Made by a program: the position numbers and the translations under genes. Positions 1 through 64,000 of a stretch of DNA of 64,000 bases are shown piece after piece. How positions within the stretch are numbered: position 1 is the first letter of the stretch; every line of letters starts with the position of its first letter. The notes beneath the pieces were generated by a model. That model was not told the DNA's origin. It searched no databases and saw only the letters and a list, made by a program, of their open reading frames with translations. Origin of the DNA: an uncultured Acidobacteriota bacterium. Lineage in GTDB: Bacteria; Acidobacteriota; Thermoanaerobaculia; Multivoradales; UBA5704. Location of the stretch: assembly GCA_963700145.1 (NCBI GenBank), contig OY969474.1:4544001-4608000 (forward strand). The letters run 5' to 3'.

Positions 1-1606
1 AGAACTGGAGGTTCAGGCCCTTGGCGCCAGCTTCGGTCGACACCAGGACCTTCGAGCGGGTCTTGAACTCGTGGACGAGGGCAAGCCGAACCGCCACGTC
101 GCGGCTTGGTCGCGAGTGGGTGGAGAGCTCAGAGCCGACCTCATCCCACCAGCGATCGAGTGCTTGACGTGCGCGCGGGGTGGCGTTGTCGCCGCGAAAC
201 AGCGTGACCTCCTCGTCTTGCACGAGGCCGCTGCCGATTAGAAGGCTCCGCAGGTATTCCTGAGTGACGAGCGACTCGGTGAAGATGACGACCTTGCCGC
301 TGCCCTCGCCGCGGCGGCCGCGATCGAAGATCAAGCGGACGGCCTTGAGGAGGGCGCGCGACTTACCGTCGTCGCGAAGGGCGTTGGCCCGGCGAATGAA
401 GTCCTCGACTCTCGCGAGCTCGCCGCGGGCATTCTCTGGCGCCACCGCAGCGGGGGTCGAGCCAGCTGCAGGCTCGTCGACTTGCTCGACCAGTTCCTCG
501 TCCTCGAGATCCGCCACGAAATCGGCGCCGGCCGCCTCGGCTTCGGGCATGCCCTTCAGAAGGCGGCGTAGACGCCCTGCGACCTTCTCGAGGCTCGCCG
601 CGAGGGCGGCGGTCGAGGAGGCCATGAGCCGATGAAATCCGATGAGGAGAAGCCGACGGTGGTTCCCCTGGAACGCAGCGAGGTTTGGCTCGAGGAGGTA
701 GCGGGTGACGTCTTCGTAGAGGAGGCGCTCGTCGGCGCTCATCGGGTACTCGTAGAGCCGCGCCTGGCGGTCCACGAACGGCCGGCTCAGGAACTCCTGC
801 GCCTGACGCCGCAGGGTCCGCTTGAGAACGACCTGAGTTCGACGGCGCAGCTCGTGCGACTGCCCCTCGGCCATGTCGCGCTCGTCGCGATCGCAGAAGG
901 TGTCGCGGAAGGTGCGGAGGTCACCGAGGAGAGTGCCCGTCGGATCGACGAAGCGAACGAGCGCCCACAGCTCTGACAGGTTGTTCTGGATTGGCGTCGC
1001 CGTGAGGAGCAGGACGGGCGTGCGGCTCGCGCTAATCAGGTCGAAGATCCGGCCCGCCGTGCGCGCCGACGGCGATTCGTCGCGGAGGTTGCCGGCAGCG
1101 TCGAAGCGCCGGTGAAGGCCCGCGAAGCTCTCGTGGGCCTCGTCGATGACGATCAGGTCGAAGGGGTCGCTGGCGAGGAGCGCCGCCTGGCCGCGCTCGC
1201 CCCCGGCAGCCTCGCGCCCCGCCAGGAAGACACCGTCGCCCTCGAATGCTGCGGTGTCAGGCCGCCCTTCGCGCGCGTCGATGCCGAAGAGGGTGTAGAG
1301 CTCCTGCCGCCATTGGCCGAGGAGGGGCTTCGGCACGATCAGCAGGATGCGGCGAGCCCCCTCCGCGCGGAGCTGAGCGATGACCAACCCCGCCTCGATC
1401 GTCTTCCCGAGGCCCACCTCGTCGGCGAGGATGCAGCCGCCCTCCCCGAGCCTCGACAGGGCGAAGATGACGGCTTCGATCTGGTGGGGGTTGGCGTCGA
1501 TATGGCCCGACCGCTGCGGAGCGGCATAGCGGCGCAGCTCGTCGGAGCGGCGCAGGCGGACGAGGTCCTCTGCGTACCATCGCATCTGGAGAGGGTGCAG
1601 GGTCAC
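1..1606 (-). CDS. SNF2/RapA-family (DEAH) helicase, 3' end outside window
   Basis: Manually translated (absent from ORF track because it runs off the edge): GTG start, MTLHPLQMRWY...NPHQIEAV...ILADEVGLGKTIEAG...LIVIDEAH...LLLTATPIQNNLSELW...KVVIFTES...LVSTEAGAKGLNLQF. Confidence 0.92.
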   Translation of the reverse strand, partial: MTLHPLQMRWYAEDLVRLRRSDELRRYAAPQRSGHIDANPHQIEAVIFALSRLGEGGCILADEVGLGKTIEAGLVIAQLRAEGARRILLIVPKPLLGQWRQELYTLFGIDAREGRPDTAAFEGDGVFLAGREAAGGERGQAALLASDPFDLIVIDEAHESFAGLHRRFDAAGNLRDESPSARTAGRIFDLISASRTPVLLLTATPIQNNLSELWALVRFVDPTGTLLGDLRTFRDTFCDRDERDMAEGQSHELRRRTQVVLKRTLRRQAQEFLSRPFVDRQARLYEYPMSADERLLYEDVTRYLLEPNLAAFQGNHRRLLLIGFHRLMASSTAALAASLEKVAGRLRRLLKGMPEAEAAGADFVADLEDEELVEQVDEPAAGSTPAAVAPENARGELARVEDFIRRANALRDDGKSRALLKAVRLIFDRGRRGEGSGKVVIFTESLVTQEYLRSLLIGSGLVQDEEVTLFRGDNATPRARQALDRWWDEVGSELSTHSRPSRDVAVRLALVHEFKTRSKVLVSTEAGAKGLNLQF

Positions 1607-1688
1607 TGAGTTCCTCGACAGCCGCCGATCTGACTCACTGCGGTCGCCTGTACGAGCTTCGCAGCTGGGCCCCTTGGCGCGCCCATGT

Positions 1689-3762
1689 TCACCCTCCGCC
1701 CAGCACCTTCATCGCCGCCGTCTTCGGATCCCCGTAGAAGATCGGATCGACGTGCTCCATGATGTCGGCGCTCACGTCGAGGAAGTTCCGCTTGTTCTCG
1801 ATCGGCACCAAGGCCCGCTTCGCGCCATTGTCCTTCGCGACCTGGAGGGGTTCGGTCAGGGAGCGAACCGGCTTGATGTTGCCTTGCACGCTGAGGTCCC
1901 CGAGGATGAGCAGGGCCGGGCTCATCGGAGCCTTGCGGAGGGCGGAGTAGGCGGCAACGAAGAAGGCGACACCGATCTCGGCTTCCACGCGATTGCCGAG
2001 GAGGTCGATCACCTCGACGTGGAGGTCGGAGTTGTCGAGATCGCGCGCGACGCCCAATTCGCTCTTCTTGGTCTGCAGGTAGCCGAAGGCGCGCTGCACC
2101 GACTCCTTCATCGCGCCGGCGAGCCCGCCCGCCATCTTGAGCTTGCCGGTGCCGGTGGAGACCGAAACCTCGAGCCGGTAGAGACCGACCGTGCCGTCCG
2201 ACGTGACGCCGGCGGTGTACACGGTGCCTGGCGCCAACGGGTCGGATGAGATGAGGTCGCGGCCACCCTGCTCCGGCACACCGACGAACCGCTCCTCGCC
2301 AGTCTGCTGGTCCGTGTAACTGAACGAGGTGTGGTAGTACTCGAAGGACCCCATCTTCTTGAGCTGCTCCTTCACCCGGCGCCGGCCTTCCAGGGCGAGC
2401 TCCAGGATCTCCGCCAGCTCGTCGGGCTCGATCTCGCCGTGCGGGAAGAGGATCTTCATGAGCCCGGAGACCGTCTTGCGCACAGCCTTGCGGTCGCGGG
2501 CGTTGAGGTGCGCTCCGAGAGCGAAGTGGCGGTCGATGACCTCGGTGAAGTTGTGCTTGCGGAGTTCCCGCAACGCCTCCGCCAGGTAGTCGACGACGAA
2601 TCCGTAGTGATCGGTGAACAGGTCGTTGCGCATCTTCGGGATCTCCCACCCGGGGAGATAGAAGTGCAGGCGGTCAATGAAGGCCATGTCCTCGCGGATG
2701 ACGTCGGGCATCGGCGCGAAGAGGTGACCGGTCTGTACCATCACGTCGATCGGCTGGTTGGTGTTGCCGAACATCGCGACGCTCGCCTCGCCCGAGGCCG
2801 CCTCGCTGCCACGCTGGTAGGTGCCCGACTCGCAGTAGGTCTTCATCGTCGTGACGACCTCCTTGGGCATCTTCTGGAGGTCGGCCACCTCGTCGAAACC
2901 GACGACGTCCCAGATCTGCACCATCCCCTTCTGGCGGCCGCTCATGTGACCGAAGAGATTGGCCACGGTCGTCGGCCCAGTCAGCAGCGCGGCGTAGGGG
3001 GACACCTCCTGGATCACGTAGCTCTTGCCAGTCCCGCGCGGGCCGAGCTCGACCAGGTTGAAGTTGCGCTCGGCCAGGGGCACGAGGCGGAGGAGGAAGA
3101 GCATCTTCAGGCGCCGCGTCATCGCGCTCGGCTCGTAGCCCATGCTCCGGACCATCAGGTCGAGCCACTCGTCGGTCGTGACCTCCCGCCGGAGGCGGCG
3201 GTACTCCTCGAGGTCGAACGTCGCGATCTGGATCGGGGTCAGCTTCTCGATCCAGAACGGGTTCTTGCCCTTGGTCTCCTCGTCGTACTCGAAGCGCATG
3301 TCCACCTGCGCCCAGACGCCGCCCATCACCAGGCGCTCGTAGTCGCGGACGTAGTGCTCGGGAATGTGGACGTTGCGGTGACCGAAGTTGTTGAGCTCGG
3401 CCCAGTAGTCGGAGTCGACGAGGCGCACCTTGACCTTGTCGATGAAGGTGTGCCGGCCGCGGTCCTTGACCTTGGCCTGGGCCTTCATCGACTCGTCGGA
3501 CCGGATGTAGTTGTTGGCGAGCGTGTCGTTGACGACCGGAGAGGCCCATCTGGATCGCGAGCTCGTCGCTCGACGCGCAGTACTTTCCGAGTAGGTACTC
3601 GAGGACGAACACAGGGACGTTGGCGCCGACCTTCACCTTGCGGACGAGATCCTTGCGGACGACCTTTCCGGCGAAGAGCCGATTGACCTTGTCGTCGAGC
3701 GGGTCCCTCGGCGGGATCGCGGGGCCCGTGGCCGTCCCATTCAGTGCAGTGCCGTCGCTCAT
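1689..3762 (-). CDS. brxL: BREX Lon-like AAA+ protein BrxL (one frameshift at ~3540, probably sequencing error)
   Basis: N-terminus FAGKVVRKDLVRKVKVGANVPVFVLEYLLGKYC in one frame, continuing in ORF 1689..3488 with Walker A GPRGTGKS, VGFDEVA, AFIDRLHFYLPGWEIPK and a C-terminal Lon-like domain. Confidence 0.93.
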
Positions 3763-3767
3763 GGTCG

Positions 3768-6341
3768 TCAGACTCCGAGTCGAACCGGAATGTCGGTGGG
3801 TGAACGGTAGAGCTCGGCGTCGCTCGCCGGGTCCTGGACGACGACCCGAACGGTGTCCGCTGTCTCGTCTGCCAGCAGCAGGGCGACGGTCACCGGTCGC
3901 CCGGCCTCGATCGTGACGCACCCGGTGGCGCGATCGAATGGCGCGTCGACCACCATGCCCGCCTGCCCGACCTGTCGTCCGCCGGCGACGAGAAGCGGCC
4001 GCACGACCGCTCCGCCACCGGCGAGCGTCATCTGGGCTCCGAGCGACACCGTGACGCTGAAGATGCGGTTCGTCACGACCTCGGGAAGCCCGCTCACGAC
4101 CACACGGGCGGCCCCACTGGATGGTAGAGCGCCCGGGGCCGATCGCCCCGGCGTGCGCAGGGTCAGAACGGGGATCACGACCTCCTGGAGCGACGGTCCG
4201 CCGTGGTGGAACGCGAGATCGCCGCCGGCTCGAAAGACGGCAGCACCGCCGGGGAAGACGAGGTCGAGGTCGGACTCGTAGCCCAGGGTCGTCGCTGAAA
4301 TGCGAAAACACCCGGGCGGGGTCGCCCCGCCTCGTCCGATCCAGCACCTCCGGTGGAGATCCACGGTCTGACCTCCGGGAGAGTCGACGCGCATCGACTC
4401 ATCGCGGTCCGATGCAAAGAAGAGGTGGCCGTGATCGGCCGTCACGACCGCGCTCTCCACCCCTGCATTCGCGAGCTTGCGAATCGCGCGGGCCAGGTTC
4501 TCGATCACCGTGTCCATGACCTGGCGCGCCTGGAAGGTGAAGCCGGTCTCGCCCGCGTGGTCGATCTCCTGCGAGCGTACGAGGACGACCGGCGCGTTCT
4601 CGACCTTCTTGGCGAGCTTGGTCGGCGTGAGACTCAGAAGTTCGTCGAGTGCCAGGTCGACCATCCCCGGGACTCGGGCTGCCGTCCACTTGCGGCGCGC
4701 CGCGAGATCCGGGAGCAGGTTTCCCTCGATGCGCGCTCCGAACTTGCCTCCCTGCTCGGCGATGGAGAAGCTGCCCGAGGCTCCCGGGAGGAGCGCGGCC
4801 ATACCGATCGGCGTAATGCTCGGTAGCACGCCGATCGCGGGTCGCAGCGACACCTCGGAACCGCCGGGTAAGCGGGCGGCCAGCTCGGCGCCCATCTCAT
4901 AACGCATGGCGTCGACGAGGAAATAGGCGCAGGGCTTCGGCCTCACCGAGATGACGCCGCTCCACAGGTCCGTCTGGTGCAGAGTGTCCGGCACCGACCA
5001 AGCGGCCTCCCCCAGCGCGCGCACGAAGCCCTTCGCCATCGCCTGGCAGGCGTCCTCGTAGGCGCGGCGAGCGATACCGAGTGGCTTCTCGGCAGGCTCG
5101 TCGTCGAGGTTAGCGACCCATGCTTCGAGCCGGCGCTGAGTCTGGTCGAGCCGATACCAGCCGGCGTTCGGATCGGTGTAGGCGGACACCCAGCTCGCTG
5201 CGTCCCCCCGAAACTTCGCAACGGCATCCCTGACCTCGATCGCGCGAGCCCCCAGCTCCGCCATCTGGCGCACCGCTTCCCACTGAGCCTTGCGGGCTAC
5301 GACGCGATCTAGCCAGAAGCAGTGATCGCGGGCCACGACGACGCCGAGCGCCTCGGAATGGCGACCCGCCGCGACGAGCTCGCCGGCGTGCTCGAGGAGC
5401 CTGCGCTCCTCGAATCGGAAGGTGTCGATCGATCCCAGCGCTTCGGCGGGCAGGTGTGCGCTGGCGAGACCGAGTTCCTTTTCTACCCCATCCGCGAGCC
5501 GCTCGTAGGCCTCCGGGTGTGTCGTCCGGAGGAGCGCGGCGAGCTGGCGCACGCCGACAACCTCCTCTTTGGAAGGAACTCCTGGAACGCCTTCGAGGGA
5601 GGCCGGCGGGGCGCAGGCGAGGTCGGAGCGGAGCTCGCCGACAAGCAGGTACCGGATGGTGATGGCTCGCAGCTTGGCCACGGGCGCGTCGGCGGACAGG
5701 TCGAGGCCGAGCCGCGCGCGCACGAGCTTGGCCAGCTCCGGCGTCGCGCTCTTGGCCGCAATCGCCTGGTCGTGGGAGTCGCTCGCGAGCCAGGCAGCGA
5801 GCAGGTTGTCGTGGCTGAGCAGCCCCTTCGCCTGCTCAGAGAAGACGGTCTTGAGGACCGAGGGTGCCTCGTCCCCATTTCCCGAGGCGGCTCGTGCGAG
5901 GTCGTGGTAGGAGAGCCCTCGGTCGACCGACAGTAGCTCGTCGACGACGCCGAGGGTGAACCTCTGGAGCAGAAGGTTCCGGGCGAGCTGCCGGAGCTGC
6001 GGCTCCCAGGTCGCCCCCGCCTTCTCGAGCTCCATCAGCACGGAGCCACGCCGGTCGCGTGCCGTGTACGGCAGGTAAAGCACGACCGGCTCCGGTCGGT
6101 CGCTGCAGACCAGCGGCTCGACCGCACTGCGCAGCTCGAAGAGCGAGGCAGAAGACTCCACGAGGTGGACCCTTCGGTCCCCTAGCTGGATCTCGACGGG
6201 CCCACTGCCTCCCGCAGCGCCGCGACGCAGCTCTTCGACGAACGGCGCGAGCTCGGCACGCTCGTCGTACCAGACGACCACGCCTCGGGTGGCGATCTTG
6301 TCGCCGAGTTGCTTCGCGACGTACTCGTGGAGCGGGTGCAT
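3768..6341 (-). CDS. pglZ: BREX PglZ alkaline-phosphatase-superfamily protein
   Basis: Start MHPLHEY overlaps the pglX stop; motifs YFLVDAMRYEMG, PSITPIGMAALLPG, VTADHGH, FHHGGPSLQE. Confidence 0.93.
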   Translation of the reverse strand: MHPLHEYVAKQLGDKIATRGVVVWYDERAELAPFVEELRRGAAGGSGPVEIQLGDRRVHLVESSASLFELRSAVEPLVCSDRPEPVVLYLPYTARDRRGSVLMELEKAGATWEPQLRQLARNLLLQRFTLGVVDELLSVDRGLSYHDLARAASGNGDEAPSVLKTVFSEQAKGLLSHDNLLAAWLASDSHDQAIAAKSATPELAKLVRARLGLDLSADAPVAKLRAITIRYLLVGELRSDLACAPPASLEGVPGVPSKEEVVGVRQLAALLRTTHPEAYERLADGVEKELGLASAHLPAEALGSIDTFRFEERRLLEHAGELVAAGRHSEALGVVVARDHCFWLDRVVARKAQWEAVRQMAELGARAIEVRDAVAKFRGDAASWVSAYTDPNAGWYRLDQTQRRLEAWVANLDDEPAEKPLGIARRAYEDACQAMAKGFVRALGEAAWSVPDTLHQTDLWSGVISVRPKPCAYFLVDAMRYEMGAELAARLPGGSEVSLRPAIGVLPSITPIGMAALLPGASGSFSIAEQGGKFGARIEGNLLPDLAARRKWTAARVPGMVDLALDELLSLTPTKLAKKVENAPVVLVRSQEIDHAGETGFTFQARQVMDTVIENLARAIRKLANAGVESAVVTADHGHLFFASDRDESMRVDSPGGQTVDLHRRCWIGRGGATPPGCFRISATTLGYESDLDLVFPGGAAVFRAGGDLAFHHGGPSLQEVVIPVLTLRTPGRSAPGALPSSGAARVVVSGLPEVVTNRIFSVTVSLGAQMTLAGGGAVVRPLLVAGGRQVGQAGMVVDAPFDRATGCVTIEAGRPVTVALLLADETADTVRVVVQDPASDAELYRSPTDIPVRLGV

Positions 6342-9300
6342 CAGACCTCCTCCGCGAGCCCGGTGCCGGCTCGCTTCCTTCGGCCACCCTTGCGGGGACC
6401 GTTCGCGCCGGTGAGTTGCGGCGCTTCGAGCAGGCTCTTCAGCGCAGCCTTCACAGCCGGCGAGGTACGCTCCCGCACGAGCTCGTCGATCGGTCGGGTT
6501 GGCCTCTTCCGCGCGGCCCACTTCCCGTCGCTGCCCTCGACCCAGAAGACCTCCTCGAGTCCATGGGCAATCGCGAAGCTTCGATCGGTAGCGCACTTCG
6601 GGACCACGCGCTCAGGCCAGAACCGCATCGCCGACCGCGACCAGTCCAGGTCACCGTCACAGAGTTCCTTCCAGGCAGCTTCGGCCTTGGTTCGTGAGTC
6701 CCGGTGAGGAATCAGGCGGAAGAACGGCGCCATATTGATTACGACCCCGTCGTCGACGCTCGGCGCCCACAGCGGGATGACGCGATCCAACTCCCCAGCG
6801 AACTCGCGAAGCTCGGTCACGAGGGCTTCAGCAGCGGCCAGAGCAGCGCGGGTGGCGGTGTTTCCCTTCTCACCGGCTTCGCTTCGTGCGGCCTCAGCAG
6901 CTCGTTCGGCGCGAGCCAGACGTGGCGCGAGGATCTCGTTGCGTAGGATGAACAGGGTGTCGGAGTTTGCTGCATGCGCCATGAGCAGCACGCCGAAGCT
7001 GCCCGACGTGGTGCCAAACCACGTGTAAAGCGGGGCTCGTCGACGTCCCTTGCTGTAGCGGCGCGCATGATCGGTGTAGAAGCCCGACGCACCGGCGTCG
7101 GAGAGGTAACTGCTCAAGTGGTCGACACGAAGAGCACCGCACAATTGCGCGAGGGCGTCGGGCGCAGCGTTCGGCCAGATGTGCGCTAGGGCCTCTTCGA
7201 GGAGACGGTCCGCGAAGTCGGGATCTGCCCGGTCGACGACAACCATGGCCGACGAAGGCAGGTCGATCGGATAGCCCCTCGGCTTGGCCGACTTGAGAAA
7301 GGTGGTCGGCGCAACATCGAAGCAGGCGAGAGGGGAGAGCTTGGGCGCGTCCTCCGCGAAGCGCCGGACGTCGAAGCGTCCGATCGCGACCCCAACCGCC
7401 AGCGACGTGAGCGCGCGCGCCGTCTCCCTCCTGCGATCGTTGTCCAACGCAGGCCGCTGAGGGCACCAGGGGCCATCGGTCGGCGCATCGCACTCGGCGA
7501 ACTCTTCCTTCATTGCCTCGACGTCCTCACGCTTGAAACCGAGCGACGTCGAAACCAGATTGTCGAGCGATGCCCGCGCCGACAGCGCTGCTCCCACCAA
7601 GCGTTCATCTTCGGCCAGCTCGGCGGTGATGAACTCGTCGAGCGTCTTGGCCGTGCAAAGCGCCTGCGAGGGGTGGTACTGATGGGTCGTTTCGTCGTTA
7701 CGCAGCAGCAGCATCGCGGCGCTACTGATCGAGTCACCGAGTTCACCGACCTGCTTCGCCACCTCCGGCGTGAAGTCCGGCCACGGGAGGTCGCCAACCT
7801 GGCCGACCTCATAGTGGTTCTGGTAGGCGCCCTTGCGGCCTTGGATTGACCCGTTCGAGAAGCTGAGGATGTACTCGGCAGGGCGACTCGAGAGATAGCC
7901 GAGCAACGTGCCGGCGCTTGTGCTCTTGGGGAAGGCCACCGACCCCATATGGCCGAATCCAATGCCAGACGGGAACGCGCGCGGGTTGAAGCCGAGGACT
8001 GCCCGCGCCGGGAACGTGACACCGGGGCGGCCGAAGAACTGGATGTTCTGGGGACGCGCCTTTTCGTAGGCACGCACCTCTCGACCATCGCGTTCCCAGC
8101 GGATGATCCAGGTGATGTCGTCCCAGAAGGGACTGTACTCGCTGCTTTTGGCGAACGGCAGCCAGTCCTCTCCAGCACCGACGCGTTCCACCGGCAGTTC
8201 CCACCACGCGCGCACGAAGCGCGGGTCATCGGCGCACGCTACGCCCTGCCTCACCTCCGCGCCGGTGCCTTCGAGCGCCGGGAAACGCGTCAGGTCGGAG
8301 CGCAGTGCGGTCGAGATCCAGTAGACGAGCGGCGACGTCCGATACGCGCGAAGTGCATCGATGGTCACCGCGAAGGCGGGTGGCTGCTCGATTCCTTGGC
8401 GTCGGTCCTTGATGCTCGCAGCGAGCGCGGCCGCCTTGTCTTCGGCGCGGAGGCATCGGAAGAACACCGCCCCGGCCTTCTCTCGCGCGGGACCAACGAC
8501 GGTCGCTGCTGCACCGACGCTCGCATTGTCGAGGACGTGGCCACCAAGGTGAGCCCCCACCGCGACGGAGCTTTCGGCACCGACCAGAATGCGTTGTCGC
8601 CACGTTGCAAGCGTGTGCTTGAACCACAGCGTGCTCGAGGAGACCACGCCCGTGAGCCCGCCGCGGGCCCATCGCGTTGCCGACGCATGTATGAACGCGG
8701 CACCGAGATCGTCGTCGCAGCTCGCCAGGTGTGGGTTGCTCGCCTTCTTCCCTGCGTTGGTCGGCTCACCAAAGGGCGGGTTCATCAAGACGACGTCGAA
8801 CGACTTCTCGGCGACGGCAAGCAGTCCGATGCCCTGCTCGGCATCGTCGGCGAAGAGCCTGCGTCGAGTACTGGTACGCGCCTCCTCCGATACGAAACGA
8901 AGGAGTGCGGCGCGGATGCGCTCCTCCGGCGGCGCGAAGAGGCTCCGGGTCTTGCCCCGCTCTGGTGTCTGACTCATGAACGTCTCGACCGGAAGCAGTA
9001 GACCGAGGTCCCCTGCAAGGTTCAGCTTCGCGACAAGCGCAATGAAGACTCGCCCGAGCTCCGCATCGCCGAGCCGCGAGACGAATTCCTTGGTGAGCTG
9101 CTCGTCGGCGACGAGCGGTTCGGCTATGACAATGTTCGACCGTCGAATCTGCGACCGGTCAACACGGGCAAGCGAGAGATCGCGGAAGGCGCGTTGCGCG
9201 CGCATCCACAGGGCGAGTTGGGCGATCTGTGCGCAGCGCGGATCGATATCGACGCCGTAGAGGTTGTGCGCGACCACCAAACCCGGCACGGCCCTCCGCA

Positions 9301-10306
9301 GTGTCTCGATGCTCGCGTAGTCCTCAGCGATCGTCCTTCCCGTCGCCTCGCTCTTTGGGCTCGCCGGGTCGGCGTGCGCCTCTTCGTAGATCGCGAGCAG
9401 GAGGTCGAAGGCGTAGAGCAGAAAGTGACCGCTGCCGCATGCTGGGTCGAGCACGCGCAGGTCGCGCGGGTCCTTCTTCGCGCGCGGCGCGAACTCCTCG
9501 CCGGGCTTGCGCACCATGTACGCGCATTTGTCCGCGAGCGCGGTCTCCGTGCCGCGCATCTCGTACCAGATGCGACCAAGCGTGTTGTCGGTGAGGAACT
9601 GGACGACGTAGCGCGGCGTGAAGAACTGATTCCGCACGGCCAGCTCGCGGCTGTTGCGCGGCTCTTGGCTCTCCTCGCGCATCTTGCGGCGCTCGTCGCC
9701 GCCGTTGAAGTACTGGTAGACCCAGCCGATCGTCTCGTCCTCGCCCCAGACGCTCGCCAGCTCCGCGCCATTCAGGAGGGCGAGCAGCGCCTCGAAGGCG
9801 GCCCTGCGCGGCCAGAGCACCGACGCCGGGTCGCGTCGGTCGAAGAGGACCTTGATCTCGGTGGAAAGCTCGTCGAATAGAGATTCGATGTAGAGCCGAT
9901 ACCCCGTGCTGTCAGGGAGAAGGAGGAGGCCGGCGGCCAAGCCGCAGAACTCCCGGTAGCCCGCCGAGTCTTCTCCCTTGCTGATGCACTCCTGCACCAG
10001 ATCGCGCGCCTCCAGCATCTTGAGCGCCACGAACCGGTTGAGCGTCGTGAACGCGGCGTCGCGGAGATAGTCCGCTATGGCCTCGGCATCCTTCATCCCG
10101 GCAGCGCGCTTGTGCTCGATCGAGGCCACGATCCGCTCGCGCTGGGCTGCGCGACGGGGATCGAGGTGCCGGCCGGCTACCGCCGCGACGGCGCCCGAGC
10201 GTTGGACATCGAAGTCGCCCTCGAGCTGCGCGGCGAAGTCCTCCGCGAGCAGGCCCCGGGCGCGCTGCGTCGCCCGTTCGATGGCGTTGCGTGTGTCCTT
10301 GTCCAT
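6341..10306 (-). CDS. pglX: BREX adenine DNA methyltransferase PglX (BrxX)
   Basis: 1321 aa; QFFTPRYVV, motif I LDPACGSGHFL, motif IV MNPPF; C-terminal DDGVVINMAP; lies between brxC and pglZ. Confidence 0.93.
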   Translation of the reverse strand: MDKDTRNAIERATQRARGLLAEDFAAQLEGDFDVQRSGAVAAVAGRHLDPRRAAQRERIVASIEHKRAAGMKDAEAIADYLRDAAFTTLNRFVALKMLEARDLVQECISKGEDSAGYREFCGLAAGLLLLPDSTGYRLYIESLFDELSTEIKVLFDRRDPASVLWPRRAAFEALLALLNGAELASVWGEDETIGWVYQYFNGGDERRKMREESQEPRNSRELAVRNQFFTPRYVVQFLTDNTLGRIWYEMRGTETALADKCAYMVRKPGEEFAPRAKKDPRDLRVLDPACGSGHFLLYAFDLLLAIYEEAHADPASPKSEATGRTIAEDYASIETLRRAVPGLVVAHNLYGVDIDPRCAQIAQLALWMRAQRAFRDLSLARVDRSQIRRSNIVIAEPLVADEQLTKEFVSRLGDAELGRVFIALVAKLNLAGDLGLLLPVETFMSQTPERGKTRSLFAPPEERIRAALLRFVSEEARTSTRRRLFADDAEQGIGLLAVAEKSFDVVLMNPPFGEPTNAGKKASNPHLASCDDDLGAAFIHASATRWARGGLTGVVSSSTLWFKHTLATWRQRILVGAESSVAVGAHLGGHVLDNASVGAAATVVGPAREKAGAVFFRCLRAEDKAAALAASIKDRRQGIEQPPAFAVTIDALRAYRTSPLVYWISTALRSDLTRFPALEGTGAEVRQGVACADDPRFVRAWWELPVERVGAGEDWLPFAKSSEYSPFWDDITWIIRWERDGREVRAYEKARPQNIQFFGRPGVTFPARAVLGFNPRAFPSGIGFGHMGSVAFPKSTSAGTLLGYLSSRPAEYILSFSNGSIQGRKGAYQNHYEVGQVGDLPWPDFTPEVAKQVGELGDSISSAAMLLLRNDETTHQYHPSQALCTAKTLDEFITAELAEDERLVGAALSARASLDNLVSTSLGFKREDVEAMKEEFAECDAPTDGPWCPQRPALDNDRRRETARALTSLAVGVAIGRFDVRRFAEDAPKLSPLACFDVAPTTFLKSAKPRGYPIDLPSSAMVVVDRADPDFADRLLEEALAHIWPNAAPDALAQLCGALRVDHLSSYLSDAGASGFYTDHARRYSKGRRRAPLYTWFGTTSGSFGVLLMAHAANSDTLFILRNEILAPRLARAERAAEAARSEAGEKGNTATRAALAAAEALVTELREFAGELDRVIPLWAPSVDDGVVINMAPFFRLIPHRDSRTKAEAAWKELCDGDLDWSRSAMRFWPERVVPKCATDRSFAIAHGLEEVFWVEGSDGKWAARKRPTRPIDELVRERTSPAVKAALKSLLEAPQLTGANGPRKGGRRKRAGTGLAEEV

Positions 10307-10318
10307 CCGAGGCGCCCT

Positions 10319-13300
10319 TTACTGAACGATGACCTTCTTGCCCGCGCCGATCAGCCGGGCACATTCCTCGCGGACTCCGTCGAGCGCCGCGTCGAGCTGC
10401 TCCTCCGTCTCCACACCACCGGCGAAGTAGCTCCCGAGGTTCACGGCGACGACCCGCTCGCCGTCGAGGAGCTTGCGAATCTCGGCCACAGCACTGCGTA
10501 GGCGGCCGTCGCAGGCGTCTCGATCGGCACGGAGCTGGGGAATCGGCGTGCGCCCCTCGTCCCGGTGCGTTGCCCGCTGAAACGGCCCGGCGAGTCGCTG
10601 CTGCTCGGGTTCGGCGATCTCGTCCCAGCCAGGTGTCTTGACGAGGGATTCGTAGGCCTGGGAGTAGTCGGCGATCCGGGACGCGAGCGCTCGCGCGAAG
10701 CGGGCCTCGTATTCCGACTCGATCGCCTTGGTGTGCTGCTCGATCGCCACCAGATCGCGGAAGAAGGTCTCCCGCAGCAGAAGCTCTTCCAGCTCGTGAG
10801 CTCGGGTTCGGAGGTCCTCGCCGATGTCGGGCTCCTGGCGAAGAAATCCCCAGAGCGCGGCCTGGGCGTGGCGCGCGCGCTCGAGATCGTGAAGTCTGGG
10901 CTCGGTCAGGGCGGCTTCGAGCTCGAGGGAGCGCTTGATCGCGTCCTTGATCGTGCGATGGCTCGCATTGAAAGTGGCGATCGCAGCATCCTCCGTTCCC
11001 CGGAGGATGGCCTTCATCTGCCCCAGCGCTCCTTCCAGGAGGCTCCCGCCGGGCAGACGATGGGCGGTGAGAAGAGAAGAGGCCGAAGCCACGGTGTCCT
11101 CGTTACGGGCGATCTCGCGCCGGAGCTCGGCCGCCACCGCTCCCGCGTTCAGTTCGCGCACTTCGCTGCCAAACGTCTCCCGGAACGCCTCGGCGGCGCG
11201 GATGAGCTCCTCGAACTCGATCCCCTTCTTCGGGCGGAAGGAGGCTTGGCGGAAGAGGTTGTTGTTCGAGAAGGTCTCTCGCGCTTCGACCCCGGTCGTC
11301 GAGTCCAGAATCTGGCCCTTGCTCGTCGCCTCGATCTTCCCAGCACGCAGCAGTGACAACACCAGCAGCCGGACGATCTCGAAGTCCCAGCCGAAGGGCT
11401 CCTTCGCGAGCTCATCGGTCAGATAGCGCCCGCTCGCGGTGTCGCCGTAGTTGGCGCGTTCCTCGATCCGGTCGAGAATCTCCTTGAGCGGTCCGCTCTC
11501 GACGCGGAACACGGTTTTCCCCTTCTCGTCGCGCAGCAGGCCGAGGCTGGCGAACACGGGGGGGAGCCCTTGCAGGTTGTCGGCGGAAAAGAGGGCGTCG
11601 GCGCCCTTGCGGACCTCCGTTGCCTTTGCTGCGGCCTCCTTGAAGCGGTCGAAGACCTCGGGCAGCACCTGCCCGAGCACCTCGGTTGCGGTCTTGCCGA
11701 CGTCGACCGCCCGGTCGCCTGGGCTTCGGTCGTTGCCCCGGAAGTAGATGCGGCCGGCGAGGCAGGCACCGCGAACGAGCCGGCGCAGCTCATCGGTGTG
11801 GCGCCGCAGCCGAAGGCGCTCCTCGGCGAGGAGCGCCGGCGTGTCCTCGCCTTTCGTCTCGCGCTCCTTGCGGGCCAGCATCTCCTTGGAGCGAAACAGC
11901 TGAACGGTCTCACGGTCGATGGCGTCCGTCAGTCCGACCGCCCAGAAGACGCTCTTGCGCTCCTGCTGGCTCCTCACCCTAAGCTCGGCGGCCAGACTTT
12001 CAAACGCCTTCCCGTCTTCAGCGAGATAAAGCTGGAAGACGAGGTCGCCGGCGGTGAGCTCCCGTCCTTGGATCGACAGGCCTGCCTTGAAAGTCTTGGT
12101 GTCGTGGAGGGTGAACGAAGGCTGTGGCTGCCAGAATCCCGCGAGCAGCTCGGCATAGATGCGGTGAGCGTCGCCCGGCTTCGGGTTGATGCCGTTGCGC
12201 AGGCGCTCCCAGTCGTCCTCGGCCGGCGTGGGGATTCGGTAACCGTCGTCCCCGCGGCGCACCTGGTGCGCGGCCTCGAGCTGCCGCAACGCCTCCTTGA
12301 CCGATGCGAGCTGCCCATCGGCGTCGACGCTCGGATGAAGCGCCGCGGCGATGTTCTCGGCGCTGCGGTGCACGCTCTTGACGTACTGGAGGAGACAGAT
12401 GACCTTGGCGACGGGCTGCGCGAGCGGGTGATCGACCTTGCGCGCGATCTCGGCGATCTTGGCCCTCACCTCCGATCCGATGTTCCCTTCGACCAGGTCG
12501 TAGACATGGTCCAGGCGCACGAGGGCGCCAATGGGTTGATCGGCGAGGTTGACCGCCGGGTTGATCAGCAGCTGCTGCGCGAGCTTGATGATGGTGCGGT
12601 TCGCGCCCCCGACGTGCTTGCTCGCGCCGCCTTGGGTGCGCAGGCCCGAGACGACCTGGATGATGAGGTCGATCTGGTAGGGCAGGAGCGGGTAGAGGTC
12701 GACGAAGGCATCCCGGGTGAGCTCGGGCAGCTTGATGTCTGCGGTCAGCCGGATGTTCTCGGTCAGCCGACCACGATGCTCCTCGAAAAGCTGGCCGAGG
12801 GCCGTCTGTGCCGCCGCGTTCTTGGACAGGACTCGGCGGCTCGTGACCTCCGAGATGTCCGACGGCTCGAGGTGGACCTGAAGGGGAAAGCGATCCATCA
12901 AGCGGGCCAGCTCGATCTTCTTGTCGTCGAGGCCGCTGACCAGCTCGCCCAGCTTTTCCTGGGAGGTCACGACGACCCAGTGCTTACCCCGGCCCTTGAC
13001 GCCGAGGCTCTGAACGATCGCCTGCAGGTCGAGCATCTTCTGGACGTCGCGGGCGACGAACTGGCCGACTTCGTCGACGACGAACATCAGCGCGCGCCCG
13101 GGCTTGCGACGCTTCATCAGCTCGCCGGCGCGCTCGGCGAGCTTGCCGGGAGAGATGTCGGCCTTGTTCTTGACCGCCTTCACCCAGGAGTCGGCCGCGG
13201 GATAGGTCTCGGGGTCGAGGCTGTGCAGAACCCGGCTGGCCTCGCTGAGCGCGAAGGCCACCTTGCCCTTCTCCGCGTTCCACTCCTTGCCGAACAGGCG

Positions 13301-13861
13301 CCTGTACTCCCCCTCGAATTGCTCCAGCTGACCTTTCTCCTCCAGCCCGATCTCCAACTCCGAAAGATCCAGGTCCTTCGCGTAGCCGAGGCTCTGGAGG
13401 AAGAGCCCGTACATGATCTCGGTGAGGGTTTGGTTGCCGCTGCGAATGCCGCGATCCGTCGAGACGTCGAAGATGACGGCGTGGGTGGGGATGCGTTCAT
13501 TGATGCCGCGGAGGAGCACGGCGAGCTTGTTGTCGACGGTGCGCTCGGCGAACCGCACGCCCGCGGGCGAACCGGCAATCGCCCGATTCGCGATCGCCAG
13601 GCCGAGCATCTTGGCGAAGCTGGACTTGCCCGACCCGAAGAACCCCGAGACCCAGACCGCGATCCCTTCGTGGGGCTTGTTGGGAGTCTCCAGGTAAGCG
13701 TCGAAGATGCCGGTGTAGTGACTCCGAATCGCGTCGGTGACGACGTACTCGCTGATCTCCTCCCGGATGATCTCTTCGTCGGTCTGATCGACCTTGATGA
13801 CTTCTTCGATCCGACGGTGGATGTCGTTCGCGAAGAGGCTCTTGATCGAGGTGGGCGTCAT
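10319..13861 (-). CDS. brxC: BREX P-loop ATPase BrxC
   Basis: 1180 aa; IHRRIEEVIKV, WVSGFFGSGKS (Walker A), FVVDEVGQ (Walker B), VTSQEKL, YPLLPYQ. Confidence 0.95.
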   Translation of the reverse strand: MTPTSIKSLFANDIHRRIEEVIKVDQTDEEIIREEISEYVVTDAIRSHYTGIFDAYLETPNKPHEGIAVWVSGFFGSGKSSFAKMLGLAIANRAIAGSPAGVRFAERTVDNKLAVLLRGINERIPTHAVIFDVSTDRGIRSGNQTLTEIMYGLFLQSLGYAKDLDLSELEIGLEEKGQLEQFEGEYRRLFGKEWNAEKGKVAFALSEASRVLHSLDPETYPAADSWVKAVKNKADISPGKLAERAGELMKRRKPGRALMFVVDEVGQFVARDVQKMLDLQAIVQSLGVKGRGKHWVVVTSQEKLGELVSGLDDKKIELARLMDRFPLQVHLEPSDISEVTSRRVLSKNAAAQTALGQLFEEHRGRLTENIRLTADIKLPELTRDAFVDLYPLLPYQIDLIIQVVSGLRTQGGASKHVGGANRTIIKLAQQLLINPAVNLADQPIGALVRLDHVYDLVEGNIGSEVRAKIAEIARKVDHPLAQPVAKVICLLQYVKSVHRSAENIAAALHPSVDADGQLASVKEALRQLEAAHQVRRGDDGYRIPTPAEDDWERLRNGINPKPGDAHRIYAELLAGFWQPQPSFTLHDTKTFKAGLSIQGRELTAGDLVFQLYLAEDGKAFESLAAELRVRSQQERKSVFWAVGLTDAIDRETVQLFRSKEMLARKERETKGEDTPALLAEERLRLRRHTDELRRLVRGACLAGRIYFRGNDRSPGDRAVDVGKTATEVLGQVLPEVFDRFKEAAAKATEVRKGADALFSADNLQGLPPVFASLGLLRDEKGKTVFRVESGPLKEILDRIEERANYGDTASGRYLTDELAKEPFGWDFEIVRLLVLSLLRAGKIEATSKGQILDSTTGVEARETFSNNNLFRQASFRPKKGIEFEELIRAAEAFRETFGSEVRELNAGAVAAELRREIARNEDTVASASSLLTAHRLPGGSLLEGALGQMKAILRGTEDAAIATFNASHRTIKDAIKRSLELEAALTEPRLHDLERARHAQAALWGFLRQEPDIGEDLRTRAHELEELLLRETFFRDLVAIEQHTKAIESEYEARFARALASRIADYSQAYESLVKTPGWDEIAEPEQQRLAGPFQRATHRDEGRTPIPQLRADRDACDGRLRSAVAEIRKLLDGERVVAVNLGSYFAGGVETEEQLDAALDGVREECARLIGAGKKVIVQ

Positions 13862-13876
13862 CGGTGGCTTCCCTGG

Positions 13877-14452
13877 TCAGAAGATCTTCGGCCGATAGTT
13901 GTGTTCAGCGTCGAGCACGCCCATGAAGCGGAGACCTGCCGCGCCATCGAGGTCTCCGGGATAGAAGAGGACAGTTGGCACGTGGACTTGGCCCTTGAGC
14001 TGCTCGAGCAGAGAAAATGTGCGGTAGACGGGGAAGAGGGCACCTGTCCGAAGGATGAACACCAGGTCTCGTCGCGGATCGGGGTCCGCGGGCATTCGAG
14101 CAACGACGAGATCCACGAGCGGGGAGTACTCGGACAGCACGGAGTGGATGGTCTCGACGATGGTGTCGACGCCCTGCTCGCGTTCGGCCGCGAACCATTC
14201 CTCGAGCGGTCGCTGCGACCGCATGGCCTCGTCGAGGCATTCGGCAAGGGAGATCCTGTGGACTCGCTTGCCCTTCTGCGAGAGGCGCGTCTCCAGTAGC
14301 GTGACTTGCTGCCGCAGCGCGAACTCCTCCTCCGGGTCGTAGCGGAAGAGTGCGTACGGCATGTCGTGGTAAGCGCTGATCCGCTGGGCCGGATCCACGA
14401 GCTCGAGGATCGGCTCGAGGTCCTGTTTGAGGCGCCGCTCGAAGTCGCTCAT
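13877..14452 (-). CDS. brxB: BREX protein BrxB
   Basis: Start MSDFERRL coupled to the brxA stop; GALFPVYR...TVLFYPG...LRFMG...NYRPKIF, typical of BrxB/DUF1788-like proteins. Confidence 0.88.
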   Translation of the reverse strand: MSDFERRLKQDLEPILELVDPAQRISAYHDMPYALFRYDPEEEFALRQQVTLLETRLSQKGKRVHRISLAECLDEAMRSQRPLEEWFAAEREQGVDTIVETIHSVLSEYSPLVDLVVARMPADPDPRRDLVFILRTGALFPVYRTFSLLEQLKGQVHVPTVLFYPGDLDGAAGLRFMGVLDAEHNYRPKIF

Positions 14453-15234
14453 GCCACCATCCTCTCGGCGAACTCGCGCGCGCTCGCGCACGGCAACGAG
14501 ATCTGCACCAGACTGCCGGCAGCCTGGTAGTCGACCTTTCGGAACTGGTGCAGCCGGAGGAGCTCGCGTTCGACCTCGCTCGGCCTCATCAGGTAGAGGC
14601 GCCAGTCCGGAGACGCGATCAACTTTGCGGGCCCTCCCTGCTCGTCGCGGATCGCATGGAGGAGATACAGAAAGCTGCGCTCCGGCAGATGGTAGGAAGC
14701 GAGCTCCTTGCTGACCGCACCCCGGAGCAGGCCGAAGTCTGCGGCGATCTTGAGCAAGCCAGCAGCGACGCGCTCGGTGGTTTGCACCGACCAAGCGTGC
14801 TCGGTCGTGCCGCCGCGCTTTTCGACGCCCCGGAGGTACGGCACGACGTCTTGGGTGCGGATCCGAAAGGCCCCGGCATCGAACGCCTCGAAGAGCCACC
14901 CGGTGATGAAGTCCCGAACGAGGAACTCGTCGCGAGTCATGTGCCAGAGCAGGAGCGGCTTCCACTCTTCGACGGGCACGCCGTTCTGCGCCAGGGTCAC
15001 CAGCGACCGGTCGCGCGAATCGGGATCGAACCGCCGATTCAGTACCTTCGCGACATCGCGCAGCCAGGTCGCGCTCCGAGCACCGATGAAGTTCTCGACG
15101 CGCAGCCGCTCGAGGTTCTCCCGTTTCGAGCGCGTCAAGTCCCAAGCCGCGAAGGTGGCATACGTCTCTTCGACCATCGCGCCCTTGACGACGGTGAACG
15201 ACGAGACCACGTTGGAGCGGGACGCTCGCCTCAC
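14449..15234 (-). CDS. brxA: BREX protein BrxA (DUF1819-like)
   Basis: 261 aa; LLLWHMTRDEFLVRDF, WSVQTTERVAAGLLKIAADFGLL; position immediately before brxB. Confidence 0.85.
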   Translation of the reverse strand: MRRASRSNVVSSFTVVKGAMVEETYATFAAWDLTRSKRENLERLRVENFIGARSATWLRDVAKVLNRRFDPDSRDRSLVTLAQNGVPVEEWKPLLLWHMTRDEFLVRDFITGWLFEAFDAGAFRIRTQDVVPYLRGVEKRGGTTEHAWSVQTTERVAAGLLKIAADFGLLRGAVSKELASYHLPERSFLYLLHAIRDEQGGPAKLIASPDWRLYLMRPSEVERELLRLHQFRKVDYQAAGSLVQISLPCASAREFAERMVA

Positions 15235-15803
15235 GAGTCGATCCTCATGAAGGGCACGACGGGGGCGCCTGCCTCACCGAGCGTGAAGCCCAGAGCCAGT
15301 AGTGCGATGTCTTCGTCAGAGCCCGAGTAGATGCCGGGAATTGCGACGGCGCGTCCTTCCGCCGATCGCCGCAGGCGGGCAGCCGCTTCGAGCTCGGCGC
15401 TCTTGACCAGCCCCAGCGCTCCGAGTTCGTTTCGCAGGTGCTCCCAGCGCAATCGCTCCACGGCGAGGAAGAACGGCTCCCACTCGGGCGCCGCGTCCAG
15501 CCAGACTTCGAATCGAGCGTCGAGCATCTCCTCCAACGCGGCTGGCAAGCCCCAGAGCGTTACGGCCCCAGGCGGCGCGTACACCTCACAGCACCGGTGG
15601 GCCGCCACCGCGAAGACGGAACGAGCTTGAGCGAAGCGGTGAGTGCGCGGTAGGCCGCGGCGGAGGGCCTTCGCTCCGAGAGGCCCGAGCTGGCCCCGGG
15701 TGTTCCACCACCTCGCGAAGTCCATCTCGCCGGCGCGCGCGATCGCGACCCGGAGCTTGAAGAGGCGCTCCACGTCCACGATCGAAGCGACCAGCGAGCT
15801 CAT
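15231..15803 (-). CDS. brxE: BrxE-family protein
   Basis: LRVAIARAGEMDFARWWNTRG...LPRTHRFAQARSVFAVAAHRC...TLWGLP resembles the BrxE family; stop overlaps the brxA start. Confidence 0.8.
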   Translation of the reverse strand: MSSLVASIVDVERLFKLRVAIARAGEMDFARWWNTRGQLGPLGAKALRRGLPRTHRFAQARSVFAVAAHRCCEVYAPPGAVTLWGLPAALEEMLDARFEVWLDAAPEWEPFFLAVERLRWEHLRNELGALGLVKSAELEAAARLRRSAEGRAVAIPGIYSGSDEDIALLALGFTLGEAGAPVVPFMRIDS

Positions 15804-16015
15804 CGGCGGGCCTTCTCGTCGTCGGAGGGCTTTCGCGCCGCGCCCCCAGCGCGCACCCATTCGTCGACTTCGTCGGTCTTGAACTTCCAGAGCCGGCCGA
15901 CCCGATGGCCCGGCATACCCTTCTCCGAGACCCAGGAGTAGACGGTGTCGCGGCTCACTCCGAGGTAGTCCGCGATCTCTTCCACGGACAGCCAGCGATC
16001 GGAGACGTTGGGCAT
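15800..16015 (-). CDS. Excisionase-like helix-turn-helix DNA-binding protein (HTH_17)
   Basis: WLSVEEIADYLGVSRDTVYSWV...PGHRVGRLWKFKTDEVDEW; ATGA-coupled to brxE. Confidence 0.9.
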   Translation of the reverse strand: MPNVSDRWLSVEEIADYLGVSRDTVYSWVSEKGMPGHRVGRLWKFKTDEVDEWVRAGGAARKPSDDEKARR

Positions 16016-16165
16016 TGCGCGCTCCATGCGGATCGGACGCGAAAGTAAATTGCTGAACAGCTCAATCATAGTCGAGCTGAGCCGATCAAGCCGGATCTCT
16101 CCGGTTCTTTTCGGGATGGTGTGGCAGGATGGCGGAGGTCCGAGGCCAAGCCCCGGCGTCCCCGA

Positions 16166-17275
16166 CTACATCAGCGCTCGGAGGCGCTCGGCCAGTTGCT
16201 CGGCGTCGCGAGGTCGAAGGGTCGAGTCAGGCGCAAACGCCGTCTTGAAGTACCTCGTCAGGCCCGAGGAGCAGGTCGGAAGTCGCTCAGTGAGAGGGAT
16301 CGCGCGGGACTCGACGATCCTCGCTGCAAGCTCTTCTGGGCTGCCGCCCTCGAACGGGCGGCGTCCGGTCAGGACTTCATAGAAGACCACGCTGAGCGCC
16401 CAGAGATCGAAAGAGGGATGAGCACGCTGGTGGCCGTGCGCCTCGGGCGAGAGGTAGGCGGGTGTGCCCACGACCACGTGCCCGGAGATGCCCGACATCG
16501 TTGCCTCGCGTTCCAGCCGCGCCAAGCCGAAGTCGAGGAGCTTCAGGTCGCCGGCGCTATTCAAGGCGATGTTGCGCGGTTTGATGTCGCGGTGGACGAC
16601 GCCGGCCTTGTGGAGGCAGCCGACGACCTCGGTGACCTGGAGCATCACCTCGATCGCCTCGTCGAGCGGCATCGGGATGCGCTCGGCCAGCGTGCCCCCG
16701 TCGACGAACTCCATGATGATCATCGGCGTGCCGCGATAGACCTTGAAGCCGAAGACCGTTGCGAGATTCCGGTGCGAGACTGCGGCGAGGGTCTGGGCTT
16801 CGCGCCGCAGGCGGGCGATGTCGTTCGGCGAGCACACGGTCGGCAGCGTCTTGACCGCAACGCGGCGGCCAAGCGAGAGATCGAGCGCCTCATAGACGAC
16901 GCCGGATCCGCCTTTGCCGATCCGCCGCTCGAACTGGAGCCGACCGGGGATGGCTTTCGGGACGAGGCTCGGCGTCAGCGCGGCGCCGCAGCGGCTACAG
17001 AAGTGGTGCTCGGCCGAGTAGACCCAGCCGCCGCACCCGCACTCGTTGCCGACCGGCACTTGGTCGAAGCTGTCCGGCAAGTCCGGCGTGACGCGATACT
17101 CGGCGCGCTCCTCGGCGATCTCCGAGTGGACGGCCTCAGCCATGCGAACCAGAGCTTCCGCGACTCGCTCGCGGTCGATGCCGTCACCGAGACACCTGTC
17201 CACGGCCCGCCGCAGGTAGCGATTCGCCGCGACGGAGCCTGCCTGCTCTGCTTTCGTGTCTTCGGTGGACTCCAT
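16166..17275 (-). CDS. Soluble Hanks-type Ser/Thr protein kinase with N-terminal Zn-ribbon
   Basis: CGCG...FCSRCG ribbon; GKGGSG, VAVK, HRDIKPRN, DFG, GTPAYLSPE. Confidence 0.92.
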   Translation of the reverse strand: MESTEDTKAEQAGSVAANRYLRRAVDRCLGDGIDRERVAEALVRMAEAVHSEIAEERAEYRVTPDLPDSFDQVPVGNECGCGGWVYSAEHHFCSRCGAALTPSLVPKAIPGRLQFERRIGKGGSGVVYEALDLSLGRRVAVKTLPTVCSPNDIARLRREAQTLAAVSHRNLATVFGFKVYRGTPMIIMEFVDGGTLAERIPMPLDEAIEVMLQVTEVVGCLHKAGVVHRDIKPRNIALNSAGDLKLLDFGLARLEREATMSGISGHVVVGTPAYLSPEAHGHQRAHPSFDLWALSVVFYEVLTGRRPFEGGSPEELAARIVESRAIPLTERLPTCSSGLTRYFKTAFAPDSTLRPRDAEQLAERLRALM

Positions 17276-17281
17276 CCCTCG

Positions 17282-17319
17282 CTCTGAACTTGAACTCTGA
17301 ACAAAAGTCCCCGTATGCT
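17282..17319 (+). promoter_or_regulatory. Putative sigma70-type promoter with TGAAC direct repeats in the divergent intergenic region
   Basis: TTGAAC (17290-95), 18-nt spacer, TATGCT (17314-19); three TGAAC copies within 17285-17302. Confidence 0.4.
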
Positions 17320-17356
17320 AAGAGTCTTGGGGGGAGTTGTCCACACCCTGACTGTC

Positions 17357-17947
17357 ATGAAGACCACACATTCTGACCCCCTGGCCCTGGAGGAGATCGC
17401 CGCCGTGCTGCGCGCTGCGCGCGAGGGTCGCCACGGCGTGCGCGACCACGCGATGCTCCTGACCCTCTATCACCACGGTCTGCGCGTAAGCGAGCTCTGC
17501 CGGCTGACTCTTCCCGACCTCGACCTCGGGAGTCGGAGGCTGTGGGTGGAGCGACTCAACCGAGGCCGCTCGGGCGTGCATCCGATACCCGACGACGAGG
17601 CGCGGGCGCTCGCCGCTTACCTCGCCGAGCGTGAGGACCAAGGCACGTTGAATCTCTCGGCGCTGTTCCTCAACGAGCGTCGGGCAACGCTCAGCCGCAA
17701 CGCGGTGTACTACCTGGTGCGTCGTGCCGGCGAGGCCGCCGGGCTCGAGCGCCCGTTGTTTCCACACCTTCTACGCCGCTCGACCGGCTCGAAGCTCGTC
17801 GGCGAGGGGCATGACGTTCGACTCGTTCAGGACTATCTCGGCTTGCGTTCCGCTCGCAGCGTGCTCCGGTTCATCGGCGAGGCACCGCCGGACAACCCGA
17901 ACGGCGAGCGGTTCACGGCACTTTGGGGGGAGGCAGGAGGAGGATGA
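17357..17947 (+). CDS. FimB/FimE-like tyrosine recombinase catalytic-domain protein with degenerate active site
   Basis: RDHAMLLTLYHHGLRVSEL, HLLRR, QDYLGLRSARSVLRF (FimB-type QDYLGHRNIRHTVxY with H->L and Y->F). Confidence 0.85.
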   Translation: MKTTHSDPLALEEIAAVLRAAREGRHGVRDHAMLLTLYHHGLRVSELCRLTLPDLDLGSRRLWVERLNRGRSGVHPIPDDEARALAAYLAEREDQGTLNLSALFLNERRATLSRNAVYYLVRRAGEAAGLERPLFPHLLRRSTGSKLVGEGHDVRLVQDYLGLRSARSVLRFIGEAPPDNPNGERFTALWGEAGGG

Positions 17948-18609
17948 CGGATCGACCACTGAATCCGCTGAAACTCGCCGCGACGCTGCACTGGAATCCA
18001 GAGGACCGGGTGACGCCGCGGGACCTGGACTCGAAGCGCGTGCTCGACCACTGGCTCCAGCAGATCGAGCACTTCGACCCGATCTTCGCTCCCGAGTACG
18101 TCGAGGCACCGGCGCTGCTCTCGGAGCTGTTCATCGAGGAGACGGGCCACGCCGGCCGCATGGAGCGCGTCGACGAGGACAATCGGTTCCATCACTGGGG
18201 GCTCTGTCAGCACTTGCTGGCCGAATCCCAGCGCTCGGCTGCTTCCAGCGCCGTCCTGTCGCGCGACCTGAGCGAGCTGGCGGTCGCCGTTGCAATGCGC
18301 CTCGATCCCGGGCACTATCACCTGAGCTGGACCGAGGATCTTCGCGCCAAGGCGTGGTGCGTTCACGCGGGAGCGTGGCGCCGCCTGAACCGGCTCGAGG
18401 ACGCCGCGGTCGCCATGGGCGAGGCCCAGAAGCACGCCCGGGCGGGGACCTCGAGCGCCGAGCTCGCGGCACGGATCGAGAAGACCGAGATGAGCTTGAA
18501 CTGGCGGGTCGACAGCAAGAGGTGGAATGGAAGCGCGTGCGCTTCGATGGGCGCGACCTTGCCGGTCGTCGTTGCCGACGATCCTTCCTCGCACTCCAGG
18601 GTCTCTTGA
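17944..18609 (+). CDS. Hypothetical alpha-helical (TPR-like) protein
   Basis: ATGA-coupled to upstream gene; WGLCQHLLAES...LAVAVA..L...DLRAKAW...RR...A helical-repeat pattern. Confidence 0.6.
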   Translation: MTDRPLNPLKLAATLHWNPEDRVTPRDLDSKRVLDHWLQQIEHFDPIFAPEYVEAPALLSELFIEETGHAGRMERVDEDNRFHHWGLCQHLLAESQRSAASSAVLSRDLSELAVAVAMRLDPGHYHLSWTEDLRAKAWCVHAGAWRRLNRLEDAAVAMGEAQKHARAGTSSAELAARIEKTEMSLNWRVDSKRWNGSACASMGATLPVVVADDPSSHSRVS

Positions 18610-18614
18610 CGGAG

Positions 18615-19019
18615 ATGGCGCGTCCGCGGTCGAACGAGCGCCCGAAGGCACGGGCCAAGGCGATGCCGGAGAAGCCGCTCTCCCCAGCGGAGTGGCGCAT
18701 CATGCAGTCGTGCTGGAAGCTCGGCCGCACGACGATCCGCGACATCCTGCTCGACATCGCCGACCGGCCGCCGGCCATGTCGTACAGCATGATCCACATG
18801 CTCCTCACACGAATCGTCGAGAAGGGCTACCTCGCGCTCGAGCAGGATCGCGGCAACAACTACTACGCCGCGGCCGTCGAGCGCGACAGCATCGTCCGCC
18901 TCGCGGCCGAGGACTTCATCGACAACACCCTCGCCGGCGAAGCCAAGAACCTCGAGATCCTCAACGAGGTTCTCGCCGAGCGCAAGGCGGCTCGCCCGCG
19001 CGGGCGCAAGGCAACCTAG
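18615..19019 (+). CDS. BlaI/MecI/CopY-family transcriptional repressor
   Basis: LSPAEWRIMQSCWKLG.TTIRDI...SYSMIHMLLTRIVEKGYL...YYAAAVER...FID. Confidence 0.9.
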   Translation: MARPRSNERPKARAKAMPEKPLSPAEWRIMQSCWKLGRTTIRDILLDIADRPPAMSYSMIHMLLTRIVEKGYLALEQDRGNNYYAAAVERDSIVRLAAEDFIDNTLAGEAKNLEILNEVLAERKAARPRGRKAT

Positions 19020-19057
19020 GGGGCCGTTCACTACGGTGGTTGCCTTGGTGCGCTCGA

Positions 19058-19077
19058 ATCTCTACAATTGTTGAGAT
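19058..19077. promoter_or_regulatory. Palindromic operator resembling the BlaI/CopY box
   Basis: ATCTC-T-ACAATTGT-T-GAGAT: 20-bp palindrome with one mismatched pair, containing TACAatTGTt (consensus TACAnnTGTA). Confidence 0.6.
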
Positions 19078-19311
19078 CGACGACCGAGGACGGTCGCTGG
19101 CGACGCCGGTTGGCGAATCGCGGAAGGCGGACGTGCCCCCGGGTGTCAACATCCGTTGAACTTAGACGTGTCGGGAGTAGAATGCTCACCGTAGTCCGAT
19201 GCCGCGAGATTCTCGGCGCCGATTGCCGGCTGACCGACGCCGAAGTCGAGAAGCTGCGCGACTTCGTCTACGGCTTTGCGGACATCGCGCTGAGGATCGC
19301 CAGGGAGAGTC

Positions 19312-20910
19312 ATGACGCAGGACGGAGCTGGAACCCTCAACGGCGGCGCTGGGAAGAGCGCCAAGCGGAGCGCCGCCCGGGCGGTGGTCTACTGCCGGGT
19401 GTCCAGCCACGAGCAGCTCAAGGGCCTGAGTCTGGAGACGCAGTCGAAGGCCTGCATCGACTACTGCCGTTCCCAGGGGATGGAAGTGGCGGAAGTCTTC
19501 GTGGAGCGGGCCGAGTCGGCGAGCACGACCGACCGGACGCAGCTCCAGCGGATGCTGACCTACTGCCGGACGCACCGGGGGCGGATCCACTTCCTGGTGG
19601 TCTACATGCTGGACCGCTTCGCGCGGAACCAGTACGACCACCACGCTTTGAAGGCCCACCTGCAGAAGCTCGGGATCACGCTGCGGGCGGTCGCTCAGCC
19701 GATCGACGACTCGTCGACCGGGAAGCTGATGGACGGCATCCTGGCGGCGTTCAACGAGTTCGACAACAACGTCCGACGGGAACGCTGCGTCACGGGGATG
19801 CAGGCGGCGGCGAGCAAGGGACGCTGGGTGTTCCCGCCGCCGCTCGGCTATCGAATCGCGCTGAAGGCTGACGGCGCGAAGACGATCGAGCCGGACCCCG
19901 AGGCGGCTCCTCTGGTCCGCCACGCTTTCGCGATGGCGGCCTCCGGCCTCCACAGCGTCGCCGACATCCTGCGCGAGGTGCGGCGCCGTGGCCTCACGGG
20001 CCGGCGGGGGGCAACGCTGTCGAGCACGATGATGCACAAGATCCTGCGCAAGACGGTCTATCAGGGCCGCGTCGTGGTCGAGGAGTGGGGCATCGACGTC
20101 GCGGGCGACTTCGAGCCCCTCGTCGACGCGGAGACCTTCCTGTTGGCGCAGGCTGGGCGCGATGTCAAACGCCAGCCGATCGCCGGCTATCAGCGCAACC
20201 ACCCGGACTTTCCGCTGCGTCGTTTCGTGCGTTGTGGTCACTGCTCCCGGCCCCTGACCGGCGCCTGGTCGAAGGGGAAGCGGGCGCGCTACGCCTACTA
20301 CAACTGCCCAGGTTGCCGCCGGATCAACGTTCCGCAGCAGCAGTTCGAGGCGCGCTTTGTCGAGCTCCTGGACCGCCTCAGTCCTCGGCCCGAGGTGCTG
20401 CGGCTACTCTCCGCCGCCGTGCTCGAGCGCTGGAACGAGGAGCAGAAGGGTGTCGTCGAGAAGCGGCGGGCGATCGAGCAGCGGCTCGAAGTGCTTCAAC
20501 AGCGCAAGGAGCGGGTCGTGAGCGCCTACCTCTACGAGGGCGCGATCGACAAGGAGACCTACCAGTCCCACATGGCGCGGGTCGAGGAGGAGCTGACGCT
20601 CGCCAAGATCGACCGCCACGACGCCGAGATCGACGAGTTCGACATCGAGGGCACCCTGGCGTTCGCCGAACACCTGGTCACCCACTCGAGTCGCCTTTGG
20701 ATTGAGGCTGCGCTGGATCAGCGGCAGCGGCTGCAGAAGCTGTTTTTCCCGGAAGGTCTCAGCTTCGACGGCGAAGAATTTCGAACACCCCTAACATGTC
20801 CATTTTTCAACAACATCGAGGGGACTTCCCAACAGGTGAGTGAAATGGTGGAGCAGAAGGGATTCGAACCCTCGACCCCCACGTTGCGAACGTGGTGCTC
20901 TCCCAGCTGA
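19312..20910 (+). CDS. Large serine recombinase (integrase) with recombinase and Zn-ribbon domains
   Basis: VVYCRVSS catalytic Ser, DRTQLQRML, LDRFARN, PPLGY, CGHC...CPGC, coiled coil; last ~21 codons read antisense through the tRNA. Confidence 0.95.
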   Translation: MTQDGAGTLNGGAGKSAKRSAARAVVYCRVSSHEQLKGLSLETQSKACIDYCRSQGMEVAEVFVERAESASTTDRTQLQRMLTYCRTHRGRIHFLVVYMLDRFARNQYDHHALKAHLQKLGITLRAVAQPIDDSSTGKLMDGILAAFNEFDNNVRRERCVTGMQAAASKGRWVFPPPLGYRIALKADGAKTIEPDPEAAPLVRHAFAMAASGLHSVADILREVRRRGLTGRRGATLSSTMMHKILRKTVYQGRVVVEEWGIDVAGDFEPLVDAETFLLAQAGRDVKRQPIAGYQRNHPDFPLRRFVRCGHCSRPLTGAWSKGKRARYAYYNCPGCRRINVPQQQFEARFVELLDRLSPRPEVLRLLSAAVLERWNEEQKGVVEKRRAIEQRLEVLQQRKERVVSAYLYEGAIDKETYQSHMARVEEELTLAKIDRHDAEIDEFDIEGTLAFAEHLVTHSSRLWIEAALDQRQRLQKLFFPEGLSFDGEEFRTPLTCPFFNNIEGTSQQVSEMVEQKGFEPSTPTLRTWCSPS

Positions 20911-20921
20911 GCTACTGCCCC
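20846..20921 (-). tRNA. tRNA-Ala(CGC)
   Basis: GGGGCAGTAGCTCAGCTGGGAGAGCACCACGTTCGCAACGTGGGGGTCGAGGGTTCGAATCCCTTCTGCTCCACCA; anticodon CGC, G3:U70 pair, encoded CCA. Confidence 0.97.
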
Positions 20922-21070
20922 ACGAGACGGGAGACCGGGCATTGTACCCGGCGCCTGCGCGACCCGGCAACTCGACGCACCGCGAGGCACGGTTCATGCT
21001 ACCGCTATCGGTACGGCCCGGAGGACGGGCCGTCCCGGACATCCCGAAGAACCAGATTGGAGGCTCGAAC

Positions 21071-21427
21071 ATGCCAGAGACATTCGGAGACACCGACACC
21101 CTGGGCGGCGGCGCGGCCGACGCCGCGGGTGCCGAAACGGCGGCCGGACGCGCCGACGGCGACGTGCTGACCGCCCGCGACAAGTTCCGCAAGGTGAGCG
21201 AAGAGGTGCGGCGCGGCGCCGAGGTGGCGCGCGAGCGCTACAACGACGCGGCCGAGAACCTCCGCCTCGGTTACGACAAGGTGCGGGTCCAGGCCAACGA
21301 CGTCGGCGGCCAGGTCAACACCTTCGTGCGCGACAACCCCGGCAAGGCGGTGCTGCTCGCCGCCGCCGCCGGTTTCCTGGTCGGGCTCGTGGTGCGCCGC
21401 GGCCGCGACGAGGAAGACGCCGACTGA
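21071..21427 (+). CDS. DUF883/ElaB-YqjD-like tail-anchored membrane protein
   Basis: RBS GGAGG; C-terminal FVRDNPGKAVLLAAAAGFLVGLVVRR. Confidence 0.8.
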   Translation: MPETFGDTDTLGGGAADAAGAETAAGRADGDVLTARDKFRKVSEEVRRGAEVARERYNDAAENLRLGYDKVRVQANDVGGQVNTFVRDNPGKAVLLAAAAGFLVGLVVRRGRDEEDAD

Positions 21428-21489
21428 CGACGCGTGAGGCGGGGCGGCCGGGGGGTCCCACCCGGCCGGCCGCCCCCCGGGAGACCTGC

Positions 21490-21729
21490 ATGGCGAGCGT
21501 GGAACAGCGATCGATGGTGGACGAGGTGCTCGACGAGCTCCTCCCCGAGGGGTTCGACTGGGAGCGGCTGGTGCGCAGCTACCCGCTGCCCGCCCTGCTG
21601 GCGGCGGCGGCCGGGGGCTTCCTCCTGGCCTACAGCCGCGGCCCTGCTATCATCGGCGGGCTCTCGGCCCTGGCGACCGCGCAGGTCGCCGACGCGGTCA
21701 AAGACGCGGTGGCCGAGCGGCTCTTCTGA
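21490..21729 (+). CDS. Small hypothetical membrane protein
   Basis: LVRSYPLPALLAAAAGGFLLA hydrophobic segment, GGAG RBS, host-like codon usage. Confidence 0.65.
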   Translation: MASVEQRSMVDEVLDELLPEGFDWERLVRSYPLPALLAAAAGGFLLAYSRGPAIIGGLSALATAQVADAVKDAVAERLF

Positions 21730-21804
21730 CGCGGTTCCCTCGCAGGCGGTGAGGCGGGCGGCCCGCGGCGCCGGGCGGCGACGCCCGCACCCCTTCGTCC
21801 CGCC

Positions 21805-22668
21805 TTGCGCACCATCTTCCACATCTCCGACGTCCACTTCGGGCCGCCGCACCGGCCCCGCATGGCCCAGGGGGTGCACGAGTTCATCGCCGCCCACAAG
21901 CCGGACGTCGTCGTCCTCTCCGGCGACCTGACCCAGCGGGCGCGCCCCGAGCAGTTCCGGCAGGCGCGCGAGTTCGTCGACCGCATCCCGGTCCCCACCC
22001 TCGTCGTCCCCGGCAACCACGACGTGCCGCTCTACCGCGTCTGGGAGCGGGCCCTCGACCCCTTCGGCGCCTACCGGCGGCACTTCGCCCCCGAGCTCGA
22101 GCCGATCTTCCGCGACGACGAGATGCTGATCGTCGGCATCAACACCGCCTACAACTGGACCTGGAAGGAGGGACGGATCACGCCGGCGCGCCTCTTGGAG
22201 GTGGGGGAGCTGCTGTCGGCGACGCCGGAGACGATCTTCAAGGTGGTCGTCGCCCACCACCACCTCATCCCGCCCCCCAACTTCGGCACCCAGCGGGTCT
22301 GCGCCAACGCCTACGAGGCGATCGACGTCTTCTCGAGCGCCGGGGTGGACCTGATCCTCTCCGGCCACCTCCACCAGGCCTACATCGGCAACTCCGAGGA
22401 GTTCTACCCCAAGGGGCGGCCGCCGGTCGTCATCCTCCACTCCGGCACCACGACCTCCGGCCGCGGCCGCGCCGGCGAGCGCGAGAAGAACACCTGCAAC
22501 TGGATCCGCCTGGACGGTAAGTCCATGGTGGCGTCGCACTTCCGCTGGCACGACGAACTGGGCCGCTTCGCCGAGCACAGCCGCCACTGGTACCCCCGCC
22601 AGGAGGTCCATCCCTACACCCTCGAGGGCCTTCAGGGGCAGGAGGGGGATCAGGACGATCCGCTATGA
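21805..22668 (+). CDS. Calcineurin-like metallophosphoesterase (Icc/CpdA-like)
   Basis: HISDVHFG, SGDLT, PGNHD, HHH, SGHLH. Confidence 0.92.
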   Translation: MRTIFHISDVHFGPPHRPRMAQGVHEFIAAHKPDVVVLSGDLTQRARPEQFRQAREFVDRIPVPTLVVPGNHDVPLYRVWERALDPFGAYRRHFAPELEPIFRDDEMLIVGINTAYNWTWKEGRITPARLLEVGELLSATPETIFKVVVAHHHLIPPPNFGTQRVCANAYEAIDVFSSAGVDLILSGHLHQAYIGNSEEFYPKGRPPVVILHSGTTTSGRGRAGEREKNTCNWIRLDGKSMVASHFRWHDELGRFAEHSRHWYPRQEVHPYTLEGLQGQEGDQDDPL

Positions 22669-22699
22669 TCCCCGCCACCTTCGGAGTGCAATCGCAGAC

Positions 22700-24753
<2,054 letters not shown>

Positions 24754-24757
<4 letters not shown>

Positions 24758-26046
24758 GGCGCGCCGCCGCGCCGGCCGCCGAGCTGGAAGTCCTCCACGG
24801 CCTCCCCGGGCACATCGCCGTCGAGCGGCTGGACAACGGGCTGACCGTCTGCCTGCTCGAGAACCGGCAGGCGCCGCTGGTCACCACCGCCCTCTGGTAC
24901 CGCGCCGGCACCCGCGACGAGGCGCCGGCGCTGGGGGGCACCGCCCACTTCCTCGAGCACATGATGTTCAAGGGCAGCCCGCGCTACGGCCCGGGCGAGA
25001 TCGACCGCCGCACCCAGGCCCTCGGCGGCGCCAACAACGCCTTCACCAGCCACGACGCCACCGCCTACTACTTCAACTTCGCCGCCGACCGCTGGGGCGA
25101 GGCGCTGGCGATCGAGGCCGACCGCATGGCCGCCCTGCTGCTCGACCCCGACGAGGTGGCGAGCGAGCGGCAGGTGATCCTCGAAGAGATCGCCATGTAC
25201 GACAGCGAGCCCTGGGACGCGCTGGAGATGGCGGTACAGCCGCGGCTCTTCGGCGGCCACCCCTACGGCCGCCCGGTGCTGGGGACGGCGGACGAGCTGG
25301 GCGCGATCGGCCGCGAGGAGCTGGCGGCCTTCCACGCCCGCTACTACCGGCCCGACAACGCCGTGCTGGTGGTGGCCGGCGACCTCGGCCCGGACGCCTT
25401 GGGCACGGTCGAGCGCGCCCTCGGCGGCCTCCCCGCCGGCGGCCACGGCCGCGCGCCGGCGACCGAGCCCGCCTACCCTGCGGCGCTCGACCGGCTGGAG
25501 CGGCGGAAGGGCGAGGTGCCGCGTCTCCTGCTCTCCCTGCCCGCGCCGCCCGGCGGCCACCCCGACCACGCGCCCCTCCGCCTCCTCGTCTCCCTCCTCG
25601 GCTCCGGCCGCACCAGCCGCCTGCAGCGCGCCCTGGTCGACGAGGGGCAGCTCTGCGTCTGGGTCTCGGCCGACCTCTCGGAGAACCAGGGGCCGGGGCA
25701 GGTCACCCTGGGCGCCGAGGTTGTGCCCGGCGCCGAGCCGGCGGTGGTCGAGGCCGAGCTGCTGCGCCAGCTCGCCCTCCTCGCCGGCGAGCCGCCCGGC
25801 GCCGAGGAGCTGGCGCGGGCCAAGCAGGTGGCGCTCGCCGACTGGGTCTTCGGCCACGAGCGGGTCCACCAGCAGGCGCTGGCCGCCGGCTTCGCGCTCG
25901 CCCTCTTCGACCTCGAGCACCTCGAGCGCGAGCTGGAGCGGCTGAGCGCGGTCGGCCCCGAGCGGCTCCTCGATGTCGCCGACCGCTACCTCCGCCCCGA
26001 GCGCGGCGGCGTCCTCGGCTGGTCGCTTCCGAGGTCGGCGGCGTGA
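24754..26046 (+). CDS. M16 family zinc peptidase (active subunit)
   Basis: AHFLEHMMFKG (HxxEH), NAFTSHD. Confidence 0.93.
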
Positions 26047-27356
26047 GCGGCGGCCGGGCGAGCGACGAGCGGGCGGCCGCCGGAGTCGTCGCCGCCGAGG
26101 CGGAGCGGGTGGCCGCCCCGGCGCTCCACCCGGCCGAGCGGCTGGGCCTGCGGGTGAAGCGCGTCGAGGGGGCGCCGGTCGTGGCGGTGCGGGTCTGGGT
26201 GCGGTCGGGGGCGCGTGTCGAGACGGTCCCCGGCCAGGCGCTGATCACCGGGCGGATGCTCGCCGAGGGCACCCGCCGGCGCGACTGGCGGCGGATCGCC
26301 GACGAGGCCGAGGCGCGCGGCATGATCGTGGCGAGCTTCGGCGGCTTCGAGCTGCACGGGGTGGCGATCGACGCCCTGGCGCAGGACTGGGAGCTGGGCC
26401 TGGAGTGGGCGGCGGAGCTGCTGCTCGAGCCCTCGTTCCCCGAGGACCGCACCGCCTGGCTGGCGCGGCAGGCGGCGGCCGAGCTGGAGAGCCTGGCCGA
26501 CCAGCCGGAGGTCAGGACTGCCTGGGGTTTCAACGAGCAGCTCTACGCGCCGCACCCGCGCAGCCGGCCGGTGCAGGGGGACGCCGCGAGCCTCCTCGCG
26601 CTCACCTCCGCCGACCTCGCGGTCTTCCACCGCCACGCCCTGGGCGGGCGCGTGGTGCTGACCGTCGCCGGGCGGCTGGACCGCGAGGCCGTCGAGCGGC
26701 GGGCGCGCGAGCTCTTCGCCGACCTGCCCGCCGCCTCCCCGGCTTGGCCGGAGCCGCCGCCGCCGGACGGCCGCGCCGCCCCGCGCCGGGTGGTGGAGGT
26801 CGAGGCGGAGGAGCAGGCGCACCTCTACATGGGCCACTTGACCGTGCCGCGCCGGCACCCGGACTACGCGGCGCTGGAGCTGCTGGCCGTGGTGCTCGGC
26901 TCGGGCTCCGGGCTCACCGGCCGCATCCCCACCCGCATCCGCGAGCGCGAAGGGCTGGCCTACAGCGCCCACGCCCAGGTCGTCGCCGGCGCCGGCCTCG
27001 ACCCGGGACGGCTGGTGGCCTACGTCGGCACCGCGCCGGCCCACGCCGCCCGGGCCGAACAGGGGGTCGCCGAGGAGCTGCGCCGGCTGGTCGACGACGG
27101 GATCGAGGAGAGCGAGCTCGAGGAAGCGCGGGCCTACCTGCTCGGACGCGAGCCCTTCCGCCGCGAGACTGCGCGGCAGTGGGCCGACCTGATGGCCGAG
27201 GCCGAGCACTACGGGCTGCCGCTCGAGGACGCCGCGTGGCGGGCCGCGCGCTTCGCGGAGCTGGACCGCCCGGCGGTCGAGGCCGCCGCACGCCGCCACC
27301 TGCGCCCGGACGAGCTGAAAGTGACCCTGGGACTGCCGGAAGGAGACGCCGGATGA
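26043..27356 (+). CDS. M16 family peptidase partner subunit (no HxxEH)
   Basis: M16 fold motifs, RIREREGLAY; coupled to preceding gene. Confidence 0.9.
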   Translation: MSGGRASDERAAAGVVAAEAERVAAPALHPAERLGLRVKRVEGAPVVAVRVWVRSGARVETVPGQALITGRMLAEGTRRRDWRRIADEAEARGMIVASFGGFELHGVAIDALAQDWELGLEWAAELLLEPSFPEDRTAWLARQAAAELESLADQPEVRTAWGFNEQLYAPHPRSRPVQGDAASLLALTSADLAVFHRHALGGRVVLTVAGRLDREAVERRARELFADLPAASPAWPEPPPPDGRAAPRRVVEVEAEEQAHLYMGHLTVPRRHPDYAALELLAVVLGSGSGLTGRIPTRIREREGLAYSAHAQVVAGAGLDPGRLVAYVGTAPAHAARAEQGVAEELRRLVDDGIEESELEEARAYLLGREPFRRETARQWADLMAEAEHYGLPLEDAAWRAARFAELDRPAVEAAARRHLRPDELKVTLGLPEGDAG

Positions 27357-27859
27357 CGGCGACGTGCCGCCGCGCCGCGGCGCTGTTCCTGCTGCTGGCG
27401 GCCGCCGCCCTGCCGGCCGGCGCCGCGGAGCTGTACACCCTGGCCGACCTCCACTGGATCGCCGGGCGCTGGGCCACCACCGTGAACGGCATGCCGGGCG
27501 AAGAGATCTGGCACGAGCCGCTCGGTGAGACGATGACCGGCACCTTCGCCCTGGTGCGCGAAGGGCAGCCGGCCTTCTACGAGATGATGGCGATCGAAGT
27601 GGACCGCAAGGGCCCGGTGCTGCTGCTGCGGCAGTTCAATGCCGGCCTCGCCGACGCGCGGCCGGACGTCCTGCGCTTTCCGCTCGTCCGTCTCGAAGTC
27701 GGCGACGAGGTCCGGGAGGCGGTCTTCGAGGGCCCGGACGGCGAAGGCTCCGCCCGCCTCACCTACCGGCGCAAGAAGGACGAGCTGACGGTCGTCCTCG
27801 ACAAGACGAAGGGCGGCAAGACCGAGAGCCGGACCTTCGAGTTCCGGCTGCAGCGTTAG
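27353..27859 (+). CDS. Secreted DUF6265-like protein
   Basis: Signal peptide; LADLHWIAGRW...EEIWHEP...FYEMM. Confidence 0.7.
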   Translation: MTATCRRAAALFLLLAAAALPAGAAELYTLADLHWIAGRWATTVNGMPGEEIWHEPLGETMTGTFALVREGQPAFYEMMAIEVDRKGPVLLLRQFNAGLADARPDVLRFPLVRLEVGDEVREAVFEGPDGEGSARLTYRRKKDELTVVLDKTKGGKTESRTFEFRLQR

Positions 27860-27879
27860 CAAGTCACCCAACGTACCGG

Positions 27880-29124
27880 CTATGTCATCCCGAGCGTAGC
27901 CGAGGGATCTGGGTGGGGGAGGTCTGGCGCGCCACCCTCGGAATGACGTTGGGCGACCAGCAGCACGTTCGCGTACGGGGTACCCTCATCCAGCCTGGCG
28001 GGGGGCTCCACCACCAGTCCCTTCGCCATCAGGAGCGCCCGCCACTCTTCGCCGGTGCGGTAGCGGAAGCGCTGGCGCAGGTGGCCGCGCGCCAGGGCGC
28101 AGAGCCGCTCGGCGGCGCGGGTGGCGAGGAAGCGGGCGCCGCCGGCGGCGTCGGCCTCGCGCACCAGGAGCACCCCTCCTGGTTCCAGGCAACCCGCGGC
28201 GCGCGCCAGCAAGTTCTCCTGCGCGGCGGCGGGCAGGTAGTGGAGAACGTCGAGGAGCAGCACCGCGCGGGCGGGCGGCAGCGGCGCCGTCGTCAGGTCC
28301 GCCGGCTCGATCGTCGCCGCGCCGTCGAGCGCCGCCACGGCCGCCGCGGCGATCCGCGGTCGGCCTTCGATCCCGTGCAGCACCGCGTTCATGGGCGGGC
28401 TCGGCCAGCCCGCCGGCAGCTCGCCGCGCGCCGCCGCCGCCCGCGCCGCGACGACCAGCGCGAGCAGGATCCCCCGGCCGCACCCGAGATCGAGCAGCCG
28501 CCCGCCGTCCGGCAGCGCCCCCCGCCGCAAGAGGTCCAGGTAGACGGGGTCGTGGCGCAGCTTCCCGCGCACGAACTCCCAGTGGAAGATCCCGGCCGCG
28601 AGGTACGGCCGCGCCGCCGCCTCGATCAGCGCCTCGACCGTGGCCGGCCGGCGGCGGCTGCGCAGGGTGAGCCAGGTCGCGGCACCGAGCGCCGCGCCGA
28701 GCACCGTCCCCACCGCCAGGCTGCCGAGCGCGAGGTCCAACCCGATGCCCGCCGCGCCGCGCTCGGCGAGCTGCGCCGGCGCCAGGCCGGCGAGGCTGCC
28801 GCCGCGTAGGAGGCGGCCGGCGCCGATCTCGGCCGCGATCAGGAAGGGCGCGGTGAGCGGGTTGTTGAGCTGCGCCGCCAGGTAGGCCTTCATGCGGTTC
28901 AAGCCGAGGAGGCGCCCGGCGGCCAGGCAGAGGGCGAGGTGGAGGCCGTAGAGCGGCAGGCAGCCGATGAAGACGCCGGCGGCGACCGCCCAGGCTTGGC
29001 GGGCCGGCGAGCCGCCCTCGGTGCGCAGGCGGTAGACGAGCTCGGCGAAGGCGCGGCCGGGGCGGTCCCGCCGCGGCGGCGGCTCGGCGGCGTCCGGCGC
29101 CGCCGACCCCTCGGCCGTGCTCAC
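27880..29124 (-). CDS. DUF2062 membrane domain fused to a class I SAM methyltransferase
   Basis: GTG start overlapping upstream TGA; AWAVAAGVFIGCLPLYG...NNPLTAPF (DUF2062-like); LLDLGCGRG, LLDVLHYL. Confidence 0.85.
   Translation of the reverse strand: MSTAEGSAAPDAAEPPPRRDRPGRAFAELVYRLRTEGGSPARQAWAVAAGVFIGCLPLYGLHLALCLAAGRLLGLNRMKAYLAAQLNNPLTAPFLIAAEIGAGRLLRGGSLAGLAPAQLAERGAAGIGLDLALGSLAVGTVLGAALGAATWLTLRSRRRPATVEALIEAAARPYLAAGIFHWEFVRGKLRHDPVYLDLLRRGALPDGGRLLDLGCGRGILLALVVAARAAAARGELPAGWPSPPMNAVLHGIEGRPRIAAAAVAALDGAATIEPADLTTAPLPPARAVLLLDVLHYLPAAAQENLLARAAGCLEPGGVLLVREADAAGGARFLATRAAERLCALARGHLRQRFRYRTGEEWRALLMAKGLVVEPPARLDEGTPYANVLLVAQRHSEGGAPDLPHPDPSATLGMT
27884..27947. repeat. REP-like palindromic element
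   Basis: GTCATCCCGAGCGTAGCCGAGGGATCT...CTCGGAATGAC; terminal inverted repeat 10/11. Confidence 0.8.
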
Positions 29125-29990
29125 GCCGCGGCGGCCTCGTCCGGGGCCGGCAGCGGCACGGCGCGGAGGCTGCGCGCCGCGAGCGCGTCGAGCAGGCGCG
29201 GCAGGGCCTCCAGCACCACCGGGCGGCCGTTGCGGTCGCGGGCGCCGCCGCCGTCGTGGAGGAGGAGGACGTCGCCGGCGGCGAGGCCGCGCACGAGGCG
29301 GTCCGCCACCCGCCGCGGGTCGCGCGCCACGGCGTCGAAGCCGCGCCGGGTCCAGGTGGCGAGGGCGAGGCCCGAGCGGTGGAGGACGAGGTCGGTCCAA
29401 GGGGCGCGGAAGCCGGCCGGCGGCCGGAAGAGACGCGGCGCCCGGCCGCAGGCGCGGCCGATCGCCTCCTGCGCGCCGGCGATCTCCCGCTCCATGACGC
29501 GCGGGCCGCGGAAGGCGAAGTGAGCGGGGTGGGTGTGGGTGTGGTTCTCGATCCGGTGGCCGGCTGCGGCGGCGGCGGCGGCGATCTCGGGGTGCGCGGC
29601 GGCGCGCCGGCCGACGCAGAAGAAGCTGGCGTGCGCGCCGCGCGCGACGAGGAGCTCGAGGACGCGCGGCGTGACCTCGGGGTCCGGACCGTCGTCGAAG
29701 GTGAGGGCCACCTCGCCCCGCGCCGCCGCAGCCTCCGGGAGCCGGGTGAGGTTCGGTCCGAGGAGACGGCTGCGCGGGCGCAGGCAGGCCTGGGCCACGG
29801 CGAGGTGGTCGGCGAGCGCCGCGCCGAGGAGCCACGGCCACTGCTGCGGAGCGGCGAGAAGGGCGATGGCCGCCGCGCCGTGAATCGCCAGCGACCCGGC
29901 AACCAAGGCTGGCGGTCTCCACCGCCCAGATCCTTCGCTACGCTCAGGATGACGGCGGGGGTTGTGCGCGAGATGAACCAACACCGTCAT
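29121..29990 (-). CDS. Polysaccharide deacetylase (NodB family); start uncertain
   Basis: VALTFDDGP, ENHTHTH, FRPPAG, LLLHDG. Confidence 0.9.
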   Translation of the reverse strand: MTVLVHLAHNPRRHPERSEGSGRWRPPALVAGSLAIHGAAAIALLAAPQQWPWLLGAALADHLAVAQACLRPRSRLLGPNLTRLPEAAAARGEVALTFDDGPDPEVTPRVLELLVARGAHASFFCVGRRAAAHPEIAAAAAAAGHRIENHTHTHPAHFAFRGPRVMEREIAGAQEAIGRACGRAPRLFRPPAGFRAPWTDLVLHRSGLALATWTRRGFDAVARDPRRVADRLVRGLAAGDVLLLHDGGGARDRNGRPVVLEALPRLLDALAARSLRAVPLPAPDEAAAA

Positions 29991-30014
29991 CCTGAGCGAA
30001 GCGAAGGATCTGGG
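29925..30014. repeat. Inverted pair of REP-like elements (BIME-like)
   Basis: CCCAGATCCTTCGCTACGCTCAGGATGACGG (29925-55) / CCGTCATCCTGAGCGAAGCGAAGGATCTGGG (29984-30014): 31-bp inverted repeat, 1 mismatch. Confidence 0.88.
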
Positions 30015-31468
30015 GGCCGGGCATTCTGCCGTTCCATCTCCGGCGCCAGCAGCGCCGCACGGTCGAGCTTGCCGCGTTCGGTCCGCGGCAGCGCAGGCAC
30101 GAGCACCAGGCTGCGCGGCACCTTGTGCGGCGCCAGATGAGCGCGGCACCAGGCGAGGACCTCCTCGGCGGCGAGGCCGCCGCGGCAGGCGACGACGGCG
30201 CGCAGCACCGGCTCGGCGCCGGCGAGCGGCAGGCCGACGACCGCCACCTCCTCGACGCCGGCCAGGCGCGCCAGCACGCCTTCGACCTCGCGCGGGTCCA
30301 CCTTCCTGCCCTTGATGTTGATCAGGTCGTCCACCCGGCCGAGGAGCCGCAGCTCGCCGCCGTCCCAGGCGGCGAGGTCGCCGGTGGTGAAGCGGCCGCC
30401 GCCGAGCCGCGGGTCCGGCTCCGGCAGGTAACCCGCCGCCACCGCCGCCGACTCCACCCGCACGACGCCGCGGCCGGCCGCGCCGCCGTTCTCGTCGAGC
30501 GGCGCCAGCTCCACCCGCACGCCGTCCACCGGCGCGCCCACCGTGCCGCGCTCGCCGGCGCCGCCCTCGCGGTCGTAGCAGATGCCGCCGCATTCGCTGG
30601 CGCCGTAGAAGACGTGGACCGGCAGGCCGAAGGTGGCACGGAAGCGGGCGGCGGTGGCCGGCGGCAGCGGCGCGCCGGCGCTGACGACCAGGCGCAGGCT
30701 GCGCGGCCAGGCGGGCGGCTGCGACACCGCGAGGAGGGCGTTCAGGTAGGCCGGGACGGTGGGGAAGACGGTCGCCCCGGCCGCCACGGCGGCGGCGAAG
30801 GGGCCGAACGGGTCGCCGGCGTCGGCGAGCACCAGCGGCGTGCCGCGCACCAGCGCCGGCAGCGCCAGGCTGGAGAGGCCGTAGGAGTGCGACAGCGGGA
30901 TGGCGGCGAGGAGGCGGTCGTCCGTGCCGATCCCCATCGTCGCGGCGAGCGCCGCGTCGTCGGCGACCAGCGCTTCCGCCGGCGCGGCGATGCCGCGCGG
31001 CGCCCCGGTCGAGCCGGAGGTGAGCTTGACGACGGCGATCCCCGGCAGCTCGGCCGGCGCCCGCTCGGGGTCGGCGACCTCCGCCAGCGTCCAGTCCTCC
31101 GGGCCCGCCGGCCAGCCGGTGCGGCAGTCGAGGAGCGCCCGCGCCCCGAGCGCGCGCGCCGTGCGCTGCCGCTCGGCGGCGGGGGTCTGGGGGTCGAAGA
31201 GGAGCGCCGCGAGCCCCGCCCGCCGCAGCGCCAGGAGCGAGGCGAGGAAGCCGGGGCCGTTCGGGGCCGCGAGGCCGACGAGCGCCCCGTCCGGCAGCGC
31301 CGCCGCGCGCTCGGCGAGGCGCGCCCCGGCCGCCCGCGCCAGGGCGTCCACGTCCCCCGCGGTCGCGGTGCGCCGCGGCGAGACCACGAGCGGCCGGGAG
31401 GGGTCGCGCGCCATCCGCGCGAACGCGGCGAGGATCGGGTCCTGCGAGGGGGAGCTCTTCGGCTTCAG
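29987..31468 (-). CDS. AMP-dependent acyl-CoA/acyl-ACP ligase; start uncertain
   Basis: LTSGSTGAPRG, YGASECG, TGDL, LGRVDDLI, LPRTERGK. Confidence 0.9.
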   Translation of the reverse strand: MKPKSSPSQDPILAAFARMARDPSRPLVVSPRRTATAGDVDALARAAGARLAERAAALPDGALVGLAAPNGPGFLASLLALRRAGLAALLFDPQTPAAERQRTARALGARALLDCRTGWPAGPEDWTLAEVADPERAPAELPGIAVVKLTSGSTGAPRGIAAPAEALVADDAALAATMGIGTDDRLLAAIPLSHSYGLSSLALPALVRGTPLVLADAGDPFGPFAAAVAAGATVFPTVPAYLNALLAVSQPPAWPRSLRLVVSAGAPLPPATAARFRATFGLPVHVFYGASECGGICYDREGGAGERGTVGAPVDGVRVELAPLDENGGAAGRGVVRVESAAVAAGYLPEPDPRLGGGRFTTGDLAAWDGGELRLLGRVDDLINIKGRKVDPREVEGVLARLAGVEEVAVVGLPLAGAEPVLRAVVACRGGLAAEEVLAWCRAHLAPHKVPRSLVLVPALPRTERGKLDRAALLAPEMERQNARPPDPSLRSG

Positions 31469-31647
31469 GGCCGCGGCATCGTAGCACTCGCTCCGCGGCG
31501 CGGGCCGGCGCTCGGCGCTTGCCCGGCCCGCGCGGGAACGGCTAGGATGGCGGCTCCGGCGCACCACCGAGGTCGGGCAGTCCAGCGGAGCGGCGGCCCG
31601 CGCGCCCGCGGGGCGGAGGGTGCGCGCGGTCCTTTGGAGTCGATGCC

Positions 31648-31923
31648 ATGTCGCCAGCCGCAGCCATCCAGTCCCGCGTCAAGCGCCTCATCGTCGAGAG
31701 CCTCAACCTGGACGGCATGACCCCCGAGATGATCGACGAGCACGCCCCGCTCTTCGGCGACGGGCTGGGGCTCGACTCGGTGGACGCCCTCGAGCTGGTC
31801 GTGGCGCTGGAGCGGGAGTTCGGGATCAAGATCAAGAGCCAGGAGCTGGGTCAGGAGGTCTTCTCCTCGGTCACCAGCCTGTCGCACTTCATCGCCGGCC
31901 GCACCGCTCCGACCTCGAACTAG
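31648..31923 (+). CDS. Acyl carrier protein
   Basis: LFGDGLGLDSVDALEL phosphopantetheine site. Confidence 0.95.
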   Translation: MSPAAAIQSRVKRLIVESLNLDGMTPEMIDEHAPLFGDGLGLDSVDALELVVALEREFGIKIKSQELGQEVFSSVTSLSHFIAGRTAPTSN

Positions 31924-31938
31924 CCGCCGGGAGCCCGC

Positions 31939-33165
31939 TTGGACGATCGCTTCGCGGACGCGCCCCCCCGGCGCGTCGTCGTCACCGGCCTCGGCGCGGT
32001 CTCCGGCTACGGCTGGGGGGTGGAGGCCCTCTGGCGCGGTCTGCGCTCCGGCGAGACCCGCCTCGGACCCTTCGACGTCTTCGACCACAGCCGCCACCGC
32101 ACCCACGTCGCCGCGCAGGTGCCGCCGCCCCCCGTCGCGGCCGCGAACGGCGGCCGCGAGAGCGTCGCCGACCGCTTCGCCCTCGCCGCCGCCCTCGAGG
32201 CGGTGGCCCAGGCGGGGCTCGCGCCGCCGTTCGACGCGCTCGACGCCGGCCTCTGGTTCGGCAGCTCGACCGGCGGCATGCTGGAGGCCGAGCGCTTCTT
32301 CGCCCGCTTCCTCGCCGAGCGCCGCGCCGCGGCGATCGGGGTCCTGACGTCGCAGGAGGTCAACGGACCCGGCGACGCCGTGGCCCGCCGGCTCGGCGTC
32401 ACCGGGCCGGTGCAGACCATCTCGTCGGCCTGCGCCTCGGCGGCGCTCGCCATCGCGGCCGCCTTCGACGCGGTGCGCGCCGGCGAGGTCGAGGTGGCGC
32501 TGGCCGGCGGCTCCGACTCGCTCTGCCAGCTCACCTACGCCGGCTTCAACTCGCTGCGCGCCGTCGACGAAGGCCCCTGCCGTCCCTTCCGCGCCGGGCG
32601 CGAGGGGATGTCGCTCGGCGAGGGGGCGGCGGTGCTGGTGCTCGAGCCGCTCGCGGCGGCGCTCGGGCGCGGCGCCGTGCCGCTCGCCGAGGTGCGCGGC
32701 GCCGGCGCCTCCTGCGACGCCCATCACATGACCGCCCCGGAGCCGGAGGGCAGCGGCGCCGCCGCGGCGCTCGCCGCCGCCCTCGCCGACGCCGGCCTGC
32801 CGCCGGAGCGGATCGACTTCGTCAACGCCCACGGCACCGGCACGCCGCACAACGACGTCGCCGAGTACCGCGCCCTGCGGCGGGTCTTCGGCGAGCGCGC
32901 GGCGCGCCTGCCGCTCGCCGCCACCAAGGGGCTCCTCGGGCACCTGCTGGGGACCGCCGGCGCCATCGAGGCGGTGGCGACCGTCCTCTGCCTGGCGCGC
33001 GGCGAGGTCCACCCGGTGCCGCTGGACGGCGCGCTCGACCCCGAGCTGCCGGTGGACCTGGTGACCGGGGAGCCGCGGCGGCTCGCCGCCGAGGCGGCGG
33101 TCTCGACCAACCTCGCCTTCGGCGGCTCGAACGCGGCGCTGGTCTTCGCGAGCTGGACGGGCTGA
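31939..33165 (+). CDS. Beta-ketoacyl-ACP synthase (active KS)
   Basis: SSACASA, NAHGTGT, KGLLGH: Cys-His-His triad. Confidence 0.93.
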   Translation: MDDRFADAPPRRVVVTGLGAVSGYGWGVEALWRGLRSGETRLGPFDVFDHSRHRTHVAAQVPPPPVAAANGGRESVADRFALAAALEAVAQAGLAPPFDALDAGLWFGSSTGGMLEAERFFARFLAERRAAAIGVLTSQEVNGPGDAVARRLGVTGPVQTISSACASAALAIAAAFDAVRAGEVEVALAGGSDSLCQLTYAGFNSLRAVDEGPCRPFRAGREGMSLGEGAAVLVLEPLAAALGRGAVPLAEVRGAGASCDAHHMTAPEPEGSGAAAALAAALADAGLPPERIDFVNAHGTGTPHNDVAEYRALRRVFGERAARLPLAATKGLLGHLLGTAGAIEAVATVLCLARGEVHPVPLDGALDPELPVDLVTGEPRRLAAEAAVSTNLAFGGSNAALVFASWTG

Positions 33166-34401
33166 TGGCGCCGGACGGCGGGTCGGGCGGCGGAGTCGTC
33201 GTCACCGGGCTCGGCACCGTCGGGGCTTGCGGCGCCGGCGGCGCGGGCCTCGCCGCGGCGCTCGCCGCCGGCGTGCCGCCCCTGTCCGAGGTCGATCGCG
33301 CCGCCGGCTACCACCGGCCGGGGAGCGCCCGCCTCGCCTGCCTGGCGCGCGGCGTGGCGCTCGCGCCCTGGCTCGCGCCCGCCGAGGCGCGGCGGATGAG
33401 CCCGCCCTCCAAGCTCGCGGTGGCGGCGGCGCGAATGGCGCTCGCCGAGGCGGGCGCGGCGGACGCAGACGACGATGGCACGACCGCCGTCGTCCTCGCC
33501 ACCACCTTCGGCCCCTCCTCCTACACCGAGGGCATGCTCAAGCAGATCTTCCTCGACAGCCCCGAGAGCGTCTCGCCCTTCCTCTTCACCGAGTCGGTGG
33601 CCAACGCGGCGGCGGCGCAGGTGGGGATCGCCTGCCGCGCGCGCGGCCCCAACGTCACCATCGCGCAGCGCGAGGCCGGGGCGCTCCTCGCCGTCGGCCG
33701 CGGCGCCGCCGAGGTCGCCTCGGGGCGGGTGCGCCGGGCGCTGGTCGGCGTGGTCGAGGAGATGACGCCGCTGCTGCACGCCGTCCTCGACCGCTTCGGC
33801 GCGCTGGCGCGCGCCAACGGCGACGGCGAGGAGCGGGCCCGCCCGCTCGACCGCCGGCGCAACGGCTACCTGGCCGCCGAGGGCGCGACGGTGCTGGTGC
33901 TGGAGCGGGAGGAGGACGCGACGCGGCGCGGCGCCCGGCCGCTCGCCAAGGTCGCCGGCTGGGGGAGCGCCTTCGACCCCACCGCGCCGTCGCACGGCTG
34001 GGGCGAGGGGGAGGCGGGGCTCGCGCGCGGCCTCGGCCGCTCGTTGGCGCGCGCCGGCGTTGCCGCTCTCCGAGATCGAACGCATCGTCTCCGGCGCCTC
34101 GGGGGCGCGCGGCGCCGACCGCCTGGAGGCGCGCACCCTCCGCGCCGCCTGGGGCGAGGCGCCGCTGCCGCCGCTGGTGGCGCCCAAGGCGGTGACCGGC
34201 GAGCACGGCGGCGGCTTCCTCGCCGCGGCGGTGCTGGCGGCGGCCGGCGCGCCGGTGGCGGCGCCGGCCGGCTTCGCGCCCGACCCCGCGCTCGGCGTGG
34301 CGCCGGCGAACGGCGCGCCGCTCCCGGCGCCCGGCCTCACCCTGGTCACCAGCCTCGCCGCCGGCGGCGCCGCCGCCTGGCTGCTGCTCGCCTCCAAGTA
34401 G
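33165..34401 (+). CDS. KS-like chain-length factor (frameshift ~34060)
   Basis: SPFLFTESVANA, NVTIAQREAG (catalytic Cys absent), AEGATVLVLE; C-terminus in shifted frame. Confidence 0.85.
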
Positions 34402-34415
34402 ACTCCGCCCTAGCC

Positions 34416-35102
34416 GTGCTTGCCGACACCCGGGTGGCCGCCGCGATCCCGGCCTACAACGCCGCGCCCAGCCTCGGAGAGGTGGTGCGCGGCACCCGCG
34501 CCGTCGTCCCCGACGTGCTGGTCGTGGACGACGGCTCCGCCGACGCGACCGCCGAGGTGGCGCGCGCCGCCGGCGCGCGGGTGCTCGTGCAGCCCGAGAA
34601 CCGCGGCAAGGGGGCGGCCCTCGCCCTCGCCTTCCGCACTCTCTTCGCCGACGGCTGCGGCGGCGTCGTCACCCTCGACGCCGACGGCCAGCACCTGCCG
34701 GAGGAGATCCCCAAGCTGCTGGCGGCGGCCGGCGGCGGCGCCGACCTGGTGCTCGGCGTGCGCGACCACCTGTTCGGCGAGATGAGCGCGCTGCGGCGGG
34801 CGAGCAACCGCCTCTCCTCGCGCGCCATCTCCTTCGCCGCCGGCCAGCCGCTCTGCGACATCCAGACCGGCTTCCGCTACTACTCGCGCCGGCTGGTCGA
34901 GGCGGTGGGCTTCCCCGAAGGGCGCTTCGAGGCCGAGAGCGCGGTCGTGGTGCGGGCGGCGCGGTGCGGCTTCCGCGTCGAGTGCGTGCCGGTGCGCCTG
35001 GGCTTCGCCGACGGCCGCACCTCCAGCCACTACCGGCCGCTGCTCGACTCGCTGCGCATCGCCGGCGCCGTCACCCGCGCCCGCTTCCGGGGGCGGCGGT
35101 GA
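34416..35102 (+). CDS. Glycosyltransferase family 2
   Basis: IPAYNA, VVDDGS, NRGKG, TLDADGQH, DIQTGFR. Confidence 0.92.
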   Translation: MLADTRVAAAIPAYNAAPSLGEVVRGTRAVVPDVLVVDDGSADATAEVARAAGARVLVQPENRGKGAALALAFRTLFADGCGGVVTLDADGQHLPEEIPKLLAAAGGGADLVLGVRDHLFGEMSALRRASNRLSSRAISFAAGQPLCDIQTGFRYYSRRLVEAVGFPEGRFEAESAVVVRAARCGFRVECVPVRLGFADGRTSSHYRPLLDSLRIAGAVTRARFRGRR

Positions 35103-35845
35103 CGCCGGACCTTCCCGCGGGCGGCGGCGCCGTGCTGGTGACCGGCGGCAGCCGCGGCATCGGGCGGGCGATCGTCGAGGCGCTGGTGGCCGAGGGGCGG
35201 AGCGTCGCGTTCACCTGGCGCGCGCAGGAAGGTGCGGCGCGCGAGGTGGAGGCGGCCGCCGGCGGCCGCGCCCGCGCCTTCCATCTCGACTTCGCCGACC
35301 GCGACCGCCCGGACGAGCTGGTGCGCGAGGTGGAGGGATCGCTCGGGCCGCTCGACGGGCTGGTCAACAACGCCGGCGAGCGGCGCGAGGGGCTCCTCGC
35401 CCTGACCTCCGACGCCGACTGGGAGGCGGTGCTCGACGCCAACCTCTCCGGCCTCTTCCGCTGCTGCCGCGCGGCGCTGCGCGGCATGGTGGTGCGCCGG
35501 CGCGGCGCGATCGTCAACGTCTCCTCGCTCTCGGCGCTGCGCGGCGTCGCCGGGCAGACCGCCTACGCCGCCGCCAAGGCCGGCGTGCTGGGCCTCACCC
35601 GCGCCCTGGCGCGCGAGGTCGGGCGGCGCAACATCCGGGTCAACGCCGTGGTGCCCGGCTTCGTGGCGACCGAGATGACCGCCGGCGTGCCGCCCGAGGC
35701 GGTGGCGCTCCTGCGCTCCGGCGAGTGCCTGCCGGGGGGCACCACCCCCGCCGCGGTGGCCGGCGCCGTCTGCTTCCTCCTCTCCGACCGCGCCGCCGCG
35801 ATCACCGGCCAGGCGCTGGTGGTCGACGCCGGCGCCTCGGCGTAG
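35099..35845 (+). CDS. fabG: 3-oxoacyl-ACP reductase (FabG-like SDR)
   Basis: TGGSRGIG, NNAG, YAAAK, PGFVAT. Confidence 0.88.
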   Translation: MTPDLPAGGGAVLVTGGSRGIGRAIVEALVAEGRSVAFTWRAQEGAAREVEAAAGGRARAFHLDFADRDRPDELVREVEGSLGPLDGLVNNAGERREGLLALTSDADWEAVLDANLSGLFRCCRAALRGMVVRRRGAIVNVSSLSALRGVAGQTAYAAAKAGVLGLTRALAREVGRRNIRVNAVVPGFVATEMTAGVPPEAVALLRSGECLPGGTTPAAVAGAVCFLLSDRAAAITGQALVVDAGASA

Positions 35846-35856
35846 CCGGTCTCGGA

Positions 35857-38336
35857 ATGCCCCTCGCACCGTGGATCGCCCGCCGGCCGGGGTGGGTGCT
35901 GGCCGCCGGCCTCGCCGTCACCGTCGCCGCGCTCGCGGTGGCGGCGGCGCGGCTGCGGATCGAGACCGACCTCGCCGCCCTCCTGCCGCGCGACGCCCCG
36001 GCCGCGGCCGACTACCGCGCCTTCCTCGAGACCTTCGGCGGCTTCGAGAAGGTGTTCGTGGTGGTCCGCGCCGGCGGTGACGGTGTGGACGCCGGGACTC
36101 TGATCGCCGCGGCCGACCGCCTCGCCGAGCTGCTCGCCGCGAGCCCCGAGGTGGCGTCGGCGCGCTCCGGCCTGACCGAGGAGGACCAGGCCTTCTTCCT
36201 CCGCCACGTCGCGCCGCGGGCGCCGCTCCTCGCCGACCTGCCCGCCGCCGAGCTGCGGCGGCGGCTCGAGCCGGCGGCGGTCCGCGCCCGCGCGGCGGAG
36301 CTGCGTCGCCTGCTCACCACCCCGGCCGGCGGCGCCGCCGCGCCGCTCCTCGCCGCCGATCCGCTGGGCTTCGCCGAGGGGCTCCTGGAGTCGGCGCACG
36401 CCACCCTGCCGCTCGATCCGCTCTCCGGCGCCTTCCTCGCGCCGGGCCGGGACGCGGCGCTGGTGGTGCTGACGCCGGCGCGGGCGGAGATCGACCCGGA
36501 GGGCGGCCGCGCCCTCGCCGCCGCGATCGCGGCCGCCGCGGCGCGCGTGCGCCGCGAGCTGGGCGTGCCGCTCCGCGTCGAGGCCGGCGGCGGGCCGCTC
36601 TACGCGGCGCAGGACGAGGCGATCCTGCGCGCCGACCTCTCGCGCACGCTCTCGGGCTCGGTCCTCGGCGTCGCGCTGGTGCTGCTGGTCGGGTTCGAAG
36701 GGGTGATGGTGCCCGGCGCCATCCTCCTCGCGGTGACCGCGGGCGTCGTCTGGACCGGCGCCTTCGCGGCGCTCGCGGTGGGCGCGCTCACCGGCGTCGG
36801 CGTCGGCTTCACCGCCGCCCTGGTCGGGCTCGGCGTCGAGTACGGGGTCCACGGCGGCGCCCGCTTCCAGACCGCGCGCCTGGCCGGCGCCACGCCGGCC
36901 GCGGCGCTCGCGCGCGCCTTCGCCGAGGCGGGCCCCGGGATCGTCTCCTCGGCGCTCACCACCGCCGTGGCGCTCGCGGCGCTGGCGCTCTCGCACTTCC
37001 GGCCGCTGCGCGAGATGGGGATCGTGCTGACCGCCGGGGTGCTGGCGACGCTGGTCACGACCGCCACGCTCGGCGCCGCGGCCCTGGTGTTCCGACACCG
37101 GCGGGAGGTGAGCACCCGCCGGCCGGGCTCTGGCGCACCCGCGCGCAGCCGGCGGTGGACGCGCTGGTGGGCTCGCCGCGCGCCGCCCGCGCGCCGTGCT
37201 GGCGGCGGCGCTGGCGCTGTCCGTCGCGGCCGGCGCCGGGCTTTCGCGCCTCGACTTCGACGCCGACCTTCGCGCCCTCCGCCCCGCCGACCATCCGGCG
37301 CTGGCGGTCGAGCGGCTGCTCGTCGAGCGCTTCGGGCTCGGGCTCGACACCGCGACCGTCGTGGTGCGCGGCGGGGACCTCGGCGAGGCGCTGGCGCGTG
37401 CCGCGCGGGTCGAGCGCGCGCTCCGGCAGGCGCTCGGGCCGGAGCCGAAGTCTCCTCGCCTTCGGATTGGCTGGCGGCCGGCGCGGCGCGCGACGCCCGC
37501 CTGCGCCGGCTCGCCGGGTTGCCGCTCGCCCGCGCCGCCGCCGACCTCGAGCGCGAGCTGGCCGCCGCCGGCCTGAACCCGCGCGCCTTCGCGCCCGGTC
37601 TCGACGCCCTGCGGGCGCTGGCGCGCGGCGACGACCCCGGCGCCCCGGAACCCGCGGTTTGGCCGGACTGGGTGCGCGAGCTGGTGCGCGCGCCGGCGCC
37701 GGGCGGCGGCGCCGCGGTGGCGGTCAACCTCCGCCTGCCGCTCGGCGGCGAGCGCGCCGCCCGCGCCGCGGTGCTGCGGCGCTGGCGCCGCTCGGGCCGG
37801 GGATCGCCTTCGCCTCGGCGCCGCGGGTGGGGGAGGAGCTGCGCCGCCTCGCCCTCGCCGATCTCCGCCGCTCGAGCGCGGTGGCGCTGCTGCTCGTCGC
37901 CGCGGTCGTCCTCGCCTCCTTCCGCGGCCGGCCGGGCCCGTCGGCGCTCTCGGCGCTGCCGCTCGCCCTCGGCTGCCTCTGGACCTTCGGCCTCTGGGGC
38001 GCGGCCGGCCGGCCGATCGACCTGCTGTGCATCGCCACCCTCCCCGTCCTCTTCGGCACCGGCATCGACCTCGGCGTCCACGCCCTGCACACGGCGCGCG
38101 CGCACCCGCACGGCGTGGCCGGGGCGGCGCGCGAGCTGGGGCTGGCGATGACGCTGACCGTCGTCACCACCGGCATCGGCTTCGGCAGCCTCGCCTCGTC
38201 GCGGGTGCCGGGGCTGCGCAACGCCGGCTTGATCGTGGCGGTCGGGGTGGTAGCTTGCCTCCTCGCCACGCTCACCGTCCTGCCGGCCCTCGGCGCGCTG
38301 GCCCCGCGCCGGCGTGAGGGAGCGGCGCCGCCGTGA
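35857..38336 (+). CDS. MMPL/RND-family exporter (several frameshifts)
   Basis: LRIETDLAALLP, GLGVEYGVH, ALTTA...SHFRPLREMG; second repeat GTGIDLGVH, TTGIGFGSL. Confidence 0.85.
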
Positions 38337-39281
38337 GCGCGCGCACCCTCCGCGAGCGCCCGCCGCACGCGCCGGAGATCGGGCTGGCGCGGCGCCTGCT
38401 CGGCCGCTTCCACGTCACCGGCGTCTTCTGGTACCGCCTCCACCGCTTCGGCGTGACCGTCGTCCCCGAGCCGCTCTTCGGCCTCGGCATGCACGTCTTC
38501 ACGACCTTCTTCTGGCTCGCCCTGCGCCGCATCCGCGCCGCCATCGCCGCCAACCTCGAGCCGGTGCTCGGCCCCTGCGGCTTCTGGCGGCGGCAGGCGC
38601 GCATCTACCGCACGATCCACGAGTTCGCCTGGTGCCTGTCGGAGCGCTACGAGCGGCTGACGGGGGGGAAGGAAGCGGCGTCGGCGCTCGACGGCGAGGA
38701 GACCTGGCGCGCGGCGCTCGCCACGGGAACGGGGTTCCTGCTGCTGTCGGCGCACGTCGGCCCGTGGGAGAGCGGCTCGATGACGCCGGCGACGCGCGAC
38801 CGCCGCCGCGTCCACCTGGTGCGCGAGGGCGAGGCCCGACCCCGACGCCGACCGCTTCGTCCGCGCGCTGCTCGAAGAGCAGGCGCCGGGGCTCCACGTC
38901 ACCCATTTCGCGGACGACGACCCGCAGCTCGGCGCCGTGCTGCTCGACGCCGTTCGCGCCGGCGACATCGTCGCTCTCCAGGGCGACCGCCCGCGCGCCG
39001 GCGGCCGCACGCTCGAGGTGCCGCTCTTCGGCCGGCCGTTCCCTTTCCCGGTCGGCCCCGCGGCGCTGGCGCGCGCCGCCGGCGTGCCGATGGTGCCGGT
39101 CTTCACCCTGCGCGAGGGGCGCCTACGCTACCGGGCCCGCGTGCGGCCGCCGATCGAGGTGGCGCGCACCGCCGACCGCGAGGCCGACCTGCGGCAGGCG
39201 CTGGCGCGCTACGCCGCCGAGCTGGAGGCGGCGATCCGCGAGCGGCCGCACCAGTGGTTCCTGTTCCGCAAGCTCAGGTGA
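38333..39281 (+). CDS. LpxL-like lysophospholipid acyltransferase (frameshift ~38835)
   Basis: SAHVGPWE, ALQGDR, LFGRPFPFPVGP, IRERPHQWF. Confidence 0.85.
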
Positions 39282-40023
39282 GGAAGGCGCTGAGCGTGCC
39301 GCCGGCGTAGAGGACGCCGCCGGCTTCGACCCGCCAGTCGTAGACCGCGAGCGCGCGGGCGCCGCCGGCTGGGTGGACGGTGACCACATAGAGAGCTTCC
39401 GCCGCGAGCCACGGCTGCGGGAACGCGGCCTCGCGCACCCCGACGAGATAGCCGAGACCCGGCGCCCCTCCCGTCCCGCCCAACGCCGCCAGCGCGGCGG
39501 CCGTCTGCGCCGCCATCTCCAGGGCGAGCACGGCGGGGGCGCGGCCGTCGCGGACGAACGGCGAGCCGCCCGGCGCGACGGCGAGCGCGGCGAGGCCGTC
39601 GCCGTCGCGCGCCAGGAGGCGGCGCAGGAACAGCGCCGGCGGGCGGTGGGGAACGAGTTCCTCGACGGCCGGAAACTCCTCCGGCGAAGAACGAATCGCA
39701 GAGCCCTGATCGAGCGCGGCTTGCGCCGCCGCCGCGGCGGTCTCCTCGATCCTCGCCGCGCCGTCGCTCACCCGCTCCTCACCCAGCTGCAGCTCGAACC
39801 GCACTTCGTCGTCACCGACCGCCGCGAGCCGCACTTCGGGCTCCTCACCCGGCCCCACCGCCCGCCGGAAGCGCACCCCGCGCAACGCCGCGAGACGCAT
39901 CTTCCGCCCGGCCTCCCGCGACAGCGCCGCCTCGACGAACGCAAGCTGCGCCACCCCCGGCAGCACCGGGCGCTCCGGGAAATGACCGGCGAAGAACCGC
40001 TCGAGGTCCCGCGCCGCGATCAG
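39274..40023 (-). CDS. Double hotdog dehydratase (ApeI-like plus ApeP-like domains); start uncertain
   Basis: FFAGHFPERPVLPGVAQL and LVPHRPP...LEMAAQTAA...GYLVGVR. Confidence 0.8.
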   Translation of the reverse strand: MIAARDLERFFAGHFPERPVLPGVAQLAFVEAALSREAGRKMRLAALRGVRFRRAVGPGEEPEVRLAAVGDDEVRFELQLGEERVSDGAARIEETAAAAAQAALDQGSAIRSSPEEFPAVEELVPHRPPALFLRRLLARDGDGLAALAVAPGGSPFVRDGRAPAVLALEMAAQTAAALAALGGTGGAPGLGYLVGVREAAFPQPWLAAEALYVVTVHPAGGARALAVYDWRVEAGGVLYAGGTLSAFLT

Positions 40024-41306
40024 GATGACGGGCTCGCGGCGAGCAGCGAGAACCCCGGCCGCCGCCGCGTGATCGCCACCCGCCGGTGTAGCGCCACGAT
40101 GAGGTCGAGGAGCCGCAGGCGCCAGCGGACGGCGGCGATCGGGCGCGGGAAGACGTGGCCGGCGAGCACCGAGATGACCGCCCGGTGCATGGCCAGCGGC
40201 CCGAGGGCGTCGAGGAAGATGTCGCGGAAGGCGGGGTCGTAGTAGAGGTGGACCATGCGGAAGAAGGGCGCGGAGCTGTCGCGCACGAAGCGGACGTAGC
40301 GGCGGCGCACCGCCTCGGCCCGCGCCGTGCCGCGCAGGATCGCGGCGATGCCGCGCGCCGCCTCGGCGGCGCTCAGCATGCCGAGGCAGACGCCGGTCGA
40401 GAAGATCGGATCGACGAAGGTGGCCGCGTCGCCGGCCAGGAAGTAGCCGGGGCCGGCGTAGGGCTCGCAGCGGTAGCTGAAGTCGGCGGCGACGGCGTTG
40501 GCGGCGGGGAAGACGGCGCCGGCGGTGCGCTCGGCGAGGAGCGGCGTGCGGCGGATCGCCCAGGCGAGCATCTGGTTGGCCGGCACGCCGGTCGAGCGCG
40601 CGGCGTCGGCGTCGATCACCAGGCCGATGCTGGTGCGCTCCGCGTCGAGCGGGATGAGCCAGAACCACCCCTCGTCGCACATCACGATCACGATGTAGCC
40701 GCCTTCGATCCCGGGCTTCCGCCAGACCCCGGAGAAGTGCCCGAAGTAGGCGACGTTCTTCGGCCGCGGCAGCACGCGCCGTGTCTGGAGGTGGCGCCCG
40801 ACGACCGTCCCCTGGCCGCTGGCGTCGATCAGCCAGCGGCCGCGCACGCTGCGGCCGTCGTCGAGCGCGACGGCCACGTCGCCGTCGGCGAGCCGCAGCA
40901 CCGACCGTACCGCCACGCCTTCGACCACCTCGGCGCCGGCGTCGCGCGCCGCGGCGAGGAGCATGGCGTCGAACGGCGCGCGCTCGATGTTGACGGCGCT
41001 GACCTCCCCCGGCGCCAGCCCCTGGTCGAAGACGATGGAGTTCGACTCGCTGCCGTCGCCCATGCCGAACTCGGCGCCGAACTTGGGGACGTGGGGGATC
41101 GCCGCCAGCCGTTCCTCGAGGCCTAGCTCGCGGATCAGGCCCATGTTGCGCGGCAGGAACGACTCGCCGATGTGGAAGTGGGGGAAGGTGGCGCGGTCGA
41201 CGACCAGCGCCGTGAGGCCTTCGCGGCGGAGGGCGAGCGCGGCGGTGGCGCCGGCGGGGCCGCCGCCGATGACCAGGGCGTCGTAGAGCTCGGAAGGAGT
41301 GCTCAT
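40020..41306 (-). CDS. FAD-dependent oxidoreductase, flavin-dependent halogenase-like
   Basis: GGGPAG, HIGESFLP, PKFGAEF, WFWLIP (WxWxIP), GDAATFVDPIFSTG. Confidence 0.85.
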   Translation of the reverse strand: MSTPSELYDALVIGGGPAGATAALALRREGLTALVVDRATFPHFHIGESFLPRNMGLIRELGLEERLAAIPHVPKFGAEFGMGDGSESNSIVFDQGLAPGEVSAVNIERAPFDAMLLAAARDAGAEVVEGVAVRSVLRLADGDVAVALDDGRSVRGRWLIDASGQGTVVGRHLQTRRVLPRPKNVAYFGHFSGVWRKPGIEGGYIVIVMCDEGWFWLIPLDAERTSIGLVIDADAARSTGVPANQMLAWAIRRTPLLAERTAGAVFPAANAVAADFSYRCEPYAGPGYFLAGDAATFVDPIFSTGVCLGMLSAAEAARGIAAILRGTARAEAVRRRYVRFVRDSSAPFFRMVHLYYDPAFRDIFLDALGPLAMHRAVISVLAGHVFPRPIAAVRWRLRLLDLIVALHRRVAITRRRPGFSLLAASPSS

Positions 41307-42967
41307 CGGCCGGCGTCCAGGCACGAACAGCTTTCAGGTGGGAGGGACGGCTCGGCTTGCTCGGCGGGCGCCTCGAAGCTCACCTCTTCGCCGCGCCCGA
41401 ACCCCGCTGCCGCCAGACCGGAGACGGTGTGCAGCCCCGGTTCGAATTCGGCCGGGAGAGGGAGCCAGAGGGCGCTCCCCGACGCGGCGAGCGGGAAGAC
41501 CGGCGCGCCGTCGAGGGTGAGCCCGCGCCAAGCGAGCGATCCTGGGAAGCGGCCGCAGACGCAGATCACGTCGGCGGCGATGGCCGGCGGGAGGCCGGTG
41601 CGGTCGAGGCGCGGTTGCCCTTGCGCTTGCCTCGTCTCTCCTACCTGAATCTCTGCGGCCGCCTCGACGACCACCTCGCCGGTCGAGTCGGTGTAGGTCA
41701 CGACGAGCGGCGTCTCCGGTACGAGGTCGGCCGGCAGCTCCGCGGTCAGGAGAGTCGCCAGCAGCTCCGGCGGCGGCGGGGGCGGCAGCGGCTCGACGGC
41801 GGCGACCTCGAAGGCGAGGCTCGCGGACTCCGCGGCCGGCGCGACGGCGAGGAACGGTCCCGCGGGCTCGCCGCTCTCGCCGCCGGTCGAGGGCGCCACG
41901 GCAACGATGCGCGGCGGGAGGTCGGACATGTCGGCGGCGGCGACCTCGTAGAGCCGCACCCCCTCCTCGCCGGGCCCGACGTCGGCGAGCAGCTCGCCGC
42001 CGTCGCGCCGTGCGACGGTGAAGACCTCGGCCTCGCCGGCCAGACCGAACGGCTCGGGATCGGCGACAGTGACCGCGTAGGCAGCCGCGGACCCGCGCTC
42101 GGGCGCCGCCGGCTCCGCCATGCCGATCTCCGCCTCCAGCGGCGGCGGCTCCTCGACCGGTTCCGCCCCCTCCGCGCCCTCCTCCCCCTCGACCGGCAGC
42201 TCCTCGACCGTGAACTCCTCCTCTTCGATCTCGGCGCTGAGGTCGAGGTCGGCGGCCGACAGCGACCGCACCAGGTAGCGGGCGCGGCGCCGCGCCGGCT
42301 CCTCGACCGCCAGCGCCGCGGCCAGCCGCGCCAGCTCGGCCCGCCCGGGGTGCGCCGCCGCGGTCTCTACCAGCTCTAGCTCCACCCGCCGCGCCCGCGT
42401 CGGGTCCCAGGTCGAGACCCGCGGGTCGAACGGCACGGCGTCCGCACCGCCGATCGTCCAGCGCCCCTCCGGCGGCGTCCGCTCCGGGTCGAGCACCTGG
42501 ACGAGAACCGTCTCGCCGGGCGCCGCCGCCGGCGGCAGGCGGAGCAGCCCTTCAAGGCTCGCCGCCGGGCGCGGCGCGGGTCCCACCGGCAGGTCGTCGG
42601 CGTAGAAGACCGGCCGGTCGTCGCTGCGCACCTCGACCGCCACCTCCCGCGGCGGCTTCCCTTCCGCCAGCTCCAGCCGGAAGCGCGCCGGCGGCGGCGT
42701 GGCCGGGCCGCGCAGGGTGAGCGAGCCGGCCTCGCGGCTCAGGTACCAGCCGGAGGGGAAGGCGGCGGCGTGGAGGCGCTCGGCCAGCCGCGCCGACACG
42801 ATGAGCCGCAGCTCGTCGATCGCCGGGCCGTCCTTCCAGAGGAGGGTGAGCGCCCGCGCACCGGGGTCGAAGGCGGCGGTCAGCGTGCCGCTCCCCTGCG
42901 CCCGCGCCGCGGGCGCGGCGAGGGCCAGCGCCAAAGAGGCGGCGAGGAAGCGACCGGGACGTGACAT
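41303..42967 (-). CDS. Secreted hypothetical protein with acidic central region
   Basis: Signal peptide MSRPGRFLAASLALALAAPAARA; stop overlaps the halogenase ATG. Confidence 0.7.
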   Translation of the reverse strand: MSRPGRFLAASLALALAAPAARAQGSGTLTAAFDPGARALTLLWKDGPAIDELRLIVSARLAERLHAAAFPSGWYLSREAGSLTLRGPATPPPARFRLELAEGKPPREVAVEVRSDDRPVFYADDLPVGPAPRPAASLEGLLRLPPAAAPGETVLVQVLDPERTPPEGRWTIGGADAVPFDPRVSTWDPTRARRVELELVETAAAHPGRAELARLAAALAVEEPARRRARYLVRSLSAADLDLSAEIEEEEFTVEELPVEGEEGAEGAEPVEEPPPLEAEIGMAEPAAPERGSAAAYAVTVADPEPFGLAGEAEVFTVARRDGGELLADVGPGEEGVRLYEVAAADMSDLPPRIVAVAPSTGGESGEPAGPFLAVAPAAESASLAFEVAAVEPLPPPPPPELLATLLTAELPADLVPETPLVVTYTDSTGEVVVEAAAEIQVGETRQAQGQPRLDRTGLPPAIAADVICVCGRFPGSLAWRGLTLDGAPVFPLAASGSALWLPLPAEFEPGLHTVSGLAAAGFGRGEEVSFEAPAEQAEPSLPPESCSCLDAGR

Positions 42968-43030
42968 CGGACCGCGTAGGTTAACGCACCCTCCTTGCAA
43001 ACCGCCGCCGGCTCTGCGAGGTTCCGCGCG

Positions 43031-43843
43031 ATGGCGACCTGGGTGATCGGCGACGTCCACGGCTGCTTCGCCACCCTCTCGCGCCTCCTCGACCGCATCC
43101 GCTACGAGCGCCGGCGCGACCGCCTCTGGATGGTCGGGGACCTGGTCAACCGCGGCCCGCGCTCGCTCGAGGTGCTGCGCTGGGCCGCCGGCCTCGGCGA
43201 CAAGCTGGTCACCGTCCTCGGCAACCACGACCTCCACCTCCTGGCGCGCGCCCGCGGTTTGGTGGAGCCGCGGCGACGCGACACCCTCGACGAGGTGCTC
43301 GCGGCGCGCGACGGCGACGACCTCTTGGCCTGGCTCCTCGCCCGGCCGCTCTTCCATCGCGACGGCGACTGGACGCTGGTCCACGCCGGCCTCTTCCCGG
43401 CCTGGACCCTCTCCCAGGCCGAGCGGCTGGCGCGCGACACCGAGGCGGTGCTCCAGGGGAAGAACGGCGACGCGCTCCTCCGCGCCGACCGCAAGGTCGC
43501 GGAGCGCTGGGACGAAGGGCTCGGCGGCATCGCCCGCGCCCGCGCCGCGCTCGCCGGCTTCGCCCGCCTGCGCACGCTGATGTCGAACGGGCGGATGTGC
43601 CCCGACTTCAGCGGCACCCCGGACGAGGCGCCGGACGGCTGCGCGCCCTGGTTCGAGCGCCCGCGCCGCAGCGCCGGCCGCGGCAACACCGTCATCTTCG
43701 GTCACTGGGCCGCGCTCGGCCTCTACCGCCAGGACGGCGTCGTCTGCCTCGACAGCGGCGCCGCCTGGGGCCGCGCCCTCTCCGCCATCCGCCTCGACGA
43801 CGGCGCCATCGTGCCAGCAGCAGACGGTGGACTGACGCGCTAG
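43031..43843 (+). CDS. apaH: Symmetrical bis(5'-nucleosyl)-tetraphosphatase ApaH
   Basis: [45 protein letters not shown]; true stop probably 43835 (extra base ~43813). Confidence 0.93.
   Translation: MATWVIGDVHGCFATLSRLLDRIRYERRRDRLWMVGDLVNRGPRSLEVLRWAAGLGDKLVTVLGNHDLHLLARARGLVEPRRRDTLDEVLAARDGDDLLAWLLARPLFHRDGDWTLVHAGLFPAWTLSQAERLARDTEAVLQGKNGDALLRADRKVAERWDEGLGGIARARAALAGFARLRTLMSNGRMCPDFSGTPDEAPDGCAPWFERPRRSAGRGNTVIFGHWAALGLYRQDGVVCLDSGAAWGRALSAIRLDDGAIVPAADGGLTR
43596..43835 (+). repeat. Direct repeat, copy 1 (apaH 3' end)
   Basis: ~240 bp aligning with 48001-48238; differences mostly at synonymous positions. Confidence 0.95.
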
Positions 43844-44760
43844 GACGCGGGGAGCAGGCGCGCGGGGTAGTGGCGCACGCTCTGGCCGAGGAAGAAGGCC
43901 GGCGAGCGGTCGATGTGCAGCGTCAGCGGGTCGGGGAGCGTGACGATCGCACGCTGGCGGGCGAACGCTTCGGCCTTGGCCACCAGGTCGCGGTAGTCGG
44001 CGATGAACTCCTCGACGCTCTTCGCCCGATCTTCAGCCGCGCGAGCGAAGAGGCGGGCGAGGAGGGCGGCGTCGTCGCGCGGCGGCGCCTCGCCGGGGAG
44101 GAGTTGCGGCCACCTGGCGGCCGTAGGCGGCGGCCTCGGCGCGCTTGGCGCGGAGCGCCGCCTCGGCCTCGCGCAGCAGCTCGTCCGGGGGCGTCGCGAC
44201 GCCGGTGCCGAGGCGAAGGTCGCCGCGTAGTCGCCCCCCAGGCGCGGCGAGCCGGTGGCGCGGGCCGCCAGGTCGTCGAGGGACTGGGCCCAGGCGTCGA
44301 GCCCCAGGCTGGCGGCGGTCGCGGCGACGCGCTGCCGCCGCGCCAGCGGCGCGGCCTGCCCGGCGGCGAGCGACGCGAAGCCCTCGCGGTAGAAGGCGGC
44401 GCTGGCGCGCGCCTGGGCGGCGGCGAGCCGGCAGTGCTCGGGCGCGATCTCCGCCAAGGCGGTGCCGGCGAGCGCCAGCCGCGCCTGCATCGAGAGCCGC
44501 GGCAGGTGCGTCGCGCGCGCCGCCGTCCGCTCCAGGCGCTCCGCTTCCGGCAAGTCGTCGCGCACCAGCAGGAAGACTGTGATGTTGCCGGCCAGGCCGG
44601 TCCACCAGAGCGGATCGCGTTGCGGGCGGCGGCGTACCGCCAGCTCGTGCACCTCGCGCTCGGCCTGCGCCAGCAGGAGCTCGGCGTCGAGCTGGTCGTC
44701 GAGCGCCAGGCCCAATGGGTCACAGTCTCCTCGCGCCGAGCCTATGGCAGCCTTGACCGT
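43840..44760 (-). pseudogene. Fragment of a DUF885-like protein (no clear start, frameshifted, truncated)
   Basis: Host-like codon usage; LDDQLDAELL...RDPLWW...LPRL; IVTLPDPLTLHIDRSPAFF; 5' end abuts the TIR gene. Confidence 0.45.
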
Positions 44761-44789
44761 TCGTTCCCTTGACCGTCGTCGGTGGAGCC

Positions 44790-45203
44790 TCAGCGGATCG
44801 CTGCTAGCAGCGCGGCGACGCCGCCTTCCCAATCCGCAACCAGATCAGCGTACTTGAGGTCGGCGAGAATCGCCGGAGCCTCTCCCCCGCTCAGGCGGCA
44901 GGGCAGCACCCGCACCCCCTTCGCCTCGAGCTGGCGCGCAAGCGCCGACATCCACTCGCGACCCATCCATGGCGCACTCACGCCCGCAGCGGAATAGCAC
45001 ACCACCACATAGTCCGCCTCCGCCAGACCCTCGTCGATGCGGCCGACGATGGAATCACCCATATCGATTCGCCAGCTGTCAAGCCAGACTCTATGGCCTG
45101 CATCGCGCAGCTGGTTCGCTAACCGTTCCGCGAGTTCCTTGTCCGCCCCGCGGTGGGAGACGAAGACCCTAGCCAAGCCCGGTCCCGTATTCCGGCGCAT
45201 CAC
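44790..45203 (-). CDS. Stand-alone TIR domain protein (TIR_2)
   Basis: VFVSHRGADK...VWLDSW.I.MGDS...ADYVVVCYS...WMGRE (catalytic Glu)...LADLKYADL. Confidence 0.92.
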   Translation of the reverse strand: MMRRNTGPGLARVFVSHRGADKELAERLANQLRDAGHRVWLDSWRIDMGDSIVGRIDEGLAEADYVVVCYSAAGVSAPWMGREWMSALARQLEAKGVRVLPCRLSGGEAPAILADLKYADLVADWEGGVAALLAAIR

Positions 45204-47647
45204 ACTTGTGCGCCGCCGCGGCGCAAGGCGTCGAGCGCGGCGTGAAGGAAGGTTGGATCATCTACTCTCACCTGAGACAGCTTCAGCCCGGCAAAACGGA
45301 CGGTCGTCTGGAACACCCTCTCTACCCTGCCAAAATTGGCGTCGCCATCGCTCGTGTTCGTCAGCTTGATGAGCGCGTCATCGCCGGCACTCGCCAGCAG
45401 GCCACCGTCGGCACTGAACTGCAGCGCCGAGACGCCACCCTCGTGGAGCTTGAGCCGCATCCGCTCCTGCAGGCCGACCCGGTCCCACAGCTTCACGACG
45501 CCGGTCTGGTCCCCACTCGCCAACAGGTCCCGCGCGCCATCGATGGCGAGCGACAGGACGCTGACATCGTGACCATGAACGCTGGCGATGGGCTTACTGT
45601 CCGCGGTCTCCGCGCTCCATGCGCACAGAAAGCCATGATCGGTTCCACCCACCAGCGCCGAGTCGTCACCGGCAAAGATGATGTCTCGCACTTCAAAACC
45701 CACGTCCTTCGGTTCGAAGATGCCCACGAGGTCCCGGCGCTTGACGTCCCACACTTTGACGACACCTTCACCTGTCCCGCCGGCACTTGCCAACAGCGAG
45801 CTTCGGTTGGCAAAACGCACCTGCCAGATGGTGTCGTGGTGACCCTTGCCGTAGTTGTTGTTTTCCGCCATGTTGGCGACTTCGAGGCGGTTGCCCGCCA
45901 AGTCGAGAACCCCGAGCACTCCACCGTAGGAGCCGAAGGCGAGCAGACTCTCGCGCGCTGACGCCGCCAGGCAGGTGATCGAGGTGGGGTGCTTCTTGCG
46001 GAGAAAGTGATAGACCATGTCGACAGCTTCGTCCTGGCCCACGCAGTAGCTGTGGGGCATGACCCACCACAGATGGGCCTTGTCCCAGGCCAAAGTGCTC
46101 CAGTCCAGCAGCAGCTCGGGCAACGTTTGTCGGTCGGACGGCTCGACCGCAGCCGACCGTATGGTGCCGTCCCCGGACGAACTGAGAACCCGTTGCGTGC
46201 GGGGGTCCCAGAGCAGCGCGGAAACCCATCGCGAGTGCCCTGCGGCCACGATCTGGTCCGTGCCGTCGGCGACGGAGAAGCAGCGCACCGAACCGTCTCG
46301 GCCGCCAGCCAGGAGCCGACGGCCGTCGTTGGTGAAGCATAGCGAGCTGTACCTGACGGGCAGGATGCCGTTGACGTCGGTGATGTCCGCCTCGGCCCAG
46401 TCGGCGCCTTCGAGATTGCAGCCGGTGAAGGTAGCGTGGCGCAACCGCGACCGACGGAAGCTGCAGCGGGCGAGATTGGTCGACGAGAAGTCGGCATGGG
46501 AGAGGTCGAGGCGGGAAAAGTCGCGTCCCTCGAAGCCGGTGCTGTCGACGAGGCGGAGAAGGGCCACGATGTTGGCTCCGCCGTAGGCGTTTGCGCCCCT
46601 ATGTGATTGTCTGTCCAGCGCTGCGTACAGCCGGCGGGAGTCGGTGCGGCTGAGCTCGTGGATCATCCTGAGTAGCGGCACGCTGAAGAGTCGGCGATCG
46701 AGTTCATCCTGCGACGATGCCGCAATCTCTGCACGGGCGGTCGCGGGCAGGCGCCCGGCCAGCTCATCGCGGAGGATCTCCAGATGGAGGCATACTTTGG
46801 CGGCCATCGCAAGGTCGATCGCCGCTTGGTGCGAGAACCTAACGTCACGCCTGGGGCCCTGGCCGAAAAAGGCATGACGTCGAGTCCCAGGGTTTTCCAG
46901 TGCGAGGCGCTCCCAATCGAACGCGGATCGCAGACCAGCATCCACGAATCGCTGCGGAATCGAGTAGACACCGGCCTCCGGCTCCCCGAAGCGACTGCCG
47001 GCGAAGTCGAGCAGGAACGTGAACTGCTCCCACTTCGTCAGCGACGTGATGCCTGCCGCCAAGTTGTCCTCGAACCAGGACTCCATGCCTCCCCAAAGCA
47101 ACGTCGCGTAGCTCGCCTCGGCGACAGGGACCAAACGCTTGCGAATGGCCGCCATCGCATTGTCATAGAAGAACTCAGGCAGCATGTGCCCCAGCTCCTG
47201 GGCACGGCGTACCACGTGCGCCGCCTCTTCTTGGAGAGCCGCCTCGGGATAGATCCTCGCCAGCAGCGCCTCGAATCCGGTTTCGTACGACGAGAAGTCG
47301 GCGTACACCAGGTCCTGAAGCGAATCCGGTAGTGGAGAGTCGTCAACGACCACCGGCAAGACCTGGCTCTTGCCGCCGGAAATGGAGCGATGCAGCGCTA
47401 GACTCAGCTCCTTCTTAACCCACTTGGAGGCAGCCGAGCTCTTGGAAATCACGGCGATGACGTAGTCGGCCTGGCTGAGCCCCTCGCCGATTCGCTCGAT
47501 CAGCGAGTCGCCGACTTTGATCTCCCAGAAGTCAACCCAGACGCCCAGGTTCAGCCGTCGCAGATCGTCCGCGAGACGACCGACAAAGGGCCGATCGATT
47601 TGGGTGTAACTGATGAAGATCTGTGGCAGGGCAGCCACCTTAGGCAT
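45200..47647 (-). CDS. TIR domain - helical region - pentapeptide repeats - WD40 beta-propeller protein
   Basis: IFISYT...WVDFWEIKVGDS...SKWVKKEL; FSRLDLSHADFSSTNL..ATFTGCNLEGADW; ~7 WD40 repeats (GHSRWV, GHHDTIW, GHDVSV, VKLWD). Confidence 0.93.
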   Translation of the reverse strand: MPKVAALPQIFISYTQIDRPFVGRLADDLRRLNLGVWVDFWEIKVGDSLIERIGEGLSQADYVIAVISKSSAASKWVKKELSLALHRSISGGKSQVLPVVVDDSPLPDSLQDLVYADFSSYETGFEALLARIYPEAALQEEAAHVVRRAQELGHMLPEFFYDNAMAAIRKRLVPVAEASYATLLWGGMESWFEDNLAAGITSLTKWEQFTFLLDFAGSRFGEPEAGVYSIPQRFVDAGLRSAFDWERLALENPGTRRHAFFGQGPRRDVRFSHQAAIDLAMAAKVCLHLEILRDELAGRLPATARAEIAASSQDELDRRLFSVPLLRMIHELSRTDSRRLYAALDRQSHRGANAYGGANIVALLRLVDSTGFEGRDFSRLDLSHADFSSTNLARCSFRRSRLRHATFTGCNLEGADWAEADITDVNGILPVRYSSLCFTNDGRRLLAGGRDGSVRCFSVADGTDQIVAAGHSRWVSALLWDPRTQRVLSSSGDGTIRSAAVEPSDRQTLPELLLDWSTLAWDKAHLWWVMPHSYCVGQDEAVDMVYHFLRKKHPTSITCLAASARESLLAFGSYGGVLGVLDLAGNRLEVANMAENNNYGKGHHDTIWQVRFANRSSLLASAGGTGEGVVKVWDVKRRDLVGIFEPKDVGFEVRDIIFAGDDSALVGGTDHGFLCAWSAETADSKPIASVHGHDVSVLSLAIDGARDLLASGDQTGVVKLWDRVGLQERMRLKLHEGGVSALQFSADGGLLASAGDDALIKLTNTSDGDANFGRVERVFQTTVRFAGLKLSQVRVDDPTFLHAALDALRRGGAQV

Positions 47648-48000
47648 GGTACACCCAGACGGCCAGGGCAGCGGGTCACGCCGCGCGGACCAGCCTTTCG
47701 CCGAGTGTGAGGCAGAGCGGAGGATAGGGGATTGCTTCTCGGTCAGCGAGGATAGCCCGGCCGAGCCCCTCTCCTGGAGGGGTCATAGACCCCGGGGAAA
47801 CAGAGGAATGGGGGTGGCCGAGGTGCTGGCGAGGGCTGCGAGGGCCGGGGGCTGGCGAGGACTGCGAGGGCCGGGGCGAAGCCAGCTGAGAGGCGAGAGG
47901 CGGGTGGAGTGGGGCGGCCAGGGGGCAAGATGCGAACCTCCGCCATGACCCGGCACGGAGCTGAGGGCGGGGATATCAGGAGGCAGCGCGAGCTGGGGCG

Positions 48001-48238
48001 TGTGCCCCGACTTCAGGGCACGCCCGACGAGGCGCCGGACGGCTGCGCCCCCTGGTTCGAGCGGCCGCGCCGGAGCGCCGGCCGCGGCAACACCATCGTC
48101 TTCGGTCACTGGGCCTCGCTCGGCCTCTACCGCCAGGACGGCGTGGTCTGCCTCGACAGCGGCGCCGCCTGGGGGCGTGCCCTCTCCGCCATCCGTCTCG
48201 ACGACGGCGCCCTGGTCCAGCAGCAGACGGTGGACTAG
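48001..48238 (+). repeat. Direct repeat, copy 2 (orphan apaH 3' fragment)
   Basis: Encodes ...[19 protein letters not shown]...FGHWASLG...CLDSGAAWG...VQQQTVD*; no 5' part of the gene. Confidence 0.95.
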
Positions 48239-48248
48239 CATTCGGCCC

Positions 48249-48812
48249 GTGCCCAGGATCACCAAGGTCTACACCCGCACCGGCGACGACGGCACCACCG
48301 CGCTCGGCGGCGGCCAGCGGGTGCCGAAGGACGCGGTGCGGATCGCCGCTTACGGCACGGTGGACGAGCTGTCGTCGCAGATCGGGGTGGCGCTGGCGGT
48401 CGGCGTGGCCGAGGAGCTGGCGGCGCCGCTCGGCCGCATCCAAAACGAGCTCTTCCACCTGGGCTCCGACCTCTGCGTGCTGGAGGAGGACAAGGCGCGG
48501 ATGCCGGTGCCGGTCGTCGAGGAGCGGCACGTCGCCGCGCTGGAGGAGCTGATGGACCGCCTCTCCGAAGAGCTGCCGCCGCTCGCCAACTTCATCCTGC
48601 CGGGCGGCGCGCCGGGCGCCGCGCAGCTGCACGTCGCCCGCACCGTCTGCCGGCGCGCCGAGCGGCTCCTCGTCACACTGGCGCGCGAGGAGCCGGTCGG
48701 TGCCTGGGCGGTGCGCTACCTCAACCGCCTCTCCGACGCCCTGTTCGTGATGGCGCGCTTCGAGAACCTGCGGCGCGGCGTCCCCGAGCCGCTCTGGGAC
48801 AGCCGCGCCTAG
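48249..48812 (+). CDS. ATP:cob(I)alamin adenosyltransferase, PduO type
   Basis: [42 protein letters not shown]. Confidence 0.93.
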
Positions 48813-48827
48813 CCCGCGACGCCGGCG

Positions 48828-49740
48828 TCAGCGCCGGTCGATCTCGCCCACCCGCACGCTCGGCCCCGCGCCGCAGCGCGAGCCGCCCTCGAAGGCCCCG
48901 ATGACGTGCACGGAGTCGCCGCGGCCGAAGCCGCGCAGGTTGCCGGCGAGCTCGTAGGTGCGGCCGTCGTCGCCGCGCAGCACCGGGCAGCCGCCGGCGG
49001 TGGTGATCCGCCCGCGCAGGTTGACCAGTTCGCCGCGGTCGGCGCGCCAGCGGTCGTCGAGACGGTCGCCGCCGAGGATGCGGTCCAGCCGGTCGCGCCG
49101 CTCCCAGTCGCCGTCCCGATCGTCGTCCCAGCGGTCGTCCGCCCAGCGGCCGTCGCGGTCGAGGTCGCGGAGCTGGTGGATCTGCAGGGTCGTCCCCTGG
49201 CGGCAGACGGAGCTCTGGACCACGCGCCCCTGGATCCAGACGTCGTCGCCCGGACGGAGCCGCAGCGCCGGGTCGCCGACCAGGGTGTAGAGGCGGCCGT
49301 CGTCGCCGCGCACCGCGGCACAGCGGATCCCCTCGGCCGTCACCTCGCCCTGGACGTGGACGATGCCGCGGCCTGGGCGATCGGCGAGGTTGCCGCTCCG
49401 CGGCCAGCGCTGGCGCTGGTTCAAGGCCCGGCGCCGCTCGGCCTCCCGCCGGTCCCACGCGGTGTCGATTCGGCGCTGCCGCTCCAGCCCCTGCTGGCGC
49501 TCGAAGCGGCTGCCGCTGGGCGTCCACCCGCTGCTCCTGCTTCTTGTGCTTCTTCTCCTTCTTCGCCTTCTGCTTGCCGTGCGCCTTGCCCTTGCCATTC
49601 CCCTTGCCGCCCCCCTTGTCGTGCTGGACGTAGGAGGCCGCGTCGGGGCTCGGGGCGGCGTAGGCGGCGGCGGGGACCATCAGGGCGAGGGCGAGCCCGC
49701 AAGCCGGGATCAGCCTCGCCGCGCGTCGGAACCTGGTCAT
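48828..49740 (-). CDS. Secreted protein with two DUF5818-like domains (frameshift ~49510)
   Basis: Signal peptide, Lys-rich stretch, then two repeats G..T....C...RGDDGR.Y.L.G......GD.V...G......C. Confidence 0.65.
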
Positions 49741-49929
49741 GACCTCTACTCCTTTCCCGGCGGTGCTCGACCCGCCGGCAGGGAGGGGTAGGGCAAGATG
49801 GCTGCCACAGGGCCTAAACGGAGTGAAACCAGCGCGTTGCACCGTTCCTCCGGCGCCGGGATCGGGCCGGAATCGTCCTCTCTCGGGGACGCCGGCGGAC
49901 CCCTCGCCTGATAGCCTCCGCGACCGCCC

Positions 49930-50583
49930 ATGACCCCGCCCGCCGCCCTCCTCTTCGACCTCGACGGCACGCTCATCGACTCCCGCCGCGACCTCGCAGA
50001 GGCGGTCAACCGCACGCGCCAGGAGCTGGGGCTCGCGCCGCTGGCGCTCGCCGAGATCGTCGGCATGGTGGGGGAGGGGGCGCGGCGGCTGGTCGAGAAG
50101 GCGCTCGGCACGGACGTGCCGCCCGAGCGATTCGAGGAAGTCTTTCGCCGCTACCTGGAGCACTACCGCGCCGTGCTGCTCGACACGACGCGTGCCTACG
50201 ACGGCATGCCCGAAGCACTGGCGCGGCTCGCGGCGCGCTACCCGCTGGCGGTCCTCACCAACAAGCCCGAGGACCTCTCGCGCGCGGTGCTGGCGGGATT
50301 GGGCCTCCTCGAGCACTTCGCGGAGGTGCTGGGCGGGGACAGCCTGCCGAGCCGCAAGCCAGACCCCGCGGGCCTCCTGCTCCTCGCCGAGCGGCTGGGC
50401 GTGCCGCCGGAACACACCCTCCTGATCGGTGACAGCGCCATCGACGCCGCCACCGCCCGCGCCGCCGGCTGCCGCTTCGCCCTCGTCACCTGGGGTTTCT
50501 CCGCTCCAGCTCACCTCGAAGGCGTGCCGGCGGAAGGGCGCTACGCCACGCCCGCCGACCTGGCCGCGGCGCTCCTGCGCTAG
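49930..50583 (+). CDS. HAD-family hydrolase (phosphoglycolate phosphatase-like)
   Basis: FDLDGTLIDS, LTNKP, KPDP, IGDS..D. Confidence 0.9.
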   Translation: MTPPAALLFDLDGTLIDSRRDLAEAVNRTRQELGLAPLALAEIVGMVGEGARRLVEKALGTDVPPERFEEVFRRYLEHYRAVLLDTTRAYDGMPEALARLAARYPLAVLTNKPEDLSRAVLAGLGLLEHFAEVLGGDSLPSRKPDPAGLLLLAERLGVPPEHTLLIGDSAIDAATARAAGCRFALVTWGFSAPAHLEGVPAEGRYATPADLAAALLR

Positions 50584-51053
50584 GGCGTCACCACCCCCGC
50601 CGCGTCGACGCTGAAGGCGAGGCCCGGCTCGGGGCCGTTGCCGGGGGTGGACACCATGGCAGTCAGCCGGACGCCGTTGGCGAAAATGTTCTCGGTGGTA
50701 GCGCCGTTGGGGTCGGTGTCGCAGGTATTGGGGTCGTTGATGCGGAAGCTGTGGCGCCCCACCGGGACGTCGGTGAGGGTGAGCGTGTACTCCGCCGCGC
50801 CGTTGGCCATCAGCGCGACGAGGGCGAAGTTGCGCCAGCTCGGGTGCATGTGGGTGACGCCCACCGCCTGGAAGCAGCCCGGGAAGCGCGCCTGCACCTG
50901 CGGATCGGGCGCCGTCGAGGCGCGGTAGACGAACGCCACGGTGACCGTTTGCGACGGGCCGGGATCGGTCGGGCCCGAGCCGTCACTCCCGCCGCAGCCG
51001 GCGAGCAGGGCCGCCCACGCCAGGACGACGGTCGATGCTCGCGGACGGCTCAT
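50580..51053 (-). CDS. Putative lipoprotein
   Basis: Lipobox LLAGC followed by GGSDGSGPT. Confidence 0.7.
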   Translation of the reverse strand: MSRPRASTVVLAWAALLAGCGGSDGSGPTDPGPSQTVTVAFVYRASTAPDPQVQARFPGCFQAVGVTHMHPSWRNFALVALMANGAAEYTLTLTDVPVGRHSFRINDPNTCDTDPNGATTENIFANGVRLTAMVSTPGNGPEPGLAFSVDAAGVVTP

Positions 51054-51058
51054 GAACC

Positions 51059-51454
51059 TCACCGCGGCAGATCGAGGGGAGTGAAGGGCTGAGGGAAGAG
51101 GTCGGCGAGGCGGACCTCCTCGCACGCGCCAGCCTCGTTGCAGACCAGGATCGGCAGGTCGGCGGCGAACTCCACCAGGGTCTGGCGGCAGAGGCCGCAG
51201 GGGCGGGCCGGCGGGTCGGTGTCGGTCACCACCGCCAGCGCCTGCGGCCGCCGCAGCCCGGCCGCCGCGGCGCGGGCGATCGCCAGCCGCTCGGCGCAGA
51301 TCGCGAGCGCCGGGATGCAGTTCTCGACGTTGCCCGAGGCGTGGATCGAGCCGTCCTCCATCAGCACCGCGGCGCCGACCGGGAAGCGGCTGTAGGGAGC
51401 GTAGGCGTTGGCGCGCGCCGCCCGCGCGGCGGCGACGAGGGGGTCCCAATCCAC
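51059..51454 (-). CDS. cdd: Cytidine deaminase
   Basis: [29 protein letters not shown]. Confidence 0.95.
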
Positions 51455-51528
51455 ACCTCGTGATAGCGTGCGGCGGCTTTCGGTCCGCCGTCCGGCGGCC
51501 GATCACTTCACATCGCGGAGGAGAGGGC

Positions 51529-52785
<1,257 letters not shown>

Positions 52786-52809
52786 GAACCCGATCCAGGA
52801 GACCCTCCG

Positions 52810-53739
52810 ATGCGTCACAAAGTCACCGTCGTCGGCGCCGGCAACGTCGGCGCCACCACCGCGCAGCGGATCGCCGAGGCCGATCTCGCCGACGTCGTCA
52901 TGGTGGACGTGGCCGGCGACCTCGCCGCCGGCAAGGCGCTCGACATGATGGAGTCGGCGCCGGTGCTCGGCTTCAACGCCCGCATCGAAGGGGGCTCCGA
53001 CTACGCCCCGACCGCCGGCTCCGACGTCTGCGTCGTCACCGCCGGCATCGCGCGCAAGCCCGGCATGAGCCGCGACGACCTGCTGCGCACCAACGCCGGC
53101 ATCACCCGGCAGGTGATCGAGCAGCTGGTGCGCCACTCGCCCGACACCATCCTCATCATGGTCACCAACCCGCTCGACGCCATGTGCGAGGTGGCGCGGC
53201 GGGTCTCCGGCTTCCCGCGCGAGCGCGTCTTCGGCATGGCCGGCGTCCTCGACGCCGCGCGCATGCGCTACTTCATCGCCGCCGAGCTGGGAGTGTCGGT
53301 CGAGGACGTGGACGCCTTCGTCCTCGGCGGCCACGGCGACACGATGGTGCCGCTGCCGCGCTACGCCACGGTCAACGGCGTGCCGCTGCCGCAGCTCCTG
53401 CCGGCCGAGCGCATCGAGGCGATCAACCAGCGCACCCGCGACGGCGGCATCGAGATCGTCAACTACTACAAGACCGGCTCGGCCTACTACGCGCCGGCGG
53501 CGGCGTCCTACGAGATGGTCGCCGCGGTCCTCCACGACAAGAAGAAGATCCTCCCCTGCGCCGTCCTCCTGCAGGGCGAGTACGGCCTCCACGACCTCTT
53601 CGTCGGCGTGCCGGTCAAGCTCGGACAGGGCGGCGTCGAGCAGGTGATCGAGCTCGAGCTGACGGCCGAGGAGCGCACCGCGCTCGACCGCTCGGCCGAG
53701 GCGGTGCGCGGGCTGGTCGCCTCCCTCCCCGAGGGCTGA
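52810..53739 (+). CDS. mdh: Malate dehydrogenase (LDH-like)
   Basis: [33 protein letters not shown]. Confidence 0.95.
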
Positions 53740-53801
53740 GCCGCCGGCGCCGCAACCTCGGCGCCGCGACCGCGTATCTAGCCCGCCACCCCCTCCTCGC
53801 C

Positions 53802-56228
53802 ATGCGCCACGCCAAACCGCTGATCGTCTGGACCTGCCTGGGCCTCGCGGGGGCCGGCTTCGCGGTCTGGGGCTTCCCGCGCGCCTTCCCCTTCCTGCCG
53901 CAGCGCTGGGAGGTCACCAAGCAGGAGGCGGTGGCGATCGCGCTCGAGCGGATGAACGACCTCGGCCCGCCCGTCGAGAACCCGTACGTCGTCGCCCAGC
54001 TCGGCTCCCACGACCTGCTCGAGCGGCGGCTGCACCTCGCCCTCGCCGCGGGCGGCGACCGCGAGCGGCTGCGGCGGAGCACGCTCGGGCAGGCGCTCCT
54101 CTTCTGGCGCGTCGTCGTCTACGCGCCCGGGGCGCTGCCGGAGGAGTGGACCTACATGGCGCGCGTCGGGCTCGGCGGCGAGCTGCTCGACCTGCGGCTG
54201 CGCCTCGCCCCCGAGGAGAAGGGCCGGCGGATCGAGCCGGCGGCGGCGCGGCAGCGCGCCGACGCCTTCCTCACCGAGCAGGGCTTCGACCTGGCGCGCT
54301 TCCGCGAGCCCGAGGTGCGCGCCGCGCAGCTCCAGGCGCGCACCGACACGACGCTGCGCTACGTCGAGCGCGACCTGGCGCTCGGCGAGGAGCTCCCCTA
54401 CGGCGTCGAGGTCGGCTTCGGCGGCGACCGCCTGACGGGCTTCCAGTTCCGCCACGACGACCCGCAGCGGGCGCGGCTCGAAGCGGCGATCCAGCCGGCG
54501 GTCCTGCGCAGCACGATGCTCATCTTCGCGGTCTTCGTCGTCCTGCCGGTCGTCGGCGTGCTCTTCGTCCGCCGCTACCACGCCGGCGAGGTGGGAGTGA
54601 AGCGCGGCGTGCAGATCATGGCCGCCGTCTGGGGCGCGAGCCTCCTCCTCGTCCTGGCCACCGCGCGCACCGCCGCGCAGAACGTGCAGTTCGGCCCGCT
54701 CACCCGCGCGCAGAACACCTGGGTGTGGGCGGCGCAGATGGGCCTGCTCTTCTTCCTCTCGCTGTCGCTGGTCTGCCTGCTCGCCTGGTCGGTGGGGGAG
54801 GCGCTCTGCCGCGAGCGCCGGGGCGAGAAGCTCGCCGCCTTCGACGCGCTGTTCCACCGCGACTGGGCGAACGCGACGGTTGCCCGCTCGGCGCTGGTGG
54901 GGACCGCCGCCGGTCTGGCCCTGGCGGGCGGCGCGGTGGCCCTCGGCCTCGCCACCTCCCGCTGGGGTCACTGGCCGGTCCTCTCGTTCCATCTCGGCTC
55001 CTGGTGGTCGAGCGCCTCCTGGCCGGGCGTGGCGCTGCTGCTCTCCTGCTTCGTCTTCGTGCTCTACGGGGAGCTGGTCGGGCGCCTCACCCTGGTGCCG
55101 CTGCTGACGCGGCGGCTCGGCATCGTCGCCGGCGGCGCGCTCGCCACACTCCTCTCCACCCTCTTCCTCTTCGGCTCGCCGGCGCTGCCGCTCTTCTCAC
55201 AAGGCTGGGGGCTGGCGACGACGGCGCTGGCGACGGCGGCCCTGGTCGCCCTCTTCCTCGCCTACGACTTGCTGGGCGTGCTGATCGCCGCGTTCGTCGC
55301 CCAGGTGCTGCTCGGCGGCCTGCCGCTCCTCCTCGCCGCGGACCGCTCGCTCCAGCTCCAGGGCTGCCTGCCGCTCCTCGCCGGCGCGCTGCCGCTCCTC
55401 CTCTCCATCCGCCACCTCGGGAGCGAGCGGGAGTTCGAGTACCGCTACGACGACGTGCCGCCGCACGTGCGGCGGATCGCCGAGCGCGAGCGGCAGCGGG
55501 TGGAGCTGGAGACCGCGCGCGGCATCCAGAGCTCGATCCTGCCCGACCTGCCGCCGAGCCTCAACGGCGTGGACATCGCCCACGCCTACCTGCCGGCCAC
55601 CGAGGTGGGCGGCGACTTCTACGACGTGCTGGCGCTGGAGGACGGGCGGCTGGCGGTGGCGGTCGGCGACGTCGCCGGGCACGGCGTCTCGAGCGGCCTG
55701 GTGATGTCGATGGCGAAGTCGGCCCTGGCGGTGCAGGTGACCTTCGACCCGGAGGTCCGCCCGGTCTTCGCGACCCTCAACCGCATGGTCTTCCAGACGG
55801 CGCGCAAGCGCCTCCTGGCCACCCTCTGCTACGCCCTTCTCGACCCGGCGCGCCGCGAGCTGGTCTATGCCAGCGCCGGCCACCTCTACCCGTACGTCGT
55901 GAGCCGCGACGGCCGGGTGCTCGCCCTGGAGTCCACCTCCTACCCGCTCGGCGTGCGCGGCCTGCTGGCGATCGAGCCGCGGACCGTCAAGCTCCGCGCC
56001 GGCGACGTCCTCTTCATGTTCAGCGACGGCCTGGTCGAGGCGCGGCCGGAGGAAGGCACCGAGCCCTTCGGCTTCGACCGCCTGGAAGAGAGCCTCGCCC
56101 GCCACCACGGCAAGGATGTCGAGAGCCTGCGCGACGCCGTCCTGGCCGACGTCCGCCGCCACACCCGCAACGCGCCACGCGAGGACGACCAGACGGTGCT
56201 CGTCCTGCGGCTGCCGGAGGACGGCTAG
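53802..56228 (+). CDS. Multi-TM membrane protein with C-terminal PP2C/SpoIIE phosphatase
   Basis: Many TM helices; ARGIQ, VGGDFYD, GDVAGHG, SAGH, FSDGLVE, DDQT. Confidence 0.92.
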
Positions 56229-56479
56229 ACCTGTTCCGGATCCCCCGACAGGTCTGTATGCTTCTTCATACGGTCCCGTCGCGCCGGCGGGCGCCGCGGC
56301 CGCCTGGAGCCGGCCGCGGCCTCCACCCCAAGTCTCGCCGCGTCTAGCACTTGCGGCAGGCGGCCCGGATGCGGAGCGGCGCCGGGCCGCGGCAGCCCAG
56401 CCGGGCACCGCCATTGCCCTAGAGGCCCCGCGACGCCACGGGCGCGCCGCCCGTGCCGGTCGTGGAGGTGCGACGCACC

Positions 56480-57865
56480 ATGATCCTCTCCCGCCCCACG
56501 CTGGCCCTCGCCCTGCTCCTCCTCGCCGCCGCGGCGGCAGGCGCGCAGGAGCCCGCGCCGCCGCCCGGCGAGCCGGCCCGCTTCCTCGTCGAGACGATCA
56601 CCGTCGAGGGCGCGCGCCCAGCCGCCGCCCGCATCGTCGAGGCGGAGAGCCTGCTGCGCACCGGCGAGTCGTACACCGAGACCGACCTGCGCCAGGCGGT
56701 GGCGCGCATCCACCGCCTGCCCTTCGTGCTCGAGGTCGTCTTCTCCCTGCGCAAGGGGAGCGTGCGCGGCGCCTACGAGCTGCTGATCGAGGTGCAGCAG
56801 GCGCGCTGGTTCTTCTTCGAGCGCGACAACCAGCTCACCTTCTTCGACGAGCCGCTGGCGCTCGACAGCCTGTCGCGGAACGAGACCACCTTCCGCTGGT
56901 TCGGCCTCGTCGGCGCGCGCGCCTTCGCCGGCCGCTCCGGCGTCGGCTTCGTGGGCGTCAGCGGCGTGAGCGTCCAGGCCGGCTACAGCCACTACGACCT
57001 CTTCGGCCGCGGCATCCTGGCCAGCGTCGGCTACTCGAGGGGGCTCACCGAGGTGGAGGACCCCCTGCCCTACGGCATCGATCCCAATCTCGCGGTCTGG
57101 GAGTGGGGCGACACCCAGAAGCTCTCGCTGAGCTTGGCCGTCCCGCTCTCCCGTGACGACTCCTTCCACTTCGCGTGGAGCGATCGCCGGGGGCAGGCGT
57201 CGGCCCGCCGCGAGGTCTTCGGGCCCTTCCGCCTTCCGCTCGAGCCGCTCGAGTTCATCGATGACGGCGAGCTGACCATGCGACGCGGCGAGGCGAAATG
57301 GGTGCGCGACACGAGCGACGACCCGCTGCTGCCCACCGGCGGCTTCACGCTCTCGGCGGGGCTCGAGTACGTCGCGTTCGAGGCGCGGGAGCTCACCGGC
57401 CTGCGGTTCGACCCCGAGCACTTCGAGCGCGCGCCGGAGCCGTTCGCGCCGCCGCCGTTCACCGGCGAGCAGGTCGTGGCCGCGTTCTCCGCCCTCCGCC
57501 ACCGGTCGCTGACGCCGCGGCAGTCGGTCTCGGCCGGCGGCCGCCTCTCCCTCGGCCGGTCGCGGGTCGAGAACCTGCCGCTCGGCGACACCTTTGTCGA
57601 CGAGATCGACCTCGACGTCTTCGGCGCGGCGCTGCAGGCCCGCCACCAGTGGCGCCTCTGGACGCGGCGCGGGGAGGCCGGCCTGGCCGACCTCTACCTC
57701 GAGAGCGGGGCCGCGGCGGGCGTCGAGTGGACCTCGCCCGACCTCGCCACCGCCCACGACCCGCTGGAGCGGCTGGAGCTCTCGACCGCCCTGGTCTTCC
57801 GCAACGAGTGGGGCCGGATCCGCCTCAAGCTGACGTTCCTCGACCTGGGCGAGGTGCGGCCGTGA
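56480..57865 (+). CDS. Outer-membrane protein with POTRA-like domain (Omp85-like)
   Basis: Signal peptide, VETITVEG...Y.E.DL.QAVARIHRLPF, beta-strand-rich body, DTSDDPLLPTGG. Confidence 0.65.
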   Translation: MILSRPTLALALLLLAAAAAGAQEPAPPPGEPARFLVETITVEGARPAAARIVEAESLLRTGESYTETDLRQAVARIHRLPFVLEVVFSLRKGSVRGAYELLIEVQQARWFFFERDNQLTFFDEPLALDSLSRNETTFRWFGLVGARAFAGRSGVGFVGVSGVSVQAGYSHYDLFGRGILASVGYSRGLTEVEDPLPYGIDPNLAVWEWGDTQKLSLSLAVPLSRDDSFHFAWSDRRGQASARREVFGPFRLPLEPLEFIDDGELTMRRGEAKWVRDTSDDPLLPTGGFTLSAGLEYVAFEARELTGLRFDPEHFERAPEPFAPPPFTGEQVVAAFSALRHRSLTPRQSVSAGGRLSLGRSRVENLPLGDTFVDEIDLDVFGAALQARHQWRLWTRRGEAGLADLYLESGAAAGVEWTSPDLATAHDPLERLELSTALVFRNEWGRIRLKLTFLDLGEVRP

Positions 57866-58503
57866 GGCCGGCGGCGCTGCCCCTCCTCCTGCTCCTCGCC
57901 GCGCCCCGGGCGGCCACGGCCGAAACCGTCCCGGCGCTCGAGCGGCCGCCCGGCCCCTGGCTGGTCCTGGCGCGGCTGCCGCCGCTGCTCGCCCGCGAGG
58001 AGGTCCGCAAGCACCTGGAGACCGGGCTCACCACGACCTTCGCCTTCCACGCCCGCGCCGCCGGCGCCGGCGAAGCGGCCGAGGGCGCGGCGCGCGTGGA
58101 CGTCCGCTACGAGCCCTGGGACGAGGTCTACTGGGTGACGCGGGCGGACGTCTCCGGCAAGGTCTCGCGCGTCACCTTCGCCTCCTTCGACCGGCTCGCC
58201 CGCTGGTGGCAGGAGCTGCGATTGGAGATCATCAAGGCGCCGCCGCCCGGTACGGGCCGCGTCGAGGTGCGCCTGCGGGTGATCCCCTTCTCCCACTCCG
58301 AGCAGCTCGACGCTCAGCGCTGGTTCTCCCAGGCCCTGGCCGAGGAGGAGCCGGGCGGGGCAGGATCGGTCTCGCAGGTGACCAAGGACCAGCCCGAGAC
58401 CTTCCGCGACCTGCTCAACCTCCTGATGGCGACCTCGATCCGCCGCCCGGCGCTGCTGGAGTACGAGTGGACGCTGGCCGTCCCGCGCGAGGGCAAGCGG
58501 TGA
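57862..58503 (+). CDS. Secreted hypothetical protein (DUF4390-like)
   Basis: Signal peptide; VRKHLETGLTTTF...VRYEPWDEVY; coupled to both neighbours. Confidence 0.6.
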   Translation: MRPAALPLLLLLAAPRAATAETVPALERPPGPWLVLARLPPLLAREEVRKHLETGLTTTFAFHARAAGAGEAAEGAARVDVRYEPWDEVYWVTRADVSGKVSRVTFASFDRLARWWQELRLEIIKAPPPGTGRVEVRLRVIPFSHSEQLDAQRWFSQALAEEEPGGAGSVSQVTKDQPETFRDLLNLLMATSIRRPALLEYEWTLAVPREGKR

Positions 58504-59725
58504 GCTGGCGCTCGGTCCTCGCCACGCTCGGCGGCATCGTCCTCGCCGCGGCGGCGGTGCTCTGGCTCGTCGAGCGGCAGATCTCCTCGGCCTGGTTCCG
58601 CGTCGGCCTGCAGCCCGAGGTCGTCGCCGCGCTGGAGCGCTCGCTCGACGACCGCAAGGCCCTGGCGCGGCTCGACCCGGCGCGCGAGGCCGAGTACCGC
58701 CGCCGCTTCGAGGCCGACCAGGCGGTGCTCAACCGGCTGCGCATCCTGGAGCACAACCGCGCCGAGATCGTGCGCCGCTACGAGCTGCTGCTGCTCGGCG
58801 CGGTCGGGACCGTCCTGATCGCCGCCGGCGGCGCCCACCTGCTGCGGCAGCGCGCCCGGGAGCGGCGGATCGAGCGGCTGCGCGACGCCCTCGTCGAGCT
58901 CTCCGCCGGGCGCGACGACGTGGTCCTCGGCGATCGGCGCCGCGACACTCTGGGCCGTATCGCGGCGATGGTCGAGGAGACCTCGCGGGTGATGACGCGC
59001 GACCGCCGCCGCCTGGCCTACCTCCGCAACCTCTCGGGCTGGCAGGAGGCGGCCCGCCGCCACGCCCACGAGATGCGGACGCCGCTCGCCGCCGCCCGCC
59101 TCGAGCTCGACCGGCTGCGCGACGCCCTCGGCGGCGACGAGGTCGCCCGGCCCGCCGAGGCGCGGCAGGCCGCCGAGAGCCTGCGCGAGGAGCTCGACCG
59201 CCTCGGCCGCTTCACGCGCCAGTTCACGACCTTCGGCCGGCTGCCGCGCCCGCGCCTCGCGGTCTGCGACCTGGCGCCGCTGGTCGGCGAGTTCGCCGCC
59301 ACCTTCGCCCGCGCCTGGCCGAACCTGGAGCTCGTGCTCGACCCCCCGGAGGGCTCGCCGGCGGGTCGCTTCCTCGCGGCGGCGGATCGCGACATGCTGC
59401 GCCAGGTGCTCGTCAACCTCTGCGACAACAGCGCCCAGGCCCTCGGCGAGCGCCGCGGCGCCGTCGTCCTGCGCCTCGGCGGGGCGGCGGCGAGCGTCCA
59501 TCTCGAGCTCCGCGACGACGGTCCGGGGATCGCCCCCGAGGTGCGCGCCCGCCTCTTCGAGCCCTACGTCACCACCCGCCGCGAAGGCGAGGGGATGGGG
59601 CTCGGGCTGGCGATCTCGAAGAAGGTCCTGCTCGACCACGGCGGCGACCTCGAGCTCGCCGCCACCTCCGCGGCGGGCACCACGTTCCGCCTGACCTTCC
59701 CCGCCGCCGCGCAGGGCGGCGCGCC

Positions 59726-59729
<4 letters not shown>
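58500..59729 (+). CDS. Sensor histidine kinase (NtrY-like)
   Basis: 2 TM, WQEAARRHAHEMRTPL, QVLVNL.DN, DDGPG, GMGLGL. Confidence 0.92.
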
Positions 59730-61107
<1,378 letters not shown>

Positions 61108-61192
61108 TACACTGCCGCGGCTGCGGCCGCCCCTCGCGTGCGGCCGTCTTCCCAACCAAGGCCTCTCGAGCGGGATCTCGAGGAGGGAGCGT

Positions 61193-62370
<1,178 letters not shown>

Positions 62371-62371
<1 letters not shown>

Positions 62372-63249
62372 TGGCCATCTGGGTGAACAACGACACGCGC
62401 CTCCTGGTGCAGGGGATCACCGGCAAGGAGGGGACCTTCCACGCCCTCGGCTGCCGCGACTACGGCACGCGCGTCGTCGCCGGCGTCACCCCCGGCAAGG
62501 GCGGCGAGACCGTCGAGGGCATCCCGGTCTTCGACACCGTCGCCGACGCGCGCGCGGCGACCGGCTGCAACGCCACGATGATCTTCGTGCCGCCCCCCTT
62601 CGCCGCCGACGCGGTGATGGAGGCCGCCGCGGCGGGGATCGAGCTCGTGGTCTGCATCACCGAGGGCATCCCGGTGGCCGACATGCTGAAGGTCAAGACC
62701 TTCCTGCGCGACCACCCGACGCGGCTCGTCGGCCCCAACTGTCCCGGCGTCATCTCGCCGGGGATGGCGAAGATCGGCATCATGCCCGGGCACATCCACC
62801 GCCCCGGGCACGTCGGCGTCGTCAGCCGCTCGGGCACGCTCACCTACGAGGCGGTCTGGCAGCTCACCAACCTCGGGCTCGGGCAATCGACCTGCGTCGG
62901 CATCGGCGGCGACCCGGTCAACGGCACCAACTTCATCGACTGCCTGGAAGCCTTCGCCGCCGACCCCGAGACCGAGGCGGTCATCCTGATCGGCGAGATC
63001 GGCGGCAGCGCCGAGGAGGAGGCCGCGGCCTGGGTCGAGGAGCACTTCGACCGGCCGGTCGTCGGCTTCATCGCCGGGCGCACGGCGCCGCCGGGCCGGC
63101 GGATGGGGCACGCCGGGGCGATCGTCGCCGGCGGCAAGGGGACGGCGGCCGAGAAGATGGAGGCGCTGCGCGCGGCCGGCATCCAGGTCGTCGAGTCGCC
63201 GGCCGAGATGGGCGCGACGGTCGCCAAGGCCCTGTCGTCCCGGGCGTGA
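62371..63249 (+). CDS. sucD: Succinyl-CoA synthetase alpha subunit
   Basis: [29 protein letters not shown]. Confidence 0.96.
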
Positions 63250-63923
63250 GCGAGGGATCGATCGATCGCCTTCCCGGCGCCGGCTGGCTGGCACTGCTCG
63301 GCGGCGGCGAGTTCAGCTTCGGCGAGACCCTCGACGCCGACCGCGCCTGGCTGGCCAAGGCGCCGCCGGGACCGATCGGCTTCGTCCCCGCCGCCAGCGG
63401 CTCCTCGGACTACGGCGTCCACCTCGCCAAGTACTTCGAGGGCGGCTTCGGGCGCGCGGTCGAGACGATCCCGATCTACCGCCCGCGCGACGCCCGCCGC
63501 GGCCGCAACGCCGAGCGGATCGCCGCCGTCGCCGCGGTCTACCTCGGCGGTGGCGTCACCGACCACCTGCTCGAGGCGCTCGCCGGCTCACCGGCCGCCG
63601 AGGCGCTGGCCGGGAAGCTCCGCGACGGCGGCGTCGTGGCCGCCATCGCCGCCGCGGCCCAGTGCGCCGGGCGGGTGGCGCGCAGCATCTTCGGCGGCGG
63701 CACGGTGCCGGGGCTCGGCTGGCTGCCGGACGCCGCGGTCGAGCCCAACTTCGACCCCGGCCACGACCGGCGGCTGCGCAAGCTGATGGCGGCGCCGGGA
63801 GTGGAAATCGGGCTCGGCATCCCGGCCGGCGCGGCGCTGCTGCTCGGGCCGGAAGGCGCGGTCGAGGTGGCGGGGACGGCCTTCCGCCTGCACGGCGCCG
63901 ACGGCGATTTGGAGGTTTTGTAG
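63246..63923 (+). CDS. Peptidase S51/cyanophycinase-like (class I GAT fold) protein
   Basis: [26 protein letters not shown]...EPNFD. Confidence 0.7.
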
Positions 63924-63962
63924 CGCCCGGGCCACGTCCCGGGCGTTTTTCTAGGAGACGAC

Positions 63963-64000
63963 ATGGAGCAGACGCTCGCGATCCTCAAGCCCGACAGCAT
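63963..64000 (+). CDS. ndk: Nucleoside diphosphate kinase, 5' end
   Basis: AGGAG RBS then MEQTLAILKPDS; follows sucCD. Confidence 0.85.
   Translation, partial: MEQTLAILKPDS

Follow-up and report, generated by a model that had tools for sequence, protein, structure and literature searches.

What does a tyrosine recombinase do once its catalytic tyrosine is gone? The question is raised by an open reading frame in a 64,000-nt stretch of contig OY969474.1 (referred to here as the window; all coordinates are window coordinates). An initial annotation had described the product as a FimB-like tyrosine recombinase with a dismantled active site, and had proposed that it serves as a non-cleaving DNA-binding regulator, a recombination directionality factor or an inhibitor of other recombinases. 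We compared this gene, the pseudo-recombinase gene, and its surroundings with related genome and metagenome loci (designated by L-numbers), and weighed whether the product is still an active enzyme, a remnant in decay, or a protein kept for another function. The features of the locus are listed in Table 1.

Table 1. Features of the pseudo-recombinase locus, in window coordinates.
Feature	Position	Strand	Basis and remarks
Variable cargo: BREX system and DrmD-like helicase	2..16069	-	Conserved alongside the module only in L060 and L061
Hanks-type Ser/Thr kinase, divergently transcribed	16166..17275	-	Pkinase E 5e-45, complete domain
Conserved intergenic region with two divergent promoter-like sites, -10 boxes overlapping	17276..17356		Scan and 12-locus alignment
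Catalytically disabled tyrosine-recombinase domain protein	17357..17947	+	196 aa, catalytic domain only; PF00589
R43 codon CGC	17483-85	+	
Asn68 codon AAC, column of beta-hairpin Lys	17558..17560	+	Alignment
H137 codon CAC	17765-67	+	
R140 codon CGC	17774-76	+	
Leu163 codon TTG, His-II column	17843..17845	+	Alignment
Phe172 codon TTC, column of nucleophilic Tyr	17870..17872	+	Gapless alignment with RKHRHY relatives
221-aa all-alpha TPR-like protein	17944..18609	+	Start overlaps recombinase stop (ATGA)
BlaI/MecI/CopY-family winged-helix repressor	18615..19019	+	PF03965 E 2.7e-15; start uncertain, ATG 18615 or 18663
Candidate operator box CTCTACAATTGTTGAGAT, palindromic core ACAATTGT	19060..19077		8-locus alignment
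Large serine recombinase (integrase)	19312..20910	+	Resolvase, Recombinase and Zn_ribbon_recom domains; 3' end runs into tRNA gene
tRNA-Ala(CGC)	20846..20921	-	3' 21 nt (20846-20866) repeated exactly 78 kb upstream

Sequence, fold and active site of the pseudo-recombinase

The translated reading frame has no internal stops. Residues 11-169 match the Phage_integrase family of Pfam (E 2.4e-31; score 109.3 bits, cut-off 27.1; 158 of the model's 172 positions), and the protein has the one-domain architecture of about 200 amino acids. An AF2 model (pLDDT 87.7, pTM 0.83) has the catalytic-domain fold. Foldseek gave 59 matches to it at E<=1e-3, including XerD, lambda Int and Cre, with XerA (5hxy) as the best (E 3e-11, TMq 0.77), and a profile search of PDB sequences matched the archaeal XerC-like protein 4a8e at 7.7e-26. 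The best NCBIfam models were those for the FimB/FimE "tyrosine-type DNA invertase", NF007371 (126.2 bits, cut-off 222) and NF007370 (123.5 bits, cut-off 221). The name FimB-like is thus apt in pointing to the best-scoring NCBIfam models and too strong as a family assignment, both scores being far below the cut-offs. We also considered a 210-aa form starting at an upstream ATG (17315). We rejected it because that ATG sits within a conserved -10 box and because L007 and L015 have stops in its frame, which makes 17357 the more likely start.

We aligned the protein with its 120 best database relatives (121 proteins), and the catalytic columns fell on R43, N68, H137, R140, L163 and F172. Three of the six residues that make up the R-K-H-R-H/W pentad and the Tyr nucleophile are kept. 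From QDYLG to the Tyr position there are no gaps in the alignment with canonical relatives, and for this reason Phe172 and Leu163 can be assigned to the Tyr and His-II columns. Both of these replacements had been proposed in the initial annotation, and the codons and columns were confirmed. The first Arg and the HxxR motif, which were said to remain, are invariant as R43, H137 and R140 in an alignment of 19 sequences of the clade described below. The proposed change of the Lys to Asn is true of the window protein but does not extend to the whole clade. At another column where the canonical relatives conserve a His (that of '..HT..Y'), the window protein has Ser168. In the C-terminal tail, R185, F186 and L189 are common to the pseudo-recombinase and the canonical relatives. 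The pseudo-recombinase falls within the tyrosine-recombinase superfamily by fold and sequence, not by chemistry.

For Cre activity above 5%, the Tyr and the Lys are the only residues that are strictly required (PMC2943603). Because both are replaced in the window protein, and His-II as well, established enzymology would exclude cleavage by the usual chemistry. The protein could still be an active recombinase or nuclease if another residue (Tyr118, Ser168 or Tyr160) acted as the nucleophile, or if another recombinase supplied a Tyr in trans, as in the shared active sites of the Flp type. The invariance of the Arg-His-Arg triad is in keeping with such activity, as is Tyr118, a gain of the Leu/Phe clade alone at a column where canonical relatives have Asn. 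Tyr160, the Tyr of QDYLG, had been put forward as a possible substitute. It is just as conserved in the catalytically intact relatives, and therefore is not a replacement nucleophile. There is no other PF00589 gene in the mobile element that carries the locus, the genome's other five matches being at least 500 kb away. A search of positions 15500-21200 found no convincing inverted repeats framing an invertible segment; the longest arms were 70-76% complementary and lay within coding sequence. Given these results and the replacement of the Tyr, the Lys and His-II together, continued activity seems very unlikely.

A single Leu/Phe clade under purifying selection

The combination of Leu in the His-II column and Phe in the Tyr column was present in 56 of the 121 aligned proteins. 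Another 60 were canonical, 57 of them exactly RKHRHY, and five were fragments or aberrant. Because it is common to 55 other sequences among the 120 best relatives, the pattern is far beyond what chance or sequencing error would give. The Lys column of the 56 Leu+Phe sequences contains 45 N, 6 K, 2 H and 1 G, with two fragments that do not reach the column. Identities in the Leu/Phe clade range from 57 to 98%, and relatives at 51% identity or less have R-K-H-R-H-Y.

The Leu/Phe sequences have a single origin. In a maximum-likelihood tree of 53 rows (quick search, midpoint root), they formed one clade of 21 rows with SH-aLRT support of 100, parted by a long branch from the 32 canonical rows. Two odd rows, P0057 and the long-branch P0128, were placed inside this clade. 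The members that keep the Lys, encoded by AAG in L016 and L017, branch deep within it, which indicates that the Tyr and His-II were lost once and the Lys later.

The intact fold is maintained by selection. Among the window and ten genome loci, dN/dS (Nei-Gojobori) was between 0.025 and 0.283 for every one of the 55 pairs, and dS reached 1.7. The codon for Leu163 is TTG, CTG or CTT depending on the locus, with Leu kept, and the codon for Phe172 is TTC in 11 of 11 loci. Of the 11 genome loci, 10 have an uninterrupted recombinase frame. An insertion sequence splits the L058 copy near residue 162, and two overlapping HSPs in L014 suggest a frameshift, so that loss of the gene is tolerated at least occasionally. 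These two copies are what speaks for a decaying recombinase remnant that has no function. The dN/dS values below 0.3 at such divergence, the number of intact frames, the conserved translational coupling to the next gene and the breadth of identities within the clade all speak against decay, which we regard as extremely unlikely. The argument of the initial annotation against sequencing error and random pseudogenization is upheld by the monophyly of the clade, its low dN/dS and its fixed synteny. A Tyr-to-Phe clade with the same neighbors and dN/dS below 1, sought among the homologs as a check of that argument, was found. The contrary outcome, in which the closest homologs keep Y/H/K and this copy drifts, is not what the 55 other Leu+Phe sequences and the purifying selection indicate.

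A four-gene module at the integrase end of a conjugative element

The pseudo-recombinase gene is part of a module with a fixed order. A divergent Ser/Thr kinase gene is followed by the genes for the pseudo-recombinase, the TPR-like protein and the BlaI-like repressor; the gene for the large serine integrase comes next, abutting a tRNA gene. The kinase was a neighbor in 10/10 assessable genome loci and 10/10 metagenome loci, the 221-aa TPR-like protein in 11/11 and 9/9, the BlaI-like protein in 10/10 and 7/7, and the large serine recombinase in 9/9 and 4/4; these genome and metagenome counts are not all independent, because some of the metagenome contigs may share organisms with the genome loci. 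The ATG of the TPR-like gene (17944-46) overlaps the recombinase stop TGA (17945-47) in the sequence ATGA (17944-17947), which agrees with the coupling and the uninterrupted frame claimed in the initial annotation. In all loci checked, the 221-aa ORF begins at a codon that either overlaps the recombinase stop or lies almost against it. The four genes diverge in step, with identities to the window genes of 65, 62, 63 and 68% in L017.

Among the 201 genomes sampled from the class, five had the pseudo-recombinase at E<=1e-40, and none of the four other sampled genomes of the window's own family did. Kinase orthologs and strong matches to the TPR-like protein were found in the same 5 of 201 genomes. 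The related loci come from Thermoanaerobaculia and other Acidobacteriota MAGs. In RNA libraries from relatives (runs X19 and X20; 85-99% identity), all four module genes are covered by contigs. Because DNA carry-over is possible, we do not count these contigs as proof of transcription.

The element that carries the module is delimited by the 21-nt direct repeat of the tRNA-Ala 3' end, which marks the ends of an interval of about 78 kb. The G+C content of this interval is about 0.60-0.70, compared to 0.73 and more outside. It contains type IV secretion genes (VirD4, VirB11, VirB3, VirB4, TrbL, VirB9 and VirB10), genes for RepA, an AbiE pair, LexA-like, ArdC, NikA, ParB, SSB, OLD-like and SMC-like proteins, and CBASS-type SAVED, HORMA and AAA genes. 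The 78-kb interval is an integrative conjugative element, with the module at its integrase end. VirD4 was located 55-91 kb upstream of the module in four of the five module-bearing genomes.

The genes beyond the kinase vary in kind; each of the 8 loci examined had a methyltransferase, restriction or BREX system there. In the window, the BREX set consists of a MAD1-like HTH protein, BrxE, BrxA, BrxB, BrxC, PglX, PglZ and a short BrxL-like stretch; in L007 there is just an N-terminal fragment of HsdM, followed by metal-resistance genes. The presence of restriction-modification or BREX genes beside the kinase in nearly every locus also fits a defence-related role, as opposed to one in controlling the mobility of the element. 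The four genes could be a kinase-centered module that senses stress or phage, acting in defence, in abortive infection or in control of the restriction or BREX cargo, with the dead recombinase as a sensor, a decoy or a kinase substrate. The kinase matched the PADLOC models PD-T4-6 (E 4.6e-67) and mad6 (3e-60), and the TPR-like protein has an invariant, Ser-rich C-terminus (DDPSSHSR), both of which would suit such a role. However, any Hanks-type kinase scores well against those models; this one reached 207 bits with a PknB-type model, and its matches to the NCBIfam MAD6 and PglW models were below cut-off. The pseudo-recombinase matched no PADLOC family, nor did its TPR-like and BlaI-like neighbors, and no copy of the module was encountered away from the serine integrase and its tRNA. 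Because the cargo differs in kind between loci, control of a specific cargo is unlikely, and we consider the defence reading as a whole improbable.

The gene for the TPR-like protein is translationally coupled to that for the pseudo-recombinase. No Pfam family was found for it. Its model is all-alpha with low confidence (pLDDT 61), its neighbors in a language-model search (Atlas) were TPR proteins, and Foldseek gave no matches at E<=1e-3 and only weak TPR domains. Residues 30-195 resemble the N-terminal part of multi-copy TPR proteins of about 400 aa (27-41% identity), which occur in 21 of 201 genomes, with one weak match in the unpublished genome G135, on which no conclusion here depends. A complex prediction for the pseudo-recombinase and the TPR-like partner scored 0.01, which we take as evidence neither way.

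Integrase, intergenic DNA and candidate sites of action

Directionality factors of serine integrases are structurally diverse. The pseudo-recombinase could be such a directionality factor, or an accessory factor, of the large serine integrase, binding the integrase or the att arms and thereby choosing between integration and excision. The diversity of known factors speaks for this, as does the location of the pseudo-recombinase gene 1.4 kb upstream of the integrase gene in 13 of 13 assessable loci. In addition, the two ends of the element each have nearby, outside the 21-nt repeat, a copy of a 12-nt motif, TTCGAACACCCC, and the two copies are oriented alike. However, at the right end the motif falls within coding sequence of the integrase that is itself conserved, which alone may account for its conservation, and L017 does not have it.

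The relationship between module and integrase also argues against a dedicated pairing. The integrase gene abuts a tRNA gene in the window and in 9 of 9 loci. One type of module serves integrases that abut tRNA-Ala(CGC) (window, L007, L013 and L015), tRNA-Glu(CTC) (L008-L011 and L014) or tRNA-Pro(GGG) (L017). Integrase identity is decoupled from module identity: L013 is 77% identical to the window in the module and 93% in the integrase, and L008 is 90% identical in the module and 68% in the integrase. In L011 and L015, additional DNA lies between the module and the integrase gene. The integrase family (E<=1e-60) was found in 15 of 201 genomes, and 10 of these 15 have integrase relatives (39-49% identity) and no pseudo-recombinase module. 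A small conserved ORF, common to eight loci, lies directly upstream of the integrase gene and is a competing candidate for a directionality factor. We therefore judge a directionality or accessory role to be unlikely. Two of the module-less integrase genes are adjoined by a divergent BlaI-like gene, in one case followed by a gene of the HTH plus peptidase M78 type (ImmA/IrrE-like), and this position therefore looks like the regulatory slot of the element.

No other non-coding DNA of the locus is as conserved as the 81-nt intergenic region between the kinase and pseudo-recombinase genes. On the minus strand, a promoter scan identified TGGACA (17343-17338) and TAGCAT (17320-17315) separated by 17 nt, a promoter-like site with 0 expected in shuffled sequences. 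On the plus strand, the boxes TTGAAC (17290-95) and TATGCT (17314-19) were read from the conserved blocks of an alignment of 12 loci. The two -10 boxes overlap, so that each transcription unit would be able to exclude the other. We found no convincing core site of the recombinase type (short inverted repeats with a 6-8 bp spacer), and the intergenic region of the window contained just an 8-nt direct repeat. A search of the window for further copies of the intergenic box GAACTCTGAACAAAAGTCC returned only the original. The 9-mer ACACCCTGA, common to this intergenic region and the left end of the element, was set aside as a candidate site, about 0.3-0.7 chance matches being estimated. The two promoters and the BlaI-like repressor are by themselves a good enough explanation for the conserved boxes of the intergenic region.

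A second conserved stretch lies between the BlaI-like gene and the integrase gene, where an inverted repeat, TCAAC-N4-GTTGA, is placed over a promoter-like site in eight loci. The candidate operator box at this position reads CTCTACAATTGTTGA(G/C)AT across the eight loci and is invariant except at one position. It may resemble the operators of BlaI and CopY.

A proposed function and its relation to known systems

We are highly confident that the pseudo-recombinase is catalytically dead, functional and borne by the element. What its function may be is less firmly indicated. In active tyrosine recombinases, the Arg-His-Arg triad holds the scissile phosphate, and subunits contact each other through the C-terminal tail. 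Mutants of Cre, Flp, lambda Int and Tn1549 Int in which the Tyr has been changed to Phe in general still bind DNA and synapse it but do not cleave it. The structure of one such mutant with transposon-end DNA, 6emy (Tn1549 Int Y379F), was among the Foldseek matches to the pseudo-recombinase model. Because the fold, the triad and the tail are under selection here, and because such mutants bind and do not cut, the reading that we somewhat prefer on the sequence evidence is that the pseudo-recombinase is a non-cleaving subunit that binds or bridges DNA at specific sites, as part of a regulatory or excision switch of the element. With the triad and tail kept, the protein would hold DNA; with its Tyr, its His-II and, in the window, its Lys gone, it can no longer form a covalent DNA intermediate. 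It would probably act together with the translationally coupled TPR-like partner and the BlaI-like repressor, and the Ser/Thr kinase may be the input to the module. Candidate sites of action include the conserved divergent promoter region between the kinase and pseudo-recombinase genes. We infer DNA binding, the sites bound and the regulatory output from these considerations. A more elaborate proposal would make the dead tyrosine recombinase a kinase-gated directionality or regulatory factor that crosses recombinase families, binding arm-like sites at the element ends as well as its own promoter and, with the kinase and the TPR-like partner, setting the direction or timing of excision by the serine integrase. 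We consider this combination of roles slightly less probable still than a plain directionality factor.

The preferred reading, a non-cleaving binding or bridging subunit, can be set against several known systems. The pseudo-recombinase is like FimB, FimE and other one-domain recombinases of about 200 aa in its size and in consisting of the catalytic domain only, with no core-binding domain, and it has in common with them the motifs GLRVSE, HxxR and QDYLG and the C-terminal RF..LW tail. In contrast to FimB and FimE, its Tyr, His-II and Lys are replaced, and it is located in the control module of a conjugative element and not beside a phase-variable promoter. Two canonical relatives, in L021 and L023 (36-37% identity, about 206-211 aa), are also one-domain proteins, and their genes are tail-to-tail with that of a Tn3-family DDE transposase. 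This location suggests that the wider one-domain group includes transposon resolvases. These TnpI-like proteins, whose role as Tn3 resolvases is suggested by their context, have the same layout as the pseudo-recombinase, which differs in having no Tn3 transposase beside it and in the loss of catalytic residues. The Tyr-to-Phe mutants made in the laboratory carry the same substitution. They are engineered, whereas the pseudo-recombinase belongs to a natural lineage with further changes in the active site that selection has kept.

The closest natural parallel is TnsF of the Tn6022-like Tn7 transposons, in which an inactivated tyrosine-recombinase domain serves as a target selector (Faure et al. 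2023, PMC10293859). In both cases a mobile element has kept a naturally inactivated recombinase domain, with a non-catalytic, DNA-directed role that in the pseudo-recombinase is putative. The differences are substantial. According to the same paper (PMC10293859), TnsF is about 500 aa long, has N-terminal zinc fingers and two core-binding-like domains, works with TnsABC and TniQ, and has lost the whole catalytic pocket; the pseudo-recombinase has 196 aa, keeps Arg-His-Arg and accompanies a serine integrase, and we liken the two by description. A scan of larger ORFs of the element gave no matches to Tn7 families, and the pseudo-recombinase, being a single domain, has no N-terminal zinc-finger region. 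Natural tyrosine recombinases that have no Tyr are hardly documented, TnsF being the only described case found in the full-text literature searched. Neither a natural clade of FimB-like proteins with the Tyr replaced by Phe nor this module was described there.

For annotation, the results mean that the calling of mobile elements should leave genes such as this one out of the integrase count. Natural dead enzymes that are retained also show which parts of a fold carry non-catalytic functions. To our knowledge, next to nothing is known about the regulation of elements integrated by serine recombinases in Acidobacteriota. Because the Leu/Phe clade is small and well delimited, has fixed partners and resides on a conjugative element that carries defence genes, it is a tractable system for studying this regulation, and for studying how a recombinase fold turns into a DNA-binding regulator or accessory factor.

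Ends and gene content of the integrative conjugative element

The borders of the approximately 78-kb element are both formed by an exact 21-nt direct repeat. In addition to type IV secretion genes, RepA and ParB, the element carries defence systems of several kinds, namely AbiE, BREX, CBASS-type genes (SAVED/HORMA/AAA), and genes of OLD-like and SMC-like type. A short motif, TTCGAACACCC(C), is found near each end of the element; its copies share one orientation and fall outside the 21-nt repeat. The right-end copy sits within conserved coding sequence (EFRTP) of the integrase, a large serine recombinase, and the motif was absent when looked for in the related locus L017. In a related element of another genome (G197:C1:3745772-3746722), the 21-nt att repeat occurs three times within 1 kb at the left end. 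These copies are embedded in a longer tandem repeat, and they look like leftovers of repeated integration. Outside the element, G+C was very high (0.76-0.81) over window positions 24000-44000, and there was a strong AT skew at approximately 36-38 kb within this stretch.

Features of the element and of its integrase-proximal region. Positions are in the window unless marked C1 (contig in genome coordinates).
Feature	Position	Strand	Description
Integrative conjugative element, ~78 kb	1-20866, extending 57 kb beyond the window's upstream edge, to C1:4486799		Inserted in tRNA-Ala(CGC)
BREX cluster	2-16069	(-)	MAD1-like HTH, BrxE-family protein, BrxA, BrxB, BrxC, PglX, PglZ
Box CTCTACAATTGTTGAGAT	19060-19077		Conserved
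Inverted repeat TCAAC-N4-GTTGA	19146-19159		Overlies promoter-like TTGAAC-N16-TAGAAT
Small ORF	From ATG 19182		MLTVVRCREILG...; conserved
Motif TTCGAACACCC(C)	20780-20791; C1:4486920-4486931 and C1:4486938-4486948		Near both element ends

Three conserved features lie between the BlaI-like gene and the integrase gene (19020-19311): the box, the inverted repeat with its promoter-like site, and the small ORF. The small ORF ends at its own stop in L017; in the window it continues past the integrase start in a different frame.

BREX cargo and interrupted or possibly damaged module copies

The MAD1-like HTH of the BREX cluster scored 83 bits (cut-off 80). For BrxL, only a BrxL-like stretch of approximately 60 residues was found in the scanned ORF, in a scan of ORFs other than 1689-3488. 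A DrmD-like SNF2 helicase within the same span is truncated by the window start.

Two metagenome loci (L060 and L061) carry the same BREX cargo as the window. The kinase gene in both is matched by two HSPs that overlap, one covering residues 1-184 and the other 163-368, a pattern that suggests a frameshift or small duplication. In a third metagenome locus, the pseudo-recombinase copy is broken near residue 162 by an approximately 1.3-kb insertion (L058:2330-3606) encoding a 361-aa transposase-like ORF.

Relatives of the module proteins

The TPR-like partner of the pseudo-recombinase is similar to the N-terminal region of TPR proteins of approximately 400 aa that form a multi-copy family (C1:1857378-1857842 and other places) and have a Cys/His-rich motif at the N-terminus. 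This family is plentiful in the order to which the window organism belongs, where a single genome can hold as many as 13 matches. Canonical one-domain relatives of the pseudo-recombinase, with the catalytic residues RKHRHY, lie tail-to-tail with Tn3-family DDE transposases in two cyanobacterial loci (L021:9896-13491 and L023:9890-13524), and are probably transposon resolvases.
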